Virus record (IMG/VR): IMGVR_UViG_3300032053_000048
Location: 1-64,000 of that record
Direction: 5' to 3' (one strand)
Origin: a virus
DNA length: 64,000 nt
Shown: one piece after another, positions 1 through 64,000 of the stretch
Layout of the letters: every line of letters begins with the position of its first letter
Position numbering within the stretch: the first letter of the stretch is position 1
Position numbers and translations under genes: made by a program
The notes under the pieces: model-generated
Seen by the model: the letters and a program-made list of their open reading frames with translations, nothing else
Told to the model about the DNA's origin: nothing
Databases searched by the model: none

Positions 1-1484
1 GATAGCAGAGGATATATCCAGATGCTGAAGTTCAGACCTATCATCTGTTTGATCGTCTGAGTATCTGCCCGTCTTGTCACCTGATCTGCTCCTTTGTACC
101 AGACCTCGAAACTCTTTGCCCGACTGTCGGGATATCCGATAAACGGCCTGATCTGGAATTTCACGTATGTTGGCGCTGCAGCTGAGTACCAGTTAAAAGT
201 CTTCCAGCCCGAGAAAACCTTTCGCTCTCCTTCCGGGGTGTCGAGTATGAAAGCAATCCCGAGCGAATAATCGGCTCCGGTAGTGTAATCGTCATAATCC
301 GGGTTTATCATTCCGTATAGCGATGTTCCGGGGAAAAGCTTGTTGGTGATGTTGCCAAGAAATATGCGCTGGTTGTACGGGTAGAGGCTTTCACCATAAA
401 GACGGTGGGGCGAAAGATTCCCGGGAGTCATTACCTCACTTGATGAAATTAGCGATGTGTCTGTCGATTCAGCAGCAGTCCAGGAATCAGCCGTCAGATT
501 CTCCAGCGAGACCTTTACCAGGCTGAAATAATTCAGCTCCTCGGCAAGCCAGCTGTACATCAAAGAGGGACTCCAGTCATCCGGCATCGTCCGGCTGTAA
601 TACGTGTCCCAACTCATATAACCGGTAATCCTTTCTGTCAGCAACCGGTGATTGGTAACATAAACATTCAGACTCTTGATGATGCCCTTGTACTGAGCTT
701 TCAGGGTGGTCAGATCACCGGAAGGAATATTGATCTTGTACTGCAGCTGATAACCAGTGAACTTGGAATAAATACCTATGCCGTCACCACTATTGACATT
801 GTGTTTCTTGGCATCTATCCTGCTCACATACACATACTGCGGAACAGAATGATTAACCATGCTCCCGTCAAAAAGCTCAAAACAAAATCTTACCATGTAC
901 CTGCCAATAAGATACCCTTTCTGACTGAGCCTCATCATCTGGTCCTGCCCCAATCCGGCAATAGCCAAATCCCCGGCTTCATTACTCCATGCCGTCTGCT
1001 GATAAACCTCCTCATCATTGGTGCTCTTTGTTACCGACTGAACGGTGACTAAGGGCATATCCGGTAGCAGCAATTCAAAATCCTTGTAACTGTCACTATC
1101 GTAATCAAACAAAAAAACAACAGTTTTTTTCTCGCTGACTATCGAAACAGTTATCGCCTTCCCGAGTGCCCCAAACTTTATATCACCGGATACTGCCCTG
1201 AAAGTGAGGTTTTGCGTTGTCGGACTGCCGTTCTCGTAAATTGTGTATGCCAGGTTTCCCGAAACAACACCCCATAACACGTAAATGGTTTCAGAAATAT
1301 TGTGCCGGAATAATACCTTGAAAGGAGGACTCGTAAGACGAACTTTCCTCGGTACCGGCCTGAGAGCTCCACCAGTGTAACGGAGATTTATCAATTCATG
1401 CAGTGCTCCATCCTGCAGGGATTCTATCGGTAAACGGTTAATCGTTCTCAACGATATCGGCTGGCGTAATGTCTTTAGACTCAT
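1..1484 (-). CDS. Tail tubular/stabilisation (nozzle-like) protein, partial (runs off left edge)
   Basis: Not in ORF track. Manual translation from ATG at 1484 (MSLKTLRQPISLRTINRLPIESLQDGALHELINLRYTGGALRPV...) has no stop up to the window edge. Motifs RFCFELFDGS, YNQRIFLGNI and GYPDSRA resemble Bacteroidota phage tail proteins. Confidence 0.7.
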   Translation of the reverse strand, partial: MSLKTLRQPISLRTINRLPIESLQDGALHELINLRYTGGALRPVPRKVRLTSPPFKVLFRHNISETIYVLWGVVSGNLAYTIYENGSPTTQNLTFRAVSGDIKFGALGKAITVSIVSEKKTVVFLFDYDSDSYKDFELLLPDMPLVTVQSVTKSTNDEEVYQQTAWSNEAGDLAIAGLGQDQMMRLSQKGYLIGRYMVRFCFELFDGSMVNHSVPQYVYVSRIDAKKHNVNSGDGIGIYSKFTGYQLQYKINIPSGDLTTLKAQYKGIIKSLNVYVTNHRLLTERITGYMSWDTYYSRTMPDDWSPSLMYSWLAEELNYFSLVKVSLENLTADSWTAAESTDTSLISSSEVMTPGNLSPHRLYGESLYPYNQRIFLGNITNKLFPGTSLYGMINPDYDDYTTGADYSLGIAFILDTPEGERKVFSGWKTFNWYSAAAPTYVKFQIRPFIGYPDSRAKSFEVWYKGADQVTRRADTQTIKQMIGLNFSIWIYPLL

Positions 1485-1947
1485 CTCCTTCATTTATTAC
1501 TTGTTGATTGAAATAATTCACGATATTGACGTTCTTCGGAACCGGAGGTACATCTCCCCTGGGGTCCAGCGTCTTTGTGGCATCATTGACTGTCTTGAGC
1601 GCCTTCTGCAAAATATCTACATTAACTAACTTCGGAATACGCTTCTTGAGTTGCTTTACAATCAACTCCTGAACGTCCATAAGCTCACCCTGGATTTTTA
1701 ACTTGCGCTCAAGCATCGAGTTGAGATTCTCAGTGATCTCTGCCGGAAGAACAGGCACCCGACCGGCTACCTCATCAATCTTGCATCCTCTGAGTAGTTC
1801 AATGTCCTTGGTTTTCTTGTACCTGAAAAGCGATCTCTCACTTATCCCCTCCTGCCGGGCTGCCTGCGAGAACGACATACCCTCGTTGACAACAAACCAT
1901 AAGGCCCTTAATGCCTGTTGCTCCGAAATTGCGTTTTCCTGTGCCAT
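1438..1947 (-). CDS. HTH DNA-binding protein, possible terminase small subunit
   Basis: N-terminal HTH (MSFSQAARQEGISERSLFRY), helical middle and beta-like C-terminal tail (NVNIVNYF), a TerS-like layout. Confidence 0.5.
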   Translation of the reverse strand: MAQENAISEQQALRALWFVVNEGMSFSQAARQEGISERSLFRYKKTKDIELLRGCKIDEVAGRVPVLPAEITENLNSMLERKLKIQGELMDVQELIVKQLKKRIPKLVNVDILQKALKTVNDATKTLDPRGDVPPVPKNVNIVNYFNQQVINEGDESKDITPADIVEND

Positions 1948-2014
1948 ATTATTAATCTAAAATTTTGTAGAACCAAAATTTCTACAAAGGTTAAAGTTAT
2001 TCCATGAGAAAACA

Positions 2015-2078
2015 TTATAATTTATCACGAATTGCTGATAATTTATCACATTACGAAGGATTTTATAGATTAAGTTTA
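2015..2078 (+). promoter_or_regulatory. Putative regulated late promoter 1 (two 13-bp boxes plus -7-like element)
   Basis: TTATAATTTATCA (2015) and TGATAATTTATCA (2036) at a 21-bp period, then TAAGTTTA at 2071. The same layout recurs at 26090-26153. Confidence 0.6.
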
Positions 2079-2138
2079 CACTAAATTTTGAGAGCAATAT
2101 TTGAGTAATCATAGAAATTTAATTTAAATTTCAAAATT

Positions 2139-2762
2139 ATGTTAGGATTAGCACTCGCAGCAGGCTCGGCAGCCCTCGGTACATGGGCCAAGATAAGAGA
2201 GGCAGCCAAGATGAAAGAGGCCAGGGCAGACCTCGAAAAACGCAAACAGGAACTCGATATGGAATATATGAAGGACGTGAACCTCGACTACCTCAACACA
2301 CCCCAGGCTCAGTCGGCACTGTCAATGCTGTCCAAAAAGTACATCGAGAACGTTAAAAGAGTTAACCAGGGAGCCGTCATAAGCGGGAGATCACCTGAGA
2401 ATACTATCGCTGCTACAGAGGAGCTGCAGAAACCCTATACCGAAACCCTGTCACGTCTTGCAGGCTATGGTCAGCAACGCCAGGATGCACTCAAAAGCTC
2501 GTTCTGGCGAAGGGAAGATAGTCTCAATGACCTCATCTACGGAACCAAGGTCGGAGAGGCTCAGTCATGGTCCAATATGGCAGAGAACGCTGGTAATGCA
2601 GTTGGGGCTTTCACTATGATGGATGCCTACGGCGAGGACCGCTCTGGATTATTCAAAAACCTGAAAAACCGCAGGGTACTCAGAGGAGCAGGGAAGATTC
2701 CCGGGAACTCGGCATTTCCCAATTTGGCTCCCACATTCAACACATCAACTCTCAAAAATTAA
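2139..2762 (+). CDS. Putative internal virion/DNA ejection protein (small)
   Basis: Gly/Ala-rich hydrophobic N-terminus followed by helical Q/A/E-rich sequence; first gene of the operon ending in the giant protein and portal. Confidence 0.6.
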   Translation: MLGLALAAGSAALGTWAKIREAAKMKEARADLEKRKQELDMEYMKDVNLDYLNTPQAQSALSMLSKKYIENVKRVNQGAVISGRSPENTIAATEELQKPYTETLSRLAGYGQQRQDALKSSFWRREDSLNDLIYGTKVGEAQSWSNMAENAGNAVGAFTMMDAYGEDRSGLFKNLKNRRVLRGAGKIPGNSAFPNLAPTFNTSTLKN

Positions 2763-2767
2763 TATCA

Positions 2768-3256
2768 ATGACCGATAGTGGCGAATATAAGGACAAGTAT
2801 TTCGAGGAGAAGTTTCGGGGAGTCGAAAAAGGATTCGAGAATATTGACCGGTCCCTGGGTGAGATAAAGGACCTGATCAGCATGAAAGCTTCTGCCGGTG
2901 CAGTACATCGACTGGAACAGAGAATATCTAACCTCGAACAGGCACATATACCATGCGCCTCTGTCGTTCTGGTACAGAAAGAGGTAAGCGATATGAAAGA
3001 TAAGTTCGTCATGAAATCGGACTTTGATAAACTCAAAAGTGATGTGGACCCCATCAAGATTGCAACCGAGAGTACAGTGTTCTTTCATAAGCACCCCAAA
3101 CTATTCAAGATGGTGCTTATAGGAGCTTTTGTACTGCTACTTATCTCTGCAATAGGGCTTATGCCATCATGGTTTATGTGGAAAAGATGGAAAGCAGACA
3201 TGAGAGTAATTGAAGCTCAGAGAACCGAACAGCCAAAAACTGAAACACAAAAATAA
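2768..3256 (+). CDS. Coiled-coil protein with C-terminal transmembrane helix
   Basis: Heptad-like N-terminus and TM segment MVLIGAFVLLLISAIGLMPSWF. Confidence 0.6.
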   Translation: MTDSGEYKDKYFEEKFRGVEKGFENIDRSLGEIKDLISMKASAGAVHRLEQRISNLEQAHIPCASVVLVQKEVSDMKDKFVMKSDFDKLKSDVDPIKIATESTVFFHKHPKLFKMVLIGAFVLLLISAIGLMPSWFMWKRWKADMRVIEAQRTEQPKTETQK

Positions 3257-3257
3257 T

Positions 3258-4442
3258 ATGGCAAGAGAGGACCTTAATGCCCCCTTTTCTTCGCTCATTG
3301 ACTGGAGTAAAGAAGAATCGGCACTGGAAGCCGAGAAAGGCCGTAAACAGAATATCCAGAAAAGGATAATGAAAGCCAATGCCCTCGGCGAAGCCTTCCG
3401 TCTTATATCCGAGGGTATAGGGAAATCAAGAGGCTCCAATGTTGTCGCTCGAAATACAAATCCTTTCGTGCTTAACGCAGTTTCAAATTATGCCAAGGCC
3501 GATGATGAATATATGGGCCGTCTGGAAAACCTCAAAACCAAAAAGCTCGCTCTCGGACAGGCCGATATCCAGTACAAGATAGGACAGGAGCAGACTGCAG
3601 AGGCAAGGAACTTCGCTGCCGGGCAGGCTGAGAAACAACACTCATGGAAGGCCCAGGATGAACTTGATCAACTCGCCCGGGAATACGACCTTCTGGAGTT
3701 CAAGTACAAGGAGGAAGGCAAGCTTGCTGAGGCCGAGGGTGCCCGGAAAAATAAATTGCTTGCACAGCAGGCCAAAGCAGCTATCGAGGAATACCGGGGA
3801 AAGAAAGAGGTCGATATGAACATGACCTCTAAAGGACCAAGTACAGCCCGGAGAAACAAAGACGATCTGCAGGTAGATTCACCGGAAACCGGAGTAAGAT
3901 ATTTCTTCGATCAGGGCCAGTGGAGCGCAGCCGTTAACCTCATCCGGGGTAATAAAACTAAATACGACCGGTCACTGCCGGACGTTATCAGGGATATCCT
4001 TGACAACAAAAAACCAGACCCTACAGCATTGGCAACAGCCCTGAGGGATAACTGGTCAGTAGCCAAATATGCGCTACCCGAATATGCTACCGAACTGCAG
4101 AAGGCACAATTCGAGAACATGGCATCAGGAGGAACCGGGGCACTTGTACCAGGCTTCGGGCAACCCCCACAATCAGGCACTCCCGCTCCACAATCCCCCA
4201 CCGGAACCCAAAAGGACCTCAGCGACCCTGATAAACTACAGCTCAAAGCTGACATTATGGGAGTACTGCAGTCAAATTATGGAGAAGCAAAAAAAACCAC
4301 TCAGATATCGAGCATGATCAAACAAAGATATAAAGCACAGGGCATCAATAAACCTATCAGCGAAATCAATGAGGAAGTAGTACTCATTATGAGCGACTGG
4401 AAGGATTATGTTAAAGGCCTGGGCTCAACTGTGGCAAAATAA
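3258..4442 (+). CDS. Putative internal virion/DNA ejection protein (middle)
   Basis: ATG at 3258 follows directly after the upstream stop. Helical, charged protein lying between the small ejection-like gene and the giant gene. Confidence 0.6.
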   Translation: MAREDLNAPFSSLIDWSKEESALEAEKGRKQNIQKRIMKANALGEAFRLISEGIGKSRGSNVVARNTNPFVLNAVSNYAKADDEYMGRLENLKTKKLALGQADIQYKIGQEQTAEARNFAAGQAEKQHSWKAQDELDQLAREYDLLEFKYKEEGKLAEAEGARKNKLLAQQAKAAIEEYRGKKEVDMNMTSKGPSTARRNKDDLQVDSPETGVRYFFDQGQWSAAVNLIRGNKTKYDRSLPDVIRDILDNKKPDPTALATALRDNWSVAKYALPEYATELQKAQFENMASGGTGALVPGFGQPPQSGTPAPQSPTGTQKDLSDPDKLQLKADIMGVLQSNYGEAKKTTQISSMIKQRYKAQGINKPISEINEEVVLIMSDWKDYVKGLGSTVAK

Positions 4443-4448
4443 TCTCCT

Positions 4449-7400
4449 ATGACAGTACAAGACGTAGAACAGAACAAACCGAAAACAAAATCTGTACTTG
4501 GATTACCTTCATTTGCTGACCTGGATAGTTATAAGAAAACAGGCCAGTTCACTCCGGGTGCCGATACCTACGTGCAGAGCGAGGAAGACCGGTTAAAAGA
4601 AGAAGAATTCCAGAAAAAAGGTGCGCTCGGTAAGATGTGGACCGGACTGCAGCAGTTCTGGTATGGTAATCTTGCTGGTCTGCAGTATGGAGGAGTTGAA
4701 CTTGCACCAATACTGACAAAGATTCCTGCAGTGGCACTCGGCGCACGTATGCTTGGTAAAAACCGTCAGGAGGTTGAGGACGCTCTTATTGCCAGCGAGG
4801 TCTATAAAGACAAAGCCCGGGAAAATCTCGATAAAGCTAATGCTATTTATGGTCATGGTTTCTGGAATGAGGTTGGTAAAGCTGCGCCTTTTGTGGCATC
4901 GGCCCTCGCATCAGGAGGATTGGGACTTGCAGGCGAAGCTGCAGGTTCGGTTGGTATGGCAGCAACAGGAACAGCCCTCAGGGGAGCAGCAACCTTAGCT
5001 TCCGAAGGAACCCTGGGCGCATTGCTCGGCTCTACATACGGCTCATCACTCATGGAGAGTGATATGTACGAGGAAATGACAGGCAAACAAGTTCCAGTCT
5101 TTCAGAAACAGGCAGATGCACTTGTTTCTACAGCAGCTATGATGCTGGCATTCCGTCTTGCCGGGTCAAGTGTAAACAAGATCGGAGATGCTTACAGTAA
5201 TGTGATGAAGAACGTCCTGAGGGATAACCCCGGACTCACATCAAGCCTTGTCGGAAGATTTATTGCCGAAACACCCGGAGCAGCTGCTAAACTGATGGCA
5301 ATAGGCAAGCAATCCGCAGCCGAAGGCCTGAAGGTCGGAGGTGGTATGGGACTTATGACCCTCACCGATGATTTTCTGAAAAATTTGGAGAAATATCCTG
5401 AAGACAGACTGGCATTTAGCGAGATCGTTAAAAATACTGTAACGTCCTTTAAGTCCGGTGCTTTTCTTGGTGCCATGATAGGTCCCGTATCAGCAGGTAT
5501 AGGCGAGGGTTATCATTATTTCCGGCGCAAACAGAACGGAGTAAACCTTCTGCAGACTGCCGATGGCAAGGTGTATGAGAAAGTTGCTGATAAAGACGCA
5601 GAGACCTACACCGTTATCGACAAGAACCTCCGGCCTAAGGATATCAAAAAGAGTGAGGTTATTGATCAGGTAAACATGACAAAACCCGAACTCGATCAGG
5701 CCCTGGACGCCTATCGTACTAATTCCGATGCACTCCCCAAGATCGAAGAAGGTATCTATACCAATTATGCTAAAAAATCGGCACAGGACCTGGCAAGACA
5801 GATAACGACCTTTGACGACAAGGGTAACGCAGCTATCGTCTTTATGACCGATAAAGATGGTCATACATACTTCCAGAAAAAACTATCGATGCTCAGCGAT
5901 GGTATGTATGCTATTGTTGGCCGGGTAGAGAAAAACCCCGAGACAGGCGAGCTGGCTGTCAAAGATCAGATGGTCAAGATAACCGACCAGCAGGGCAAAA
6001 TGACAAACGGTTGGCAGATATCCGGTACTGCCACTCCCGATGAATTCGTTCAACGTGGAGTTGACGCTTACCGGGCTAAGAAAGGATGGATACCCGGAAT
6101 ACCTGGCGAGGAACCTGTTAAAGATGATAAAACCGGTATGCCACTGGACCCTGTTACACGTCAGCAACAGGAAGATGCAGCCCGGAAAGTAGCCAAGGAA
6201 GGTGATAAAATAACCTACCAGGGCCGGGAATTCGAGGTAATGGGTATTGGCTTTGATGGGAGTGTTAAGGCAGTTGAACTCAAGGACGGAGATCCCATCG
6301 GCGAGTATATCGAGATCAAACCTGACCAGGTTGATCAGATCAATGACAAGAAGTTTAAGGAACCAACCGAGGACTTAATACCTGCCGAAGGTGCGAAAGT
6401 AAAACCGGGAACGCCAGTCTATCTGAAAGACGGTGTGCCGGTCAGTAAGGGAGAGATCAAAGGAGTGATGTCACTGGCTACCGATCTGGAACAGACAGCC
6501 GGATATACCTGGGAGAACGACAAGGAACTTGATAAACTGAAGAAAAAGAAATTTCCTGATAGCGTTCAGAACTGGTTCATTGATGGTAAGGAAGTAACCC
6601 CTGATGAGGTTCGTGGAGCAATCTCAGTTATCCGTACTCTTAAGGATGCAGCAAGAATAAAAATTCAGCATGACCCTGAACTTGAGAAACTACTGGCTGA
6701 TAAGATCGCACTGATCACACCCGTAGAGAAACCAAAGGAAGTCACCCCTAAAGTCACCCCTGCCAAAGTGGTGACTAAAGAACCCGGAAGGGCCCCTGGT
6801 TTGGAAGTTCCAGGAGGACCGCAGGCAGGGGGCGCAAGTGAGACGGCACCCCCACCTGTTTCCGAGGAATTTCATGGAGAGGGAGTATGGGCTGGTAACA
6901 AGAAAGCAAAACCTGTTTCCAAAGACTGGAAAATGACCAGAGAGGAATTCTGGAACCTGCCGGAGAATCAAAAAATATACGGCAAACTTACTGGCAAGGA
7001 CAAAGACGCATTTCTTTCGCTACATAAAATTGCTGTCGAGGAAGCAATCAAAGAAGGTAAACCTGTTCCGAAGGAAGTACTGGCAGAGTATCCTGATCTT
7101 AAACCATCTGAGAAATATCAACTCAATGATATGACTTTCGATACCAAGGATGAGCTGTTTGAGTACCTGGATGAGAACGCTGTCAATGAGAATGGGACCC
7201 GGAAGGTTGACTTTCTGGAACATAAAGCAGGCCTGCCGGAACCTAATGTAATCAAAGCTATCAACGAATGGTCGAAAAAATATCCTGTTACGACCAAACC
7301 TATTGAAGAAAAACCGACAGAGGTAACACCTGAACCCATAGGAATTAGCCCGGAGAATGCAGTTGAGGAACTAAAAACAACTCCGGTCTATCATGGTACT

Positions 7401-10400
7401 TTCGCAAATTTTGAGAAGTTCGACCCCGAGAAACTTGGTACATCGACAGGTGCGGCATCCGCAAAACAAGGATTTTTCTTTGCTACCAATCCGACAATAG
7501 CAGCAAGTTACGCATCAAAAACCCGTAAGAGAATTGATGAGATTAAGCCGGAGATGGATAAACTGCATAAGGAAATTACAGACCTTACTGGTGATACATG
7601 GATACAGGCTGCTCATAAACTCATTCAGTTAGAGGTAAATAAAACACCAGCTTATTCTCCTATTACCAACGGAAAGGTCCGGGATATTCTTGATAAACTA
7701 ACTGCACTGGAAGATGAACTACAGAGTTTCGATGAGACCTGGATGAATGATCAGGTCGAACTCGCCGATGAAGGAAATCTAAAGAAGGTTTATCTTGATA
7801 TCAAAAATCCTTTCATAAAAGACTACGAGGGGTCTGACTTTAGGGATGAACCTTATGCCAAAGTTATTGCTGATGCAAAGGAAGCCGGTCACGATGCTGT
7901 AATATTTAAGAATACATTTGATGGAGGCGACCCTGCAGGTAATCTTTACCCAACAGATGTTATTGTTGTATTCAGTGCAGACCAGATAAAGACAGAACCT
8001 GTTTCTACTGATGTTATCGAAGGTGGACTCAAGTCAGCTGACGAGATCGCTGGTGAGATCGAGGAGGCACGTAAGGATGTTGAACCGGCACCAACAGAAG
8101 GCCAGAAAGAGGCCGGGAACTATCCTAAAGGTCATATCTCTGTGCTTGGTATGGATATCTCGATAGAAACAGCCAAGGGAGGAATCCGTTCCGGTACTGA
8201 TCGCAGTGGTAAAGAGTGGAGTATCGAGATGAAGAATGACTATGGTCATATACTCGGTACCGAAGCTGCAGACGGTGATCTGCTTGATGTATTTATAGGG
8301 GAAATAAAGCCCGATCAGAATATTTACATAATCGACCAGGTTAGGCCCGGGACAAAGATTTTTGATGAACATAAGGTCATGCTTGGATTCGATAACGGTA
8401 AGGTAGCCAAGGATACCTACTTGTCTAATTACGAGGAAGGATGGACCGGATTCGGAGCTATGTCGGTCATGCCGATAGAGCAGTTCAAGAATTGGGCCTT
8501 TACTAAAGGGACCTATACCGCTTTAGGTACTAAAAGACTGAACCAGCCACTTTCCAAGAGTATATTGCCAAGAACTTCCGAAACGGAAGAAACGGAAGAA
8601 ACGGAAGCACCTACAGGACCAACTCCGGCCGTTATCGAGGGCATGGCCAAGATAAAAGAACGGGAGAAACTGGACCGTCAGAGGGCTGTTCAGGAAAATA
8701 AGTTATTCCAGGAACAAAAAACGAGGTTACTGGATGATCTGATCAAGGCTGAGGATATACTGCTTGGTAAAAACAAGAAGTTTGTACGTGAACACGAATC
8801 AGAGTATCCTGATAAAATGAAGGATTCGATGATTGTTTCTCAGTATGAATATAAGATCGAGGAACTTCCTGAGAACATCAAGGCTAAACTCAGCAAGCTT
8901 GGAATCAGGGTTAAGGATGGCAAACTGGTTATTGATATCTACAAGGATGGAACTGTTGAGGTTGGCGATCTCCGTAAAGCAATGGAGATCATTGATAAAG
9001 GATTCCCAAAACGTATCACTGAACGCAGGTTGCTTGAAGGCCCAAGTAAACCAAAAGGAAGACAGATCAGGGCAATAGCAGAGTCTCTTGGAAGTCTTGA
9101 GGAAGCTCAGCGAAGGGTTAAGGCTGCTGAACAGAACATAAAAGAGGCTAATACTCCCGGACTAAAGAAGATTATGCAGGAATATCTGGATGAGGCCAAA
9201 ACTGTTCTGGCTGAGGCAAAAGATATCGACTATGAAGGTATAGCTCTCAAAACAAAGATCAGTGGCGATGAGGAGTTTCTTGATCTTTTTGAGCGGATAT
9301 CAGATCGGATATATTTCTACGACCTAAACAAGGCAGCTCTTTACGAGATAATTGAAAAGAACAGACCAGCTGAGTTGACTGTAGAAAGCGTACTTCCGCT
9401 TATTGTTCAAAACAGACTTGATGAGAAAAGTCAAACCCTGGACGAAAGAATTAAGGAAGTTAGTGACGAGATTCAGAATAAGGAATCGGAACTCACCGAG
9501 AAATTTGGACATAAGGATGGTAAAGGCCTGCGCAAACCAAAGAACAACCGGGAGGAATATGATCTTCGTTATCTCAATAGTGCAATCAACCGATTAATAG
9601 CAGAATTAGAGGACTTAGAAACCGTAAAACCCAAGTTAAATGTCAAAGGAAAAACTGAAGAACCAATTCGACCGGCTGGTCCTGAAAGAGGCAAGGGAAC
9701 AGAAGATATCATACCCGGAGGCACAGAAACGGCTCCTGAACCGACTCCGCCAAAAGGTCCTGCGCCAGAATTCGCAGGAGAAACTGTAAAATATATTCCG
9801 CATGACGAGTGGGACAAGAATCTCATTAAAGCCAGAATGTATGCTGCCAAAGGTGGGTTGTTCGACCCCGATGAGCTTGCTATACTTGGTAAAGAGCACT
9901 GGACCGATCTTGATTACCTGGTAAAGGCTATCAAAGCAAAGCTCGGGGAACCGGCATTTGTCGGCCCTCCGCAATGGGATGAATTAACAAAACATCTGAA
10001 AGCTATACCTGGGATGAATACCGAGGCAGCCAAGGCCTATGATATCTATTTCAAGAATGGCACCATAACTGACCCTCAGAATTTCCGAATACACCTTATG
10101 AGCAGGGTGAATCCTATTATTACTGACTATTGGGTTAATCATTTCCAGCAGCTACGCAAGGATTACGGACCTATCGAGATAACCGCAGATGTTATTGAGA
10201 AAGTCACCGATATGCTGCAGAAACAGTTCCTGCCTCAGTACAAGACGATGGGAGAGCTGATTCAACAAATTAACCAGGAGAATATTTCACAGTTAATGAG
10301 TGGTGGTCGTGCCGGAGTGTTGAAACCGGAATCTGAGGTTAAGCTTGAAGCATGGAGCCGGTATATAAACCAGTTCGCAAAACCGACTGAGTTTGCTGGA

Positions 10401-13400
10401 GAGAAGATCGAGACCGTTCAACCCCAGGTAAGTGTTAAGGAACTTTCTTTGACACACAGGATTCCTATTGGAGCCGAAGGATATGATTATCCGAACAAAG
10501 CATTGGAACCAGTTATCAAACGTGATGTGACTGCGTATGCCAAGGAAGTAGGCCGGGTACTTGGTTGGGAACATGAGACTGATAAGAAAGGGAAGATCGT
10601 TTATTCTCATGTAAATCTTCCACCTGCAGGTGGCGAGGCTACGTTCAAGTTATTCAAGCCAGGAAGCGATATAGGAATTTATGTCAAGATTCCTTATGAA
10701 CCAACCGAGATACTTCCATCAGGAGAATATGGAAGTATTTATTCAATCCAAGGCACCTTAGAAAAGCAGGGTTTTGGGCCCATCTTGTACCGACTCACCA
10801 GCAGGTCAACCGGGAAAGATAATGCTAATCACTGGATTGGGGTTGTCGATGCCGGGGAGATGGCCAACCAGATCAGGAAACTTGCTGAGTCATTTGAGAA
10901 AGCCACTCCCGAGGTGATCGCTGAAAAACCAATGACAGCTGAGCAGAAGATCATAGAGCAGAATAAAAAAACCCTGCCTAATATGAGCATCGGGCGGAGG
11001 GGAGCAATAGCCTATAAGTCTATCCTTAAAGCAATACCTATCCTTCCGCAGCTCAAACCTGGCGACTATTACAGGTCTGGTGAGAGAGGAGATGCTATAA
11101 TGCCGTTCTCGATAGAGGCAGTGCCAATAGAGGCCGGTCAGAGGATATTCCCGGACCCGGACGCATATATTCTGACTCTTGCCCATACTTACGAGCAGAT
11201 GGGTGATCTGATGTGGGACCCAAGGATAGATGTTGCTGTTTATCCTGCTTATGGAATTGTGATACCGGTATATTATACCATGAGTGGCCTTGGAATTGCA
11301 AGGGAGTATGTTGTTGATGGTAAGATCGATGAAAAAGGCATGAACGATACTTTTGCTTTCATCCCTCAATGGATGAATAACATCGTGGCCCAGGGAAGAT
11401 CAATAACCGGCGAAAATAAGGAGAAGATTCTGCCTGATCTCGAATATGAACAGAGACCGATAACAGACCGGGAAATCATAAAGGTTCCAAGTGCAGAAGA
11501 TTGGACATATACCGGTGGAAAGGTAATCTCAATAAAGGATACCCCTATCGGCACTGAATATAAAGTCCGATATGATATACCAGGGAAAGGATCATACACA
11601 GCTGCGTTTTATTCAGATAATAAAAACCTGCAGATTCCTGAGGCATTCGAGACAGACGCAGAACTGGAGGCCTTTAGAAGCTCCCTGGTATCTGATACAA
11701 AAGAGCCCAAGAGCCCACAGGACAGGCTTGTCGATATGGTCAAAACCGAACTCGAAGCAGGCCAGAAGATCACTAACACACCTCAGCTGGTTAAGATAGC
11801 AGAGGCAGCCGGAATGAAGATAGGCGAACATTATACTGATATCAAAGAACTTTACGATATCGCATCTCTGGCACTTAACAGGTATATCAACGAGGTTGGT
11901 GAAAGGTTCAATCCTTTCAGGATGGACCAGGCTCAGGCTAAGAATATTGTCGAGGAACTGATCAACCTGCAGGACCTGCTCCCTACCGAAACTCAAAGAT
12001 CGAGAACACAGGTAGAGCTGCAGCAATACAGTACGCCTCCGGCACTGGCTTTCCTCTCGAACTGGATTGCCGAGGTAGGCCCGGGAGATACTATGCTCGA
12101 ACCATCAGCAGGTGAGGGTAACATAGCAATATTCGCAAAGAATACCGGTGCCAGGGTGGTAGTCAATGAATACGACCAGAACCGTATTAATCTCCTGAAG
12201 ATGCTCGGCTTTGATAAGATCACCAAGGAAGATGCCAAGTATGTATTTGCCGTCAATTCGCTGAAATCGGACAAGATCACTGTTGTTGTGATGAACCCGC
12301 CTTTCTCGAAAGATGTTGCTCTTGGTGGGAAAATGGACCTTCATGGAGCCGAGAAACATATCTCAGGTGCGCTCAAGAAGCTGGAACCTGAGGGTAGGCT
12401 GGTAGCCATTGTTGGCAAGGGTATGGGGTTTGATAGCCCTACTCACCGGGAATGGTGGGATAAGATCAAGAAAGGTTATAATGTAAAGGCCAATATCCTC
12501 ATCTCCGGTGATGCCTACGCTAAGAAAGGAACCTCCTTTGATAACCGGCTGGTTGTAATAGACAAAACCGGTGAAACCCCTCAAAATGCGGTAATTTTGA
12601 CAGGATATGCCGAAAACTACTCAGATTTAACAGATTTATTAGCTCAGATTCCAAATAAAGTTCGTAATTTTGAAAGAGATGAAAACGTTACTGGATATAG
12701 CAAGGGAAAAACTGCACCAGTTTCACGCCCCGGCGAACCCACTGGTCCCGGTCCTGCCACAACTGATGTTGGTGGTATTCAACGAGGAGACACCGGACAA
12801 CCTGGACCTATCGATATACGACCGGCAGGAGATGGAAAACCAGATACAGGACCTTCTGACATCAACAGACAAGGCGGTACTCAACTGGCTAAACCTGGTG
12901 GACCAGGACAGGTCGGAGGAGGTATCTCAAAAACTGGAACAGGCGGGGACAGTCGAAAGGGTAAGGCAGGTCCTGGTAGAGGAGGTATTGTTCGAGGCAA
13001 TGCAGGACCGACTGGAGGACTTCCCGAACAATACAAGAATAAGCCCGGCGGAGAAATACCGGGGAGAGGCATTTCTGTAGTTCGCTTACCTAAAAGCGAG
13101 GCCCATAACCTCACCAATAGAGGTTATGATAAATACACACCAGAAATTACCATTGAAGGAGCTAAAGATCACCCGACACCACTTGTCGAGTCTTCTGCTA
13201 TGGCATCTGTACCACTTCCAGAGACAGACTACTCACCAGCACTTGCAAAATCAACAGTAGATTCAGGAGCATTAAGCAGCGCTCAACTTGAGGATATCAT
13301 ACTTGCCGGTAATGCAAATGAACAGATATTACCATCGGGAGAGCGTAGGGGATTCTTCCTGGGTGCCGGAACGGGATACGGTAAAGGACGTACAATAGCC

Positions 13401-16400
13401 GGAATTCTTCTCGATAACTGGAACAAGGGTCAGACTAAAGGAGTATGGATTTCTATAAATGATAAAGCTCACAGAGATAGCCCTGACTACTGGACAGCAG
13501 TTGGAGGCGATGAAAAGGTATTGATCAAGACTACTCCCAATGCTAAAGGACCTATAAAGATCGAGAAAGGGATATTATTAACAACCTACGGGACCGTAAG
13601 ATCAAAATTTAATCCTAAACTCCGAAGGACCGAGGATGATCTGAAAAACTATTTCTCAGAACCATTTACAAGCAGGGTTCAGCAACTTGCTCAGTGGCTT
13701 GGCAGGGATTTCAGTGGTGTGATAGTTTTTGATGAAAGTCACAATATGGCAAATGCCATATCAACAAGGGGAACGAGGGGTCGTAAGAAACCATCAAATA
13801 CTGCTCTTGCTGGTATGGAATTACAACGTATGCTACCCAATGCAAAGATCATCTATTCATCAGCAACAGGAGCAACGGAGGTTTCAAATCTTGTGTACGC
13901 TCAAAGATTAGGACTTTGGGGTGACGGTACTGCCTTTGAGAAAGCAGATGATTTCATAAATGCCGTTGATACAGCCGGGGTATCCGGTATGGAGATAATA
14001 TCAAAGGACCTCAAATCAATGGGACTCTATACTGCTAAGACTCTTTCTTTTGATGGGGTTGAATATGACACCCTCAGGCATAATCTGGTCCCTGCACAGG
14101 TGAACCTTTATAACCAGGTAGCCGATGCCTGGCAGATAGTATTAAAAAATATTAATGCTGCCATAGAGGTTAATGAAACAAGCAAGGAAGCCAAGGCTGC
14201 AGCAATGTCAGCTTTTTGGGGTGCTCATCAGAGGTTCTTTGGCCAGATCATCAATGCGATGCAGATGCCGACTCTCATCAAGGATATTCAGAAGAATCTT
14301 GATGAAGGTAATGCGGTTGTAGTTCAGCTTGTGAATACAAATGAGATGCAACTCGAAAGAGCCCTCGCAGAAGCAAGAGAGGAATCAGAAGGAGAACTCG
14401 ATCTTGAGGACCTGGACCTTTCGCCCAAAAGTATAATTCTGGATTTTCTTTATAATAGTTTTCCGGTCCAGCAATTTCAGGAAGCAACCGATCAGGATGG
14501 GAATATAGTCAAAGTTCCGGTTATAGATTCCGAAGGTAAACCAGTTCTGAATCCTGAATCAGTTGCGAAACGAGACAAATTACTTGAGGAACTTGATAAG
14601 TCAATAGTTCTTCCAGAGGCACCTATCGATATGTTATTGAATACATTTGGTATTGATAATGTTGCGGAGGCTACAGGAAGGGGAAAGAGAGTTGTTCTTA
14701 AACCAGGCAAGGATGGTAAATTAACCAAACAGGAAGAAACCAGGACTGACTCTAATGTCAAACAGGACGTAAATAACTTCATGGATGGTGAGAAGAATAT
14801 GTTAATATTCTCTAAAGCCGGAGGAACAGGAGCATCTTATCACTCTGATCTTTCAAGAAAGAATCAGAAAAGACGTGTTCATTATGTTTTGCAGGCCGGA
14901 TGGCAGGCTGATGCAGCAATCCAGGGATTTGGCCGTAGTCACCGAAGTAACCAACGAGTACCACCGCTATTTAAACTGGTGACTACCGATCTTAGGGCAC
15001 AAAGAAGATTTCTTTCGTCAATAGCTCGCAGACTGGAACAACTTGGGGCCCTTACTAAAGGCCAGAGAGATACCGGAGGTGCAGGAGTTCTTGACGGTTC
15101 CTATAATCTCGAAGGCCGTTATGCAAAACAGGCTCTTTTTGAATTCTATCAGGACGTTGAAAATGGCAGGGTCCCTGGAGTTGATATGGCTACCTTGGAA
15201 GATCAGATGGCACTTAAAATTTATCGGGAGGACCAAAGCGGAACAAGGGTTTATAACGAGAACGTTATCTTCAATACCAAACAGTTCTTGAATCGCCTGA
15301 TGTCCCTCAGGGTTGATCTCATGGATAAGGTTTTCGATGGGTTTATCAATAAACTTGATGAGGAGGTCAATGCTGCTATTCTGTCGGGGTCGTATGATGC
15401 AGGTATTGAAAATGTCAAGGCCGAAAAGATCAGAGTAGTTGACGAGCAACTAATATATACCGACCCGAGAACCAAAGGTAAAACCTATATAACAACCTTT
15501 GAACTTACGCTAAAGAACGACAAACGGGACTGGAAACGGATAATGGCTGAAACAGCAGCCTACGATCAGTTAGGCAGGTTTATGGGTTATTATCAGGAAA
15601 AAAACTCAGGTAAGATTTATGCTATGGTTCAGCAGAGGATAATGGATGCTGATGGCTCGACAGAGACAAAGATAAAAAGAATGAGTGTTATTGCTGATCA
15701 TCATATCGACTACAGAGAGCTCAGGGAGAAGTACAATGAACTGAAAAAAGATGTGGCTAAGGAAATATGGGATAAGGATTTTGCCGAATATCCTGATTTT
15801 CGTAACCGTACCGAAACTATTGTCAAGGGTCTCATCTTGCCGATCTGGAATCGACTACCAAACAATATCAGTGTCAAGAGATATATCGATGAAAAGGGAC
15901 AGGCTCATCTTGGCAGGTATTTTCCACCCAAGGATATACAGAGGATAGTCAAGGACTTTGAGGTAGCAAGTACTCAGAAATACTCACCGGAACAGATCAA
16001 GAAGATCGTGAAAGATGGTGGCATGGTCCGTATGGCTAACGGTTTTGAATTTACCAAGGGCAAATACCAGGGAATACCGGTGATAAAGATTGAGAATACA
16101 AGGTCATACAGAGATGGCGAAAGGCTTGAACGGTCTGGTGCAACTTTCGTTGTATCCAGTTCTATGACGATGGCTGGTGATTATTATATCTCAATGGACA
16201 AGGCCTCTGATGTGATCAGTGAGATAGAGAGGCTATTCGGAACTACAGTTGTTCATGCCGAGGACTCGGACGGTAACTTTATAATGGCTAAACCCGAGGG
16301 ACCGGCTTTCATGCGCAGGCCCAAGGACCTGAGGGGAGAACCTTCAATATGGGAAGACCCGAGATTTAAACGTTATGAACTGGCCCCGGGAGAATTCGCC

Positions 16401-19400
16401 GAAGGTCAGATGAAGGCACTTTTCGAGAGCGAGGTAATACGCAGGGCCAGGATAATGATGGCTCACTCCAATGTCAATATCAATGTTGTTAAGACAAAAG
16501 CCGATCTACCTCAGGAATTACAGGATTATGCGATAAGACAATTTGGAGATCTCTCCAGTAGCGAGATTCCTTCCGTATATGACCGTAAGAACAAGGTTAT
16601 CTACATCGTAGTCGAGGATACAAAAAGCATTTCCGATCTGACAAGTAATATGGCGCATGAGGTTGTTGCTCATTATGGACTTGAAAGATTACTTGGTAAA
16701 GACGCTTATCTCGATGTTCTGAAACTGACCTACCGGGGAATGTCACCGGTCGATGCTGTGGAGCTGGCAGCAAGGTACAAGGTTGACCCTGAGGACTGGA
16801 AGACGATAGCCGAGGAATACATAGGCGATACCGCAGGAGCCGGGAAGATGAACCCTTCATTATGGCAGAGAATAATAACCAAAATCAGGGAATGGATTCG
16901 TAAGTTGTTTAATATTCCAATGTCAAAGGCCGAGATCATTGTACTACTTAACAAGTCCCGGGAAGCCCTAAGACGCAACAAGTATGTTCCCGAACCAACA
17001 GAGGAGCAACTTGCAGGTGATTATATGAAGACTCTCACAGGGTTTGCAGCAAGAAAAGAACCTCAGCCTACCAAACACGCATACGGTATTAAGGTTAGCG
17101 GTTCTCAGACTCTTGAGACGGATATTGCAAAAGGTAACCAGGACTATCAGACCTATTTCGCAGCTGCTACGCCGGTAATAGGCAGTAAAGCTGTTCGCTG
17201 GATTGAGAGAGCAATGGTTAGGGCTGGATTCGATCAGGAGAATATTGTAAATTATCTTAATTCAAAGATACTCCGTTATAAAGGCGATGACAAACTGCAG
17301 AAACCCTTTATTGATGCTCTTGAATACGTTGAGGCTAATCCACCAATGAAACCAGAACCACTCTACCAGGTTATGATCGGAAAGGGCAAAACTCCTAATG
17401 ATCTTAACCTTATCGACAAGGACCATTCGGTTACAGAAGATAATATGGAGAGTATAATGAACCAGCTGGACGTGGAAGGTAAATTCGACCCCACGTTTAA
17501 CTATCGCAATATCCAAAGTGGAGCTGATCTATACCGCAAGATGGTTGGTATCTATGGAAGCGACCGGGAGGCATCGCTGGCTCTTTCCAGGGCAGGTATT
17601 GACGGAATGAGGTTTATTGAACAGGAAATGGGGAACGCTCAGCCATTTAAGGTCGATTCATATATCATTTTTGATAATACACCCATTGATGTACTTAACC
17701 AGATCGCTTTCAAGCGCAGGAATAAACCTGTATTTGCCGGGGAACATATAGCCAGGGCAGGCCAGAGATATACCCTGAAACAGACCAAGCGGAACTGGAA
17801 TAAGATTCTTACCGGGATGCGGGAGTTCATTCAGGATATGGACTTACCGATTCGTAAGTTTGAGGAGGAGGTACTTAAACGTGGAGGTTTCCAGACTAAT
17901 GAGATGAAGCCCTACCGGGATAAAAGCCTTACTTTTGGTCGCCAGGAAACTCTTTATAAGGAGTTCCTTAACCTTATGGAGGGAGTTACCGGAACCTCAG
18001 TCAAGATATCTCAGGCAACAGGACTGCCTATTGAGAATGTTCTGGCCTACACAATAGCCAAACACGCACCGGAGAGGAACTTATATCTTCGCACAAAAGA
18101 GTTCGATGAGATAATGAAGGTTGCCGACCCAAACCTAACCCAGGCAGAGATTGATGAGATAAAGGATTTTCTCGCTCAAAAAGACTACGCTGGTGTGATG
18201 CAGTTCGACACCGATGAGGCAGGTGTAGCACTCGGTAATTATGAATATCCTGATGAACTTGCGAAAGTCATTACTGATGAATTCGAGTCCGTTGTACCGG
18301 ATAAGATGACAAAGGAATTATGGTCAAATATCCGCAAGGCATCAACAAAAGTACTTGATTATTGGGAGATGGGAGAGCAGATTTCTCCTGAAATGAAGCA
18401 GGAATATCTCGACAGGTACAACTATTTCGTGCCACTCCGGGGCTGGAGGCATGGTTATGCCAAGTACCTCAGGTTTGTAAGGGGCCAGGGAGTTTCGAGA
18501 TCACTGATTCATGCCGAAGGTCGTCAATCTCTGGCAGACAACCCGTTTGTTTACCTTCAGGAAACAGCTTTCAAGGCTATTGGCGAGATGATAGATAACG
18601 AGGTTAAGACAGCAATGCTGAAGCTCATCATGCGTAACTTGTCGAGTTCAGAGCTCTACGATATGGTAACAATCAAAAAGCTTTATTATGTTGCCAATGA
18701 GCTACCTGATGGAACCTACGAATGGGAGCCGACTATTATACGGCCACCGCAGGCAATGTTTAATGCCGGAACCGCAACTATGAAAATCTATAATCAGCAT
18801 CACAGGCTCAGAACACCAGGACAGGCCAAGGAATCGGAGGTTATTGTACACCGGCCTAATGGTGATATTGTGATGATTTTCAAGGACCCGCAAATATCGG
18901 TCGCTCAGGCACTCAACAAGCGCAATTATATGTTCAAAAGCATCTTTGGAGGCATCCATGATGCCAGATCAATGAATGATGCTGTTATTCCATTGTCGTA
19001 CATGACAAACTTCCTGAAGGCCACAATGACATCATGGAACGTGGTTTTCCCGTTTACTAACTTCCTTCGTGATGCACCAGAGGCTGCCCTGACACAGCTC
19101 ATCAAAGGCGAGCATGGTCATAATGTAATCTTAAATTATCACAGAGCCTTCCCTTCATTAGTGAGATTTATGAGGGGTAAACTTAACCTAAATGACCCAA
19201 ATGACGTTGAGCTCCTTAACTTTTATCGTGCTGGTGGAGCAACGGGATTTACTCATCCAATGACTTCTGAGGACGCAGAAAGAAAGATGATGGTCAAAAT
19301 GGAGAGAATGTTAGGTCGGGGAACCGTAAGGGGAGCGGCTGTTCATTATGGACAAACCCTTGTTGAGGCAGTTTCGATGTGGAATCAGCTCTTTGAGGAT

Positions 19401-20714
19401 GCAACCAGGTTCTCGGTATATCTGACCAGCCGGGGTCTCGGAAAAACCATTGAGGATTCTGCCTATGATGCCAAGGAAGCTTCAATTAACATGAACCGTA
19501 AGGCAAAGTCCAGTAAGTTCTTTGATGCCATCTATGCTTTCTGGAATGTAGCATGGCAGAGTCTTCAGAAGAACTTTAAGCTCGCTAAGGATTTCCCGAA
19601 ACGTTTCTCCCAGGTTGCATTGGCATGGATGGTACTTGGATTTCTTGATTCACTGTTAAACTACTCAACTGATGATGAGGACGAGGAAAGCAAGTATTAT
19701 AATATCAATCCCTGGATGCGAGAGAACTACCTTATAATCCCGAACCTTCCTAAGATACTCTCTGGTGAACCTAAAGGACCGAAATATCTCAGCATCCCGT
19801 TACCTCATTTCTGGAGGGGATTCAAGAGTATTGGTTCGTTACTATTTGATGTTATCAATGGCCAGATCGAACCTGGTGAGGCAATAAGAAAGGCAATTAC
19901 GAACTTCGGAGCTGCTATGTCACCAATAGATATCGGAGGATTCTGGAGCGCAACAGGAGAATTCAGTATAGCCCCCTTGATTCCGACAGTGGCTAAACCG
20001 TTTTATGAGATTTCTCAAAACCGTAACTATATGGGATTTACTATTGCCCGGGAGCCTTTTGATAAACGTCAGGAGAAACTACTTGCTGAGGCACGTCTTG
20101 GTAAAGATAATGTAAACCCTGCAGCTAAGTTCTTTACTGATCTGTTGTTCCGTTGGGGCGGTGGAGATAATGCTACCAAGTTCTATACCGATGATATGGG
20201 TATGCGTAAGAAAGTCTGGTCTGAGAACCTTCCAAAGGGACTTATTAATCCCTCGTATGTTGAACATATCTTTAAAGGGGTTACTGGTGGTACTGGTACC
20301 GTTGTCAGTGATCTGATGACGACAATAGGACAGACCATTAATCCTGAGGAAGAAGTAAACTTCCGTAATGTACCATTCATTAACAGGTTCATCAGAATGA
20401 CCCCTGAATCAAAATGGAGGATAATGTCTGAATACTACAAGTTGAAGGAAGGAGTTACTGAGCATAAGGCCCTGAAGAAAGAATATAAGAAAAAGGCAGA
20501 GGCCGGACTTGGAGAGGAACAGATAGCCAAAACAGAAGGAAGCGCATATTACGAGACCTATCAGGATATTCTTGATAGTTATGATAAGGATATCAGCGAT
20601 ATGTCGGCTGAACTTGACTTCAAAGATACAGAAGGAACTAAGCCTATGTGGGACTTAATGCAGCAGTGCATCAATGATATAAAGGCCCTGAAACAAGAAT
20701 ATAAGGTCAAATAA
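4449..20714 (+). CDS. Giant polyvalent virion-ejected protein (DarB-like): ART, inorganic pyrophosphatase, N6-adenine MTase, Strawberry-notch SF2 helicase, zincin metallopeptidase, LPD38-like C-terminus
   Basis: 5421 aa. VYHGT...GFFFA...VYLDIKNP...DQIK (~7386-7990); PTEGQKEAGNYPKGH...DGDLLDVF...FDEHKVMLGF (~8090-8500); LEPSAGEG and NPPF (12294); GFFLGAGTGYGKGR, DESH, QGFGRSHRSNQ (~13350-14960); HEVVAHYGL (16656). Confidence 0.9.
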   Translation: MTVQDVEQNKPKTKSVLGLPSFADLDSYKKTGQFTPGADTYVQSEEDRLKEEEFQKKGALGKMWTGLQQFWYGNLAGLQYGGVELAPILTKIPAVALGARMLGKNRQEVEDALIASEVYKDKARENLDKANAIYGHGFWNEVGKAAPFVASALASGGLGLAGEAAGSVGMAATGTALRGAATLASEGTLGALLGSTYGSSLMESDMYEEMTGKQVPVFQKQADALVSTAAMMLAFRLAGSSVNKIGDAYSNVMKNVLRDNPGLTSSLVGRFIAETPGAAAKLMAIGKQSAAEGLKVGGGMGLMTLTDDFLKNLEKYPEDRLAFSEIVKNTVTSFKSGAFLGAMIGPVSAGIGEGYHYFRRKQNGVNLLQTADGKVYEKVADKDAETYTVIDKNLRPKDIKKSEVIDQVNMTKPELDQALDAYRTNSDALPKIEEGIYTNYAKKSAQDLARQITTFDDKGNAAIVFMTDKDGHTYFQKKLSMLSDGMYAIVGRVEKNPETGELAVKDQMVKITDQQGKMTNGWQISGTATPDEFVQRGVDAYRAKKGWIPGIPGEEPVKDDKTGMPLDPVTRQQQEDAARKVAKEGDKITYQGREFEVMGIGFDGSVKAVELKDGDPIGEYIEIKPDQVDQINDKKFKEPTEDLIPAEGAKVKPGTPVYLKDGVPVSKGEIKGVMSLATDLEQTAGYTWENDKELDKLKKKKFPDSVQNWFIDGKEVTPDEVRGAISVIRTLKDAARIKIQHDPELEKLLADKIALITPVEKPKEVTPKVTPAKVVTKEPGRAPGLEVPGGPQAGGASETAPPPVSEEFHGEGVWAGNKKAKPVSKDWKMTREEFWNLPENQKIYGKLTGKDKDAFLSLHKIAVEEAIKEGKPVPKEVLAEYPDLKPSEKYQLNDMTFDTKDELFEYLDENAVNENGTRKVDFLEHKAGLPEPNVIKAINEWSKKYPVTTKPIEEKPTEVTPEPIGISPENAVEELKTTPVYHGTFANFEKFDPEKLGTSTGAASAKQGFFFATNPTIAASYASKTRKRIDEIKPEMDKLHKEITDLTGDTWIQAAHKLIQLEVNKTPAYSPITNGKVRDILDKLTALEDELQSFDETWMNDQVELADEGNLKKVYLDIKNPFIKDYEGSDFRDEPYAKVIADAKEAGHDAVIFKNTFDGGDPAGNLYPTDVIVVFSADQIKTEPVSTDVIEGGLKSADEIAGEIEEARKDVEPAPTEGQKEAGNYPKGHISVLGMDISIETAKGGIRSGTDRSGKEWSIEMKNDYGHILGTEAADGDLLDVFIGEIKPDQNIYIIDQVRPGTKIFDEHKVMLGFDNGKVAKDTYLSNYEEGWTGFGAMSVMPIEQFKNWAFTKGTYTALGTKRLNQPLSKSILPRTSETEETEETEAPTGPTPAVIEGMAKIKEREKLDRQRAVQENKLFQEQKTRLLDDLIKAEDILLGKNKKFVREHESEYPDKMKDSMIVSQYEYKIEELPENIKAKLSKLGIRVKDGKLVIDIYKDGTVEVGDLRKAMEIIDKGFPKRITERRLLEGPSKPKGRQIRAIAESLGSLEEAQRRVKAAEQNIKEANTPGLKKIMQEYLDEAKTVLAEAKDIDYEGIALKTKISGDEEFLDLFERISDRIYFYDLNKAALYEIIEKNRPAELTVESVLPLIVQNRLDEKSQTLDERIKEVSDEIQNKESELTEKFGHKDGKGLRKPKNNREEYDLRYLNSAINRLIAELEDLETVKPKLNVKGKTEEPIRPAGPERGKGTEDIIPGGTETAPEPTPPKGPAPEFAGETVKYIPHDEWDKNLIKARMYAAKGGLFDPDELAILGKEHWTDLDYLVKAIKAKLGEPAFVGPPQWDELTKHLKAIPGMNTEAAKAYDIYFKNGTITDPQNFRIHLMSRVNPIITDYWVNHFQQLRKDYGPIEITADVIEKVTDMLQKQFLPQYKTMGELIQQINQENISQLMSGGRAGVLKPESEVKLEAWSRYINQFAKPTEFAGEKIETVQPQVSVKELSLTHRIPIGAEGYDYPNKALEPVIKRDVTAYAKEVGRVLGWEHETDKKGKIVYSHVNLPPAGGEATFKLFKPGSDIGIYVKIPYEPTEILPSGEYGSIYSIQGTLEKQGFGPILYRLTSRSTGKDNANHWIGVVDAGEMANQIRKLAESFEKATPEVIAEKPMTAEQKIIEQNKKTLPNMSIGRRGAIAYKSILKAIPILPQLKPGDYYRSGERGDAIMPFSIEAVPIEAGQRIFPDPDAYILTLAHTYEQMGDLMWDPRIDVAVYPAYGIVIPVYYTMSGLGIAREYVVDGKIDEKGMNDTFAFIPQWMNNIVAQGRSITGENKEKILPDLEYEQRPITDREIIKVPSAEDWTYTGGKVISIKDTPIGTEYKVRYDIPGKGSYTAAFYSDNKNLQIPEAFETDAELEAFRSSLVSDTKEPKSPQDRLVDMVKTELEAGQKITNTPQLVKIAEAAGMKIGEHYTDIKELYDIASLALNRYINEVGERFNPFRMDQAQAKNIVEELINLQDLLPTETQRSRTQVELQQYSTPPALAFLSNWIAEVGPGDTMLEPSAGEGNIAIFAKNTGARVVVNEYDQNRINLLKMLGFDKITKEDAKYVFAVNSLKSDKITVVVMNPPFSKDVALGGKMDLHGAEKHISGALKKLEPEGRLVAIVGKGMGFDSPTHREWWDKIKKGYNVKANILISGDAYAKKGTSFDNRLVVIDKTGETPQNAVILTGYAENYSDLTDLLAQIPNKVRNFERDENVTGYSKGKTAPVSRPGEPTGPGPATTDVGGIQRGDTGQPGPIDIRPAGDGKPDTGPSDINRQGGTQLAKPGGPGQVGGGISKTGTGGDSRKGKAGPGRGGIVRGNAGPTGGLPEQYKNKPGGEIPGRGISVVRLPKSEAHNLTNRGYDKYTPEITIEGAKDHPTPLVESSAMASVPLPETDYSPALAKSTVDSGALSSAQLEDIILAGNANEQILPSGERRGFFLGAGTGYGKGRTIAGILLDNWNKGQTKGVWISINDKAHRDSPDYWTAVGGDEKVLIKTTPNAKGPIKIEKGILLTTYGTVRSKFNPKLRRTEDDLKNYFSEPFTSRVQQLAQWLGRDFSGVIVFDESHNMANAISTRGTRGRKKPSNTALAGMELQRMLPNAKIIYSSATGATEVSNLVYAQRLGLWGDGTAFEKADDFINAVDTAGVSGMEIISKDLKSMGLYTAKTLSFDGVEYDTLRHNLVPAQVNLYNQVADAWQIVLKNINAAIEVNETSKEAKAAAMSAFWGAHQRFFGQIINAMQMPTLIKDIQKNLDEGNAVVVQLVNTNEMQLERALAEAREESEGELDLEDLDLSPKSIILDFLYNSFPVQQFQEATDQDGNIVKVPVIDSEGKPVLNPESVAKRDKLLEELDKSIVLPEAPIDMLLNTFGIDNVAEATGRGKRVVLKPGKDGKLTKQEETRTDSNVKQDVNNFMDGEKNMLIFSKAGGTGASYHSDLSRKNQKRRVHYVLQAGWQADAAIQGFGRSHRSNQRVPPLFKLVTTDLRAQRRFLSSIARRLEQLGALTKGQRDTGGAGVLDGSYNLEGRYAKQALFEFYQDVENGRVPGVDMATLEDQMALKIYREDQSGTRVYNENVIFNTKQFLNRLMSLRVDLMDKVFDGFINKLDEEVNAAILSGSYDAGIENVKAEKIRVVDEQLIYTDPRTKGKTYITTFELTLKNDKRDWKRIMAETAAYDQLGRFMGYYQEKNSGKIYAMVQQRIMDADGSTETKIKRMSVIADHHIDYRELREKYNELKKDVAKEIWDKDFAEYPDFRNRTETIVKGLILPIWNRLPNNISVKRYIDEKGQAHLGRYFPPKDIQRIVKDFEVASTQKYSPEQIKKIVKDGGMVRMANGFEFTKGKYQGIPVIKIENTRSYRDGERLERSGATFVVSSSMTMAGDYYISMDKASDVISEIERLFGTTVVHAEDSDGNFIMAKPEGPAFMRRPKDLRGEPSIWEDPRFKRYELAPGEFAEGQMKALFESEVIRRARIMMAHSNVNINVVKTKADLPQELQDYAIRQFGDLSSSEIPSVYDRKNKVIYIVVEDTKSISDLTSNMAHEVVAHYGLERLLGKDAYLDVLKLTYRGMSPVDAVELAARYKVDPEDWKTIAEEYIGDTAGAGKMNPSLWQRIITKIREWIRKLFNIPMSKAEIIVLLNKSREALRRNKYVPEPTEEQLAGDYMKTLTGFAARKEPQPTKHAYGIKVSGSQTLETDIAKGNQDYQTYFAAATPVIGSKAVRWIERAMVRAGFDQENIVNYLNSKILRYKGDDKLQKPFIDALEYVEANPPMKPEPLYQVMIGKGKTPNDLNLIDKDHSVTEDNMESIMNQLDVEGKFDPTFNYRNIQSGADLYRKMVGIYGSDREASLALSRAGIDGMRFIEQEMGNAQPFKVDSYIIFDNTPIDVLNQIAFKRRNKPVFAGEHIARAGQRYTLKQTKRNWNKILTGMREFIQDMDLPIRKFEEEVLKRGGFQTNEMKPYRDKSLTFGRQETLYKEFLNLMEGVTGTSVKISQATGLPIENVLAYTIAKHAPERNLYLRTKEFDEIMKVADPNLTQAEIDEIKDFLAQKDYAGVMQFDTDEAGVALGNYEYPDELAKVITDEFESVVPDKMTKELWSNIRKASTKVLDYWEMGEQISPEMKQEYLDRYNYFVPLRGWRHGYAKYLRFVRGQGVSRSLIHAEGRQSLADNPFVYLQETAFKAIGEMIDNEVKTAMLKLIMRNLSSSELYDMVTIKKLYYVANELPDGTYEWEPTIIRPPQAMFNAGTATMKIYNQHHRLRTPGQAKESEVIVHRPNGDIVMIFKDPQISVAQALNKRNYMFKSIFGGIHDARSMNDAVIPLSYMTNFLKATMTSWNVVFPFTNFLRDAPEAALTQLIKGEHGHNVILNYHRAFPSLVRFMRGKLNLNDPNDVELLNFYRAGGATGFTHPMTSEDAERKMMVKMERMLGRGTVRGAAVHYGQTLVEAVSMWNQLFEDATRFSVYLTSRGLGKTIEDSAYDAKEASINMNRKAKSSKFFDAIYAFWNVAWQSLQKNFKLAKDFPKRFSQVALAWMVLGFLDSLLNYSTDDEDEESKYYNINPWMRENYLIIPNLPKILSGEPKGPKYLSIPLPHFWRGFKSIGSLLFDVINGQIEPGEAIRKAITNFGAAMSPIDIGGFWSATGEFSIAPLIPTVAKPFYEISQNRNYMGFTIAREPFDKRQEKLLAEARLGKDNVNPAAKFFTDLLFRWGGGDNATKFYTDDMGMRKKVWSENLPKGLINPSYVEHIFKGVTGGTGTVVSDLMTTIGQTINPEEEVNFRNVPFINRFIRMTPESKWRIMSEYYKLKEGVTEHKALKKEYKKKAEAGLGEEQIAKTEGSAYYETYQDILDSYDKDISDMSAELDFKDTEGTKPMWDLMQQCINDIKALKQEYKVK
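9640..9789 (+). CDS. Candidate nested 49-aa basic helical protein (+1 frame of giant gene)
   Basis: MSKEKLKNQFDRLVLKEAREQKISYPEAQKRLLNRLRQKVLRQNSQEKL*, with an A-rich leader; coincides with a P/G/E-rich linker of the main frame. Confidence 0.45.
   Translation: MSKEKLKNQFDRLVLKEAREQKISYPEAQKRLLNRLRQKVLRQNSQEKL
12665..12672 (+). promoter_or_regulatory. Intragenic Bacteroidota -7 promoter element (TAATTTTG)
   Basis: Exact TAnnTTTG match 6 bp upstream of the nested ATG at 12679, within an AT-rich patch. A second TAATTTTG lies at 12592. Confidence 0.55.
12679..13080 (+). CDS. Nested/overprinted acidic helical protein (133 aa, +1 frame of giant gene)
   Basis: Amphipathic, protein-like sequence MKTLLDIAREKLHQF...; the main frame over the same span is low-complexity G/P/R; promoter box directly upstream. 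Confidence 0.65.
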   Translation: MKTLLDIAREKLHQFHAPANPLVPVLPQLMLVVFNEETPDNLDLSIYDRQEMENQIQDLLTSTDKAVLNWLNLVDQDRSEEVSQKLEQAGTVERVRQVLVEEVLFEAMQDRLEDFPNNTRISPAEKYRGEAFL

Positions 20715-20735
20715 CGAAATTTAATATAATTTCCT

Positions 20736-22730
20736 ATGATACGGAACTTTACAGAAGAAACCATCAAATCGAGGACTCTCTCTAAGATCGGTGGTAAACA
20801 GGAGCGGATACTCATGCCGGAGATCAATAATGACAGGGTGGTATTGGCTGAGAATATGAAGCTGCTTGAGATTTGTCGAAATGACTGGCAAAGTCTAAGA
20901 GACGCCCGTACTCGCAGACGCAGGAACCGAAAGTACTATAGAGGCGATCAGTGGAGTGATCTTATCAAGGACCCGGATAAGAGTGACGGTAGTGTAATAA
21001 CTGAGGAAACCTACTTGAAAAAACAGGGGAAGGTCCCATTAAAACAGAATCAGATACGCCAGCTAGTTAAGAACCTTATTGGTCAATACCGGTCCAATCC
21101 ATCAAAGGCAGTTATTATAGCCAGGGACAGGGCAGATGCCAAGACAAGCGAGATGTTGACAAATGCCCTGCAAGCAGCAGAGACCGTCAATAAGGTTGCA
21201 AGTCTTGATCCGAGGTCTTTTGAGGAATTCAGTCTATCGGGTGCTCCAATCCAGAAACTGAGTTATCGGTACTGGAAGCAGTATAATCGTCCTGATCTCT
21301 TTATAGAAAACATCAATTTTAACCGTATATTCTTTAATTCAGACGTTCAGGATATAAGACTAACTGATCTTCGCAGGATTGGTGAGATAATCGATACTAC
21401 AATAGATGATATCGTTGCTACATTTGCGAAGAACAAGGCTGACGAAGCCTATATCAAACAACTCTACCGGACTATCATAACCGAGGATTTCCTTTCTCAG
21501 AGAGGACTTGACCCGACAAAGATGGACAGTCTTGACTTCTTTATTCCCCGGGACCCAAGCAAATGTAGGCTTATTGAGGTATGGGAACTAAAAGGCGAGT
21601 GGAGAACCAAGGCGCACGATCTCATGGATGGGTCCTACAGTATTGTCAAGGAATCATTGAAGGAAATAGCAAAGATTAACCGGCAACGTATTACAATGGG
21701 AACCAAACTTGGAGTTCCTGAGGAAGAAATAGCTCTGATCGAGGCCGAAGAAATATTCGAGCAGTTCTGGTATGTTAAGTTCCTTACTCCTTATGGTCAT
21801 GTACTATTTGAGTCAGAGACCCCTTATAAGCACGAATCACACCCTTATGCTCTGGTACTTTACCCTTTACTGGATGGCGAAGTTTGGGGATTTGTGGAAG
21901 ATATCATCGATCAGCAGAGGTATATCAACCGCCTGATCATTCTTATGGACTTTATCATCAATGCCTCAGCCAAAGGAGTACTGATGATACCGGAAGATTC
22001 AATACCTCCGGGAATGAGTGTCAAGCAGTTTGCTGATGAATGGACCAGGTTTAATGGTGTGATAGTATTCAAGCCAAACAAAATGGGAGTTCTCCCTACG
22101 CAGATACATAATAACTCTACGAACATAGGGATACATGAGATGCTGGCCCTGCAGATGCAGTTAATCACCCAAATTTCAGGTGTACATGAAGCCATGCAGG
22201 GACAAACAGCCAAGTCTGGTACTCCGGCTGCTCTATATGCTCAGGAAGCACAGAACGCATCCCTTAATACCCTGGACTATATTCAGACCTTTAACCAATT
22301 CATTCAGGATAGGGATACCAAGGCACTAAAGATCATCTGTCAGTATTATGACGAGCCGAGATTTCTGGCAGTTAGTGGTAAGTCATACTCCCAGGAAGCT
22401 AAGATGTGGGACCCGGAGAAAGCCCGGGATATCGAATTTGAATTAGTTGTGGTTGCTGGTAATGATACTCCTGTTTACCGGAGCATGATAGATCAGACCC
22501 TACTTGAGATGCTGAAAGCTCAGATGATCGATCTTGAGATGTATCTGGAAAGTTCTACTATGCCTTTTGCTGATCAACTACTGGAAAGCATAAGAAGTAA
22601 GAAACAGTCTGCAGAACAGGGACAGGCACCAGCTGTAAATCCGGGCGACCCGCTTGCTGTTGAGGCATCAAAAGCAAATCCTGATGTTATGTCAAGATTG
22701 ATTCCTGCTATGAACGGTCAGGCAGCATAA
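20736..22730 (+). CDS. Portal protein (P22-like)
   Basis: RKYYRGDQW, N-x-IRQLV, EDIIDQQRYINRL, QISGV...MQG and EAQNA motifs typical of podovirus portals; 664 aa. Confidence 0.9.
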   Translation: MIRNFTEETIKSRTLSKIGGKQERILMPEINNDRVVLAENMKLLEICRNDWQSLRDARTRRRRNRKYYRGDQWSDLIKDPDKSDGSVITEETYLKKQGKVPLKQNQIRQLVKNLIGQYRSNPSKAVIIARDRADAKTSEMLTNALQAAETVNKVASLDPRSFEEFSLSGAPIQKLSYRYWKQYNRPDLFIENINFNRIFFNSDVQDIRLTDLRRIGEIIDTTIDDIVATFAKNKADEAYIKQLYRTIITEDFLSQRGLDPTKMDSLDFFIPRDPSKCRLIEVWELKGEWRTKAHDLMDGSYSIVKESLKEIAKINRQRITMGTKLGVPEEEIALIEAEEIFEQFWYVKFLTPYGHVLFESETPYKHESHPYALVLYPLLDGEVWGFVEDIIDQQRYINRLIILMDFIINASAKGVLMIPEDSIPPGMSVKQFADEWTRFNGVIVFKPNKMGVLPTQIHNNSTNIGIHEMLALQMQLITQISGVHEAMQGQTAKSGTPAALYAQEAQNASLNTLDYIQTFNQFIQDRDTKALKIICQYYDEPRFLAVSGKSYSQEAKMWDPEKARDIEFELVVVAGNDTPVYRSMIDQTLLEMLKAQMIDLEMYLESSTMPFADQLLESIRSKKQSAEQGQAPAVNPGDPLAVEASKANPDVMSRLIPAMNGQAA

Positions 22731-23135
22731 CTAACCTCTAAGGTAAAGGTCAATGATTCTTTTACATTCGTCAAACCCAATCCCGAAATGGCATTTGAAG
22801 TTGCGGTCTGAGAGTTTGAGCATGAAGTCATTCTGTTGTGCAGTATGTTCATTAATGAACGCTCCATTTATCTTAAATATCTTGGAGTCCTCAGATTTGA
22901 TCTCAATGAACAGACCATGATACTTAAAATCCCTACTTGGCTCTATAATAAACAAATCAGGATAACCTTTGCCTCCTTGTATGGACTTGAGTATCCCTGA
23001 CTGTGTTTTCGTAAGATTTAATCCTGTAGGGTCAAAATGATACAGAACATTCGGATACTGCAGTTTTAGGTATAAGGCTATGTTCCGATAGATTTGTGTT
23101 TCCCGGTACTCTTTCATTTTGTAGGTATCCCCCAT
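22731..23135 (-). CDS. VRR-NUC / PD-(D/E)XK nuclease (resolvase-like)
   Basis: E..IY, GYPDLFI, GLFIEIK and Q..F...L motifs. Confidence 0.8.
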   Translation of the reverse strand: MGDTYKMKEYRETQIYRNIALYLKLQYPNVLYHFDPTGLNLTKTQSGILKSIQGGKGYPDLFIIEPSRDFKYHGLFIEIKSEDSKIFKINGAFINEHTAQQNDFMLKLSDRNFKCHFGIGFDECKRIIDLYLRG

Positions 23136-23410
23136 ATTGCATCAAATTGTCTCTGTTGTAGTTCGAGTTGAGCTGCTATATCAGCATCTTTCCATGTTAC
23201 ATGGCTTGCCGGACGTGGCCCTTTGTAAATAATGGACCCTGATCTTCTCCACTCGTCAATAAATTGTTTCAATGACATTCCATCTGGAATATCAACAACA
23301 TCGACTTTAAGAATACCGGTTGGGCCTCCCTGTCCTTCAAGTATCTTAGGAGTTACAGCTACGGCTGCAGCTCCGACAACCAGTTTTGAAAAGAATGATC
23401 TACGATTCAT
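23114..23410 (-). CDS. Small protein with twin-arginine signal and a portal-derived segment
   Basis: MNRRSFFSKLVVGAAAVAV. Its IPDGMSLKQFIDEWRR matches portal IPPGMSVKQFADEWTR. Confidence 0.7.
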   Translation of the reverse strand: MNRRSFFSKLVVGAAAVAVTPKILEGQGGPTGILKVDVVDIPDGMSLKQFIDEWRRSGSIIYKGPRPASHVTWKDADIAAQLELQQRQFDAIWGIPTK

Positions 23411-23855
23411 GGTTTAGTGATTTAAGTTCTTCTGTTTGTATGTTACTTACAGCCTCTATATAAGATTTGCGCTGTATTTCATTACTTGTTACTATAGCAA
23501 AACACTGTGATATCATGTGCTCGTAATCCCTGTACTTTGGAAAGTAAGGTATATTCTTATGCTTGAGTTTCTTTAAGCCTTCAGAATTAACCTCATCGAA
23601 TCCACCTGCTAAGTTACGAAGAATATAATAAGTCCGACCATCGGTTTTATTTCTCATCTTGGCCCGGTAAATAGCTCTATTGATAAGCTTTTCATCTCGC
23701 CTTACATTCCAGACAGATGTTTTAAAACCCCTCCATTCCTGCCAGTCTATCTTTAACCTGGTCCAGATATCCCTGAGGTATCCTGTTACTGCCAGAAATA
23801 CCACTAAAACGAGCAATACTGCTCCTGCGATGATGTAATAAACGTACTTATTCAT
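23400..23855 (-). CDS. Membrane-anchored basic hypothetical protein downstream of terL
   Basis: N-terminal TM helix (YYIIAGAVLLVLVVFLAVTG) followed by a basic domain (RAIYRAKMRNKTDGRTYYIL). Confidence 0.7.
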   Translation of the reverse strand: MNKYVYYIIAGAVLLVLVVFLAVTGYLRDIWTRLKIDWQEWRGFKTSVWNVRRDEKLINRAIYRAKMRNKTDGRTYYILRNLAGGFDEVNSEGLKKLKHKNIPYFPKYRDYEHMISQCFAIVTSNEIQRKSYIEAVSNIQTEELKSLNHES

Positions 23856-23864
23856 ATTTAGAGC

Positions 23865-25862
23865 TTATGAAAAACTTGCTTCTGATTGAACTTCTCTTTC
23901 CTTGCCTGGCTTATATTCCTCGACAATGATCGGCATATCCATGTATTTGAGTGCCATCCATACCCCTCCAGCTCTTGTGATAGCTATGTCATCGTGACTG
24001 CCCTCAACGGCACCAATAGAACCATCGTCTTTGTATTCCAATGTATCCATTTCGTCACAGGCTTTATCCCAACGCTCTAAATAAAGATCGTCTCTAAGGG
24101 CAGCATTATGAGTATTGATGATCAATGATTTCGTACCCGAGTTTGTATGGAATCCCCACTTAATAGGAGCTTTCTGTTTTATCTTTTCTGGGTCTGTTCG
24201 GGCAAAGAGATTATTGTAATACTCCGCAATCTCATCAAGTACAGTTACAAAGTGATCACCCTCCGTATCTTTCCGGGACCTCAGGGAATTAGTTTCTATT
24301 GCCAGCAGGCCCATTCCCCAAAATGAACCTAACTGTGCGCACTTCCAGGCAAAGATATCCTGATCAAGGTGCCCCCACCAGGTAGCAACAATTTCCGGTT
24401 TACCTCCTTCCATCATCCAGTATCTGTCAATAATAGTCAGACATGAGAAGTCTGAGCCGTCTGATCTGCCTCCGATGTCACCAAAGAGAGCGTACCTGTT
24501 CTTGATGTTAACTGTCAAATCCGGCAGGGCCCAAACAAAAAGACTACCCCTGCCATTCTCCTCCAACCTTAGATTTTTAAGACTGTCTGGACCTGTCTGA
24601 GCATCACCCATAATTTCGCCAGTGAACTCCGGCGCTTTACAGTTAACCCTTGCCTTGGCAACATATTCGGCCCGGAATACCCTGCGACCTGTTGATTGAA
24701 ATGCCTCAATATCATTTGACGGATATTCTGACTTCATTCGCCAGTCGTCATAGTTCTCACCATTCTTAAAGTCATAATACCACTTGATGCCTTCCAGGGT
24801 GGCCCCTGCCAGCCATAGGTATTTAGCGTAAGATTCCTTTGTTATGGCCCAAGTAATGAAGTCATACAGATCGGATAACTTGATCTTCTTCTGGTATCTC
24901 TCGATCTCGAACCATGCCACAAAGATCGGGATATATGAACTGGTACCTTTCTTGGCAGCCTGCCATTCCCTGTGAAAGAAATTACCGACTCCCTTGGCTG
25001 TAGATTCCATTACTATAAGGCTATTGGCTATTGTAGGAACTGTTCCTCTAAGTGTCTGAGCCAGGTCCTCTGCGGATTTCATAGCCGTTGATTTCCAGAG
25101 TCCAACCTCAGAAAGGTGCAGCATAGCAAAGTCGTATGATCTAAGATTCTCCGGTTCCTGGGCCGAACCAACTCCGACTATACAGTTCCGCTCCTTGATA
25201 ACCTTTGTCTTTGTCGAACCTTCGTAAGGTACAAATGTAATTCTACCGAATTCCTTAGGATAAAGATTCGCAAGTCTCTTATACATTCCCCGGATATGTT
25301 TCGACTGGTCCTCAACATCTGCAATAATAGCCGAGTGCCAGTTAGTTTCCTGAATTTGTTGCATCCAGGCCATGTATATTTCTACAAGTGTAGAACCTCC
25401 CCATTGACGTGCTTTCAAAAGAATTATCCGTATTGGCACACCCTCTATCCGCATCTTTTCAAGCTGCTTGAGGAGTTTTCGTTGCGCCTTATTAAGAACA
25501 AATGGGACCTCCTTTTTGGTAGTTTTGTGTTGAATCTTTGCACAGACATAAGCCCAAAATTCAAAGTCATATATGAACCTGATCTTGGTTAGTTCGTGCA
25601 TGAAGGTGGCGGTTGTTACCGGGTCCTCGGAATTCAGAGCTTTCTCTATTGAGCCGAGACGTTTGATCTTACGGACAATAGATTGCTCCATATACATTCT
25701 CTCCGGCAAAAAAAGTGAGTAATGGTTAGTATGGTAGAAGAAATCAACCTTAATGCGTTTAATAGGAGAACCAAGGCCTGTACCGGGATTATAGGGAGAG
25801 TTGAGTCGTTCCTTACGAAGGTCGTTTTCCTTTATAATATCTTCTATTTCTTCTTTCGACAT
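23865..25862 (-). CDS. terL: Terminase large subunit
   Basis: ILLKARQWGGST (Walker A), HLSEVG (Walker B), MESTAKGVGNFFH, nuclease motifs GDIGG...DFS and HDD. Confidence 0.93.
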   Translation of the reverse strand: MSKEEIEDIIKENDLRKERLNSPYNPGTGLGSPIKRIKVDFFYHTNHYSLFLPERMYMEQSIVRKIKRLGSIEKALNSEDPVTTATFMHELTKIRFIYDFEFWAYVCAKIQHKTTKKEVPFVLNKAQRKLLKQLEKMRIEGVPIRIILLKARQWGGSTLVEIYMAWMQQIQETNWHSAIIADVEDQSKHIRGMYKRLANLYPKEFGRITFVPYEGSTKTKVIKERNCIVGVGSAQEPENLRSYDFAMLHLSEVGLWKSTAMKSAEDLAQTLRGTVPTIANSLIVMESTAKGVGNFFHREWQAAKKGTSSYIPIFVAWFEIERYQKKIKLSDLYDFITWAITKESYAKYLWLAGATLEGIKWYYDFKNGENYDDWRMKSEYPSNDIEAFQSTGRRVFRAEYVAKARVNCKAPEFTGEIMGDAQTGPDSLKNLRLEENGRGSLFVWALPDLTVNIKNRYALFGDIGGRSDGSDFSCLTIIDRYWMMEGGKPEIVATWWGHLDQDIFAWKCAQLGSFWGMGLLAIETNSLRSRKDTEGDHFVTVLDEIAEYYNNLFARTDPEKIKQKAPIKWGFHTNSGTKSLIINTHNAALRDDLYLERWDKACDEMDTLEYKDDGSIGAVEGSHDDIAITRAGGVWMALKYMDMPIIVEEYKPGKEREVQSEASFS

Positions 25863-26059
25863 TCGTTATGGCGAAGATTTTTTGTAATGAGTATCTGAAC
25901 GTAACTTGAGGTGTACTGTGTACGTTTAGCAACCTCATCGTACAGAAATTTCTTGGTATATTGCTTGGCAGTTTCTCCATATTCAGCGATAACATCATCG
26001 TAGGCCTGGAGTACCTTATTGTTCCGTAACCTGGTAGTAGCATGGACCGGTTCAGCCAT
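25844..26059 (-). CDS. Small HTH-like protein leading the terminase operon
   Basis: 71 aa, overlaps the terL start. LYDEVAKRTQYTSSYVQILI resembles an HTH. Confidence 0.6.
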   Translation of the reverse strand: MAEPVHATTRLRNNKVLQAYDDVIAEYGETAKQYTKKFLYDEVAKRTQYTSSYVQILITKNLRHNECRKKK

Positions 26060-26081
26060 TTTACAGAAGATTTGGTTTTGG

Positions 26082-26089
26082 CAAATATA
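26082..26089 (-). promoter_or_regulatory. Bacteroidota -7 element (TATATTTG) for the terminase operon
   Basis: Exact TAnnTTTG on the - strand, 22 bp upstream of the ATG at 26059. Confidence 0.6.
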
Positions 26090-26153
26090 TTATAATTTAT
26101 CAGATAGTCGTGATAATTACACACCTTTTTACGAACTTATTGAATTAGTTTTG
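26090..26153 (+). promoter_or_regulatory. Putative regulated late promoter 2 (two boxes plus -7 element TAGTTTTG)
   Basis: TTATAATTTATCA (26090), TGATAATTACACA (26111) and TAGTTTTG (26146), with the same spacings as at 2015-2078. Confidence 0.65.
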
Positions 26154-26183
26154 AATAACGATTTTAAATCAAAAACTTAATTT

Positions 26184-27173
26184 ATGGGAGAAGGTGGAAG
26201 TTCATCAGGTGCATCAGCAGGTTCAGGCGCAGTAGCAGCAGCAACCAGCGAGGGTGCAGTGGCAACCTCTGATGGTGCAAAATCATCAAAAGAGGGAGTA
26301 TCAGAAGGAACAAAAGAGGCCTCGCCGGAGGCAAAGACTGAGAAAGTGGGTGCGGTTATAGATGCCAAACCTGTGACTGTCGAGGAAGTCAAAGACAAAT
26401 CGACTATAAACAAAGATGCTGTTGAAAAACCAAAACACAAACACGCCGAGAGGCTTGCCAAGGCATATCCAGATCGTCAGTTCTCTGGCGATGAAGATTA
26501 CGATAAAGCTCTTGACGAACATCTCAGTGATCTTGAAGGATACAGGGAGCGAGGTACGAAAGCAAATGCTCAACTCGTTCAGCTCTTTGATGCTGAACCC
26601 TGGGTGGCTGATCTTGTAAGGTCAATGATCAATGGTGAATCAGGCAGGGTAGCAATATCAAGACATTTCAGTGCTGAGGATTTTATATCGGAGCCGGGAG
26701 ATGAGGACCATGAAGCTCTTGAAAAGAACAAGAAGGAAAGAGCCGAAAGGATTGAGAAATCAAACAAGTTCAATCAGCAGTTTAATGAGAACGTTGAGTT
26801 TTCAACAAAGACTATTGATGAGTTTGCTAAGGAAAATAACCTGAAACCGGAGGAAGCTCAGAAGTTCTTTGATGATTTTGATTTAATATTGGCTGACATA
26901 TATGCCGGTAAGATCACCAAAGAGACACTTACAAAGATTATGAGGGCAGTTAAGCATGATGAGGCTGTTCAGGCAGCAAAGGAAGAAGGAGAGATAAAAG
27001 GCCGAAATGAGAAGATTACTATTGAGAAAGAGAAGGAATCAGCTATTAAAGAAAAAACAGATGGCCTTCCGGTGTTAGGAAAGACTGGTGAGGAAAGCAA
27101 GGAAGAAGAAGTAAGGCCTGTAAGCAAGATCGACCAGATTCTTGAGAATACCAAGCGAAGAACAAATTTTTAG
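26184..27173 (+). CDS. Putative capsid scaffolding protein
   Basis: Disordered N-terminus and charged helical body, immediately upstream of the capsid gene. Confidence 0.7.
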   Translation: MGEGGSSSGASAGSGAVAAATSEGAVATSDGAKSSKEGVSEGTKEASPEAKTEKVGAVIDAKPVTVEEVKDKSTINKDAVEKPKHKHAERLAKAYPDRQFSGDEDYDKALDEHLSDLEGYRERGTKANAQLVQLFDAEPWVADLVRSMINGESGRVAISRHFSAEDFISEPGDEDHEALEKNKKERAERIEKSNKFNQQFNENVEFSTKTIDEFAKENNLKPEEAQKFFDDFDLILADIYAGKITKETLTKIMRAVKHDEAVQAAKEEGEIKGRNEKITIEKEKESAIKEKTDGLPVLGKTGEESKEEEVRPVSKIDQILENTKRRTNF

Positions 27174-27210
27174 TGTGACAGTTATATATATTAACCAAAT
27201 TTTTTATCAA

Positions 27211-28596
27211 ATGAAGAAGAACCTTTTTTACTACGGGTCCAAAATATTAGGGGTGACATTTATCTGCGCCCTGATTTTCATATTTAATGGACTACTGGCC
27301 ATTGGGTCAGGGATTGCTTATGCTACCGTTACCGGAGCTGTCGTTGATGGAACCGCTGTATCGGTGGAGAAAGTGAAAGCCGGTTCTACTATTGACAGGG
27401 ATTATGTGAGCAAGAAGATTACGGAGATGCGCCCCGCAGCCACTCCTCTTGATACAATCCTTAGATCGATAGAGAACCAGGTAAGTGTCAGTTCGTTTAA
27501 GACAGAGTTTTACGCTGTTTCATCCAGGGAACTTATTGATACCGTTAATACAGCATATACCTATGCTGGCGATGGTGTAACAAGTTACGACCTGATTGTT
27601 AATAACGTAACTGCATGGACTGATGATGATACTTGTGTATTCCCCGGGCTTGTCGGCGCAACGGTCGGCTCAGGTACTGGTGATGGCAAGGACCTTGTTT
27701 GTTTTGTAGTCTCCCGTAACGTATCCGCAAACACTATTAAGATTCAGCCTATTAATAGTCAGTTCGGTACTGGTGCCAATGCTGCCAAGGTTGTATTACC
27801 TGCAGCAGGAATCGCAATCAACCAGACTATCGTTAGGATGGGAACCTGTAAGAACGAACTTGATGCTCAGACTGCAGCTTATGGTATCGTTCCTGTAAAA
27901 GCTTATAACTACCTTCAGATATTCATGGCACAGGCCGAAGAAGGTACATTCCAGAGACTGCATGAGAAAGAAGTTGATTTCTCGTTCTCTGACTATGAAG
28001 CTCAGAACATCTATGACATGAGAGCCCGTATGGAGTATTCATTCCTGTTCGGTGTTCGTGGATTGTTCTATGATGTTACCAACAACAAACAGCGCTATAT
28101 GACTGGTGGTATTACAAGATCAATTACCACAGCTCTTGAGTATGGCGTAGGTTCCGGTGACAGGACCATTGATAATCCAACGGTTATCAACTGGACCAAA
28201 TCAATATTCACCGGGAACTCAGGAAGTGACCGTAGGATTATGTTCATGGGTAATGCTTTTGCTGCCTACATGATGGGTGCTGATACAGTTCAGCGTCAGA
28301 TCGATGCCAAGAAAACCGAAAGGGTTTATGGTATCACATTCAATCTTGTTGAGACTAACTTTGGTCAGTTGCTTTGTAAACATCACAACCTGCTTGATAT
28401 TGCCGGTTGGGGAGAGAAAGCAATCGTTATCGACCTTAACTATCTTGAGAAACATACATGGAAGCCGATGGCAATTCGTGAACTCGACCTTCTTAGTTCA
28501 GGAACACGTAATGTAAAGGCTACAGTTATCGAAGAAACAACCGGACCTGTTTTAAGGTATCCGAGTGTTCATGGAATAATTAGTCCTAAAGCCTAA
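27211..28596 (+). CDS. Major capsid protein (SU10/DUF5309-like HK97 fold) with hydrophobic N-terminal leader
   Basis: ATG at 27211 after an A/T-rich leader. Motifs RPAATPLD, YNYLQIF, MEYSFLFG, RYMTGGI and ETNFGQL; followed by a terminator. Confidence 0.85.
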   Translation: MKKNLFYYGSKILGVTFICALIFIFNGLLAIGSGIAYATVTGAVVDGTAVSVEKVKAGSTIDRDYVSKKITEMRPAATPLDTILRSIENQVSVSSFKTEFYAVSSRELIDTVNTAYTYAGDGVTSYDLIVNNVTAWTDDDTCVFPGLVGATVGSGTGDGKDLVCFVVSRNVSANTIKIQPINSQFGTGANAAKVVLPAAGIAINQTIVRMGTCKNELDAQTAAYGIVPVKAYNYLQIFMAQAEEGTFQRLHEKEVDFSFSDYEAQNIYDMRARMEYSFLFGVRGLFYDVTNNKQRYMTGGITRSITTALEYGVGSGDRTIDNPTVINWTKSIFTGNSGSDRRIMFMGNAFAAYMMGADTVQRQIDAKKTERVYGITFNLVETNFGQLLCKHHNLLDIAGWGEKAIVIDLNYLEKHTWKPMAIRELDLLSSGTRNVKATVIEETTGPVLRYPSVHGIISPKA

Positions 28597-28605
28597 GTAA
28601 ACCTG

Positions 28606-28637
28606 AAAGAGGGAGATAACCTTCTCCCTCTTTCTTT
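28606..28637 (+). terminator. Intrinsic terminator after capsid gene
   Basis: AAAGAGGGAGA-TAACCT-TCTCCCTCTTT hairpin followed by a T-rich tail. Confidence 0.8.
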
Positions 28638-28649
28638 AATATAAACTAT

Positions 28650-29102
28650 ATGAAAAAAGTATCAAAAACTTACCAGGCAATCTCGTATGTACAGTTAGAC
28701 ACTTATGTCATGGCAAACGGGATGAAGATTTTAATTGCTTTTCGGGGAGGGACTTTTGAACCACCAAGGAACGGAACCTTTACGACCAACGAACCCGGAA
28801 TCATTGAGGCTATGGATAAGCCAGAGAACGGACTTGGAAAGTCATATCATCTTTTAAGCGTCACTGAATATGACGATCAGCCAGTAACTAAAACCGCTGG
28901 TCTGCCCTCTGATGCTGGTGAGCAGTACCAGATAGTACCGGGGATTAATTCTGTTGCAAAGGCAAGAGAGTATCTTATAAAGGCCTCAGAAGATGGTAAT
29001 ATCAAATCGGGTATTACGGCATCACTTCTGAAGAATAGAACGCAGGTACTCGCTATTGCTGAGGACGTGAGAATCAGATTTATTGATCTACCTAAAGAAT
29101 AA
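28650..29102 (+). CDS. Hypothetical phage protein (head-associated)
   Basis: 150-aa ORF with A-rich leader between the capsid and adaptor genes. Confidence 0.65.
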   Translation: MKKVSKTYQAISYVQLDTYVMANGMKILIAFRGGTFEPPRNGTFTTNEPGIIEAMDKPENGLGKSYHLLSVTEYDDQPVTKTAGLPSDAGEQYQIVPGINSVAKAREYLIKASEDGNIKSGITASLLKNRTQVLAIAEDVRIRFIDLPKE

Positions 29103-29107
29103 CAACC

Positions 29108-29935
29108 ATGAACCGGGAAGGAATTCTCAATATGGTGCATATCAAAATGGATGAGTTCACTCCTCCCGGGGTGGACCTTCCCTTTGATGATTTCATTGGA
29201 CCCATACTTGATGAGTGCGCCAAGGAAATTGCAGAGGTTTGCCCTCTGCACTTGCTTATTCCGGTCCCTATGGTATGTTATACTACAAAGCGAAAGATCG
29301 ATACAAATATTGCGACACTCACATTCAACTCATCTCATAATTTCCAGTTGGGGAGTGTTGTTAACATCTCAGGTATTACAACTCATCTTGAATACAATGG
29401 AACATTCACAATCACTGCCGTAACAACGGACTCTATAAGTTATGCACTTACTCATGCTGATGAGACCGAGGCCACAGATACCGGTGGAATTGTAATGTTC
29501 AAAACAATATTTACTGACAATAAGGCTTATATCTCCAAGCCGTCAGACTTCTTACGCCTCTATGCCCTCAGATTCCCTTTATGGCAGAGAACGGTAATAG
29601 AGACCACTAAGCCAGACACAGACGCTGGAAGAAATCAGGATAATCCTTACCTGGCATCAGGAATAGGAAGACCGTCTGTAGTGATCAAAACAGCAATGCC
29701 AACAGGAGGGAGCATGGGAGAATATCTGATCTGCGGTAAGGTTGAGACAAGTACCATACCATCGACAGCTCTCTACATCAAAATTAAGGCCCCTGAGGAA
29801 TTACCCGATTCCCTTATCCCTGCTCTCTCTTATCTGGCAGCTGCCAAGGTACTCGCTATATCGAAGGAATTCGATCTGGCAAAGTCAGCAATGGACCAAT
29901 ATGGGTTATCGCTAACGCAGTTAGCTCAATCATAG
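29108..29935 (+). CDS. Head-tail adaptor-like protein with inserted FCCH-like beta domain
   Basis: KPSDFLRLYALRFPLW and LIPALSYLAAAKVL resemble adaptor/tail tubular A proteins; insertion at ~29285-29488. Confidence 0.6.
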   Translation: MNREGILNMVHIKMDEFTPPGVDLPFDDFIGPILDECAKEIAEVCPLHLLIPVPMVCYTTKRKIDTNIATLTFNSSHNFQLGSVVNISGITTHLEYNGTFTITAVTTDSISYALTHADETEATDTGGIVMFKTIFTDNKAYISKPSDFLRLYALRFPLWQRTVIETTKPDTDAGRNQDNPYLASGIGRPSVVIKTAMPTGGSMGEYLICGKVETSTIPSTALYIKIKAPEELPDSLIPALSYLAAAKVLAISKEFDLAKSAMDQYGLSLTQLAQS

Positions 29936-29968
29936 TTCTATTATTAATCGTATCCAAAACTTAAAATT

Positions 29969-30526
29969 ATGCCAATCTGGGATCGTGATTTAGAAGTAGT
30001 AAAATGGACTCCAAAGTTCATACTTCGCAGTTTAAAATTTGCAGTCCGCCACTATGTCGGCGCATCTGCTACTCAGCTTACTCATTATCCACAAGGAGGG
30101 ACTGAAAGACAGTTCTCCAATGTGAAGTGTGTTAAAAAAACTATTGGTGTGTATGGTAAAGCCGGTTGTGACTTCAATTTCACTAACCCCGTCAATACCA
30201 CAGCTCAGAACATAGACCTTGGTTCAATAGTCCCTGCTTTCGCAAGAGTACTTGAAACAAGGGTAGTGTGTGATGAATCACCAACAGGATTAGTTTCAAT
30301 GGCTCTTACAGCTGGTAACGCATCAGCAGGAGCTCAGTTTATGGCTTCAGTACAGTGCTTTACCTTGAGTACAGTTGTTGCAACACTGGTGGCCCTTCTG
30401 TGGACCGTAGCGCCCACAAACGCTGCATCAAAGGTATGGATTGGAGCTACACCAGGAGCAAACTGGTCACTCGACACAACTAATGTTGGGAAATGGAGCG
30501 TCTATACTTATTTCACTGAAATCTAA
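29969..30526 (+). CDS. Putative virion decoration protein (beta-sandwich)
   Basis: IDLGSIVPAFARVLETRV...LTAGNASAGAQF pattern; structural operon context. Confidence 0.45.
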   Translation: MPIWDRDLEVVKWTPKFILRSLKFAVRHYVGASATQLTHYPQGGTERQFSNVKCVKKTIGVYGKAGCDFNFTNPVNTTAQNIDLGSIVPAFARVLETRVVCDESPTGLVSMALTAGNASAGAQFMASVQCFTLSTVVATLVALLWTVAPTNAASKVWIGATPGANWSLDTTNVGKWSVYTYFTEI

Positions 30527-30538
30527 AATCATCATCCC

Positions 30539-30931
30539 ATGTCAGGTATTTACGCAGGGAGCTCCCCTAAGTTTTTAACCAGAATCAGGGATGAGAACGG
30601 TGTGCAACTGGACCCGGAAGATATCAACCAGATCATTGAAGTAAAAATCTGGATTTATAACGCTATCTCCGGGACCGTAGTTGCCAAATTCTATCTTAAT
30701 ACAGCTCCTACTCCTCTTGGAACATGGAGGCAGGCTGAGGTGAAAACTATTGGACCATCAGATAAAAGAATACTTCTTACTCTCTTGCCAGCAGAAACAC
30801 TTGCAGCACCAGTTAATAAGAATGAGATACAGGTTACGGTAACTGTGCCGGATGCCGACTTCGATAGTGGAGAAAGGGAAATAATTAAGAAAGGTAGATT
30901 TGCCGATATCAACCCCGCAAAATCCTCATAA
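30539..30931 (+). CDS. BppU-N-like fibre attachment protein
   Basis: IRDENGVQLDP...ILLTLLPAET pattern, directly upstream of the fibre genes. Confidence 0.45.
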   Translation: MSGIYAGSSPKFLTRIRDENGVQLDPEDINQIIEVKIWIYNAISGTVVAKFYLNTAPTPLGTWRQAEVKTIGPSDKRILLTLLPAETLAAPVNKNEIQVTVTVPDADFDSGEREIIKKGRFADINPAKSS

Positions 30932-30934
30932 CCT

Positions 30935-32857
30935 ATGGCCAGCGATATTATTATCGATGTATCAAGCCAGGGTTATGATATCGATGTGACTCTGGATGCT
31001 ACCTTCCTCGTTCAACCGGGAGGAGGTGGTAATTCTGTTTTATATTCAGGAACACCTCAGGCGAACGAGATACCTGTATTTGTATCACAGAATACCGTTG
31101 TTGGTAATGCCAATCTTGTATATGACGGTTCATACCTGGTCACACCTCAGATCAAAACAGTAAACCTACAGGTTGATCATATCGCTGAGCGCAATAGTGC
31201 TCATGGAATCATTGTGGATAATACAATGAGCAGCGATGATATAAAGAATAAGGGAACGTTCGTTTCAGGCTTCTCCGGTAGTGGTTATAATCTTAAATAT
31301 ACCGGAGGATACGCAAGTCTTGAACTTGATTTTCTAACTGTACGCCGTAAGATGTGGGCCTATGAACTTGAGATCAGGGAGGTTAACAGTATCGGAGGTA
31401 CTCTTGTTATCTCAGTAGCCAATGGTGTTGCTAAGAACGTGGTTGGTAACACTATCTATTTTGATGTTGATGGAGGCGCAAACCCCATTCAGTTTGTAAC
31501 CGATGATATTGTCCGGGCTCAGGCTTATACGGGAAGATCAATAGCTTATTTCCAAGGCAGGGTTACTGCCGTAAGCTCAGATAACATAACAGTTCAGCCT
31601 GACGGTGGTTCTGACTCACCCTGGAATGGAATGAAACTCGTACAGGTGGGTCATGTATCTAACGCTGCCAGACAGAATCTCATCTATCTCACTGCGTCAG
31701 ACAGTAATAATCCGTATATCGATATGCTTGCAGGTGTTACGGATGGCAGTTTTGCAGGAAAGCAGAAACTCAGGATAGGGAATTTAACTGGAATTACAGA
31801 TGCCGACTTTGGTGGTGCTCTCTCAGGATATGGTCTGTATTCTAATAACATATATCTCAAAGGTCAGATCATAATGACCGGTGGTTCGGTAGCATGGACC
31901 GCAGTTAGTGGTAAGCCTTCATATTTCTCAACTCCAACAGGGTCGGGACTTTTTCTGGATGCTACTCACATGGGTTATTATTCTGCCTCAGCATGGAAGA
32001 CATACATGGATAGCTCGGGCAACTTCGTTCTTGGTGATTATGGAGGAGGAAACGCAGGCATTGGATGGAATCAGGGAACCGGTACGCTCACAATAAGAGG
32101 AACGATAGCCATGACTGCCGGTAGTGTTGACTGGTCACTGGTCGGGGGTAAACCATCATATCTTGGCACTCCAGTATCGACTCCGGGCCTTTATATAACT
32201 TCTACATATTTAGGTTATTTTGATGGCAGTGGTTTTACCTCTTATATTGATAGTTCCGGTAACTGTGTATTTACAGGAGTGAGTTTGTTTGGAAGCGACC
32301 CCGGAGCCGGAGGAGCTGTCACAATAGAGGAAAACACTCTGACTGAGAGAACAGTCAATGGCCTGTCTTACCTGGTATTCAACAATGCTGGTTATAACGG
32401 AGGAACAACCAAATACCGGGGATTTATTGTAAATGATGGCAGGGGCGAGGGGCCTGGTCATAATCTTCTTTATATTTTACCATCAGCCGGGGCACAGTCA
32501 ATAACAATGGGTGATATCGGAGTAACTGAAAGTACCTTGTTATTTGAAGTTTTTGGCTCACAAAAGGTTTATAATGATCTCACAGTCTATGACAACCTCA
32601 TTGTTTCAGGATACACAGAGATCGGAGAATACCTGCAGGTTTCAGATGGAATTAAAGTTGGTGGTAGTGGAGGGCCTGATTCAAGTACTATTCTTGATCT
32701 TATCTCCACAACAAAGGCACTATTGGTCCCAAGAATGACAACAACTCAAAGAAATGCTATTTCAAGCCCGGTTAACGGGATGATAATATATGACACTACT
32801 GCTCATCAATTTTCAGGCAGGGTTAATGGTGCCTGGTCTTACTTTACAATGCACTAA
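30935..32857 (+). CDS. Tail fibre/spike protein 1
   Basis: G/S/T-rich. FVSGFSGSG...LELDFLTVRRKM module, an internal tandem repeat, and C-terminal LDLISTTKALLVPRMTTTQRNAI motif. Confidence 0.75.
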   Translation: MASDIIIDVSSQGYDIDVTLDATFLVQPGGGGNSVLYSGTPQANEIPVFVSQNTVVGNANLVYDGSYLVTPQIKTVNLQVDHIAERNSAHGIIVDNTMSSDDIKNKGTFVSGFSGSGYNLKYTGGYASLELDFLTVRRKMWAYELEIREVNSIGGTLVISVANGVAKNVVGNTIYFDVDGGANPIQFVTDDIVRAQAYTGRSIAYFQGRVTAVSSDNITVQPDGGSDSPWNGMKLVQVGHVSNAARQNLIYLTASDSNNPYIDMLAGVTDGSFAGKQKLRIGNLTGITDADFGGALSGYGLYSNNIYLKGQIIMTGGSVAWTAVSGKPSYFSTPTGSGLFLDATHMGYYSASAWKTYMDSSGNFVLGDYGGGNAGIGWNQGTGTLTIRGTIAMTAGSVDWSLVGGKPSYLGTPVSTPGLYITSTYLGYFDGSGFTSYIDSSGNCVFTGVSLFGSDPGAGGAVTIEENTLTERTVNGLSYLVFNNAGYNGGTTKYRGFIVNDGRGEGPGHNLLYILPSAGAQSITMGDIGVTESTLLFEVFGSQKVYNDLTVYDNLIVSGYTEIGEYLQVSDGIKVGGSGGPDSSTILDLISTTKALLVPRMTTTQRNAISSPVNGMIIYDTTAHQFSGRVNGAWSYFTMH

Positions 32858-33258
32858 TGGATAAGAGACTTGAAATATTCATCGAACAATCGGGCCAGGA
32901 TATCAATATCGATGTTGCTCTTGATGAGCACGAAGATATAGATGTTCAGTTCGAGGGTGTTGTATTGATGAACCCCGATGATATTGACCCTGAAATAAAG
33001 AATTACCTTGAGAACCCGAATGATCTGACTACGCTTTACATAGGTGATCAACAGATCAACGTAAGCTCATACCGTCATATTCAGACTGTGGCTTCAGCAA
33101 CGTGGAATGTGGTTCACAATCTGGACCGGGAAGGAGTAATGATTCAGGTTTTTGATTCAAATAACATTAACGTACTCGCCGAGATCGAGAATATAGATGA
33201 AAATAACGCTGTAATAAGATTCGCCTTTCCTGTAGCTGGGACTGCGGAATGTAGATAA
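32857..33258 (+). CDS. Small fibre-associated protein
   Basis: HIQTVASATWNVVHNL motif; translationally coupled to both neighbours. Confidence 0.6.
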   Translation: MDKRLEIFIEQSGQDINIDVALDEHEDIDVQFEGVVLMNPDDIDPEIKNYLENPNDLTTLYIGDQQINVSSYRHIQTVASATWNVVHNLDREGVMIQVFDSNNINVLAEIENIDENNAVIRFAFPVAGTAECR

Positions 33259-36200
33259 TGATACCGGTATATCAAAATATGGATTTCAGTGGACTGCAGG
33301 CACAAAACCTTGTATTCCATTCCTCTTTGAATGTTAGTCCTCCATCAGCACCCGTAGCAGGTATGCCCTGGTGGGAGAGTGACAGGCTGGTACTTGATAT
33401 CTATGACGGTTCCGACTTCCTTCCAGTTCCAACGGGACCGGTTGTTAGTACCCCGGGGAACATACCTATATGGAGTAATAACAAAGGGAATAAACTTGAG
33501 GATGGCTATGCGGTTGAAACAACTCTTGTTGGCTCACCTGACGCAATACCTACTGCAGAGGCAGTTCTTGATTATGTTGGAGCTAACCTTTTTGAGCGCA
33601 ATGCTGGCATTATATCTCCGGTTACAGTAACCGACAAACTTTCATTCGGAACGATCTATGTTGATCATCTGGCAGAGAAAACACTGAATAACGGCGTTAT
33701 AATTGATCATTCTCTTACAGTGGCAGGGTCCTTTAAAGCAGCTGGCTATTTCTATTCAGGGACCAGCGCACCAACAAATACTAATCGCCTGAATTATGAC
33801 GGTAATCTTTATGCAACAAATATCTACTCAGGAGGAACACTTGTTTCAGTAGTTGGTCATACTCATTCATACGAACCAGTTTTAGGTAATCCGGCTGCAG
33901 ATGGTTATATACTTTCTTCAACTGCGGGAGGGACAAGATCATGGGTTCCTAATCCTTATGTACTCCCGGTAGATGATATCCTCGACTGGTCCACTAATAA
34001 ATATACTCCATACGATGCTCAAAGTTCAGGTAAGTTAGATAACTCAACAACTGCACCTACGCATAGCACAGCCAGACTTAACTATGATGGTCAATTCTTT
34101 GTTTATAATCTAACAGCTACTGGTCCGGTACAGACAAATGAAGGAGGAGCTTATACTAAACTTTTCGGTGAATCTGCAATCGGATACCTTTCAACCTGGA
34201 ATCCAACACTTAGAATTCAGGTTCATGGTGATAACATAGGAGTTATTAACCATACCAATACCGGTCATTTACTTTATCTCGACAGGATAGCTTATGCCTC
34301 AAATACTAACCTCACTTATGATGCTATTCATATCAATGACAATCCTACCACCTCAGGGACCATAGGAGGGGCTATTTTTAAGGCAACGGTCGGTGCAGAT
34401 GTCAGAATAAGTTTTGAACCCAGGGTGCCAGACTCAGGCTCTGCAGTGGCTTATTTCATAGATACGCATGAAGAACTTGCTACAGCCGGTTCAAAACTAT
34501 TGTCGGTCCGTAACCAGGGAACTGAAAAGATGTTTCTGGATTACTCTGGAGTTCTACAGGTTGAATCGGATATCTACGCAGGGTTCCTGGCATCAGAGGA
34601 CTACGCTGTGTTGCAATACACAGGACTGAAGGTTTACGTTACCGATACCGAGAGGTTAAATCTCGACCCAAGTGTAGGTGATAGTGCAACGGCTAAGGCA
34701 TATTTCTTTGACACAGCCAATGCGCTTTCTACAAGTGGTTCCAAACTTCTATCAATATCCAACCAGGGAGTTGAGAAGTTCTATATCACATACGAAGGCG
34801 AGGCTTACGCCAATGGCGTACACCTTGGAGTCGGTGGTGGGGGTGGAGATGTTTATAAGTCAGGTACGCCTGTTGATAACCAAATAGCAATATGGACTGA
34901 TGGAACACATATTGAAGGAACAAGTAATTTAATATATAATGACCCAAGTCCTACTTATTATCCTACTCTATGGTTAGGACGAAGTTCTCCTGATGGAACA
35001 AATTATGCTTTAAGAACTTTATCTACATCATTGCAAATAAATGGACCTACTGGAGGTTCTGTTAGTGTAAGAAATGGTTCAGCTCTTGTTGCAGATTTTA
35101 TGTCTAATGGATTATATATTGAACAAATATATGTTAATCATATAGGAGAAAGAACCTCTAATCATGGAGTAGTGTTTGATAATACCATATCAATTTCTGG
35201 GACAACAAAGGCAGCAGGTTTTTTCTATGCCGGAACAACTGACCCCACAAATACGAATCGTTTGAATTATGACGGCAATTTATGGGTGAATGCTTTATAT
35301 GTAAGAAATTCAAGTAATTATTGGTTGAATGAAAACTTGAGAGTGGGAGGATTAACATTTGTTAGTAATCTTGGGACAGGCTATGATACTCTCTATAATT
35401 ATTATGACTTCTCTATTTTTGCACAAACAAATAAGGTATTAAGGCTTGGTGCAAACGGAAATCCGGCTGCAATGACATTTGCAGGAGATGGGACTCAAGT
35501 TTCATTAGCTATTCCACTCAAGGTTGATCACATTGGTGAGTATACTGCCAATCATGGGGTAGTTATAGATGCCTGTGCAGGTGGTGGAGGATATTTTTCT
35601 TTGACCGTTACCAATTCAGCTCAAGCAAATATGTGGGTTGGAACTTTAGCTGTTCAAACTGCATTTTTTACAAGAAGTGGTGGAGATGTTCAAATTGGTG
35701 CTGTTCAAACAGGATGGAAAATTAAACTTGGAGATGGTAATGCAAGTTATACTTTTACAAATACTTATGCTGAGTTCTCTGCTTCTGGTTTAAAGATTGA
35801 TCACATAGGGGAACTTACTGGAACTCATGGTGTAATAATCGGTAATTATGTTCAGATAACAGGTTCTTGTTCAGTATCAACAAATTTCTATTCACAGGTT
35901 ACAACTGAGTATGGAGTTCAATATCTAATGAACGCTTATTCAGTTGGAAGTACTAATTATACTGGATTCAGGAACGAAGCCGCAGATAAATGGGCTATTG
36001 GAACAGGAACCAGTGCAACTATAAGTACAATGTTAATGGCATGGGATAAGGCAGGAGTATTTTATTGGACGAATTATTTCGAGTTCAATGAGATTACAGC
36101 TCCGTCCGCTCCTGCAGCCAATAAGGGTCGGTTATACATGGATACTTCAGATGAAAAGCTGTACTGGAAAACAAGTTCAACTACCTATGATCTTACTGCA

Positions 36201-37544
36201 GGTAGCGGAACCACCCCGGTAGATGATATCCTCGATTGGTCAACTGATAAATATACTCCCTGGTCTGATGCAAATAAAGCTGCAGGAAGATTATATAGCA
36301 TTACAACTACATATCCTACTAATTCTACAAATCTTGCTTATGATGGTAATCTCTATGCAGTTTCATTTACTTCTGGGACAGCATCTACTAATTATACTCA
36401 GATATTAGGTACATCAACTCAAATAGTTGTATCAAGTACTACAAGAACAAGCTTAATTCCAGGTGTAGCTGATTCGGGTTCTGGTATAGCCTATACATTT
36501 GATACAGCTAATGTTCTTACTTCAGGTAGGAAGCTAATTTCAATAAAAAATCAGGGTAGTGAATTAGTGTATATTGATAATTTTGGTTCATACGTTGGGG
36601 CTGTTGTATATGCTACAAGTCAGTTAATCGCTGGTGCTGTGGGTGCCACTACTAACACTACAATACAGAATTCAAGTATAGTAATGAACATAAGTGGCAC
36701 AACAAGATTTTCAGTACAACCTTCAGTTGCTGATGGGGGAACAGCTTATACTATCGATACCTCAACCTCATTAACAAGTGGAAAGATAGTTTCATTTTTA
36801 AGTGCAGGTTCAGAGAAATTATATATTGATTATCAGGGCTATATTTACACTCCTGCTGGTTCATTAAAACACATGAGTATATTTGCGGGTAATGCTTCAG
36901 GTGCTGCAGGAACAGATGCAGGGAATGTTGTCTTGAAAGCTGGTAATGCTATTGCATCAGATTCTAATTCCGTTAATGGTGCGATTTATTTAGTACCTGG
37001 TGACCCATATCAGGTATCTGGTACGTCAAGTTATATCTATCTTGGAAGCGATACTCACGCTACCCCTTTAATAGGTATGTATGTAAAAAGTAGTGAAAGT
37101 AACGCTTCATTATCACTATATGCAAAAGGGACAGGTTCTATAACAGTAGGAAGTGGTAATGGTGTAATATTTCTTCAAGGTACTGTTTATCTATATTCAT
37201 CAACAACGATATCTGGTATAGGGGGTAATTCATCAATATCGGGTTATCCTAATGCTGCAGGTATTGGTTATGATTTAACAATAAAAGGTGGGACTGGTTA
37301 TACTGGATACAATGGAGGCAACTTATACTTACAAGGTGGTACTCCTGGCGGTGGTGGTGCTTTAGGATTAATATATGCAAAAGGCAATCTCTATCCTGAA
37401 GATGATGATACTTATTATCTTGGAAAGAACAGTATATCTACGCCTAAGGCATGGAAAGCTCTTGTTCTTAAAGACACGACAAATGGTAACTATTACAGAA
37501 TAACCGTAGTAAGCGGTACATTAACAACAACTCAAATAACTTAA
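33258..37544 (+). CDS. Long modular tail fibre protein
   Basis: 1428 aa, G/S/T/N-rich, with repeated modules RLNYDG-like x4, VDHIxE...GV x4, AYxxDT...K(L/I) x4 and PVDDILDWST x2. Confidence 0.8.
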   Translation: MIPVYQNMDFSGLQAQNLVFHSSLNVSPPSAPVAGMPWWESDRLVLDIYDGSDFLPVPTGPVVSTPGNIPIWSNNKGNKLEDGYAVETTLVGSPDAIPTAEAVLDYVGANLFERNAGIISPVTVTDKLSFGTIYVDHLAEKTLNNGVIIDHSLTVAGSFKAAGYFYSGTSAPTNTNRLNYDGNLYATNIYSGGTLVSVVGHTHSYEPVLGNPAADGYILSSTAGGTRSWVPNPYVLPVDDILDWSTNKYTPYDAQSSGKLDNSTTAPTHSTARLNYDGQFFVYNLTATGPVQTNEGGAYTKLFGESAIGYLSTWNPTLRIQVHGDNIGVINHTNTGHLLYLDRIAYASNTNLTYDAIHINDNPTTSGTIGGAIFKATVGADVRISFEPRVPDSGSAVAYFIDTHEELATAGSKLLSVRNQGTEKMFLDYSGVLQVESDIYAGFLASEDYAVLQYTGLKVYVTDTERLNLDPSVGDSATAKAYFFDTANALSTSGSKLLSISNQGVEKFYITYEGEAYANGVHLGVGGGGGDVYKSGTPVDNQIAIWTDGTHIEGTSNLIYNDPSPTYYPTLWLGRSSPDGTNYALRTLSTSLQINGPTGGSVSVRNGSALVADFMSNGLYIEQIYVNHIGERTSNHGVVFDNTISISGTTKAAGFFYAGTTDPTNTNRLNYDGNLWVNALYVRNSSNYWLNENLRVGGLTFVSNLGTGYDTLYNYYDFSIFAQTNKVLRLGANGNPAAMTFAGDGTQVSLAIPLKVDHIGEYTANHGVVIDACAGGGGYFSLTVTNSAQANMWVGTLAVQTAFFTRSGGDVQIGAVQTGWKIKLGDGNASYTFTNTYAEFSASGLKIDHIGELTGTHGVIIGNYVQITGSCSVSTNFYSQVTTEYGVQYLMNAYSVGSTNYTGFRNEAADKWAIGTGTSATISTMLMAWDKAGVFYWTNYFEFNEITAPSAPAANKGRLYMDTSDEKLYWKTSSTTYDLTAGSGTTPVDDILDWSTDKYTPWSDANKAAGRLYSITTTYPTNSTNLAYDGNLYAVSFTSGTASTNYTQILGTSTQIVVSSTTRTSLIPGVADSGSGIAYTFDTANVLTSGRKLISIKNQGSELVYIDNFGSYVGAVVYATSQLIAGAVGATTNTTIQNSSIVMNISGTTRFSVQPSVADGGTAYTIDTSTSLTSGKIVSFLSAGSEKLYIDYQGYIYTPAGSLKHMSIFAGNASGAAGTDAGNVVLKAGNAIASDSNSVNGAIYLVPGDPYQVSGTSSYIYLGSDTHATPLIGMYVKSSESNASLSLYAKGTGSITVGSGNGVIFLQGTVYLYSSTTISGIGGNSSISGYPNAAGIGYDLTIKGGTGYTGYNGGNLYLQGGTPGGGGALGLIYAKGNLYPEDDDTYYLGKNSISTPKAWKALVLKDTTNGNYYRITVVSGTLTTTQIT
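33965..36259 (+). repeat. 45-bp in-frame direct repeat pair (33965-34009 and 36215-36259)
   Basis: cccggtagatgatatcctcgaYtggtcMactRataaatatactcc, 42/45 identical, 2250 bp apart. Confidence 0.85.
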
Positions 37545-37548
37545 AGCT

Positions 37549-37854
37549 ATGGCAATTACAGCATCAAAAACAATTCCTGAAGCAATCAAGACTCATTCAG
37601 TTGAGATGATTACTATTGACCCCAGGACACAAGTGATGGACCCTCAGGGTACTCCTACGAATCATTACTTTGCTCAGGTCGAGACAAGTGATACAGTGAC
37701 AGGACAGCGTTTTCTCTTTCGCAGGGATATAACTACTGAATGGGGAAATGTATCGGCAGCAAATAAGAATGTCATTAAGGCATTCCTTAATAAAGTTGTA
37801 GAACTTTGCCTTGAGGTTGCGCCAGAAGATATCACAGGCGATATTTATTCTTAA
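37549..37854 (+). CDS. Hypothetical protein, possible fibre assembly factor
   Basis: 101-aa ORF directly after the fibre gene. Confidence 0.6.
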   Translation: MAITASKTIPEAIKTHSVEMITIDPRTQVMDPQGTPTNHYFAQVETSDTVTGQRFLFRRDITTEWGNVSAANKNVIKAFLNKVVELCLEVAPEDITGDIYS

Positions 37855-37869
37855 CCAATAATCTTAATT

Positions 37870-38466
37870 ATGATGAAAAAATCACTGTTTATTCTAATCG
37901 TACTCTTATGTACAAGCTGCGGTTGTATGCTGTCACAGATACCACCTCAGAAAATCTATGCTACGGCAAGTTGTAATGCTGCCCTTCCTGATTACAGGTT
38001 AAAGATTACGGCTTCAGACAACTGCGAGATCGCCACTTTCACTCAGACCCCTGCGCCTGGGTATCTCTTAACATCAGCGAATAAGGTTGCAACTGTTGTT
38101 GTTAAGGCTACTGACGCCTCAGGTAACTTCAAACAGGTTTCTTTTACAGTAACCTTGCTTGATACTATCAAACCTGTTTTTACTATCGCTCCAGAATTAC
38201 TTGCCTATAGTCTTGAACAGATTGGTACTATCTATGACTATGCTGACAAGTTAATTTTTAATCAGGAGAGATTACTTTATTCTCAGACATGGATAGACAG
38301 TATCCCTGGGTTAAGAGATAAACTCGCCAAGGATGAATACCTGAATAAGGCTATGCTTACATGGACTGGCAAAGGTCATGCGTTAACCGGATTTGGTCAT
38401 AGGTATTTTACATTCTATAATGCTGAAGAAGGAGACACAATCATTTTACCAAAGTTTAATTATTAA
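37870..38466 (+). CDS. Secreted/lipoprotein with HYR-like Ig domain
   Basis: Signal MMKKSLFILIVLLCTSC; ASDNC...TQTPAPG...ATDASGN...FTVT.LDTIKP is a HYR-repeat pattern. Confidence 0.7.
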   Translation: MMKKSLFILIVLLCTSCGCMLSQIPPQKIYATASCNAALPDYRLKITASDNCEIATFTQTPAPGYLLTSANKVATVVVKATDASGNFKQVSFTVTLLDTIKPVFTIAPELLAYSLEQIGTIYDYADKLIFNQERLLYSQTWIDSIPGLRDKLAKDEYLNKAMLTWTGKGHALTGFGHRYFTFYNAEEGDTIILPKFNY

Positions 38467-38484
38467 CCAAAAAGAAGAAAAGTT

Positions 38485-39066
38485 ATGACTTACAGAGAAG
38501 TTCTTATTATGAGAAAGAATCTTGACGAAGTTAATCCTATTGAGGGTGTTAACGTCAAGTTCCTTTATGCAGTTTCTAAAAACAAGGAGAAACTTGATTC
38601 CATTATCAAGCATCTTGACGGACTCAAGAAACCTTCCGATGAGATTAATGAATTCTGGAAGAAACTCGATGAACTCAACACTAAGTATGCTGAGGTCGAT
38701 GAAACCGGAACGGTTGTTTACAGTACTGCTATGGTCAATGGAGAACCCCGGAAAGCCTATAAGAAGGTAATTGGAGAGGGTAATCCTGATAGCAAGTACA
38801 CTAAGGAGGTTGAGAAGCTGAGAGAGAAACATAAGAAAGCGATTGATGCTTATGAGGAAGCTATCAGGCGTTACAATACGATGCTTGATAACGAACTGGA
38901 GGAGGATGGTTGCGATAAGGGTACATATCGCAAGCACATGATCGATCTTGATATTGTACCGGCAGGACTGCACCCTAAGGCTATGGATGGTTGCCTGCCC
39001 TTTATTAAGGATGAAGAACTGGCTGAAACAAAGCCACCCGATGATAAAACTAAAAAACAAAAATAG
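38485..39066 (+). CDS. Helical protein, possible tail chaperone
   Basis: KFLYAVSKN motif and coiled-coil; position after the fibre genes. Confidence 0.55.
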   Translation: MTYREVLIMRKNLDEVNPIEGVNVKFLYAVSKNKEKLDSIIKHLDGLKKPSDEINEFWKKLDELNTKYAEVDETGTVVYSTAMVNGEPRKAYKKVIGEGNPDSKYTKEVEKLREKHKKAIDAYEEAIRRYNTMLDNELEEDGCDKGTYRKHMIDLDIVPAGLHPKAMDGCLPFIKDEELAETKPPDDKTKKQK

Positions 39067-39078
39067 GAGGTAATTAAC

Positions 39079-39816
39079 ATGGCATTATTCGTTCCACCAA
39101 TCGTAAAAGCATCCGGCATAAGTGTAGCTACTTATGACTTTGTTGATGCTCTGATAGCCAAAACCCTGACAAAGAAGATCAGCAGCAACCTGGCTACAAT
39201 CAAATGTGACCGTACTCACAAGAAATATGTGGGCGATCATGTTTATATCAATGGTCTGTCAACCCATTTAGAATACAATGGTTATTTTGTGATCTCGGCT
39301 GTATCGGCTGATGGTCTGAGCTTTTCTTATGCTCTCACCCATGCTGACGATACCGAGAATTCTGATCTCGGAGGGGATATACATGATCCAATGCTCCGTA
39401 AACCTAATGGGTTCTACTTACGAGTAGGTGGTAACGGTAACATCAGGTATGCTCTTATCGGCAACGAGAAAGCTCAGATAGTTCGCCGTAAGGTCGATAC
39501 TAACGTGGCTACCATTACAACCAGAGTTCCTCACTCATTTAAGGTTGGCAATACAATCCTTATTCAGGGCCTTGGAGGTACGGGTTATAATAACGTTGGA
39601 TTTACTATTACAGCGATTCCTACACCAAAGACTCTGACTTTTGCACTTACTCATGGGGACGAAGACGTAACTGACTCCGGGGGAATTGTTGAGGACACAA
39701 TAGTTAAGGCATTCACAGCCGGCACTACCTTTACAGACCCGGAACTGGTCGGTAAAGTATTCAAGACAGACACGACAGCAACCAGTTTAGTTGTAGGTTA
39801 TTCACCATACAGGTAA
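39079..39816 (+). CDS. Head spike-base-like protein with two inserted FCCH-like domains
   Basis: Backbone FYLRVGGNGNI...PELVGKVFKTDTTATSLVVG resembles small head-spike base proteins and is interrupted by two ~65-aa repeats. Confidence 0.55.
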   Translation: MALFVPPIVKASGISVATYDFVDALIAKTLTKKISSNLATIKCDRTHKKYVGDHVYINGLSTHLEYNGYFVISAVSADGLSFSYALTHADDTENSDLGGDIHDPMLRKPNGFYLRVGGNGNIRYALIGNEKAQIVRRKVDTNVATITTRVPHSFKVGNTILIQGLGGTGYNNVGFTITAIPTPKTLTFALTHGDEDVTDSGGIVEDTIVKAFTAGTTFTDPELVGKVFKTDTTATSLVVGYSPYR

Positions 39817-39986
39817 TGGAACTGATCAATAGTTGGCGCAGTACTGTAAAACAGGCAGGCAAAATCAATGTGAAAGTAAGATTTGGTAAGATTACATTTT
39901 TTGACATTTACATAGATCGCCAAAAGCACAGATACGGAATAACTATCTTTAACTTAGGATTGAAAAACAATACTGTTAGAAAATGA
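39816..39986 (+). CDS. Small hypothetical protein (56 aa)
   Basis: Manual translation MELINSWRSTVKQAGKINVKVRFGKITFFDIYID...; TAATG coupling to the upstream gene. Confidence 0.6.
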   Translation: MELINSWRSTVKQAGKINVKVRFGKITFFDIYIDRQKHRYGITIFNLGLKNNTVRK

Positions 39987-40044
39987 AGATATCAGGTATC
40001 TATAAAATACACTCTCTATGTAAGCCTAAATAAAAATAACTCAA

Positions 40045-40638
40045 ATGGGAAAGCTTAAATACTATGTTATTCACTGTGCTGAGACCTATCCTGAGACGAT
40101 AGTAACCAAGGAGGTGCTGGATGAATGGCACAAGGGCCCCCGTAATAATCCTGATGGAACAGTGACTTATCTTGGCAAGGTCTATCCAAACAGATTCCAG
40201 CTTCCGAGAGATATCCTGAACGGAAAGCCTATCTTGAATATTCAGGGCCGGGGATGGGACCGTTATGGCTATAGTGATATTTTCCACAGGGAGGGTTTTG
40301 TTGAGAACATTACTCCCTATGACGAAGATGAGATCATAACAAATACCGAAATGACCTGGGGCCAGACTGGTATTAACAGCGAGTCCAGGCACGTAGTTCT
40401 GGAGGGAGGCCTGTTACATAATAAGAAGGTTCCTTTCAATGGCGCTGAGGTACTTTTATATAGCTCTATGCAGCTTGACGCACTTACAAGGGATATAATG
40501 ATTGTCACTACTCATCATCCCGGGATTCTGATTGCAGGGCATTACCAGTTCAATAAAGACAAAACTTGTCCGAATTTCAACGTTCCAATGTTTCTGAAGA
40601 ATATTAACCGGGCGCAATTCGCCTATAAACCAAAATGA
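40045..40638 (+). CDS. Endolysin, N-acetylmuramoyl-L-alanine amidase (T7 lysozyme-like)
   Basis: VIHCA, RGWDRYGY, GINSES and AGHYQF..KTCPNF zinc-amidase motifs. Confidence 0.88.
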   Translation: MGKLKYYVIHCAETYPETIVTKEVLDEWHKGPRNNPDGTVTYLGKVYPNRFQLPRDILNGKPILNIQGRGWDRYGYSDIFHREGFVENITPYDEDEIITNTEMTWGQTGINSESRHVVLEGGLLHNKKVPFNGAEVLLYSSMQLDALTRDIMIVTTHHPGILIAGHYQFNKDKTCPNFNVPMFLKNINRAQFAYKPK

Positions 40639-40639
40639 T

Positions 40640-40870
40640 ATGAGATCAAAACTATTTAAACTCAATGCCAAGGACTTTATTAAAGGTCTGATTGTAGCAG
40701 TTCTTACTGCAGTAATCACGTTTGCTTATGAAGCCATACAGACCGGAGAACTTTTCAGTATGGTAACTCTCAAGAAGATGGGGATGGTAGCTCTTGGAGC
40801 TTTACTTGCCTATCTGATTAAGAACTTACTGACGAATTCTCAGGACCAACCTTTGACTCCAGAGGGATGA
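40640..40870 (+). CDS. Holin
   Basis: 76 aa with two TM helices, between the endolysin and spanin. Confidence 0.75.
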   Translation: MRSKLFKLNAKDFIKGLIVAVLTAVITFAYEAIQTGELFSMVTLKKMGMVALGALLAYLIKNLLTNSQDQPLTPEG

Positions 40871-41382
40871 GATTACTAATTGTCATATTAACCGCACTTC
40901 TTTTGGGTTCATGTGTGACCCAAAAGAGGTGCTATACCAAATTTCCTCCAAAGACAGTTACTGTTATTAAGGATAGTTTGGTAATTAAGGATACTATTAT
41001 CTATCGTGATAGACTGGTTCCTTATAAGATCAAGGGAGATACAGTCTGGCAGGAGAAAACCATACAGGTTCCGGCCAGCCTGAATGTTTCACCTATTGTT
41101 CTTGAGAATACTTACGCTATTGCCCGGGCATGGATAGAGAATTCCAAGTTAAAGATGGAGTTGGAACAAAAGGACCAGGTTATTAACTTCAAGCTTGATA
41201 GCGCAGACAAGGTAACGAAATATTGGGAATATAAATGGACCAACGAGAAGCAGACTATCACCCTGCCACCAGTCAGATATACTTCTAAGTTCGCCAAGTT
41301 CTGTATAGGTTTTACCCTTCTTATTGTAATTGTTATTATTGGTTGGTCTGCACTTAAAATTTACAAAACCTTTAAACCATGA
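40867..41382 (+). CDS. Unimolecular spanin-like lipoprotein
   Basis: N-terminal lipobox LLGSC, beta-rich middle and C-terminal TM helix. Confidence 0.75.
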   Translation: MRLLIVILTALLLGSCVTQKRCYTKFPPKTVTVIKDSLVIKDTIIYRDRLVPYKIKGDTVWQEKTIQVPASLNVSPIVLENTYAIARAWIENSKLKMELEQKDQVINFKLDSADKVTKYWEYKWTNEKQTITLPPVRYTSKFAKFCIGFTLLIVIVIIGWSALKIYKTFKP

Positions 41383-42221
41383 ACTATATACTCAATACCG
41401 ATGAGCTTCTGTATATCTCGATGGATGATATTATATCAAGTCCGATCACTCCCGGAACAGAAGATCAATATTTCCTGTTGTTTGTCTATCCTATAGAGGC
41501 CCTGTTCACGAAGATTCAGAGAAGATCAGCCCTTCGGGGAAAACTCGTAAAGGACAATGAGGGTAGGGCTCAGACAGATAATTTCCAGCTGACCGAGGAC
41601 GAAAGAGACGCTTTCCTGGACTTTCTCAGGTCGGGAGCATCGGAGATATTCAAGCAGGTATCAGGATATTCTAAGACCATTAATTCGGCCTTTCGTTTTG
41701 ATGTATATTTCGGAGTGCCGGAATTCTCAAGTTATATATTATCTACAGACCCTACAGGATTGATAATTACGGACGGTGGTTTAACAGACCCTATGACCGT
41801 CAATCAGTATGCGGGATATAAGTTAATCATAATCAGCCCGGGGTTATTAGAGAACCAGGAGAGAACCATAGTCTCAAATACAGAAGATAGTTTTACGATC
41901 AATGAAAGCTTTGGAGAGGAAGTTGAGTATCTTGAATATATCGTCTCGGCTCAGACAGAGAAGCACATAATGATCTATTCCCTGTTTGATGGTAATAACT
42001 TTGATACTAATATGCTGGCAGGAATTGATTCACTGTTTGAGAAGTGTTTTATCGGCTCGGTACTAAAGGAGTGGTACTTGATTAACCGGTTCATGGACGA
42101 CTACAAGGTTGAGGAGACCTTACTGAAAGACGCTATTTCAGATTTACGGATGCACTACTTCCAGGCACTTGACGGATACAGAGCATCACAGTTTATGGCA
42201 GACGTTGATTCAGAAGTATAA
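41379..42221 (+). CDS. Structural (neck/adaptor-like) protein with inserted beta domain
   Basis: Helical N- and C-terminal parts (LTEDERDAFLDFL; VLKEWY) flank a TVNQYAGYKLIII...QERTIVSNT module. Confidence 0.5.
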   Translation: MNYILNTDELLYISMDDIISSPITPGTEDQYFLLFVYPIEALFTKIQRRSALRGKLVKDNEGRAQTDNFQLTEDERDAFLDFLRSGASEIFKQVSGYSKTINSAFRFDVYFGVPEFSSYILSTDPTGLIITDGGLTDPMTVNQYAGYKLIIISPGLLENQERTIVSNTEDSFTINESFGEEVEYLEYIVSAQTEKHIMIYSLFDGNNFDTNMLAGIDSLFEKCFIGSVLKEWYLINRFMDDYKVEETLLKDAISDLRMHYFQALDGYRASQFMADVDSEV

Positions 42222-42222
42222 T

Positions 42223-42726
42223 ATGGCAATAGGTGGTAAAATAGGAGTTCCAGATGTTCAGCCTTATCCCAGGTATATATTCTCATTGAATAACGTCTGG
42301 AGTAAAAGAACTGACTTACTCTTGTTCTTAGGAGAGACACAGAATATAAGAGACGGAAAGCTCTATAATCAAATGGTTGGTTCTTCTGATTACCTGATTG
42401 CCACAGGTAATAATTTTCAATGCCCGGATAACCAGTCATACAGAGATGCTGACAACGATAATATCTGGTTCCTATTGAGTTCACTGATAAGAAGTCCTAC
42501 TGAGTCTGAGTTAATAGGCTACGATTTTGAGCGTACTATCATTTACTATGAGGATAACGACCCGTTTACGTTAAGAATTATAGCGATCTTAAAACCAATA
42601 GTTTTGATTCCAGATACAATGCGCAAGGATTTCCGTTTATCGTTGTGGTGGGACGATACTTTCAGTGATTATGGATATACCAAAGCAAATAGAGGTGCTG
42701 GTAAGAACATTTGGACACCATTATAA
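42223..42726 (+). CDS. Hypothetical protein
   Basis: ATG at 42223 directly after the upstream stop (MAIGGKIGVP...). Confidence 0.6.
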   Translation: MAIGGKIGVPDVQPYPRYIFSLNNVWSKRTDLLLFLGETQNIRDGKLYNQMVGSSDYLIATGNNFQCPDNQSYRDADNDNIWFLLSSLIRSPTESELIGYDFERTIIYYEDNDPFTLRIIAILKPIVLIPDTMRKDFRLSLWWDDTFSDYGYTKANRGAGKNIWTPL

Positions 42727-42737
42727 AAATCAGTCGA

Positions 42738-44978
42738 ATGAAAAAATACTTTATCATCTTGTTTTTGGTCTGTGCGTTTTCGGTTAATGCTCAGAACACT
42801 CATATAACATCGGGTATGTCAGCAAATACCTTCATGACTACTGTTAATACAAATCTATCGAAATATGAGGAATATTTTGGATTTCCCTTTGTAAGTACAT
42901 TGACTCTCAGGGACCCAAATTATATTTCAAAACTTAACTACAATATGGATACCCTGAGTTCTCTTTGTAGTGTTTTATACACTCCAATCACTATTGGAAT
43001 GAGTGGTAGTTCTGTAAGAACAATAGTAAATAATGCTTTCGATAGTTATGTTGCTTCCAGTTTTTATCAGGCAAATGTTGCAAGATGGGATAATGACGCA
43101 AAGAACTTTCTATCAGTTACTGGAGTTCAGACTAATGATTTCATAACCAGAGAATGTGTTAATGATCATGTCAAGATGCTTAAAGATAGTTCTCTATGGA
43201 CCAAGTTCTTAGTACTATATCCCTTAATTAAAGATAACGCAACACAACAGAAGTGGAATCTCAAAGACCCTCAGAATACCGATGCAGCTCATAGGTTAAC
43301 TTATCCTTATCCTGGACTCACAACCTATTCTGATAAGGGTTTCGCAATGACTGGTGGTGCTTGGGCTGATACAAAATTCACATCTGCAGATCATCTTAAC
43401 AAGAATTCAAAGACGATTTTCTCTTACATACAGCCAACGTCAGTTTATACAAGCATGGTCATAGGAAGTGGGAACTATGAAAAGGTAACTCCAACTGCCG
43501 GTAATCTTACAACTCAATTTAATCTTTCGACATTACAATGGTATGCTCCAACATATTATTTTGATATGAAAGGCTTTTGGTGTGCAACCAGAGCTGATAA
43601 GGATACTGCAAAATTATTTCATAATACTAATCTGCTTTATAAAATCTACTATCCTGATACAGCAAGATACAATCCGTCTGACCCTATGCTTCTCGCAGCA
43701 AATGTTGTTACAACATCTTATGCTGGTATTGGTACAGGACTAACAACTCCCGAGACCAAGAAATTTTATAATGTTATCGAATATTTTGAGTCATGTATAT
43801 TAAGAAGTGTTAATCAGAATTTCCCCCCCTCAGATAGTGCAAGTTATAAGGCAATCTTAACAGTTAATCCAGCACCAGGCGAGACCTATAGTTTCAGTAT
43901 GGCAGGAAAATCAACCTATGGTAAATCAGTCAGGGTTTATTTTGGCGATGGGAATATGGTTATTCTCCCGAGAGACAACCAATTGCATTATGTAATAAAT
44001 ACATATCAAAAATCAGCAACTTACACTATAACCGTTATGTATCCACTTGGTTTAGATCAATTGGCATGGAATGAAGGGGGGATTACAATGACCACTGATT
44101 TCGTAAATAAGATAACTGATCTAAGGGTGCTTAACACTGCTTGGGATGGTTTAAAAGGTTCGGCTGACTTAACTAATCTTACAAAACTTGAATGGGCTTA
44201 TGTGGGTTCAGCTCATACAGGTTCTATCACCAACTGGACAAGTTTAAAGACACTTATCACTTATAACAACTGTACCCTCAGTGGAGATATAACAAATCTA
44301 ACAACTATCACAAATCTGTATATTGATGGTAAGAATACAATAACAGGTAGCACCAATCTTTTAACAAAGTTACGTCAGCTTGAGGGAATGAATGGTTATT
44401 CTACTGTATCAGGAAGTATAGTTTCTGATTCTATTCGGATAGTTTGTCTGGCTGAGTTAAATAATTTAAATTGGGATATATCTAACAAGTATAAACTTGG
44501 TTATTTATCAGTTGGAGGGACTGGAAGTGCAACCTTACATGGAAGTGTAACTAATGATACAATGCTTTTTTATATTGGAGTTGGTGGAACAGGTTCATCT
44601 GTAACAGGGAGTCTTGCAAATTTAAAAAATCTTGCTCTGTGTTATCAATCTAATTATGATAAGCCTACGAGATTCATAAACAATCCACAACTCTGTTATT
44701 TTGAGGGTAATCCTTCATATACATGGACCTCAGCTGAGATTAATCAGTTACTTGCCGATCTTTGGGCGAATAGAGATGTATTTAGAAGACCTGTAGATGC
44801 ATATGGTAATTATTGGCCCAATATAGGTGGAATTGGAGGAATAAGATATATTAATTTACTTGGTTCACAAAGTACTGGTGCGCCTACAGGTCAGGGTCTA
44901 ATTGACTTACAGAATCTAAGGAACTATATAACTCCACCAAATTATTATAATACTACCTGGACCATACTTACAAGGTAA
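42738..44978 (+). CDS. Signal-peptide protein with lectin-like module and leucine-rich repeats
   Basis: MKKYFIILFLVCAFSVNA|Q; LKDSSLWTK...WNLKDP module; VYFGDG; repeated (L/I)xG(D/S)xxNLxxL units. Confidence 0.7.
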   Translation: MKKYFIILFLVCAFSVNAQNTHITSGMSANTFMTTVNTNLSKYEEYFGFPFVSTLTLRDPNYISKLNYNMDTLSSLCSVLYTPITIGMSGSSVRTIVNNAFDSYVASSFYQANVARWDNDAKNFLSVTGVQTNDFITRECVNDHVKMLKDSSLWTKFLVLYPLIKDNATQQKWNLKDPQNTDAAHRLTYPYPGLTTYSDKGFAMTGGAWADTKFTSADHLNKNSKTIFSYIQPTSVYTSMVIGSGNYEKVTPTAGNLTTQFNLSTLQWYAPTYYFDMKGFWCATRADKDTAKLFHNTNLLYKIYYPDTARYNPSDPMLLAANVVTTSYAGIGTGLTTPETKKFYNVIEYFESCILRSVNQNFPPSDSASYKAILTVNPAPGETYSFSMAGKSTYGKSVRVYFGDGNMVILPRDNQLHYVINTYQKSATYTITVMYPLGLDQLAWNEGGITMTTDFVNKITDLRVLNTAWDGLKGSADLTNLTKLEWAYVGSAHTGSITNWTSLKTLITYNNCTLSGDITNLTTITNLYIDGKNTITGSTNLLTKLRQLEGMNGYSTVSGSIVSDSIRIVCLAELNNLNWDISNKYKLGYLSVGGTGSATLHGSVTNDTMLFYIGVGGTGSSVTGSLANLKNLALCYQSNYDKPTRFINNPQLCYFEGNPSYTWTSAEINQLLADLWANRDVFRRPVDAYGNYWPNIGGIGGIRYINLLGSQSTGAPTGQGLIDLQNLRNYITPPNYYNTTWTILTR

Positions 44979-44995
44979 TTAATATAAATCCTGCT

Positions 44996-45370
44996 ATGAC
45001 AAAAATAATCAAAACATATCCTCAGAATTACAAAGGAGTCAACGGCAAGCAGGTTGAGCTTGGGCTCTCCGCTACTCATTTGCAGTGGAGATATCGGGAG
45101 CAGTCTGAGAATATATCAAACATAGATTATTCCTGGCATAATCTCGTACTACTTGATGATATCAAGGGAGCTGACGGGGAGATGCCTCCTCCAGAAGATA
45201 CATTAATATACAGGACAGGCGGGAAGATCACGCAGATAGTGAAAGAAACGAAGACAATAAACCTCACATATACGGATGGAGTGATCACAAGGGTAGAGGA
45301 TGGCACATACAGGAAAGATATTATCAGAGTTGGTGGTTTAATAACAGAAATACAGGTATCAACAATATAA
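44996..45370 (+). CDS. Hypothetical structural protein
   Basis: VELGLSATHLQWRY...LDDIKGADG motif resembling fibre-related proteins. Confidence 0.55.
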   Translation: MTKIIKTYPQNYKGVNGKQVELGLSATHLQWRYREQSENISNIDYSWHNLVLLDDIKGADGEMPPPEDTLIYRTGGKITQIVKETKTINLTYTDGVITRVEDGTYRKDIIRVGGLITEIQVSTI

Positions 45371-45389
45371 ACTTTAAAATCGAGATATT

Positions 45390-47063
45390 ATGGCAATTTC
45401 AGCAGGTGATGTGTCCGTTGCAGCAAACGGTAACATCAGATGGACAGGTGGGGCAGCAACCTATACGGTGCTTGAACTTCACAGATATTTACAGGACCTC
45501 GCAGACCAGGCGGCTGCTTCCGGGGATGATCTTGTTGACATAACAAGTTCAACTCCCTCAGAGCGATCGACAGATAACATTATTACCCTTCTTGGGGCTT
45601 TTAACATAGACGATACTATGGCAGAGCATCTATACGATGGTTCTATATCTCAGGGTTCAGGAGCTATCCTATATTCCGGGCTTGTCGTAGTGGGTTCTGT
45701 TTTTGGGACTACAACACTCCAGATAGTTCAGGATAATACATTGTATAAAGGTGATACACCATTCTGGGGTACTGGACTTAATGCCGATGCCACACAGAAT
45801 ATCCTGATGAGGTGTTTGATCAAGACAAGAACAGCTTCGGCAGATGTTGATGGTAAGAGAATCAGGATATTTGCCCGGGAGTGGACTCATACCTACGCAG
45901 AATTCTCGGTAACAATGGGACTTGGTAACTCAGTTGCTGCTATTTTTACAAACAGTGATCTGAATAACCAGACAGCATCAGGAACGGTTGCTACATGGAC
46001 CACGATTACAAATACTGAAGGTTATCAGACCATTGATCTTGGTAATGGGAATGGTCCCCAGCCTTACTTCTCACAGTGGAACAGGGCTACATATACGATC
46101 AATCAGCTTTACGAGAGAGCTAAGTATATCACCCGGAGGGGAACTACTGAAACCATTCATGGTATGGATGGCGAACTTTTCAGGGGGATAACCCATCAGT
46201 GGGCGTTTGATAATGAAGGTGGTTCGGGAACTCAATATACAGAGGACGAAATATTATCCTGGGGGACAGGAATTACAGCTGGCTCGGCAATTCTTCTTGC
46301 ACTTAACGATACTGGTGCTGCCGGTACAGTATGGGTGCAGCTTACAAAGGGCGTACCCCCAACAGATAACATGGTCGTAACGGGTGCTACATCAAATCAC
46401 ACAGCCCAGGTACAGGGAAGCGTTACATCAAGATCACTCTCTCCTGTATTCCTTGGTTCCTCAACCGGTTCCGCAATCATTGGAGCATTTGGTATCGGTA
46501 TAGAATCTGCAGACCTGACAGTTAATGATAAGCTTACAGACTTGCTGAACGTACTTCAGCAACCGCCAAACAATGTGTCATTCACAGTAACAGGATTATA
46601 TTATACACCTGGAACTCCTGACCGGGTTCTTGTTGCACCTGCATCGGGAGGAGTAATCCTTTACAGTCAGATGACCCTTAACGGAGCATTAGGTGGAGGT
46701 GAATCAACAATAACTGTTCAGACAGGTACGATTCCCGCAGATACGCCTTCTACTGGTACGATAAGAGTTTTATCAACAGCAGGCGTTTATACAAGAGTAA
46801 CATATACCGGTCATACAACAAGTTCATTTACCGGCTGTACTGGTACTCCTGCTGCAAGTAACGGAGCCAATGTGTTTATATCTTACATTGATGCAGCTGC
46901 CACTGCTACTGCGATGTCTGTGACAGTAGTTTATAATGCTGACAGGGATTTATTCGTTAGAGTAAGAAACGGAGGGGCTGCTCCTATAAAAACCTTTGAA
47001 TCTCCGGCTCAGATCAAGAGTACAAACCAGTCTGTTGCTGCTATCAGGACCTCAGACTTATAA
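45390..47063 (+). CDS. Putative virion structural protein
   Basis: 557 aa, G/T/A-rich beta protein in the late operon. Confidence 0.65.
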   Translation: MAISAGDVSVAANGNIRWTGGAATYTVLELHRYLQDLADQAAASGDDLVDITSSTPSERSTDNIITLLGAFNIDDTMAEHLYDGSISQGSGAILYSGLVVVGSVFGTTTLQIVQDNTLYKGDTPFWGTGLNADATQNILMRCLIKTRTASADVDGKRIRIFAREWTHTYAEFSVTMGLGNSVAAIFTNSDLNNQTASGTVATWTTITNTEGYQTIDLGNGNGPQPYFSQWNRATYTINQLYERAKYITRRGTTETIHGMDGELFRGITHQWAFDNEGGSGTQYTEDEILSWGTGITAGSAILLALNDTGAAGTVWVQLTKGVPPTDNMVVTGATSNHTAQVQGSVTSRSLSPVFLGSSTGSAIIGAFGIGIESADLTVNDKLTDLLNVLQQPPNNVSFTVTGLYYTPGTPDRVLVAPASGGVILYSQMTLNGALGGGESTITVQTGTIPADTPSTGTIRVLSTAGVYTRVTYTGHTTSSFTGCTGTPAASNGANVFISYIDAAATATAMSVTVVYNADRDLFVRVRNGGAAPIKTFESPAQIKSTNQSVAAIRTSDL

Positions 47064-47075
47064 TAACTTGTAGCT

Positions 47076-48938
47076 ATGGCTGCTCCTGTTTACGGTCACG
47101 ACCTCACAGATTGGATTGCTGACAGTGATACTACTGCCTGGGGTGAACTTGTTAATGCCATTTCAGGTGGTGCGCCTGACGAAGCAGATACAGAAAGTGC
47201 TTTACAGGCAACCAACAGTTGTTCACAATCTTGTAATACTACAGGACTATGTTCTATGTGCAGGATACTTGGCAGTCCTGTTACCTTATCTTCTGGTCAG
47301 GTATTTCTTGTATGGCATGGTCATGGTGTTGCTACAGCTATGCTTAGTTATGCTTCTGGAGGTTTAAGGCTTGCAGTTGCCGGAAGTACTCTTACAGATT
47401 GGAAGGCATGGGCAGTAGGGGGTAATGATGTACCACCTTTCCCCTACTCTAAATGGGTAAATAACCCTATTGACCCAACATTAACTGCGGAATATACAAA
47501 TGGTACTCCACCAACAGGAGGGACGAATATTTATGGAGTTGGAAGTATGTGCCAGTTAAGTGCAGCAGTTGCGAAAGGTCAACCGCATATTGTAGATATA
47601 ATCAGATATGGCAGGGCAGAGGCAAGGTTCAATGCAGGAGACTCAGGTACTCCCGCTACATTTACAGGTTTTGCTACATCTAATGATGCTCAAACAGCAC
47701 GTTGGGGATTGATACAGGCGGTTGCTGGGGGATTCCAATGGAAAGGACTGATGACCCTTGGGTATAGTGCTACAGCGGTTTATATGACTGATAGCAACAA
47801 GACAATATTTATTCAGGACTGCAGAAAGGTATCCAGTACATTCAATAAGATAGAGGTCAGGGTTGCAACGAGTGTCATTAACTGGACAAACATGACATTT
47901 AATAATGTTGCCCCTTCAACAAATGCTTCCAAGGGTGATTTCGCAATGATTGATGCTGCCGATGTAAACATAGAATCATGCTCCTTCATTGACATGGGAA
48001 CATTCGTATTCCTATCATCAGCAGCTATCAATAAGTCATTATTCCTAAGATGTGGTCAGGTTACTCATGGAGGAGCCGATTTTGATTCCTGTATATTCAG
48101 TGGTTATGAGGGAACTGCCGATACAGGTTATCTGGTCTATAATGTTAATGCCGACCCGGACGGAGAAATAGATAAGTGTTCGTTTGCAAAGGGTACGGCA
48201 TCAACCCATGCTATCCAATTTGGAACCAATACTCCCAACACAATAACATTAAGAGGAATAGTGTTCTCTGGATATAATGCCTCAAATGGCAATACAGATT
48301 CGACACTCTATTTCCCGGATAAGGGCAGTGATACAACATGGACTGTCAACCTGGTTGAGTGTTCCGGGAATATAAGCTATAAAAAAGCAAGGAGTGGAGA
48401 TACAGTTAATCTTGTTATAAATCCTGTTACTATTGGTATAACTGTAAAAGACCTTATTACTGGAAATGCAATAACATCTCAGGATGTAAGGGTGTTTGTT
48501 TCTGTTGCAAGCGGAGTCAATTACCCATATAATGCCTCTGTAACAATTACTAACTCAGGAACAACCGCTACAGTAGCTCATACAGGGCATGGTCTTGTTA
48601 CTAATGACAAGGTTTGGATTAAGGGAGCCAGTCATTATCAGAATAATGGTGTATTTACGATTACAAAGATTACTGACAACTCATACTCATATACAATGAG
48701 TTCTGCTCCGGGAAGCGACCCAACAGGTACCATAACTTCTACATTTGTCCCATTGGAGGGGTTAACAAATTCAAGTGGATATATAAGTGCATCAAAATCA
48801 TATTCATCTGATCAGCCTGTTACTGGATGGGCGAGGAAATCATCAGGTACTCCATTGTATAAAACGGGTGCTATTTCAGGTGATATTGATAATGTTGCAG
48901 GAGTTCAGTTGACGGTTTTACTTGCTAAAGACGAATAA
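47076..48938 (+). CDS. Putative virion structural protein (beta-helix-like region plus FCCH-like domain)
   Basis: Repeating xxCxF units; ATVAHTGHGLVTNDKVWIKG...NGVFTIT near the C-terminus. Confidence 0.65.
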   Translation: MAAPVYGHDLTDWIADSDTTAWGELVNAISGGAPDEADTESALQATNSCSQSCNTTGLCSMCRILGSPVTLSSGQVFLVWHGHGVATAMLSYASGGLRLAVAGSTLTDWKAWAVGGNDVPPFPYSKWVNNPIDPTLTAEYTNGTPPTGGTNIYGVGSMCQLSAAVAKGQPHIVDIIRYGRAEARFNAGDSGTPATFTGFATSNDAQTARWGLIQAVAGGFQWKGLMTLGYSATAVYMTDSNKTIFIQDCRKVSSTFNKIEVRVATSVINWTNMTFNNVAPSTNASKGDFAMIDAADVNIESCSFIDMGTFVFLSSAAINKSLFLRCGQVTHGGADFDSCIFSGYEGTADTGYLVYNVNADPDGEIDKCSFAKGTASTHAIQFGTNTPNTITLRGIVFSGYNASNGNTDSTLYFPDKGSDTTWTVNLVECSGNISYKKARSGDTVNLVINPVTIGITVKDLITGNAITSQDVRVFVSVASGVNYPYNASVTITNSGTTATVAHTGHGLVTNDKVWIKGASHYQNNGVFTITKITDNSYSYTMSSAPGSDPTGTITSTFVPLEGLTNSSGYISASKSYSSDQPVTGWARKSSGTPLYKTGAISGDIDNVAGVQLTVLLAKDE

Positions 48939-48939
48939 A

Positions 48940-49113
48940 ATGATACCAGACGGAATGTATAGAGTGGTCTGTTCGCATTGCGGAACTCCATTCATAGTGG
49001 ACAAACATGAGGCTTTTTTTAGCCCCGAAAAATGCCCTGGCTGTAACTTTGAGATTATTATGCTGGAAGTACCAGATGACGGTTCAAGAGTGGTTGCAAT
49101 AGTAGAGGCATGA
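48940..49113 (+). CDS. Small zinc-ribbon protein
   Basis: CSHC...CPGC; ATG 1 bp after the upstream stop. Confidence 0.6.
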   Translation: MIPDGMYRVVCSHCGTPFIVDKHEAFFSPEKCPGCNFEIIMLEVPDDGSRVVAIVEA

Positions 49114-49400
49114 AGAACAGGGAGCAGCTTGAGCAAGAAATAGTCTTGTTGAACTTACAGGTGAATAATGCCATTGCTGAGATAAGGAGGCTTATTAATG
49201 ATAATAATGTTCTGAGGAATCTTTATAATACTGAGGCTGGTCGGACAAAACAATTAAAGGACCAGGAGGTGATTAAGAATGATATTATCCAGAAACAGAT
49301 GGATAGGTCCAATGCTGAAAATAATAGATTGCTTGAACAGATAGAATTTCTGACAAAAAAACTAAGGGGATATGGCTATAACGATAAATTGGGCGACTAA
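49110..49400 (+). CDS. Coiled-coil protein
   Basis: Heptad L/I pattern; ATGA overlap with the upstream gene. Confidence 0.6.
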   Translation: MKNREQLEQEIVLLNLQVNNAIAEIRRLINDNNVLRNLYNTEAGRTKQLKDQEVIKNDIIQKQMDRSNAENNRLLEQIEFLTKKLRGYGYNDKLGD

Positions 49401-49902
49401 GGTAATATCGATACCAAAGAATTACCTCACTCTTATCTCCGGTACATTATATGAGCTGGACACAGAGCAGTTCCGTAGTGATCTTAAAGACTTGGAGGAT
49501 GGAGCCGAGGGTATGGTATATCCTGATACCCACCGACATAATACAGAGGTTACAGTTGCCGGTGTTACTTATGCCAGGGTTATAGAGATTATAAACGGAT
49601 ATTCTATCACTTTTGAAGATGATCATTACACTGTGCGACTTGCAGGGTCGAATAATAACATTTTCGATGTTGAAAATGGGATACTTAATCAGAATAGTGT
49701 CAGTGTTATCGCCGGAAACTCTGCAGGGTTAATTGTTAAGACTGTTGGTTCAGGAGTGACCGAGCAGGATAAGCTTGATATTGCAGACAGGGTACTTGAT
49801 GAGATTGCTGCAGACCATGAGGGTGTTGGGAGTGTAGGCAAGATACTTAAAGATACGAAGGCAGGGGTTGATGATGCACAGGGATTGATTCTCGCAATAT
49901 AA
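49372..49902 (+). CDS. Putative virion structural protein
   Basis: MAITINWATKVISIP...YARVIEIINGYSITFE; last gene before the terminator. Confidence 0.65.
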   Translation: MAITINWATKVISIPKNYLTLISGTLYELDTEQFRSDLKDLEDGAEGMVYPDTHRHNTEVTVAGVTYARVIEIINGYSITFEDDHYTVRLAGSNNNIFDVENGILNQNSVSVIAGNSAGLIVKTVGSGVTEQDKLDIADRVLDEIAADHEGVGSVGKILKDTKAGVDDAQGLILAI

Positions 49903-49993
49903 CGGAAAACCCGGACCTGAATCCGGGTTTTCTTTCACTACACATCTGACGGACGAATAGCGGGAGCTTGTCGCTCCAGAGGTTACAAAGATA
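49903..49993 (-). ncRNA. Candidate small RNA with its own -7 promoter box
   Basis: TATCTTTG (- strand, 49986-49993), then a GGAGC-GACAA-GCTCC hairpin, then the terminator; ~80 nt with no convincing ORF. Confidence 0.35.
49905..49935. terminator. Bidirectional intrinsic terminator between late and early regions
   Basis: GAAAACCCGGA-CCTGAA-TCCGGGTTTTC 11-bp stem at the convergence of + and - operons. Confidence 0.85.
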
Positions 49994-50010
49994 GTAAAAA
50001 TATGATTAGA

Positions 50011-50433
50011 TCATAGGTAATTTTTTACTTTCTTCCAATATTCCCACGTCTTAGGACCTGAACCATTCCAGTCCCTTGCGATCTTACCCGGGTCTCTGTA
50101 GCCTATCTCAATGGCATAGTGTAAGAATACTCTCTCTGCTTTTTGATAGTTTAGCATATCACCCAAGGTGTACTTGATTCCGGTTCGCTCGTAATAATCA
50201 TCTAATCGAACCTGCCGTATTTGAAAATACCCATAAGCTTGTTCGATCTTGTTTACTGCGAGTGTATCCATCGCTCCGGTAACAGGATTCCCTACCTCAA
50301 CCATGCCGATAGCATATTTCAGGGATATGTAGGGATTGATACCTTGAGAGGTCTCCAGATAAAGAGATCTCCATTCAGGAGCGAAAACCGTCATAGATAC
50401 CAGTAGTAAAATAACTGTTAAGATTACTTTCAT
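50011..50433 (-). CDS. Secreted lysozyme/transglycosylase-fold protein
   Basis: Signal-like N-terminus; AIGMVE, AYGYFQIR and IARDWNGSG...YWKKVK motifs. Confidence 0.7.
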   Translation of the reverse strand: MKVILTVILLLVSMTVFAPEWRSLYLETSQGINPYISLKYAIGMVEVGNPVTGAMDTLAVNKIEQAYGYFQIRQVRLDDYYERTGIKYTLGDMLNYQKAERVFLHYAIEIGYRDPGKIARDWNGSGPKTWEYWKKVKNYL

Positions 50434-50458
50434 CTTGGTTCTGTATTGGTTACGGGTG

Positions 50459-50466
50459 CAAATATA
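50459..50466 (-). promoter_or_regulatory. Bacteroidota -7 element TATATTTG
   Basis: Exact match 25 bp upstream of the ATG at 50433. Confidence 0.55.
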
Positions 50467-50467
50467 A

Positions 50468-50989
50468 TCATTTTCCCTCTTTTCCTTCTCCGAGCATTAA
50501 CTTTGAGTTCATCAGAGTAATGTCGATCATATTATCAACACTGTCAATAAGCCGGTCCAGAGAGGTATTACTTCCGATCTGGATTTTCAGGAGCAGCGTT
50601 TCTTTCTGAGCAAATAGAGCATCTTTCTTTTTCTGGATTTCGGCCTTTTTTGTTTCGTATTCCTCCTTTGCTTTTAAATAGGCATCAGGATAGATAAAGA
50701 GTTCATTAGCCTGTAATGACACTGAATGATACGTTTCATTATCAGAAGAATATCGGGAATACTTCTCATGCACAAGTGATTCTCCATTTCCTAATCTTAG
50801 AACCCGCTGCCTAACAGCATTTCCTATTTCTTCAATGGACCTCATCTTAACTGAGCCATCAAGTACGGCTGCAACGAGATAATTATTCAGGGAAGGTTCT
50901 TTGGGCTTTCCCTCATCGAGCTTCCTTTCCTCGTCCCTGTAGGTCTGCTCGACTCTTGCGATTAAGAATTTTCTCTGGTCTTGGTTCAT
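50468..50989 (-). CDS. Hypothetical protein
   Basis: 173-aa ORF coupled within the early operon. Confidence 0.65.
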   Translation of the reverse strand: MNQDQRKFLIARVEQTYRDEERKLDEGKPKEPSLNNYLVAAVLDGSVKMRSIEEIGNAVRQRVLRLGNGESLVHEKYSRYSSDNETYHSVSLQANELFIYPDAYLKAKEEYETKKAEIQKKKDALFAQKETLLLKIQIGSNTSLDRLIDSVDNMIDITLMNSKLMLGEGKEGK

Positions 50990-51414
50990 ATCTTCTTGGA
51001 TTGAATTTCAACAATGATCTTGATGTTATCCGGGACACATCTTGCAGCTTCGTTAATCAGACTCCAGAAGGTATTTTGTATAGCAGCTTCATTGGCGATC
51101 TCCCTTTGAGTTTCTTTTTTAGGTGGGTCGTATTCTCTCTTTGGGTCTATCGGTATTTGTTCTTCAACTGACTCCGGTGGAGGACCAGCATCAATGTAAT
51201 CTGCATCCGACTGATGCTTCTTGTTAAAATCCTGAATAGCTCCAAGAGTTGAAGCTCGGAGGCCTTTCAGGTCCTGAATTGGTACCGTAAGGGCTTTCAC
51301 AACAGAAGGCTCTGATAAACCTATCTCTCCGGCGATCTGTTTACGTGTCATTTGCTTGCTATCTAAGAAAGTCTTGCAAATGCGTCTGAATTTGATAATG
51401 TCATCTCTATCCAT
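50986..51414 (-). CDS. XRE-like HTH regulator
   Basis: MTRKQIAGEIGLSEPSVVKAL. Confidence 0.7.
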   Translation of the reverse strand: MDRDDIIKFRRICKTFLDSKQMTRKQIAGEIGLSEPSVVKALTVPIQDLKGLRASTLGAIQDFNKKHQSDADYIDAGPPPESVEEQIPIDPKREYDPPKKETQREIANEAAIQNTFWSLINEAARCVPDNIKIIVEIQSKKI

Positions 51415-51415
51415 A

Positions 51416-52138
51416 TTATTTAGTGTTAAGTATGTGACCTATGATTCCTTCAGTGATTACCGCTCTCTGGAAGGTATATTTCCATACCCAGGGATTTGAT
51501 GGCCATGAGTCAAAACCATGAATTGTTATCCATTTGTTTTGAAACATCGCCACGCAGTTATATTCGGGAGAATCACTGACTCCCTCGCACCAGGCATCCT
51601 CATTGGTGATATCCTGTAGATGCTGTATTTCTACCTTGGTGATCTGAATAAGGTGTCTGGCAGCTCTCTCGGGCATGAATAACTTATTCTGCCATTTGTA
51701 TTGAGTATAACCCCTTTCATAATGGAACTGCCTGAACAGGTCAGTATCCTTGTCGATACCGTACTTGTAGCAGAATCTCTTTGATGGACCGCTGCAGTGT
51801 TCTGGTTCCCACACGAAGAATGGTTCTTTTAGATACAGAAAATCTCCCGGCTGGTACCTTGATCTAACATAAGAGTTATCGAAATAGAACTGATCTCCCT
51901 CGAATAGTCCGTAAGTCCCTTTAAAGGTTACCAACTTCGGCTCTCCATCCTTGTCGCAGATCATTTCTCCATTCTTATCAAGTTTAAAGCAGTCTGTAGG
52001 GTCAGTCTCCATGCCCTCAAATGTAGGTTGCGACCAAAAGGTATAATCCGTATTCGGGAAGATTATCCTCCTCGTCTGTGTCTTGGACCCATTCACAACC
52101 TTGTGGAACAGGTCCTCTTTAAAACATATTCCTTTCAT
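51416..52138 (-). CDS. ASCH/PUA-like phage protein
   Basis: GSKTQTRR, LYLKEP, FMPERAAR, LQDITNEDA..EG and NPWVW motifs. Confidence 0.75.
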   Translation of the reverse strand: MKGICFKEDLFHKVVNGSKTQTRRIIFPNTDYTFWSQPTFEGMETDPTDCFKLDKNGEMICDKDGEPKLVTFKGTYGLFEGDQFYFDNSYVRSRYQPGDFLYLKEPFFVWEPEHCSGPSKRFCYKYGIDKDTDLFRQFHYERGYTQYKWQNKLFMPERAARHLIQITKVEIQHLQDITNEDAWCEGVSDSPEYNCVAMFQNKWITIHGFDSWPSNPWVWKYTFQRAVITEGIIGHILNTK

Positions 52139-52383
52139 TCTTCTATCTCTTTAAATTCAACTTTAATAAACGGCTGTGGTCCATCCGGTAGTGGTCGGCG
52201 AGAAGGAATCCATCGGGAACCATAACGATAGCGATATTTCCCAAAGTGGCCTCCTTTATGTATTGCCATTTCCTTTTTGTGATTCTCAAAGAGTTTCTTG
52301 GCAAAGGAAAGGGCTTTTTTCTCTGTCATTGGGAGCTCAATAGTCCCCTGGTGCGTTTCAGCTTTTAACAGTATTTTCTTCAT
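52135..52383 (-). CDS. Hypothetical protein
   Basis: Basic ORF overlapping both neighbours (ATG at 52383 or 52392). Confidence 0.55.
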   Translation of the reverse strand: MKKILLKAETHQGTIELPMTEKKALSFAKKLFENHKKEMAIHKGGHFGKYRYRYGSRWIPSRRPLPDGPQPFIKVEFKEIEE

Positions 52384-52579
52384 GTCCGTCATTTTTAGTT
52401 AATATTTCAAGTAGTGTTGCCTGGCAGAGCTTGTGTTCCTTTATGAATTGCTTGGCCATCACCCCGAACATATCTATTGATATCGGGAGTGGTAACTTCA
52501 TGGACCGCTTACACCTGTTACACAAGAATCCTCCAGTTACGGGGTCCATCACAAGGTAGTCATACTTTCTTTTTGTCAT
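52358..52579 (-). CDS. Small zinc-binding protein
   Basis: CNRC...H..C ligands. Confidence 0.6.
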   Translation of the reverse strand: MTKRKYDYLVMDPVTGGFLCNRCKRSMKLPLPISIDMFGVMAKQFIKEHKLCQATLLEILTKNDGHEENTVKS

Positions 52580-53429
52580 AAGGGAATTCTTTAAACCGGT
52601 GAAAAGGCGTATTTCCCATAAGGTTGATCTTGTTCCAGCTGGAGATCACTTTCTTATTCCAGTACGTTCCCCAGGACTTGAAGAAGAACGGTACATTATG
52701 TTTCTGGCAGTCATTAAAGACTTTCAGAGCCCAATCTGGTTGCATTGGCCTTGCCTTAGGACCAGTTTCTCCACCGAGAATGACCCAATCAATCCCCAGG
52801 AACCTCTTATCATCATGCGGAGCTGTGAATATACCGGTCAAGCCATTGATGATAAAATCGCTGCTCTCCTGAGGCAGATATGTAAGGTCTATTTCGTCCA
52901 GCATTGGTTCGATGCTGATATACCTACAGACTGCAGGAGTGTTAAGCAGTATCGGTATCTTAAAGTTTGCCTCCTCCTGGTTGCAGATTGTAACTCCGAT
53001 CCAGACGTTAGGCAGGACTTTACCGTACCGCTCCATGAAGATATTCATTTCTACTGGTCTCTTGGTCAGCATTTGGAATGTGTGTTGAGGACATTTCTCC
53101 ATGACTTTAAATAACTCAAAGAGGTCCTGATTACCTTGGCCTGTCCGAGCATGGAAGAAAACATCGGTCATTGAACCTACAAATATCTTCCGGGATTTCT
53201 TCCATTCATAAGGCTGAAGCATCACTTCATAGTCACAATGAGTGTTCCAACTCCATGTTCCATCGAGGTCAGTTACCTCCCGGTAACGTTCTCCAACCGT
53301 ATTATTAATCGACCTGAGTCTGTTTGCCATTTTCTCAGCATAGCAGTTCTGGCATCCCGGGCTGATCTTATGACAGCCTATAATCGGGTTCCAGCTGAAA
53401 TCCGTCCATTGAATAGAGCTTATTCCCAT
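52560..53429 (-). CDS. DUF5131 (phage Gp37/Gp68) radical-SAM-like protein
   Basis: IQWTDFSWNPIIGCHKISPGCQNCYA, IFVGSMTD, LTKRP, SIEPML, WVILGGETG and FFFKSWG motifs. Confidence 0.88.
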   Translation of the reverse strand: MGISSIQWTDFSWNPIIGCHKISPGCQNCYAEKMANRLRSINNTVGERYREVTDLDGTWSWNTHCDYEVMLQPYEWKKSRKIFVGSMTDVFFHARTGQGNQDLFELFKVMEKCPQHTFQMLTKRPVEMNIFMERYGKVLPNVWIGVTICNQEEANFKIPILLNTPAVCRYISIEPMLDEIDLTYLPQESSDFIINGLTGIFTAPHDDKRFLGIDWVILGGETGPKARPMQPDWALKVFNDCQKHNVPFFFKSWGTYWNKKVISSWNKINLMGNTPFHRFKEFPYDKKKV

Positions 53430-53632
53430 AGTTTTTTGATTCTATTAATTACTTTCTGCATTACGGTGCCGACAATAAAAGATGCAACTAAAAATGTTAT
53501 GATTACTGCAGCTGGCAGAATCGAGTTAAACAATTCGATGTAGATTACAAACATTACCCCTGCAGCTGCAAGGATGATCGCTACCATCAATCCGATGATA
53601 AGCAAGACAGTGATTATGATTTTATTTCTCAT
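53420..53632 (-). CDS. Small two-TM membrane protein
   Basis: 70 aa, almost entirely hydrophobic. Confidence 0.6.
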   Translation of the reverse strand: MRNKIIITVLLIIGLMVAIILAAAGVMFVIYIELFNSILPAAVIITFLVASFIVGTVMQKVINRIKKLWE

Positions 53633-53665
53633 TCTGTTTTGGTTTTATTAGACCATCACGATAGG

Positions 53666-54166
53666 CTAAAAATCTATTGAATGCCATTTGAATAATCTTT
53701 CTAAAACAGTTTGTATCCTTGCGTATGCCTCCTTTTTACCTTGATAAAATTCTTTATGCTCTCCTTGTGAATTACCCACTACCATACGTCTTTTATAATC
53801 TAAAGCATCATCCTTTACTTCTTTATAAATATCCATTAAATTACTTATAAAACTTTTTCCAATAGCAGTCTCTTCGTCACTCAAAGGAGTGTTTATCTCT
53901 TTGGCGGGTTGGTCATCATCCATGCCATCATTAATTATGATTTCATCTGATTTATCAATAATACCATGTTCGGCAATCTTTTTGAATATATCAGCATTTG
54001 TAGGAGTATAGGGTATTGAATATTTTTTATCGTCACTCTCTTGCCCTGCGAGTTCGGATGCAATAGAATAAATGTCATTTTCATCCCATATCACATAAAT
54101 ATCTCCATCAGCATGAATATATTTTCGCAATATCTCAATTATTCTCTCTTTGGTTAGTGTTTTCAT
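53666..54166 (-). CDS. Hypothetical protein (MKTLT...ELAGQESD family)
   Basis: Shares leader and internal DNA repeats with 54490-55401. Confidence 0.65.
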   Translation of the reverse strand: MKTLTKERIIEILRKYIHADGDIYVIWDENDIYSIASELAGQESDDKKYSIPYTPTNADIFKKIAEHGIIDKSDEIIINDGMDDDQPAKEINTPLSDEETAIGKSFISNLMDIYKEVKDDALDYKRRMVVGNSQGEHKEFYQGKKEAYARIQTVLERLFKWHSIDF

Positions 54167-54209
54167 CTCTCTCTTTATTTAGTTATTTGCTTTAGCGGGT
54201 TCATTAGTA

Positions 54210-54488
54210 TTATTTCGTTAGTTTGTTTCTCATCCATTTATTACATATCCCAAAACGTATATCAACTTCATTATAAAGACATGGTGGTTCATATATTCTG
54301 CGTTTAGGGTATTTTTTTCTGTACAATTTTTTCATTAAAATACATTGCCATCCAGGAATATAAGCACCTTCTCTACTAATTAATCCATGAATACAGTTAC
54401 CACATCTTTTTTTAGGCGTAATGGGTTCGTTATAATTTAATTCAGGGAAGATGTCTTTTGGATATACCCAATAATCATCTGTTTTCAT
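54210..54488 (-). CDS. Small Cys-rich protein
   Basis: CGNC...C...C..W. Confidence 0.6.
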   Translation of the reverse strand: MKTDDYWVYPKDIFPELNYNEPITPKKRCGNCIHGLISREGAYIPGWQCILMKKLYRKKYPKRRIYEPPCLYNEVDIRFGICNKWMRNKLTK

Positions 54489-54489
54489 G

Positions 54490-55401
54490 TTATTTACTTT
54501 TAAATATTAAACCATCTCTATATGCCTTTGCACCAACATAACAACCGTACTGAATAAATCTTAACGTTGATGGTTCGTGATAAGTTTCTTCATCATATTG
54601 ATTTGCCCACTCTTCAATCTCTTCATCTGTTATCTCTGGTTTCCTGACTAAACTCAGATACCATTTAGCAATAGTCTCTTTATCGTGTGTCATTAATGAA
54701 TCTAAGTCTTCAAATACTGGTTGCTGAGATGCGTAATGTTCCATATACTCATGCAATAAGTACCCTGAGATATGATAAATGCCATCTTTGTCTGGTTTTT
54801 GTAATCTGCTTTTAAAAAATTCCTCTGGTGTCATTCCTTTAGTCTCTTTAGTAGGTTGCTGAGATGCGTAAATCTTCATTGCTCTTATAGCAATTTGATA
54901 AGTAATCCTTTCAAACCCTCCTTGAACTTCATTAAGTACCTCTTCTGCCGTCTTTGCTTCAGCTTTCCAAAATGGTTTATTCCTGCCATAGTTATCATCA
55001 CCGGGGCCATAAATATCATTGTGATGATCTGGCTTTTTCTTTGCTTCATCCTTGACGGGTTCGCTCTCTGTATAACTTAATATACTTCTCGGTTCTCCAC
55101 CGCAAATACGACAAAAGCCATTTCTATCAATACCTTCCCATACCTGACAATCACATTTACCTGTCTTTGTTTCAGCTTTGGCGGGTTTATTACTTGGATG
55201 ATATTCACATAAAGTACATTCCTTTGGTATTTTGTCACTCTCTTGCCCTGCGAGTTCGGCAAGAATATCAGCAATAATATCATCTACATCAATAAATTTA
55301 ATTATAGCAGTACCATTCTCTCCGTTAGGTGCAGCATATCTCCATAAGTTCTCAATCATTATGGACTTCAATTCCTGCTTATCAATGGTTAGTGTTTTCA
55401 T
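54490..55401 (-). CDS. Mosaic hypothetical protein (MKTLT...ELAGQESD family)
   Basis: Short modules incl. Cys clusters and YASQQP x2. Confidence 0.65.
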   Translation of the reverse strand: MKTLTIDKQELKSIMIENLWRYAAPNGENGTAIIKFIDVDDIIADILAELAGQESDKIPKECTLCEYHPSNKPAKAETKTGKCDCQVWEGIDRNGFCRICGGEPRSILSYTESEPVKDEAKKKPDHHNDIYGPGDDNYGRNKPFWKAEAKTAEEVLNEVQGGFERITYQIAIRAMKIYASQQPTKETKGMTPEEFFKSRLQKPDKDGIYHISGYLLHEYMEHYASQQPVFEDLDSLMTHDKETIAKWYLSLVRKPEITDEEIEEWANQYDEETYHEPSTLRFIQYGCYVGAKAYRDGLIFKSK

Positions 55402-55411
55402 CTCTCTTTAT

Positions 55412-55606
55412 TTAGTTAATTGCTTTAACGGGTAATGGCGGATTATAATACACCGTATATTCAGATGAGTTTGCAATGCGTCCCTGGTACTCCCTCTTGA
55501 ATGACGTATTCTTAATTTCATAATCCGTCAGCATATACGCCCGGACAAATGCCATTGCTGCTTTTTTCGTTTTTAGTGAACGTGAATATTTGTATTTATC
55601 TTCCAT
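55412..55606 (-). CDS. Hypothetical protein
   Basis: 64 aa; ends inside the repeated leader (PVKAIN*). Confidence 0.5.
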   Translation of the reverse strand: MEDKYKYSRSLKTKKAAMAFVRAYMLTDYEIKNTSFKREYQGRIANSSEYTVYYNPPLPVKAIN

Positions 55607-55627
55607 CTTACCGGTTTTTAAGGATAA

Positions 55628-55879
55628 TCATCTAAATCTGTTTTCTGGATCAGAATACAAATCCTCCCAATCCCTATCAGATGTTAAGGGTTTTTGATTC
55701 CTTAATTTAGTTCTGTCTCTTACCCACGAATCAATATCCCCAAGCGACACTAATTGATTTAGTTCCATTGCCGTTAATGATTCTATCTTATTCTTGATAT
55801 TCGAATCATAAAGCCTTATGTCCTCATCACGGAGTCTTTCACAGACTTTTTCGATAAGCTCTTTTCCTGTCATTTCCAT
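55628..55879 (-). CDS. Hypothetical protein
   Basis: ATG at 55879 directly after the upstream stop. Confidence 0.55.
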   Translation of the reverse strand: MEMTGKELIEKVCERLRDEDIRLYDSNIKNKIESLTAMELNQLVSLGDIDSWVRDRTKLRNQKPLTSDRDWEDLYSDPENRFR

Positions 55880-55880
55880 A

Positions 55881-56348
55881 TCATTTCTCTTTAATGTTAA
55901 TTTCCCAATAAGTATGTAGTTCGTCAAGAGTTTTTAAATTTGTTGGGATTCTATCCTCATTAGGTGATTGAAATTTTATCGAATGATCAACAGTATTTAA
56001 AACAGCTTCATAATTTGAATCCCAGCATAGCCACTCCACAAACTCCTTGCTATACATTGGATGTTCGAGGGGAAGAAGTTCCTTTAATTCTGCGAGTTCT
56101 TTATGTAGTCTATCTCCTGTAAGTAATAGTGCCATATATTTCCCCTCTGATTCAACCGTTGTAGGATCAGGAGTTACTAACTGGATTGTTAAATTTTCAA
56201 TTAGTTCATCCTGTTTCTCAATTATCTTCTCTTTGGTTAGTGTTTTCATAGCTGAATTGGGTTTAAGTATCTCAGGAGAACGCATCTTCAAATCATCTAT
56301 CGATGGTTTGTAGTTTCTCAATCTTTCGAGTTCATTTGGATTGTCCAT
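55881..56348 (-). CDS. Hypothetical protein containing internal MKTLTKE module
   Basis: Third copy of the MKTLTKE start motif at 56249. Confidence 0.6.
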   Translation of the reverse strand: MDNPNELERLRNYKPSIDDLKMRSPEILKPNSAMKTLTKEKIIEKQDELIENLTIQLVTPDPTTVESEGKYMALLLTGDRLHKELAELKELLPLEHPMYSKEFVEWLCWDSNYEAVLNTVDHSIKFQSPNEDRIPTNLKTLDELHTYWEINIKEK

Positions 56349-56748
56349 TTTTATCGGGATTAATTGTTTTTGCTGCTTCTTTCATAAATTCATCAGAATA
56401 AAAGTCGTCCATTCTATGTTCAAACTCCTGTTTCGTCAGCTCCTCTGCCTTCTCGAATCCAATAGAGACTTTAGTTACATTGGACTCAGGGTCATTGGGG
56501 TCAATTATTATTGCAGCTGGCTTAACATTGAACTGATAGTAAACAGTCATGTATAGATCAGGGAACTTACCAAGTACCATCTTACCCCTGCAGTCCCTTA
56601 CTACAAGATGAGTGCGATACCTCCCGGAAAGAACTTTCTTGTCGAGAATGACATTTCTAAGATAGTCCTGCAGGAAGGGACCACACTTATATATCTCAAC
56701 GACCTTTAAGAACTCCTCAGGACTCAATAACTTTGACATCTGCTTCAA
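56332..56748 (-). CDS. Hypothetical protein
   Basis: 138-aa ORF overlapping its neighbours. Confidence 0.6.
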   Translation of the reverse strand: MKQMSKLLSPEEFLKVVEIYKCGPFLQDYLRNVILDKKVLSGRYRTHLVVRDCRGKMVLGKFPDLYMTVYYQFNVKPAAIIIDPNDPESNVTKVSIGFEKAEELTKQEFEHRMDDFYSDEFMKEAAKTINPDKNGQSK

Positions 56749-57133
56749 GTTTGGTTATTAATTCAGGAAAATTGACCTTGTTTATCTTCATCTCATATAA
56801 TACAAGCTCAGCCATAGTCAGAAACTGCCGATCTTTCATCCGCTCCTTGGCCTTCGCCACGTCATATTGCATTGATGAACGACTGTTCCCGGTCAGTGCT
56901 ATGAGTTGGTGCCAGCTGTACCTCTTGATTTCCCTCATTATATAGAAATAGAGTTGCCTTGGTTTAGTGTATTTCCGCATACTACAGCCAGGGATACCCC
57001 GGGCGAGAATCATCCCTTCCTCAACTTCAAATATCCTCGCTATTATCTCCAGAATGGGTTTTTTACCTCCATTCTCTCTCCTTATCTGGAAGGGCAATCC
57101 GGGAACTGCATATAAATTCGGTCTGTGTTTCAT
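56717..57133 (-). CDS. DnaA C-terminal-like HTH protein
   Basis: IIARIFEV...RKYTKPRQLYFYIMRE...SWHQL...G.SRSSMQYDV resembles DnaA domain IV. Confidence 0.6.
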   Translation of the reverse strand: MKHRPNLYAVPGLPFQIRRENGGKKPILEIIARIFEVEEGMILARGIPGCSMRKYTKPRQLYFYIMREIKRYSWHQLIALTGNSRSSMQYDVAKAKERMKDRQFLTMAELVLYEMKINKVNFPELITKLEADVKVIES

Positions 57134-57759
57134 GGTCTGAGGGATTCACCGCTAAACTCAATGATCTTGCATAACCGATTTATCCGGTCCATAGTACGAT
57201 CTCCATACCTTTCGAGAAACTGAGCATCCGAGAGGTTTGAGGATATTATCAGGATATCGAGGTCCTGTTCAGCTTTATTGATGATCTCATTAAAGGGCTC
57301 GAATCGTTCACCGTAGTTATTTACCCGGGATTCGGTTCCGAGCTCGTCAATGTAAGAGAACTTCCAGTCACGATACTTATGGAAGTTCCAGGTTCCATCA
57401 AGATTAAGGTTTGGAAGCTGTGAGGCATGGAAGCCTGGGAGATACTTATTAAGAGCTTTGAACATTGGTTTCAGGACTCCAAGGATGATGTTGCTCTTGC
57501 CTCTACCGCAATCACCATACATAAACAGGCCCTTTCCCTGGTTGTCGGCCATCCATTCAGTCACCTTATAATATTCCGGTAGCCATTTGAATTCCTTCAA
57601 TGTTTTATCATACCTTTTGAAACACTCGGTAAATACGTCATTGAGTATCGGCAGCTTACCAAGTGAGACAACTGTATATCTTCTTTCGTAAGGCCTACCT
57701 TCAGATAGTTGGGCGAAAGCCTTATCTATCATTTCTTTGTGTTTGGGGTCAAGTTCCAT
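57130..57759 (-). CDS. DnaC/IstB-like AAA+ helicase loader
   Basis: GLFMYGDCGRGKS, IDELGTE, ISSNLS, RYGDRTMDRI and GESLR motifs. Confidence 0.85.
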   Translation of the reverse strand: MELDPKHKEMIDKAFAQLSEGRPYERRYTVVSLGKLPILNDVFTECFKRYDKTLKEFKWLPEYYKVTEWMADNQGKGLFMYGDCGRGKSNIILGVLKPMFKALNKYLPGFHASQLPNLNLDGTWNFHKYRDWKFSYIDELGTESRVNNYGERFEPFNEIINKAEQDLDILIISSNLSDAQFLERYGDRTMDRINRLCKIIEFSGESLRP

Positions 57760-57762
57760 ATA

Positions 57763-58377
57763 TTATGTTTTAAATTTAGCTGGTATTTTTCCTGAAACAA
57801 AATTCTGTCCCGGGTGCTGGCCTCGCTCAATTCCTTTCTCATCTCGTTCCCAGGTTACAAGAGCTGACTTCCAGTTTTTCATTCTGTTTTTCCCGACCAT
57901 CCAGCCTTTTGCGTCATAGAAATGCCAGAATTTTACTGCATCAACAGAAGATTTTCGCTCCTCAACCTCCTTTTTTACCTCCTCAAGTGTCGGAGGAACG
58001 AATATTTGCCTGGGTTGCTTGCCGTCTGCCGGGATATCATCTGGATTTTGCCTTGTAGTGGGCTTTTGCCATCGTTTTTTACCCATATTGACGTATTTCT
58101 CTCTTTCATTAACTCTTTTAACCATTGAATCTCTCAACTTAGCCTGGTAATACTTGCCGGTTTCGTTGTCTATCGTGAATTTCTTCATTATAACTTCATC
58201 GACCTCACGCTTAATGACATTCTTCATCTCCTCGTAAGTTAATTGTCCTCCTTTGTCGTGCATGGTAAACAATAAAATAGAGTAGATGCCGACTTGTTCA
58301 AAGGTTAGTGTGCTTACTCCCTTTAGGAAAGGTCCTGTTTCTATTTCGCAGATTGGGTCCTTAATTATTTCCGTCAT
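57763..58377 (-). CDS. Replication initiator (DUF1376/YdaU-like N-terminus)
   Basis: LTFEQVGIYSILL N-terminus; FVPPTLEEV...FYDAKGWMVGKNRMKNWKSA C-terminus; upstream of the DnaC-like gene. Confidence 0.7.
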   Translation of the reverse strand: MTEIIKDPICEIETGPFLKGVSTLTFEQVGIYSILLFTMHDKGGQLTYEEMKNVIKREVDEVIMKKFTIDNETGKYYQAKLRDSMVKRVNEREKYVNMGKKRWQKPTTRQNPDDIPADGKQPRQIFVPPTLEEVKKEVEERKSSVDAVKFWHFYDAKGWMVGKNRMKNWKSALVTWERDEKGIERGQHPGQNFVSGKIPAKFKT

Positions 58378-59023
58378 AGTCAAATAGTTTTTGCTGGTAA
58401 AACGTTGGTGTATCTTCGTGTTTCGGCTTGAGCTCCATATCAAGATCAGGATTGTATTGTTGCTGCATACGGCGTATATGATGGAGCAGCATATTATATT
58501 CATACCTCATGTCAATATATTTGTTATAGAACTTGTCGAGTAGTATCTTTGAGATATCCGGTGTCTTCTTATGGAGCCACTTGGCTGGCTTAGCCTGTTC
58601 AACCACATCTGCAAAATATTCCTCACCTCTCCAGGTTTCCTGCCTCTTGTGCTTAAAGTACAGTAATCCGGCATATCCTGGGACCTCCTCTGGCTTGATC
58701 ATATCCTCCGGGCAACAGTAATAGAATTTATTCGGTGCAAAAGGCTTTACAAAATGAACATAACAGTAATGATCATTGAGTTGGCTACCAGGCATCGTTA
58801 CAAGTTCCTTCTCGGCGTTACGCATCAGGAAGTGTTTCTGAGTCTTCTGTGCGTCAGCTTTGAAATCAGCTCGTGATATCTTCACTTCGACCTCTATGGT
58901 ATAGCCTGACTTGGTTACGCAAAAGAAATCGCTCTCCCAATCGTAGATGAAAACATTGGTAAGCTTGTAATCAGCGGTAACAAACCACTTCTGGAGCTCG
59001 GTGACGATCAGGAGTTCATTCAT
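58361..59023 (-). CDS. PD-(D/E)XK nuclease (MmcB-like)
   Basis: WESD...EVEVKISRADFKAD...PNKFYYCCP...YAGLL. Confidence 0.75.
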   Translation of the reverse strand: MNELLIVTELQKWFVTADYKLTNVFIYDWESDFFCVTKSGYTIEVEVKISRADFKADAQKTQKHFLMRNAEKELVTMPGSQLNDHYCYVHFVKPFAPNKFYYCCPEDMIKPEEVPGYAGLLYFKHKRQETWRGEEYFADVVEQAKPAKWLHKKTPDISKILLDKFYNKYIDMRYEYNMLLHHIRRMQQQYNPDLDMELKPKHEDTPTFYQQKLFDYDGNN

Positions 59024-59931
59024 AGACCACCTCTAAATTGCATCCTTTGTTGTGTCGGACTACTTGGTTGAATTGGTGTAATGCTCATTGAAATATTGTA
59101 GTCCGGGTTCTTGCCACCATATCTCTTTGATAACCAAATTAACCCCCGGGCATTTACTAATGTCTGGTAAATTATAATGTGGTAAGGTTTACCTGTTTTC
59201 TTGCTTATCCCCTTTCTTTCCTTCATCTTTCTTTCAAAGTATTGTTTGTACTGTTGATATGGCTCATTATCTTGGACCGGATTCTCGGATTTCATTAATA
59301 TTTTATCGTTCCTAAGTATCTCAAAAAGATCATTCCTTCCAATATCCAACTGTAATAACTTTGCAACTGAACCAATAGGATAGAGCCTTTTATCGTTTGA
59401 TACTCTATCAGCAAACTCAACTTGATCTTTGTGATGTGATAACTTTTCATTTGTTACCTCAATTATCCTCTCTACAGTTTTCTCTGATTCCTCGGCTTTA
59501 TGTTCTGCAAGCTCTTTTGCTTGACTTAATTCCTGGTTCTTCTCAAGAATCACTTTATTATTGTCAGCGAGTTTTACGATCTCTCTGGCATAATCAAGTA
59601 TAGTTAATTCTTTCCTTTGCGCAACATCCTGAGCCAAGGCTTTTGTCATTACAGTTCCTGTCTGATTAGCTCTTGCGTTAATTGTCAGAATAGCAGTTAA
59701 ACTAAGTGCGTAATCCTTGGCCGGCCGGCCCCTTCCTCTTTTAATCCCTGAATTTATGACATTATTTGTCAATAATTCGGAATAATCCTTATCCTTTGTC
59801 AGATTGCAAGACTCAACTTGGTAGTCAAACCAAGTGGTAAAGTTCCTTTCGCTGCCCAAATAGGCATGGAGTTCCCGGGCAGAATAAACAGTATTGCCCG
59901 AATTGTCTTTGAATTGTCTTAGGTCATTCAT
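59020..59931 (-). CDS. Antirepressor (AntA/AntB plus KilA-C/ANT domain)
   Basis: SARELHAYL...FTTW...GRGRPAKDYALS; IGSVAKLL..IGRNDLFEILR...PYQQY...TLVNARGL. Confidence 0.85.
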   Translation of the reverse strand: MNDLRQFKDNSGNTVYSARELHAYLGSERNFTTWFDYQVESCNLTKDKDYSELLTNNVINSGIKRGRGRPAKDYALSLTAILTINARANQTGTVMTKALAQDVAQRKELTILDYAREIVKLADNNKVILEKNQELSQAKELAEHKAEESEKTVERIIEVTNEKLSHHKDQVEFADRVSNDKRLYPIGSVAKLLQLDIGRNDLFEILRNDKILMKSENPVQDNEPYQQYKQYFERKMKERKGISKKTGKPYHIIIYQTLVNARGLIWLSKRYGGKNPDYNISMSITPIQPSSPTQQRMQFRGGL

Positions 59932-60094
59932 AATTTAGTTTTTGATGTTTGGAAACATATTCTTTAATTTTCTGATCGGCCCATATCTTCATAGCCTTTC
60001 TGACATTGGCCTTGGATATTTTGAAAGCGCCCCTTGTTCCTGGCTTGAAATGGCATGGATATCGTAGTCTATCAATAATCTGATCTCTTGTCAT
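59924..60094 (-). CDS. Small hypothetical protein (56 aa)
   Basis: Manual translation MTRDQIIDRLRYPCHF...RKAMKIWADQ...; fills the gap between two genes. Confidence 0.55.
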   Translation of the reverse strand: MTRDQIIDRLRYPCHFKPGTRGAFKISKANVRKAMKIWADQKIKEYVSKHQKLNYE

Positions 60095-60095
60095 T

Positions 60096-60842
60096 TCAGT
60101 AAGGATTTAAGTTAAACTCTATATTCGTTACATTCTTTTTACTTGCAGCTGCTGTATTAATCCCGAATTCCTCAGCGATCTCCCGGACAAACCGGGCCTC
60201 GTCACTATTCCCATCGCTAAGGTGCAGGAGAACTATATTAGTGACTGCGGAAAGATCAAGACTCCGCAGGTATTGTTTGCATTTCTCAAGTTCAAAGTGT
60301 GACAGGAGCAGTCTCTGGCGCATGATGCCAGGAAGACGGCCATTGATAATATTGTTCTCCACGATATCATCTGCAAAGTTGCACTCAATCATTATCTGGT
60401 TGAGGCGGGGAAAGGTGTAATCACACCAGAAAGTATCGGTTAGGAACAGGATGGTCCCGGATTCCTTGTGAGTGATCACGAATCCAAGACAGGGAACATC
60501 ATGTACTACATCAAAAGGAATGATCTTAAATGACTTTAATTTATAACCATGCTGAGGGTACACCAGCTTGAAACGGTTGTCATGGCCCGTTATACCCTTT
60601 GAGGAAGCTACTGACTCACTGGATAAAACATTGATACCGTTGTCAATATATTCTCTGATGTACCCTGCATGGTCGTTATGTTGATGTGATACCAGGCAGC
60701 CAGCGATATTATCAATACGAAAACCCTGAGTCCTTTTGATCTCCCGGAGTTTCACCCCGGCCTCAATGATTAGGACCTCGTTTGATGCCTCGAGAATATA
60801 ACTATTCCCGGAGCTGCTGCTGCCAAGTACCTTGAGTCTCAT
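60096..60842 (-). CDS. MBL-fold metallo-hydrolase (recombination exonuclease partner)
   Basis: LGSSSSGN, SHQHNDH, HDV, TDT and LLHLS motifs. Confidence 0.88.
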   Translation of the reverse strand: MRLKVLGSSSSGNSYILEASNEVLIIEAGVKLREIKRTQGFRIDNIAGCLVSHQHNDHAGYIREYIDNGINVLSSESVASSKGITGHDNRFKLVYPQHGYKLKSFKIIPFDVVHDVPCLGFVITHKESGTILFLTDTFWCDYTFPRLNQIMIECNFADDIVENNIINGRLPGIMRQRLLLSHFELEKCKQYLRSLDLSAVTNIVLLHLSDGNSDEARFVREIAEEFGINTAAASKKNVTNIEFNLNPY

Positions 60843-61825
60843 CAGTACGTGGGTTCTTCGTCCTGCAGTGGCCCCCCGGCCCCCTGTGTTGGTTTCTCCC
60901 AGGGAAGATCATTGCCGGCATTCTGAGGACCTTTGGCTTCTACCATTTGTGCGTTCTGCTCTTTGACTGTTTCAGGAGATGAACCGGAAGGCTGGTTAGA
61001 CACGTCCTCGTATGTAGTTTCAACAGTATCGATCTGCTTCTGTTTGCCCTTTGCGTCAGTTTTGCGCTCCCGGGTAGCCTTTGGCTTGTCTTCATCCTCG
61101 TCCAGTATCTCCGAATCGTCAGCTGACTCAATAAGTATCTTAACCGCCCTGTTGATAACAGTCTTCTTGGCCATCTCGTCAGTGAATCCCTTGTGAGCCT
61201 TGGTATCTCCGCCTCCGAATCCCATCATCCATGCCTTTTTTATCTGAGCCAGGGACATGACTGTGAGCTGTGAGGTTCCGTCATTAAAGACTACTACCGC
61301 ATAGGCACCCTTTATATCATCAATTTTCTGGTCCTCGAACTTAATAATGTGCTTGAGAAGCTTCTGCCTCCCTGTATTAAGATCAACCTCGAATCCGAAC
61401 TCATCGCCTCCATAGATCACCTGAGCATTAACTTCTTTAACATCAGCGTCACGTTTGGCAAGCAGGATATGGCCTGTATATTTCGGCTGCCAGTGTAGTT
61501 CCTCTCCATAGACAATGAAATATCCCTGTTTCTTCCAGACATTCAGGCCGTCAACACACATTCCCATTATAGCATTGACTATAGATGAGGGAGTGCAGAC
61601 TTCCAGGGCGAGTTTACCGTCCTTATTTTTGAGCTCGGCCAGTGCCAGGGCTGCGCCTTTGCAGGCGTTCTCAACCGAGTAATCCTTGGGAAAAACGATG
61701 TTCCCGGTATCCATGAGGGTCTGTAAGTGCTCAAGCGTTTTATTGACGTACTGGTCGAGCTTGGCCTTAACTGTTGTTGGTGCTTGTGCCGGAACCGTAG
61801 AACCGGCTTTCTTTGGGTCTGTCAT
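60842..61825 (-). CDS. recT: RecT-family single-strand annealing protein
   Basis: CTPSSI, QGYFIVYG, IKGAYAVV and FTDEMAKKTVINRAVK motifs. Confidence 0.88.
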   Translation of the reverse strand: MTDPKKAGSTVPAQAPTTVKAKLDQYVNKTLEHLQTLMDTGNIVFPKDYSVENACKGAALALAELKNKDGKLALEVCTPSSIVNAIMGMCVDGLNVWKKQGYFIVYGEELHWQPKYTGHILLAKRDADVKEVNAQVIYGGDEFGFEVDLNTGRQKLLKHIIKFEDQKIDDIKGAYAVVVFNDGTSQLTVMSLAQIKKAWMMGFGGGDTKAHKGFTDEMAKKTVINRAVKILIESADDSEILDEDEDKPKATRERKTDAKGKQKQIDTVETTYEDVSNQPSGSSPETVKEQNAQMVEAKGPQNAGNDLPWEKPTQGAGGPLQDEEPTY

Positions 61826-61835
61826 AATTGAAAAT

Positions 61836-63800
61836 TTAAGTGATTATTAGTGATTTATCTTTGGTTACATATAAGCTGATTATCTGAGCAGCGCAATCAA
61901 TAAGGTTATTCACGCTCTCCCTGTTATCTATAAAGATCGGGGCTATTACCTGGTTGTGATTACTCAGGGTATTGATGATATCGAGCCCGGCATTGATCTT
62001 TGCTGCATTATTAAGGTCCGAATACGGTACGCCATCGACAGTACATTCGCAGGTATCCTCAATGCCTCCGTTGATCTGGAAGTTAAATAATTTGAACTTA
62101 ACGTATTCAAACCTCTCATTGATCAGGCTCTCGAACATCTTTGTCTTGGTGTGGGCGAATATCGTAAGGCCGTATTCATTGTTTTCCACGTCAGCGACCT
62201 GCTGAGCGAGACTTTCCTGCTCGGCCTCCAGCTCCAAAGCTCTGACGGTGCCTTTATCTCTGGTTTTGCGCCGTTCCTCAGACTTAGAGTTATTATCCAG
62301 CCAGGTCCTGATCTCCCTTCTCTCTGTCTCAAGTGCGCTGGTGTCCTCGGCAGCTGCCATCGGATTCTCGGCAATCCACCGACAGCAATCATCGTACTGT
62401 TGTTTATATACAGCATGATCGGTTTTGGGAATCTCGATATTGATGAATTCCTCGGCTGTCATTAAACCAAGAAATATAATATTCTTATGTTTACCGGACT
62501 TAACCCTGATCTCATCTAAGAGTTTTTGATCAGCCTCGATCTTGGCTTTAACCTCCTCGATCTTTGCTTTCAGTTCCTTGCCTATCTTCTCATTGGCAGC
62601 AATAGCAGTGACTTTGCTTGCCTCGAATTCCTTTTGTGCTTTCTCCTGGTCAGCACGTTTATAATCCTCCGGCAGTTCCTGACCACAGGTAGGGCATTTA
62701 CCGTCACCCTCCCATATCAATTTTTGCGCTCGGAGTTTCTTCCATTCAGCAACCTTGCCATCCTTACGGAGCTCCAAGTCCCTCTGATCGATATTCAGAT
62801 TAGTTATACGCTTAGTGATTGTCTCAAATTGATAGTTGAGGGTTCGGCCTTCTTCTTCCCATATCCGATAGTCGTTCTCGTACTTATACTTATGGTCAGC
62901 ATATTTGGTTTTAAGACTGTTTACTATATCAAGCAATAAGGCCTGAGTTTTATCTCTTGAGATGATCTTCTTTGTCAATTCCGAATTGGTTGCTTCTATC
63001 CTGACTGTTGCAGACTTAGTAAGTTCGTCAATAGCTGCCAGCCTGATTGATTGGTTGGTGGCCTCTCTTTCCAGATCGTCCCACTGTTCTATTTCCGGCA
63101 TCCCACGTTTCACTTCATCAATTCGGGAAGGTATCTTATCAAGATCATCCTTGAGCTTCTTTCTGGTGGCAGATAGCATTTCCCGCATCCGGGATATGAT
63201 TTTCTTTTCTGTAATGACTGTCATTAAGAAATCCCGGGCTTTCTCGCTCAGGTCGCTTGGCAGGTTGGCAAATACCTCAGTGTCGGAGAGTTCAGGGGCC
63301 AATGAGATGAGGATATTTCGCTGAACTGACCAGTTTTGGGTAGGAAAGAATTCTGGATTAGTCAGTAATTTGAACAGGGCCTCGGGACAAATAGCATCTA
63401 TTTCCTTGTTATATTCTGCCATTGTCACCGGTGCATTATCAACATAGTATAGTGTCTCGTTTCCCTGAAATACTGTTTCGGTCTGTCCCCTGGGCTTAAC
63501 CCATTTCTCTTTAAGGACCCGGCGCAGCATCAGCGATCTGCCGTTGACCATCAGCTGACTGCTGACCTCATGTTCTATATAAGGTATGGCTTTCCCATCA
63601 GGTCCGAGAGTCTTTACATTGAAGTCCTTCCGGTCTGTCGAGTCTTTGCCGAACAGTAGCCAGAGGAATCCGTCAAAGATCGTGGTTTTGCCTGTGGCAT
63701 TTTCCCCACTGATCGATGTTTGATGAGTAAATTCAACGAGCAGCTGCTTTATGCCCTTGAAGTTTACAAATCCGAGTTTCTTTAATTCGATTGTTGTCAT
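61836..63800 (-). CDS. SMC/SbcC-like AAA ATPase with zinc hook
   Basis: NFKG, GENATGKTT, CPTCGQ, LNNAAKINAGLDII and PIFIDNRES motifs. Confidence 0.88.
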   Translation of the reverse strand: MTTIELKKLGFVNFKGIKQLLVEFTHQTSISGENATGKTTIFDGFLWLLFGKDSTDRKDFNVKTLGPDGKAIPYIEHEVSSQLMVNGRSLMLRRVLKEKWVKPRGQTETVFQGNETLYYVDNAPVTMAEYNKEIDAICPEALFKLLTNPEFFPTQNWSVQRNILISLAPELSDTEVFANLPSDLSEKARDFLMTVITEKKIISRMREMLSATRKKLKDDLDKIPSRIDEVKRGMPEIEQWDDLEREATNQSIRLAAIDELTKSATVRIEATNSELTKKIISRDKTQALLLDIVNSLKTKYADHKYKYENDYRIWEEEGRTLNYQFETITKRITNLNIDQRDLELRKDGKVAEWKKLRAQKLIWEGDGKCPTCGQELPEDYKRADQEKAQKEFEASKVTAIAANEKIGKELKAKIEEVKAKIEADQKLLDEIRVKSGKHKNIIFLGLMTAEEFINIEIPKTDHAVYKQQYDDCCRWIAENPMAAAEDTSALETERREIRTWLDNNSKSEERRKTRDKGTVRALELEAEQESLAQQVADVENNEYGLTIFAHTKTKMFESLINERFEYVKFKLFNFQINGGIEDTCECTVDGVPYSDLNNAAKINAGLDIINTLSNHNQVIAPIFIDNRESVNNLIDCAAQIISLYVTKDKSLIIT

Positions 63801-63804
63801 ATAG

Positions 63805-64000
63805 TTAGTTTAAGTTTTCAATAGAATAATCAGGCCTTGTCAGTTCTGCCCTTGCTTTCTCCTTCTCGCTTATAAAAAATTCATGTAGTTCCTCGCGTTC
63901 CGCATGGGTCATTCCCTCGACCAGTCCCGGGTTGAGTACGTCCATGAGCCTTATCATAAATGATCTGCTGGCAAAAGCCAGTGCAATTACTTTTTCTTCC
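63805..64000 (-). CDS. Hypothetical protein, partial (5' end outside window)
   Basis: Open frame ...EEKVIALAFASRSFMIRLMDVLNPG...ENLN* ending just before the SMC-like gene. Confidence 0.5.
   Translation of the reverse strand, partial: EEKVIALAFASRSFMIRLMDVLNPGLVEGMTHAEREELHEFFISEKEKARAELTRPDYSIENLN

Follow-up and report, generated by a model that had tools for sequence, protein, structure and literature searches.

A leader-bearing mini-protein encoded near the terminase gene of a Bacteroidota-phage clade carries a segment resembling the portal clip

What might a phage do with a 98-residue protein that opens with an export-type leader, continues with a stretch of the phage's own portal, and is encoded between the portal and large terminase (TerL) genes? 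The question is raised by a virus genome recorded in IMG/VR as IMGVR_UViG_3300032053_000048. The record is complete at 72,897 bp with direct terminal repeats, and its positions 1 to 64,000 form the stretch of 64,000 nucleotides analysed here (the window). An earlier reading of the bare sequence, here called the original prediction, described a twin-arginine-signal microprotein carrying a portal segment and proposed that it mimics the portal clip. We confirmed the observation, including the open reading frame (ORF), its strand, its length and the leader with which it starts, and found the interpretation partly supported. The mini-protein ORF is a real gene and its product is made of two parts, a leader and a cargo. 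The features of the locus are collected in Table 1.

Table 1. Features of the portal-TerL region, in window coordinates
Feature	Position	Strand	Description	Evidence
Mini-protein gene	23114..23410	minus	98 aa + stop	ORF list; family profile match E 1.6e-33
Leader, residues 1-26	23333..23410	minus	N-R-R-S-F-F, G/A/V-rich hydrophobic stretch, Pro, K-I-L-E	leader HMM E 4.2e-15
Clip-like core, residues 31-66	23213..23320	minus	homologous to portal 413-449	hhalign, shuffles, AF2
C-terminal part, residues 67-98	23117..23212	minus	predicted strand 70-72 and helix 76-93; variable across family	AF2
Portal gene	20736..22730	plus	664 aa, P22-like	PF16510 E 4.6e-43; phrog_156 E 3e-74; Foldseek
Putative portal clip segment, residues 413-449	21972..22082	plus	copied by mini-protein	BLASTP, hhalign, family profile, AF2
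Large terminase gene (TerL)	23865..25862	minus		phrog_2 E 2.6e-17; phrog_24361 E 3.3e-7
151-aa gene (p151)	23400..23855	minus	between TerL and mini-protein	homologues after TerL in related loci
VRR-NUC-like nuclease gene	22731..23135	minus	134 aa, downstream of mini-protein	phrog_824 E 3e-11; PF08774 E 0.043, below cut-off

The minus-strand string runs from a 71-aa ORF through TerL, p151 and the mini-protein gene to the VRR-NUC-like gene, all in one direction, and converges on the plus-strand portal gene. The mini-protein ORF shares 11 nt with the end of the gene upstream and 22 nt with the start of the gene downstream, which bears out the place in the terL gene string that it had been assigned. 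On the minus strand, the promoter motif TAnnTTTG does not occur from 23411 to 24349, and the window scan found no -7 promoter motif just upstream of the ORF. Because the ORF overlaps its neighbours and that interval holds no TAnnTTTG motif, the simplest reading is that the mini-protein gene is probably co-transcribed with TerL. Over the whole window, the -7 motif is barely enriched (63 found against 50.4 ± 6.2 expected, a count reached by 3 of 100 shuffles), and sigma-70 and terminator scans stayed at background level. Contigs from two DNA runs showed no differences, the second run having holes over most of the ORF. The 151-aa protein has an N-terminal hydrophobic helix in the window's copy only, one of 17 unique sequences.

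The likeness to the portal was reproduced exactly as first reported: an ungapped 25-residue match to portal residues 414–438, from nt 21975, with 14 of 25 identities overall and 12 of 16 in its core. BLASTP aligned mini-protein residues 32–95 with portal residues 414–483 at an E-value of 5e-8 (26/70 identities, 6 gapped positions). The Smith-Waterman score of 89 compares with 31.4 ± 4.6 for shuffled sequences and was reached by none of 2000 (Gumbel fit, p ~2e-8), so the alignment stands as significant against shuffles. Residues 29–64 by themselves scored 85, again reached by 0 of 2000 shuffles. The C-terminal tail, residues 65–98, scored 20 against portal residues 446–500, a value that 941 of 5000 shuffles reached, and is not significantly portal-like. 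The portal signal is thus confined to residues ~31–66, about 36 residues, and the C-terminal 34 residues match nothing else in the loci. In the aligned codons, 79 of 192 nucleotides are identical (41%), and 19 of the 24 identical residues are written with different codons; the similarity is therefore one of protein, as the original prediction had argued from codon differences. Judged from these sequences, the relationship between portal and mini-protein is an old one at the protein level, and not a recent DNA repeat.

A profile of the mini-protein family, run across the whole 72,897-bp genome, matched only the mini-protein ORF and the portal segment 21966–22118. When the family was aligned with the portal alignment by hhalign, mini-protein residues 31–66 paired with portal residues 413–449 over 36 columns, with a probability of 96.6% and an E-value of 6.7e-10; the portal-like segment is therefore present in the homologues, as the family profile also indicates. 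Among 7571 ORFs scanned, the profile matched 66 of the 80 portals in the clade, 61 with an E-value no higher than 1e-5. Besides portals, it picked out 14 small ORFs and no other large one. A further 66 large ORFs were matched in 80 additional genome-derived loci. Residues kept in the family, Pro42, Met45, Trp53 and Gly58, correspond to the near-invariant portal residues P424, M427, W436 and G441. The mini-protein has no Pfam or PHROG match, PF16510 included, and lacks the full portal fold. With a length of 98 aa, no such match and only ~36 significantly similar residues, it is by sequence a derivative of a portal segment and not a portal.

To place the segment on the portal, we used an AF2 model of the 664-residue protein (mean pLDDT 65.7; 59–70 per 10-residue block over residues 401–480), for which the best Foldseek matches were podophage portals with E-values down to 6.7e-19. 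The model has helices at 386–413, 429–435 and 466–481 and strands at 415–419, 441–445 and 455–457, and goes on with a disordered loop (483–509) and a long helix (512–537). This is the order of stem helix, clip, stem helix and tunnel loop that is found in SPP1 gp6. The published account of SPP1 gp6 places the clip between helices α3 and α5, with the most extensive intersubunit bonding of the protein, and describes residues of the β12–α4 loop as necessary for the contact with terminase and, at a later stage, for binding the adaptor. A portal review similarly has the clip touching the packaging machinery first and the adaptor afterwards. The motif shared by portal and mini-protein, I-P-D/P-G-M-S, sits in the loop and helix start of the portal, at the terminase/adaptor-contact position in SPP1. 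Positional homology and the predicted portal model, whose element order matches the SPP1 gp6 topology, thus support the proposal that the copied segment is the portal clip, a strand-loop-helix-strand unit.

The AF2 model of the mini-protein has a mean pLDDT of 68.9, rising to 79–90 over residues 31–60, with a helix at 47–57, strands at 59–61 and 70–72, and a second helix at 76–93. Four of five portal elements reappear in order in this model, and its C-terminal strand/helix order fits the portal strand 455–457 and helix 466–481. Foldseek with the mini-protein model returned nothing at E ≤ 0.001, VIA-align wide found no chain above Z 2.2, and searching PDB sequences yielded no more than a chance match of 23 residues (E 0.11). 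Portal chains of phicrAss001 headed the Foldseek rows at E 2.5–5.4 and probability ≤ 0.08, values that constitute no evidence. A complex prediction of the portal with mini-protein residues 28–98 scored 0.00 and was uninformative either way. The mini-protein resembles the tailed-phage portal clip (PF16510; SPP1 gp6) in the homology to residues 413–449, in predicted element order and in the loop motif. Unlike a portal, it is a free-standing protein of 98 aa, has no wing, stem helix α3, crown or barrel, and bears an export-type leader.

The leader begins with N-R-R-S-F-F at residues 2–7, which fits the published Tat signal consensus Z-R-R-x-Phi-Phi and upholds the twin-arginine motif originally noted. 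After a moderately hydrophobic G/A-rich stretch, a proline and a basic residue precede its end; over 15 residues, Kyte-Doolittle hydropathy peaks at 1.97 in the window's leader and at 1.5–2.4 across 21 unique leaders of the family. In these 21 leaders, the twin position is R-R in 5, R-K in 15 and R-G in 1. The fourth position after the conserved proline is alanine in 13 and glutamate in the window's protein, which makes cleavage of the window's leader doubtful. A formate-dehydrogenase Tat model was matched by 5 of 16 members (best E 0.008) and TIGR01409 by 2 of 16 (best E 0.02). No member reached the cut-off of the curated Tat models (TIGR01409 / PF10518), and the window protein matches none of them; short signal models such as these seldom reach their own cut-offs. 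In a metagenome scan, the same leader type, with R-K, was found at the start of bacterial enzymes of 290–467 aa (L085–L088), and it is therefore a host-style targeting signal. Language-model neighbours, which we treat as leads only, included a periplasmic hydrogenase small subunit (0.85) and a TAT_signal cluster (0.82). Neither a rhomboid nor TatC was found in the phage's own genome; the TatC search was positive in a control, the Bacteroides thetaiotaomicron genome. From its sequence, we infer that the leader is Tat-type and should direct the product to the cytoplasmic membrane. In motif, G/A-rich stretch, proline and basic residue it is like known Tat signal peptides, and near-identical leaders stand on bacterial enzymes. 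It departs from them in that the family is mostly R-K, no curated cut-off is reached, and what follows the leader is a piece of a cytoplasmic virion protein rather than a cofactor enzyme.

Is the protein an orphan? Word-index protein searches returned the query alone, with nothing among longer proteins, and Pfam (E ≤ 1), PHROGs and NCBIfam (E ≤ 10) assigned the window protein to no family. When 1.84 billion representatives were scanned in full with HMMER, 37 matched at E ≤ 0.001, namely the query, 15 small proteins of 67–146 aa and 21 giant repeat proteins; full profile searches can thus resolve small ORFs that look like orphans. The 15 small-protein clusters share one build, and two of them are identical to ORFs in related loci (L020 and L021). 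Their leader follows the pattern M-N-R-[KR]-x-F-[FL]-K-K, a G/A/V-rich stretch and P-x-[IV]-L-A, after which come a short linker and a core around I-P-D-G-M-[ST]..E.F...W...G.L.Y. Across 19 family sequences, which are 28–48% identical to the window's, M1, R3, F6, P21, P42 and G58 are invariant, and every member has an open frame beginning at the leader.

The 21 giant proteins in this search (973–4909 aa, E down to 5.7e-27), five of which have Ig, cadherin, AIR9 or DUF4347 domains, could suggest that the portal likeness is incidental and that the mini-protein is a fragment of an Ig-like repeat of giant bacterial surface proteins. Their scores, however, are totals summed over up to 18 repeats: each P0002 repeat reaches 5.1–7.8 bits and the best single domain of P0003 12.0. 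The matched stretch is predicted by AF2 as a confident helix (pLDDT ~90), and the family profile is specific to portals. We rejected the Ig-like (AIR9-type) repeat as a summation artefact in P0002, P0003 and P0009, with a best single domain of 12.0 bits and a helix in place of a strand, and regard this origin as scarcely credible.

The distribution of the family was followed in 80 viral contigs with clade portals, in whose common layout a variable interval separates the portal gene from TerL on the opposite strand, with the scaffold and capsid genes following. In the 38 unique loci that hold both portal and TerL, the interval between the two measures -11 to 7912 nt, and leader-bearing mini-proteins occupy it in six. 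L007–L009, whose TerL falls out of range, carry members as well. Of the relatives with a member, the two closest are L003 and L034 (portals 77–78% identical to the window's); there the gene lies between the p151 and VRR-NUC homologues, as in the window. A leader HMM and the family profile found no member in 80 genome-derived portal loci, ~72 of which bear Bacteroidota names in their record titles. The cultured phages of the phage collection held none either (best E 0.3); the nearest of them infect Bacteroides and have portals 38–39% identical to the window's. In the genome collection, family alignment A2 retrieved no relative. A metagenome scan with the member P0017 missed that protein's own contig and matched, apart from one 96-aa ORF, only bacterial enzymes, through their leaders. 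From this sporadic spread, with members in 6 of 38 close loci, 0 of 80 genome-derived loci and 0 cultured phages, it follows that the mini-protein gene is dispensable for assembly.

Such a distribution could also be that of a neutral leftover, a functionless chimeric ORF thrown up by illegitimate recombination in a hotspot. The interval is hypervariable, most relatives are without the family, the cargo segments are mosaic, and GC3 is 0.26 in the mini-protein against 0.46 in the portal. A leftover sits poorly, however, with frames that are open from the leader in every member, with leader and core residues held invariant at 28–48% identity while synonymous sites are saturated, and with a position kept in L003 and L034. 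The retained residues, moreover, are those retained in portals (P424, M427, W436 and G441). We consider this origin improbable.

The window's protein has a leader at its start codon, a head-protein-like cargo and a place between portal and TerL, as the family does. By the architecture and membership seen in these sequences, the family is new and undescribed. A literature search turned up no account of portal-clip mimics, portal decoys or comparable Tat-leader phage proteins, and literature on capsid proteins with transmembrane N-termini and on DUF5309 yielded nothing on mini-proteins. The family itself, and the members copying capsid or scaffold segments, lie beyond the scope of the original prediction.

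These other cargos were judged against 500 shuffled cargos, the best of which scored 32 bits, with a 99th percentile of 26.9. P0017 has, after its clip-like core, a stretch that aligns with the scaffold protein (47.4 bits, E 1e-9). In L021, a second, tandem gene matches the capsid N-arm (42.7 bits, E 1.7e-8), with a weak match also to its own portal's N-terminal motif (28.5 bits). The P0020 and L008 proteins gave borderline matches to the capsid N-arm, at 32.0 and 28.9 bits, respectively. In the same interval of L018, a clip-like ORF occurs without a leader (43.1 bits). A strongly hydrophobic N-terminal segment is present in all 26 unique capsid proteins of the clade and in 0 of 26 scaffolds.

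One proposal in the original prediction was that the protein is a decoy for portal-sensing immunity. Broadened to the family, this would be a cytoplasmic decoy made of linear head-protein pieces, soaking up an immune sensor or a satellite's capsid-redirecting protein. Published work on STAND/Avs sensors reports direct binding of portal, terminase and capsid proteins, and the family copies portal, capsid and scaffold segments, diverges rapidly and is patchy in its spread. The same sources describe Avs recognition as that of whole folds through extended interfaces, against which the copied core amounts to ~36 residues. One would expect a sensor to be switched on, not blocked, by a copy of its trigger, the conserved export-type leader would have no role, and the literature search found no paper on a portal decoy. 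The Avs idea is also weakened by the weakness of cognate co-variation. For nine mini-proteins, the cognate portal ranked 1, 3, 6, 8, 10, 13, 24, 25 and 31 of 67. The window's mini-protein ranked its own portal first of 67, but the cognate portal is not consistently the best, and shared descent can account for such weak matching. We give the decoy little credence.

Full export to the periplasm by Tat or Sec, with the leader cleaved or kept as an N-terminal anchor, is another way to read the same architecture. The protein would then act on incoming phages or on lysis timing. Its docking-motif copies could catch proteins that superinfecting relatives carry inside the virion or eject, and that have the matching binding sites, on their way through the periplasm. 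Periplasmic exclusion proteins exist in other phages. The leader is of the type on bacterial enzymes and fits the Tat consensus, 13 of 21 leaders end in an alanine compatible with a signal-peptidase site, and the cargos are portal, capsid N-arm and scaffold segments. Fast evolution, sporadic occurrence and a hypervariable interval (-11 to 7912 nt) are, in addition, usual for accessory conflict genes. A gene that overlaps its neighbours in the TerL string and lacks its own promoter motif is, however, at an odd site for an exclusion function. The leaderless clip-like ORF in the same interval of L018 and the window's lack of alanine at the presumed cleavage site also speak against this reading, as does the clip being hidden under the adaptor in virions, according to the SPP1 account. 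We regard a periplasmic function as the main rival, and as rather unlikely.

The reading we favour, with a probability of roughly 0.4, is that of a late-expressed, membrane-targeted microprotein that acts by imitating the portal interface. It is preferred because it joins a cargo that is an interaction module, a membrane/export leader, linkage to packaging genes and a membrane theme in the head proteins. A leader of the kind found on exported enzymes of Bacteroidota-like bacteria would carry the protein to the cytoplasmic membrane. Its cargo would be an old, diverged copy of the portal clip, with strand, exposed loop, helix and strand; where portal structures have been solved, this element is seen to pair with the adjacent subunit, and first terminase and then the adaptor makes contact with it. 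Held at the membrane, the module might occupy or recruit a clip-docking partner, be it a portal subunit edge, TerL or the adaptor, and head assembly or packaging could be tuned through that occupation or recruitment. A 275-aa adaptor candidate is encoded at 29108–29935. The sequences establish an intact gene, a family, clip homology, a leader motif and a genomic place; targeting to the membrane, late expression with TerL, mimicry of the interface and the choice of partner are what we infer. The favoured reading must also contend with the fact that a Tat/Sec leader normally sends its cargo to the periplasm, away from portal, TerL and adaptor. The scarcity of R-R leaders (5/21), the curated Tat models whose cut-offs no member reaches, the glutamate at the leader end, the sporadic family, the inconsistent cognate ranks and the null structure searches count against it as well.

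A broader and unlikely version of interface mimicry takes in all of the cargos. The clade may make a leader-tagged set of self-fragments, comprising portal clip, portal N-terminal motif, capsid N-arm and scaffold segment, that display its own docking motifs at or beyond the cytoplasmic membrane as an interface-mimicry system. Such a set could organise assembly and packaging on the membrane, beside the capsid proteins with their hydrophobic leaders. Alternatively, it could act in the periplasm as a trap for the internal proteins of relatives that superinfect the cell, using the very contacts by which these proteins are kept inside the capsid.

The favoured microprotein reading has partial likenesses among known systems. 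The MicroProteins (miPs) of plants and animals are small proteins pared down to the interaction domain of a larger one, through which they act. The mini-protein is like them as a small paralogue with one interaction module of a large protein from the same genome, and differs in being viral and leader-fused, with a putative complex. In phage T4, portal initiation is membrane-bound and involves gp20 with the membrane protein gp40. The likeness here is a proposed link of portal or head assembly to the cytoplasmic membrane, together with the hydrophobic N-termini of the clade's capsids. The T4 proteins, however, bear no sequence relation to the mini-protein, which is dispensable in most relatives and whose leader would, by its expected topology, leave the cargo outside the cytoplasm. 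The superinfection-exclusion proteins T4 Spackle and TP-J34 Ltp, which are periplasmic or at the surface, resemble it as small signal-bearing phage proteins, encoded in an accessory region, that could encounter parts of entering virions. Unlike the mini-protein, they are not copies of their phages' own head proteins, and its gene lies in the terminase string.

If the favoured reading is true, phages use a trick of eukaryotic microproteins, an interaction module cut from a structural protein, and add to it a host export or targeting signal. The family would then offer a handle on how terminase, adaptor and portal recognise the clip, and on possible new interference between phages or between phage and host. 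It would also offer one on whether head assembly is located at the membrane in this clade of Bacteroidota phages. A hydrophobic start is likewise present on the capsid protein of BS-TP4, a cultured Bacteroides phage in which a gene annotated as rhomboid adjoins the terminase.

Some leader-bearing mini-proteins also carry segments of head proteins other than the portal clip. At locus L021, two leader-bearing genes lie in tandem on the same strand. The product of the second holds a copy of the capsid N-arm (42.7 bits, E 1.7e-8) and, after it, a faint copy of the portal N-terminal motif, which scores 28.5 bits against residues 37–76 of the phage's own portal. The metagenomic protein P0017, whose own contig a metagenome scan did not recover, is built from the leader, a clip-like core and then a 45-residue stretch that resembles the middle of the clade scaffold protein (47.4 bits, E 1e-9). 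P0017 also matches the product of window gene 26184-27173 at E 2.8e-5.

Coordinates of the features discussed in the text
Feature	Locus	Coordinates	Strand	Remarks
Tandem mini-protein gene	L021	14714-14980	-	leader-bearing
Adjacent tandem mini-protein gene	L021	14988-15263	-	leader-bearing
Mini-protein gene	window	23114-23410	-	
Portal gene	window	20736-22730	+	
Gene whose product P0017 matches	window	26184-27173		
Capsid gene	window	27142-28596	+	also capsid genes of L003, L004, L013, L030, L033 and others
Gene for 151-aa protein	window	23400-23855	-	after TerL
Long TerL ORF	L003	5862-8969		also L016, L017, L035, L052, L054
Rhomboid-domain protein gene (by annotation), 172 aa	L084	13468-13986	-	PQ571277.1, Bacteroides phage BS-TP4
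127-aa ORF	L001	6001-6384	+	unrelated viral contig

The capsid proteins of the clade have an N-terminal peculiarity of their own. In all 26 unique sequences the N-terminus is basic and leads into a strongly hydrophobic segment of 25–35 residues, which precedes the conserved N-arm motif, and the cultured Bacteroides phage BS-TP4 has a capsid protein with the same type of start. Among the 26 clade scaffold proteins, none has such a hydrophobic beginning. The hydrophobic capsid N-termini suggest that heads are assembled in association with the membrane, or that the segment is an unusual propeptide. In BS-TP4, a multi-pass hydrophobic protein annotated as rhomboid is encoded immediately upstream of the terminase, which itself bears a tail spike annotation in the record; the rhomboid-annotated protein could be responsible for processing of the capsid leader. 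No rhomboid match was found in the window's genome.

The M-N-R-K-S-F-L-K type of leader also stands at the start of ordinary bacterial proteins of 290–467 residues (L085–L088), which on inspection by eye resemble a metallophosphoesterase, a pirin, a metallo-beta-lactamase-fold protein and an enolase-superfamily protein. In these organisms, therefore, R-K seems to occur naturally as a variant of the twin-arginine motif. The 127-aa ORF of the viral contig L001 opens with a Tat-like leader whose first eight residues are nearly those of the mini-protein; there the cargo is unrelated and the surrounding replication module has polymerase and ligase-like genes.

The mini-protein gene and the portal gene are similar in overall GC (0.42 and 0.44); GC3 is 0.26 in the former and 0.46 in the latter. 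The window's 151-aa protein has an N-terminal transmembrane-like helix that is absent from all 16 other unique homologues, the homologues starting about 27 residues further in. In several relatives the TerL ORF spans approximately 1030–1045 residues rather than about 665. In L003 the extra middle part has matches among PHROGs with a ribonucleotide reductase or helicase annotation, and the arrangement resembles an insertion of the intein type. Finally, a second sediment-metagenome run, belonging to a different study, has contigs with pieces identical to window 22500-24100, so the window's phage or a near-identical one is present in more than one sample.

Follow-up and report, generated by a model that had tools for sequence, protein, structure and literature searches.

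Major capsid proteins of tailed phages are textbook cytoplasmic proteins. The capsid protein of HK97 begins with the delta domain, a soluble scaffold-like domain that is cut off by the phage's own prohead protease, and P22-type assembly is not known to need cleavage of the capsid protein. According to PMC5744158, the capsid and scaffold proteins of Staphylococcus phage 80alpha have their N-termini trimmed by a host protease, Prp. PMC3185693 describes the T4 head as assembling on the inner membrane and the coat protein of filamentous phages as being a membrane protein first, and PMC10367356 reports predicted signal peptides on the major capsid proteins of Porphyromonas gingivalis phages. A literature search that covered sources other than subscription journals found nothing on a membrane leader or a rhomboid in tailed-phage capsid assembly, save one sentence in PMC10367356; within the same scope no report turned up of a capsid leader in a tailed phage that lacks a protease, or of phage rhomboids in connection with capsids.

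The window analysed here covers the first 64,000 bases of a virus record that is 72,897 bp long, has direct terminal repeats and is rated complete. Since its three cultured relatives, BF1-TP2, BS-TP4 and BKO1-TP3, infect Bacteroides, and since 10 of the 15 MAG contigs bearing a homologue are labelled Bacteroidota (contigs of 1.3 Mb and 222 kb among them), we infer that the host belongs to the phylum Bacteroidota. The capsid gene sits in a head module together with portal, terminase and scaffold genes. A P22-type portal protein is encoded on the plus strand at 20736..22730 (PF16510, E 4.6e-43; phrog_156, E 3e-74). The large terminase gene, terL, lies on the minus strand at 23865..25862 (phrog_2, E 2.5e-17) and is divergent from the scaffold and capsid-protein genes. 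Directly downstream of terL, also on the minus strand, 23400..23855 encodes a 151-aa protein with one N-terminal transmembrane segment (19-residue Kyte-Doolittle mean, KD19, of 2.87 over residues 5-23); tblastn matched it in 39 loci, each time adjoining terL, and searches of the Pfam and PHROG families found none to which it belongs. A likeness by eye to a protein of phage BS-TP4 was dropped at a BLASTP E of 45, and any part of the 151-aa protein in the mechanism discussed below is conjectural. Tail-fibre-like genes and a gene for a 5,421-aa polyvalent protein make up the other surroundings of the capsid gene. Directly upstream of that gene, at 26184..27173 on the plus strand, is the gene for a Glu/Lys-rich scaffold-like protein of 329 aa (phrog_22323, E 1e-27) whose N-terminal 55 residues are of low complexity and which tblastn finds in 106 loci.

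The capsid-protein gene (27211..28596, plus strand) begins with an ATG at 27211, 37 nt past the stop of the scaffold-like gene, and ends with a TAA at 28594-28596. Its 461-aa product matches Pfam SU10_MCP, PF17236, with 93.6 bits (cut-off 24.1) over residues 61-458, and phrog_26635 with an E of 3e-55 from residue 33 on; the Pfam family earlier went by the name DUF5309. We built an AlphaFold2 model on 55 homologues (pLDDT 77.7) and submitted it to Foldseek, where the top match was the capsid protein of Vibrio phage VP1 (9in6_M, E 2e-24), followed in order by crAss001, SU10 and HK97. Structural superposition with VIA-align gave a Z of 22.8 to VP1 (rmsd 4.8, 358 aligned), of 18.0 to SU10 (7z45_C) and of 15.9 to HK97 (1ohg_A). 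The protein is thus a major capsid protein of the SU10/HK97 fold, and profile searching put its family at no fewer than 1,445 clusters at 50% identity.

The first 45 codons of this gene, on the plus strand, specify a leader in four parts: a basic tip, a hydrophobic core of 14 residues, a break at N-G and a Gly/Ala-rich stretch of 18 residues. The tip, M1-K11 (27211..27243; MKKNLFYYGSK, with its charges at K2, K3 and K11), has K or R at position 2 in 51 of 55 aligned sequences and F at position 6 in 40. After it come the strongly hydrophobic core h1, I12-F25 (27244..27285; ILGVTFICALIFIF), and the polar break N26-G27 (27286..27291), where 40/55 sequences have S, N, T, H, D, Q or G in column 26 and distant homologues have D or E. 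The weakly hydrophobic, Gly/Ala-rich h2, L28-V45 (27292..27345; LLAIGSGIAYATVTGAVV), contains both candidate small-residue sites, L-L-A30 before I31 and A-Y-A38 before T39. The uncharged run extends over 34 residues, D46 being the first charge past K11. With a KD19 of 2.47, far above the usual Kyte-Doolittle transmembrane threshold of 1.6, the leader classifies as a membrane-type segment. The initial annotation had described a signal-peptide-like leader on the major capsid protein, laid out as a basic n-region, a long hydrophobic h-region and an AxA site at A36-Y37-A38 before a T. The leader itself stood up, as a real start of membrane type that is kept in all testable homologues, and so did its basic n-region; the single long h-region gave way to a hydrophobic part in two parts, and the AxA site had to be abandoned as not conserved, the A38 column of alignment A1 being a gap in 35/55. 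The same annotation had placed the next in-frame ATG inside the capsid fold; it is codon 73, within the conserved N-arm motif MRPAATPLDT (M73-T82; 27427..27456, plus strand), of which P75, P79 and T82 are invariant or nearly so in alignment A1.

Leader conservation in homologues, which had been proposed as a check, was examined in two samples. A word-index search supplied the best 120 of 161 homologues, and in 113 of the 120 the N-arm anchor is preceded by 40 residues or more. Among the matches listed, KD19 reaches 1.6 or more in 113/113 and 2.0 or more in 108/113. Within the same listed matches the net charge of the N-flank has a median of +3 (at least +2 in 106/113), the uncharged run a median of 37 residues (at least 30 in 101/113), and the first charged residue past the run is acidic in 112/113. 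The two halves of the run differ across these 113 listed homologues: the first has a median Kyte-Doolittle value of 2.32 and a G/A/S/T fraction of 0.32, the second 1.62 and 0.57. Of the remaining seven of the 120, four are short or truncated, and three are full-length proteins that the anchor pattern missed but whose leaders are visible in their sequences. The second sample, the capsid ORFs of 82 related loci at 27-82% identity, has the same kind of start in 82/82.

Separately, about 10 of 148 representatives were listed as lacking a hydrophobic start (for example P0174, P0227, P0231, P0240, P0245 and P0246). Every IMG/VR relative of P0227, however, has a leader, and P0240 has as its nearest cultured relatives the three Bacteroides phages already named, which are leader-bearing too; we base no conclusion on these representatives.

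Comparison of the window with its four closest relatives gave a pN/pS of 0.36 for codons 2-39, against 0.19 for the body, at a saturated pS of about 0.72. GTG codons occur at positions 15, 52, 55 and 66, and the only possible starts conserved across the five closest genomes are ATG1, GTG66 and ATG73. Conservation of the protein already begins at residue 42, well before codon 66, which makes ATG1 the sole conserved start that precedes all of the conserved protein; ATG1, together with the A/T-rich leader that follows closely on the scaffold stop, is itself conserved in 12/12 loci listed. Because the hydrophobic start recurs in 113/113 of the listed homologues and 82/82 loci, because pN/pS is 0.36 at saturated pS and because ATG1 is conserved, the leader is real and under selection, translated and family-wide among the relatives sampled.

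The structural comparison shows where the leader lies with respect to the fold. In the VIA alignment, residue 5 of VP1 and residue 5 of SU10 both pair with residue 45 of our model, and residue 104 of mature HK97, which we take to be the first residue of gp5 after removal of the delta domain, pairs with residue 47. The AlphaFold2 model draws one helix over residues 5-36, and pLDDT is below 50 for residues 32-49. Since the solved capsids align only from residue 45-47, the leader falls outside the HK97 fold, where a pro-segment would be; it is an add-on before the N-arm, at the place of the removable delta domain of HK97. An N-terminal extension ahead of the N-arm is likewise what an HK97-type pro-capsid protein has.

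We compared the leader with several kinds of membrane signal. A basic n-region and a hydrophobic h-region are both present, as in a Sec/signal peptidase I signal. For a short polar c-region with small residues at -3 and -1 there are two candidate sites, at A30 and A38, and the 34-residue uncharged run (family median 37) is far longer than that of a usual signal peptide. The conserved small residues cluster in the middle of the run: A30 is A in 26/55, G32 is G or A in 43/55, G34 is G, A or S in 49/55 and G42 is G in 40/55, and S33 is also conserved. Of these, G32, S33, G34 and G42 are predicted to weaken a membrane helix in the manner of rhomboid substrates. Compared with a signal-anchor-release (SAR) sequence, the second half of the run has a G/A/S/T fraction of 0.57 and a Kyte-Doolittle value of 1.62, and the first half is strongly hydrophobic. 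PMC5837995, and also PMC10367356, states that most Bacteroidetes signal peptidase I substrates expose a Gln at +1. Here, of 2,645 candidate (-3,-1) sites only 22, spread over 21 of 244 proteins, have Q at +1, and because this Q-rule fails the leader is not an ordinary host secretory signal. Its charges are basic on the N side and acidic after the run, with no basic residue for 30-odd residues.

By the usual rules, a leader built in this way would act as an export signal and would place the capsid body in the periplasm. This creates the central paradox of the locus, since a capsid body in the periplasm would meet a terminase that has no ATP there. A transmembrane hairpin whose second helix is a genuine stop-transfer segment was considered and is weakened, because the residue past the run is acidic rather than basic in 112/113 among the matches listed; we kept the hairpin idea only in a variant in which the leader forms a loop in the channel.

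The initial annotation had reported no recognisable prohead protease in the window, and our searches agree and extend this to the whole genome: among the ORFs of the complete 72.9-kb sequence, Pfam and PHROGs revealed no prohead protease, signal peptidase or other recognisable peptidase except a RadC-type JAB protein. That protein, encoded among the early genes beyond the window, is the only peptidase-like fold of the genome. Pfam PF01694 (rhomboid) gave 0 candidates in the complete genome, an ORF scan of the same sequence found no real multi-span membrane ORF, and an HMM that we made from five phage rhomboids and ran with --max over 3,748 stop-to-stop ORFs returned a best E of 2.2 in this genome. 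Multi-span 'ORFs' seen in loci of the relatives lie on the strand opposite the scaffold genes, and we regard them as spurious. In the control, Bacteroides thetaiotaomicron, a host rhomboid is present. Release by a phage peptidase, one of the two routes put forward at first, is hence no longer tenable for this genome as far as recognisable families go, which by inference leaves a host enzyme as the only candidate peptidase.

Relatives of the phage do carry a rhomboid. The capsid proteins of two cultured phages, BF1-TP2 (PQ571263) and BS-TP4 (PQ571277), are 31-33% identical and leader-bearing, and between terL and the scaffold gene both genomes encode a protein of 154-171 aa that exceeds the PF01694 cut-off, at 24.9 and 35.3 bits. 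We surveyed the records behind 70 related loci, many of which are fragments in which the slot beside terL is nevertheless covered in most loci, and 0/40 plus 5/30 scored over the cut-off. The seven rhomboid-bearing records are BF1-TP2, BS-TP4, L023, L024, L086, L087 and L095, and in 7/7 the rhomboid gene lies 1.3-2 kb upstream of the leader-bearing capsid-protein gene. Among records at least 80% complete, a rhomboid is present in G054, G063, G069 and the two cultured phage genomes and absent from sixteen, the window's own genome included. A quick maximum-likelihood tree of the capsid bodies with their leaders cut off (73 rows, arbitrary root, sampling centred on the relatives of the window) placed all rhomboid-bearing rows in one clade of 8 rows (SH-aLRT 99), made up of six with the rhomboid and two fragments in which the slot is uncovered; the window falls in another supported clade of 26 rows that contains no rhomboid. 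Within the limits of a quick tree and of this sampling, the leader is common to the whole family and the phage rhomboid is confined to a single branch. Because it is absent here and from every sampled record outside the rhomboid clade, the phage rhomboid is not the general enzyme of the family, and because a complete genome has the leader and neither a rhomboid nor a known protease, the leader is not explicable by it. The occurrence of the leader without a rhomboid narrows the possible mechanisms, and either a host enzyme or no cleavage at all must be considered.

The most likely explanation, to which we assign a probability of roughly 45%, is that the leader is a membrane tether and pro-segment cut near the tip of a loop by a host peptidase. 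We infer membrane tethering and cleavage of the capsid subunit as follows. The basic tip and the 14-residue core would bring the new subunit to the cytoplasmic membrane, where the leader would insert as a loop or hairpin, its N-terminus and the capsid body both remaining cytoplasmic. The outer tip of the loop would hold the N-G break as well as the small residues conserved at A30 and G32-S-G34, and the uncharged, Gly/Ala-rich second half would be the return limb. A subunit held in this manner might be barred from premature assembly, or might be concentrated at an assembly site on the membrane. A membrane peptidase with an outward-facing active site would then cut near the tip, and the weak return limb would slide back and free the body. 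Because the complete genome lacks a recognisable protease, the enzyme would be the host's, either signal peptidase I or a rhomboid of the GlpG type. The freed body would assemble with the separate scaffold protein around the P22-type portal.

This tether would account for the two-part run of about 37 residues, for the small residues in its middle, for the uncharged return limb and for the missing phage enzyme, and it draws support from the seven relatives that have a rhomboid, and with it membrane proteolysis, in their head-gene set. The acidic residue that follows the run and the failure of the Q-rule speak against its simple versions, and the reading as a whole is disfavoured by the fact that P22-type assembly is not known to need cleavage. 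A broader version can be drawn for the whole Bacteroidota short-tailed clade, in which HK97-fold subunits would all pass through a membrane loop, a host peptidase would cut the tip and the limb would return to the cytoplasm, with the rhomboid-carrying sister clade supplying its own enzyme for the same step; we consider that generalisation rather unlikely. Were it true, head assembly would be gated by the host membrane and would need no phage protease.

The absence of a recognisable protease and the P22-type portal can also be read differently, since systems with such a portal are not known to cleave their coat protein. The leader might never enter a membrane or be cut; it might instead be a hydrophobic assembly helix of the procapsid, a miniature stand-in for the delta domain that forms bundles beneath the capsomers or keeps the subunit on chaperones and is retained in the virion. 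Its location at the delta-domain position and the single AlphaFold2 helix over residues 5-36 suit such a role, which also sidesteps the topology paradox. On the other side, a basic tip, a 14-residue core and an acidic far flank form just the pattern that targeting machinery recognises and that cytoplasmic proteins usually avoid, yet it is kept in 113/113 among the matches listed; moreover, the phage has a separate scaffold gene, and an intramembrane protease is found among the head genes of relatives. We regard an uncut assembly helix as unlikely, though it fares best among the competitors of the membrane tether.

The charge pattern, with no basic residues after the run, would also fit a working export signal, by which some or all of the protein crosses the membrane for a role outside the virion (surface or vesicle display, or a decoy) and capsids form from the fraction that escapes export. 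The earlier name of the Pfam family, DUF5309, has been counted in its favour. We judge this quite improbable: Q is missing at +1, the leader is on the sole capsid gene of lytic-looking complete genomes, export would waste the most abundant virion protein on a large scale, and no conserved internal start is available for a leaderless form, GTG66 and ATG73 both falling within conserved sequence.

Some non-enveloped animal viruses deploy lytic peptides, and a leader that is cut and then packaged could similarly be a membrane-active peptide whose release at infection would assist a short-tailed phage in crossing the cell envelope. The head would contain hundreds of copies of a hydrophobic peptide and the portal is podovirus-like, but no autocatalytic site or protease is known in the phage, other candidate ejection proteins are present besides the 5,421-aa polyvalent protein, and the leader resembles a targeting signal, not an amphipathic lytic peptide. 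Such a function is very improbable.

That translation begins downstream, which would make the leader an annotation artefact, was raised in the initial annotation as a finding that would overturn it, as was a lack of the hydrophobic leader in homologues; the latter is contradicted by the 113 testable homologues. As to the former, GTG codons do exist at 15, 52, 55 and 66, but we rule it out for practical purposes, given that the frame is open and keeps its amino-acid character over saturated synonymous change (pN/pS 0.36), that ATG1 is conserved in 12/12 loci listed and that no conserved start precedes the conservation that begins at residue 42.

One further feature links the capsid protein to its scaffold. 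The first conserved stretch of the capsid protein past the leader, G42-K68 (27334..27414, plus strand), is copied in the scaffold-like protein as residues 56-82 (26349..26429, plus strand), where it sits behind the 55-residue low-complexity N-terminus; BLASTP aligned the two with 15/27 identical residues and an E of 5e-7. The copy is detectable in the window and in the loci L003, L026 and L028 (E 2e-8 to 4e-5) and visible in L027 (E 0.12), and it is absent in the other 60 of the 65 scaffold/capsid-protein pairs compared. A scaffold copy of the post-leader segment in this subclade is a new detail. Such a sharing of 27 residues is what one would expect if both proteins carried the same element for processing or docking; the parallel with the two trimmed proteins of 80alpha is suggestive only.

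Our analysis confirms a leader that is real and conserved: a secretion-type sequence is conserved on the main shell protein in every relative sampled. Head assembly may thus include a membrane stage that has escaped notice; otherwise a sequence of the targeting type serves another purpose, and the three cultured Bacteroides phages of the same family make the question directly testable.

Compared with described systems, the leader resembles HK97 gp5 in being an N-terminal extension before the N-arm and differs from it in that here the scaffold is a separate gene, no protease is recognisable and the segment is of membrane type. Phage 80alpha offers a precedent for processing by a host enzyme without a phage protease, and the N-terminal element that is processed there is common to its capsid and scaffold proteins; its counterpart here would be the 27-residue capsid/scaffold segment limited to five close genomes. 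The 80alpha leader, however, is short and soluble, and Prp is cytoplasmic. The pVIII procoat of filamentous phages and the T4 head (PMC3185693) parallel what we propose, the first as a coat protein that passes through a membrane stage and the second as the head of a tailed phage that is put together at a membrane. In contrast, pVIII is a single helix that is extruded without a terminase, and in T4 the anchor consists of the portal and a chaperone instead of the capsid protein. The Porphyromonas gingivalis phages are, like this one, Bacteroidota phages whose capsid proteins have predicted signal peptides; the authors of PMC10367356 expect cleavage by phage prohead proteases there, whereas this genome has no recognisable one. 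BF1-TP2 and BS-TP4 share the capsid family, the divergent arrangement of terL and the scaffold and capsid genes, and a basic and hydrophobic leader, and differ in the PF01694 rhomboid between terL and the scaffold gene, which neither this genome nor its 26-row clade has. The leaders of the rhomboid-paired phages also differ in length, mostly running to about 18 uncharged residues and then an Asp, as against 34 here.

In related phage genomes, mini-rhomboids of 154-212 aa are encoded at loci L086, L087, L095, L023, L024, L001 and L002. These proteins retain the H..HL..N motif, the G-x-S-G/A motif and a late histidine, and at all of these loci the capsid-protein gene lies 1.3-2 kb downstream of the mini-rhomboid gene. 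The copy in the related record G063 carries one in-frame TGA. In the complete genome of the phage studied here (G000), the only peptidase-like fold detected was that of a RadC-like JAB-domain protein (PF04002, E 1e-41), which is encoded outside the window, on the minus strand, at 68898-69533 of G000 (L121:5099-5734), among the early genes. An early-gene block within the window (52560-63800, minus strand) encodes DUF5131, an antirepressor with AntA plus KilAC domains, a metallo-beta-lactamase-fold protein, RecT and an SbcC-like AAA protein.

Comparison of the capsid protein with the scaffold-like product encoded directly upstream revealed a shared segment of 27 residues. Scaffold residues 56-82 (26349-26429, plus strand) are a copy of the capsid-protein segment following the leader (27334-27414, plus strand), with 56% identity and an E value of 5e-7, and this copy is restricted to the five closest genomes.

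Just upstream of the portal gene, a single ORF (4449-20714, plus strand) encodes a polyvalent protein of 5,421 aa with ART-PolyVal, inorganic pyrophosphatase, methyltransferase, DUF6908, Sbno-type helicase (AAA_34 plus Helicase_C_4) and LPD38 domains. The region 40045-41382 (plus strand) is likely a lysis cassette, in which an amidase gene (phrog_822) precedes two ORFs, the first of 76 aa with two membrane segments and the second of 171 aa with a membrane segment at each end.

Directly downstream of terL, a 151-aa protein (23400-23855, minus strand) carries a single membrane segment at its N-terminus, and a very basic domain comes after this segment. No family match was found for the protein; its position beside terL is conserved in 39 related loci by tblastn, and the head or packaging genes may have a membrane partner in it. 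Between portal and terL, a 98-aa ORF (23114-23410, minus strand), with weak tblastn relatives in 9 loci, begins with MNRRSFFSK and an Ala/Val-rich stretch, a predicted twin-arginine type signal. If this signal functions as such, the product would be an unusual case of a small phage protein exported by Tat.
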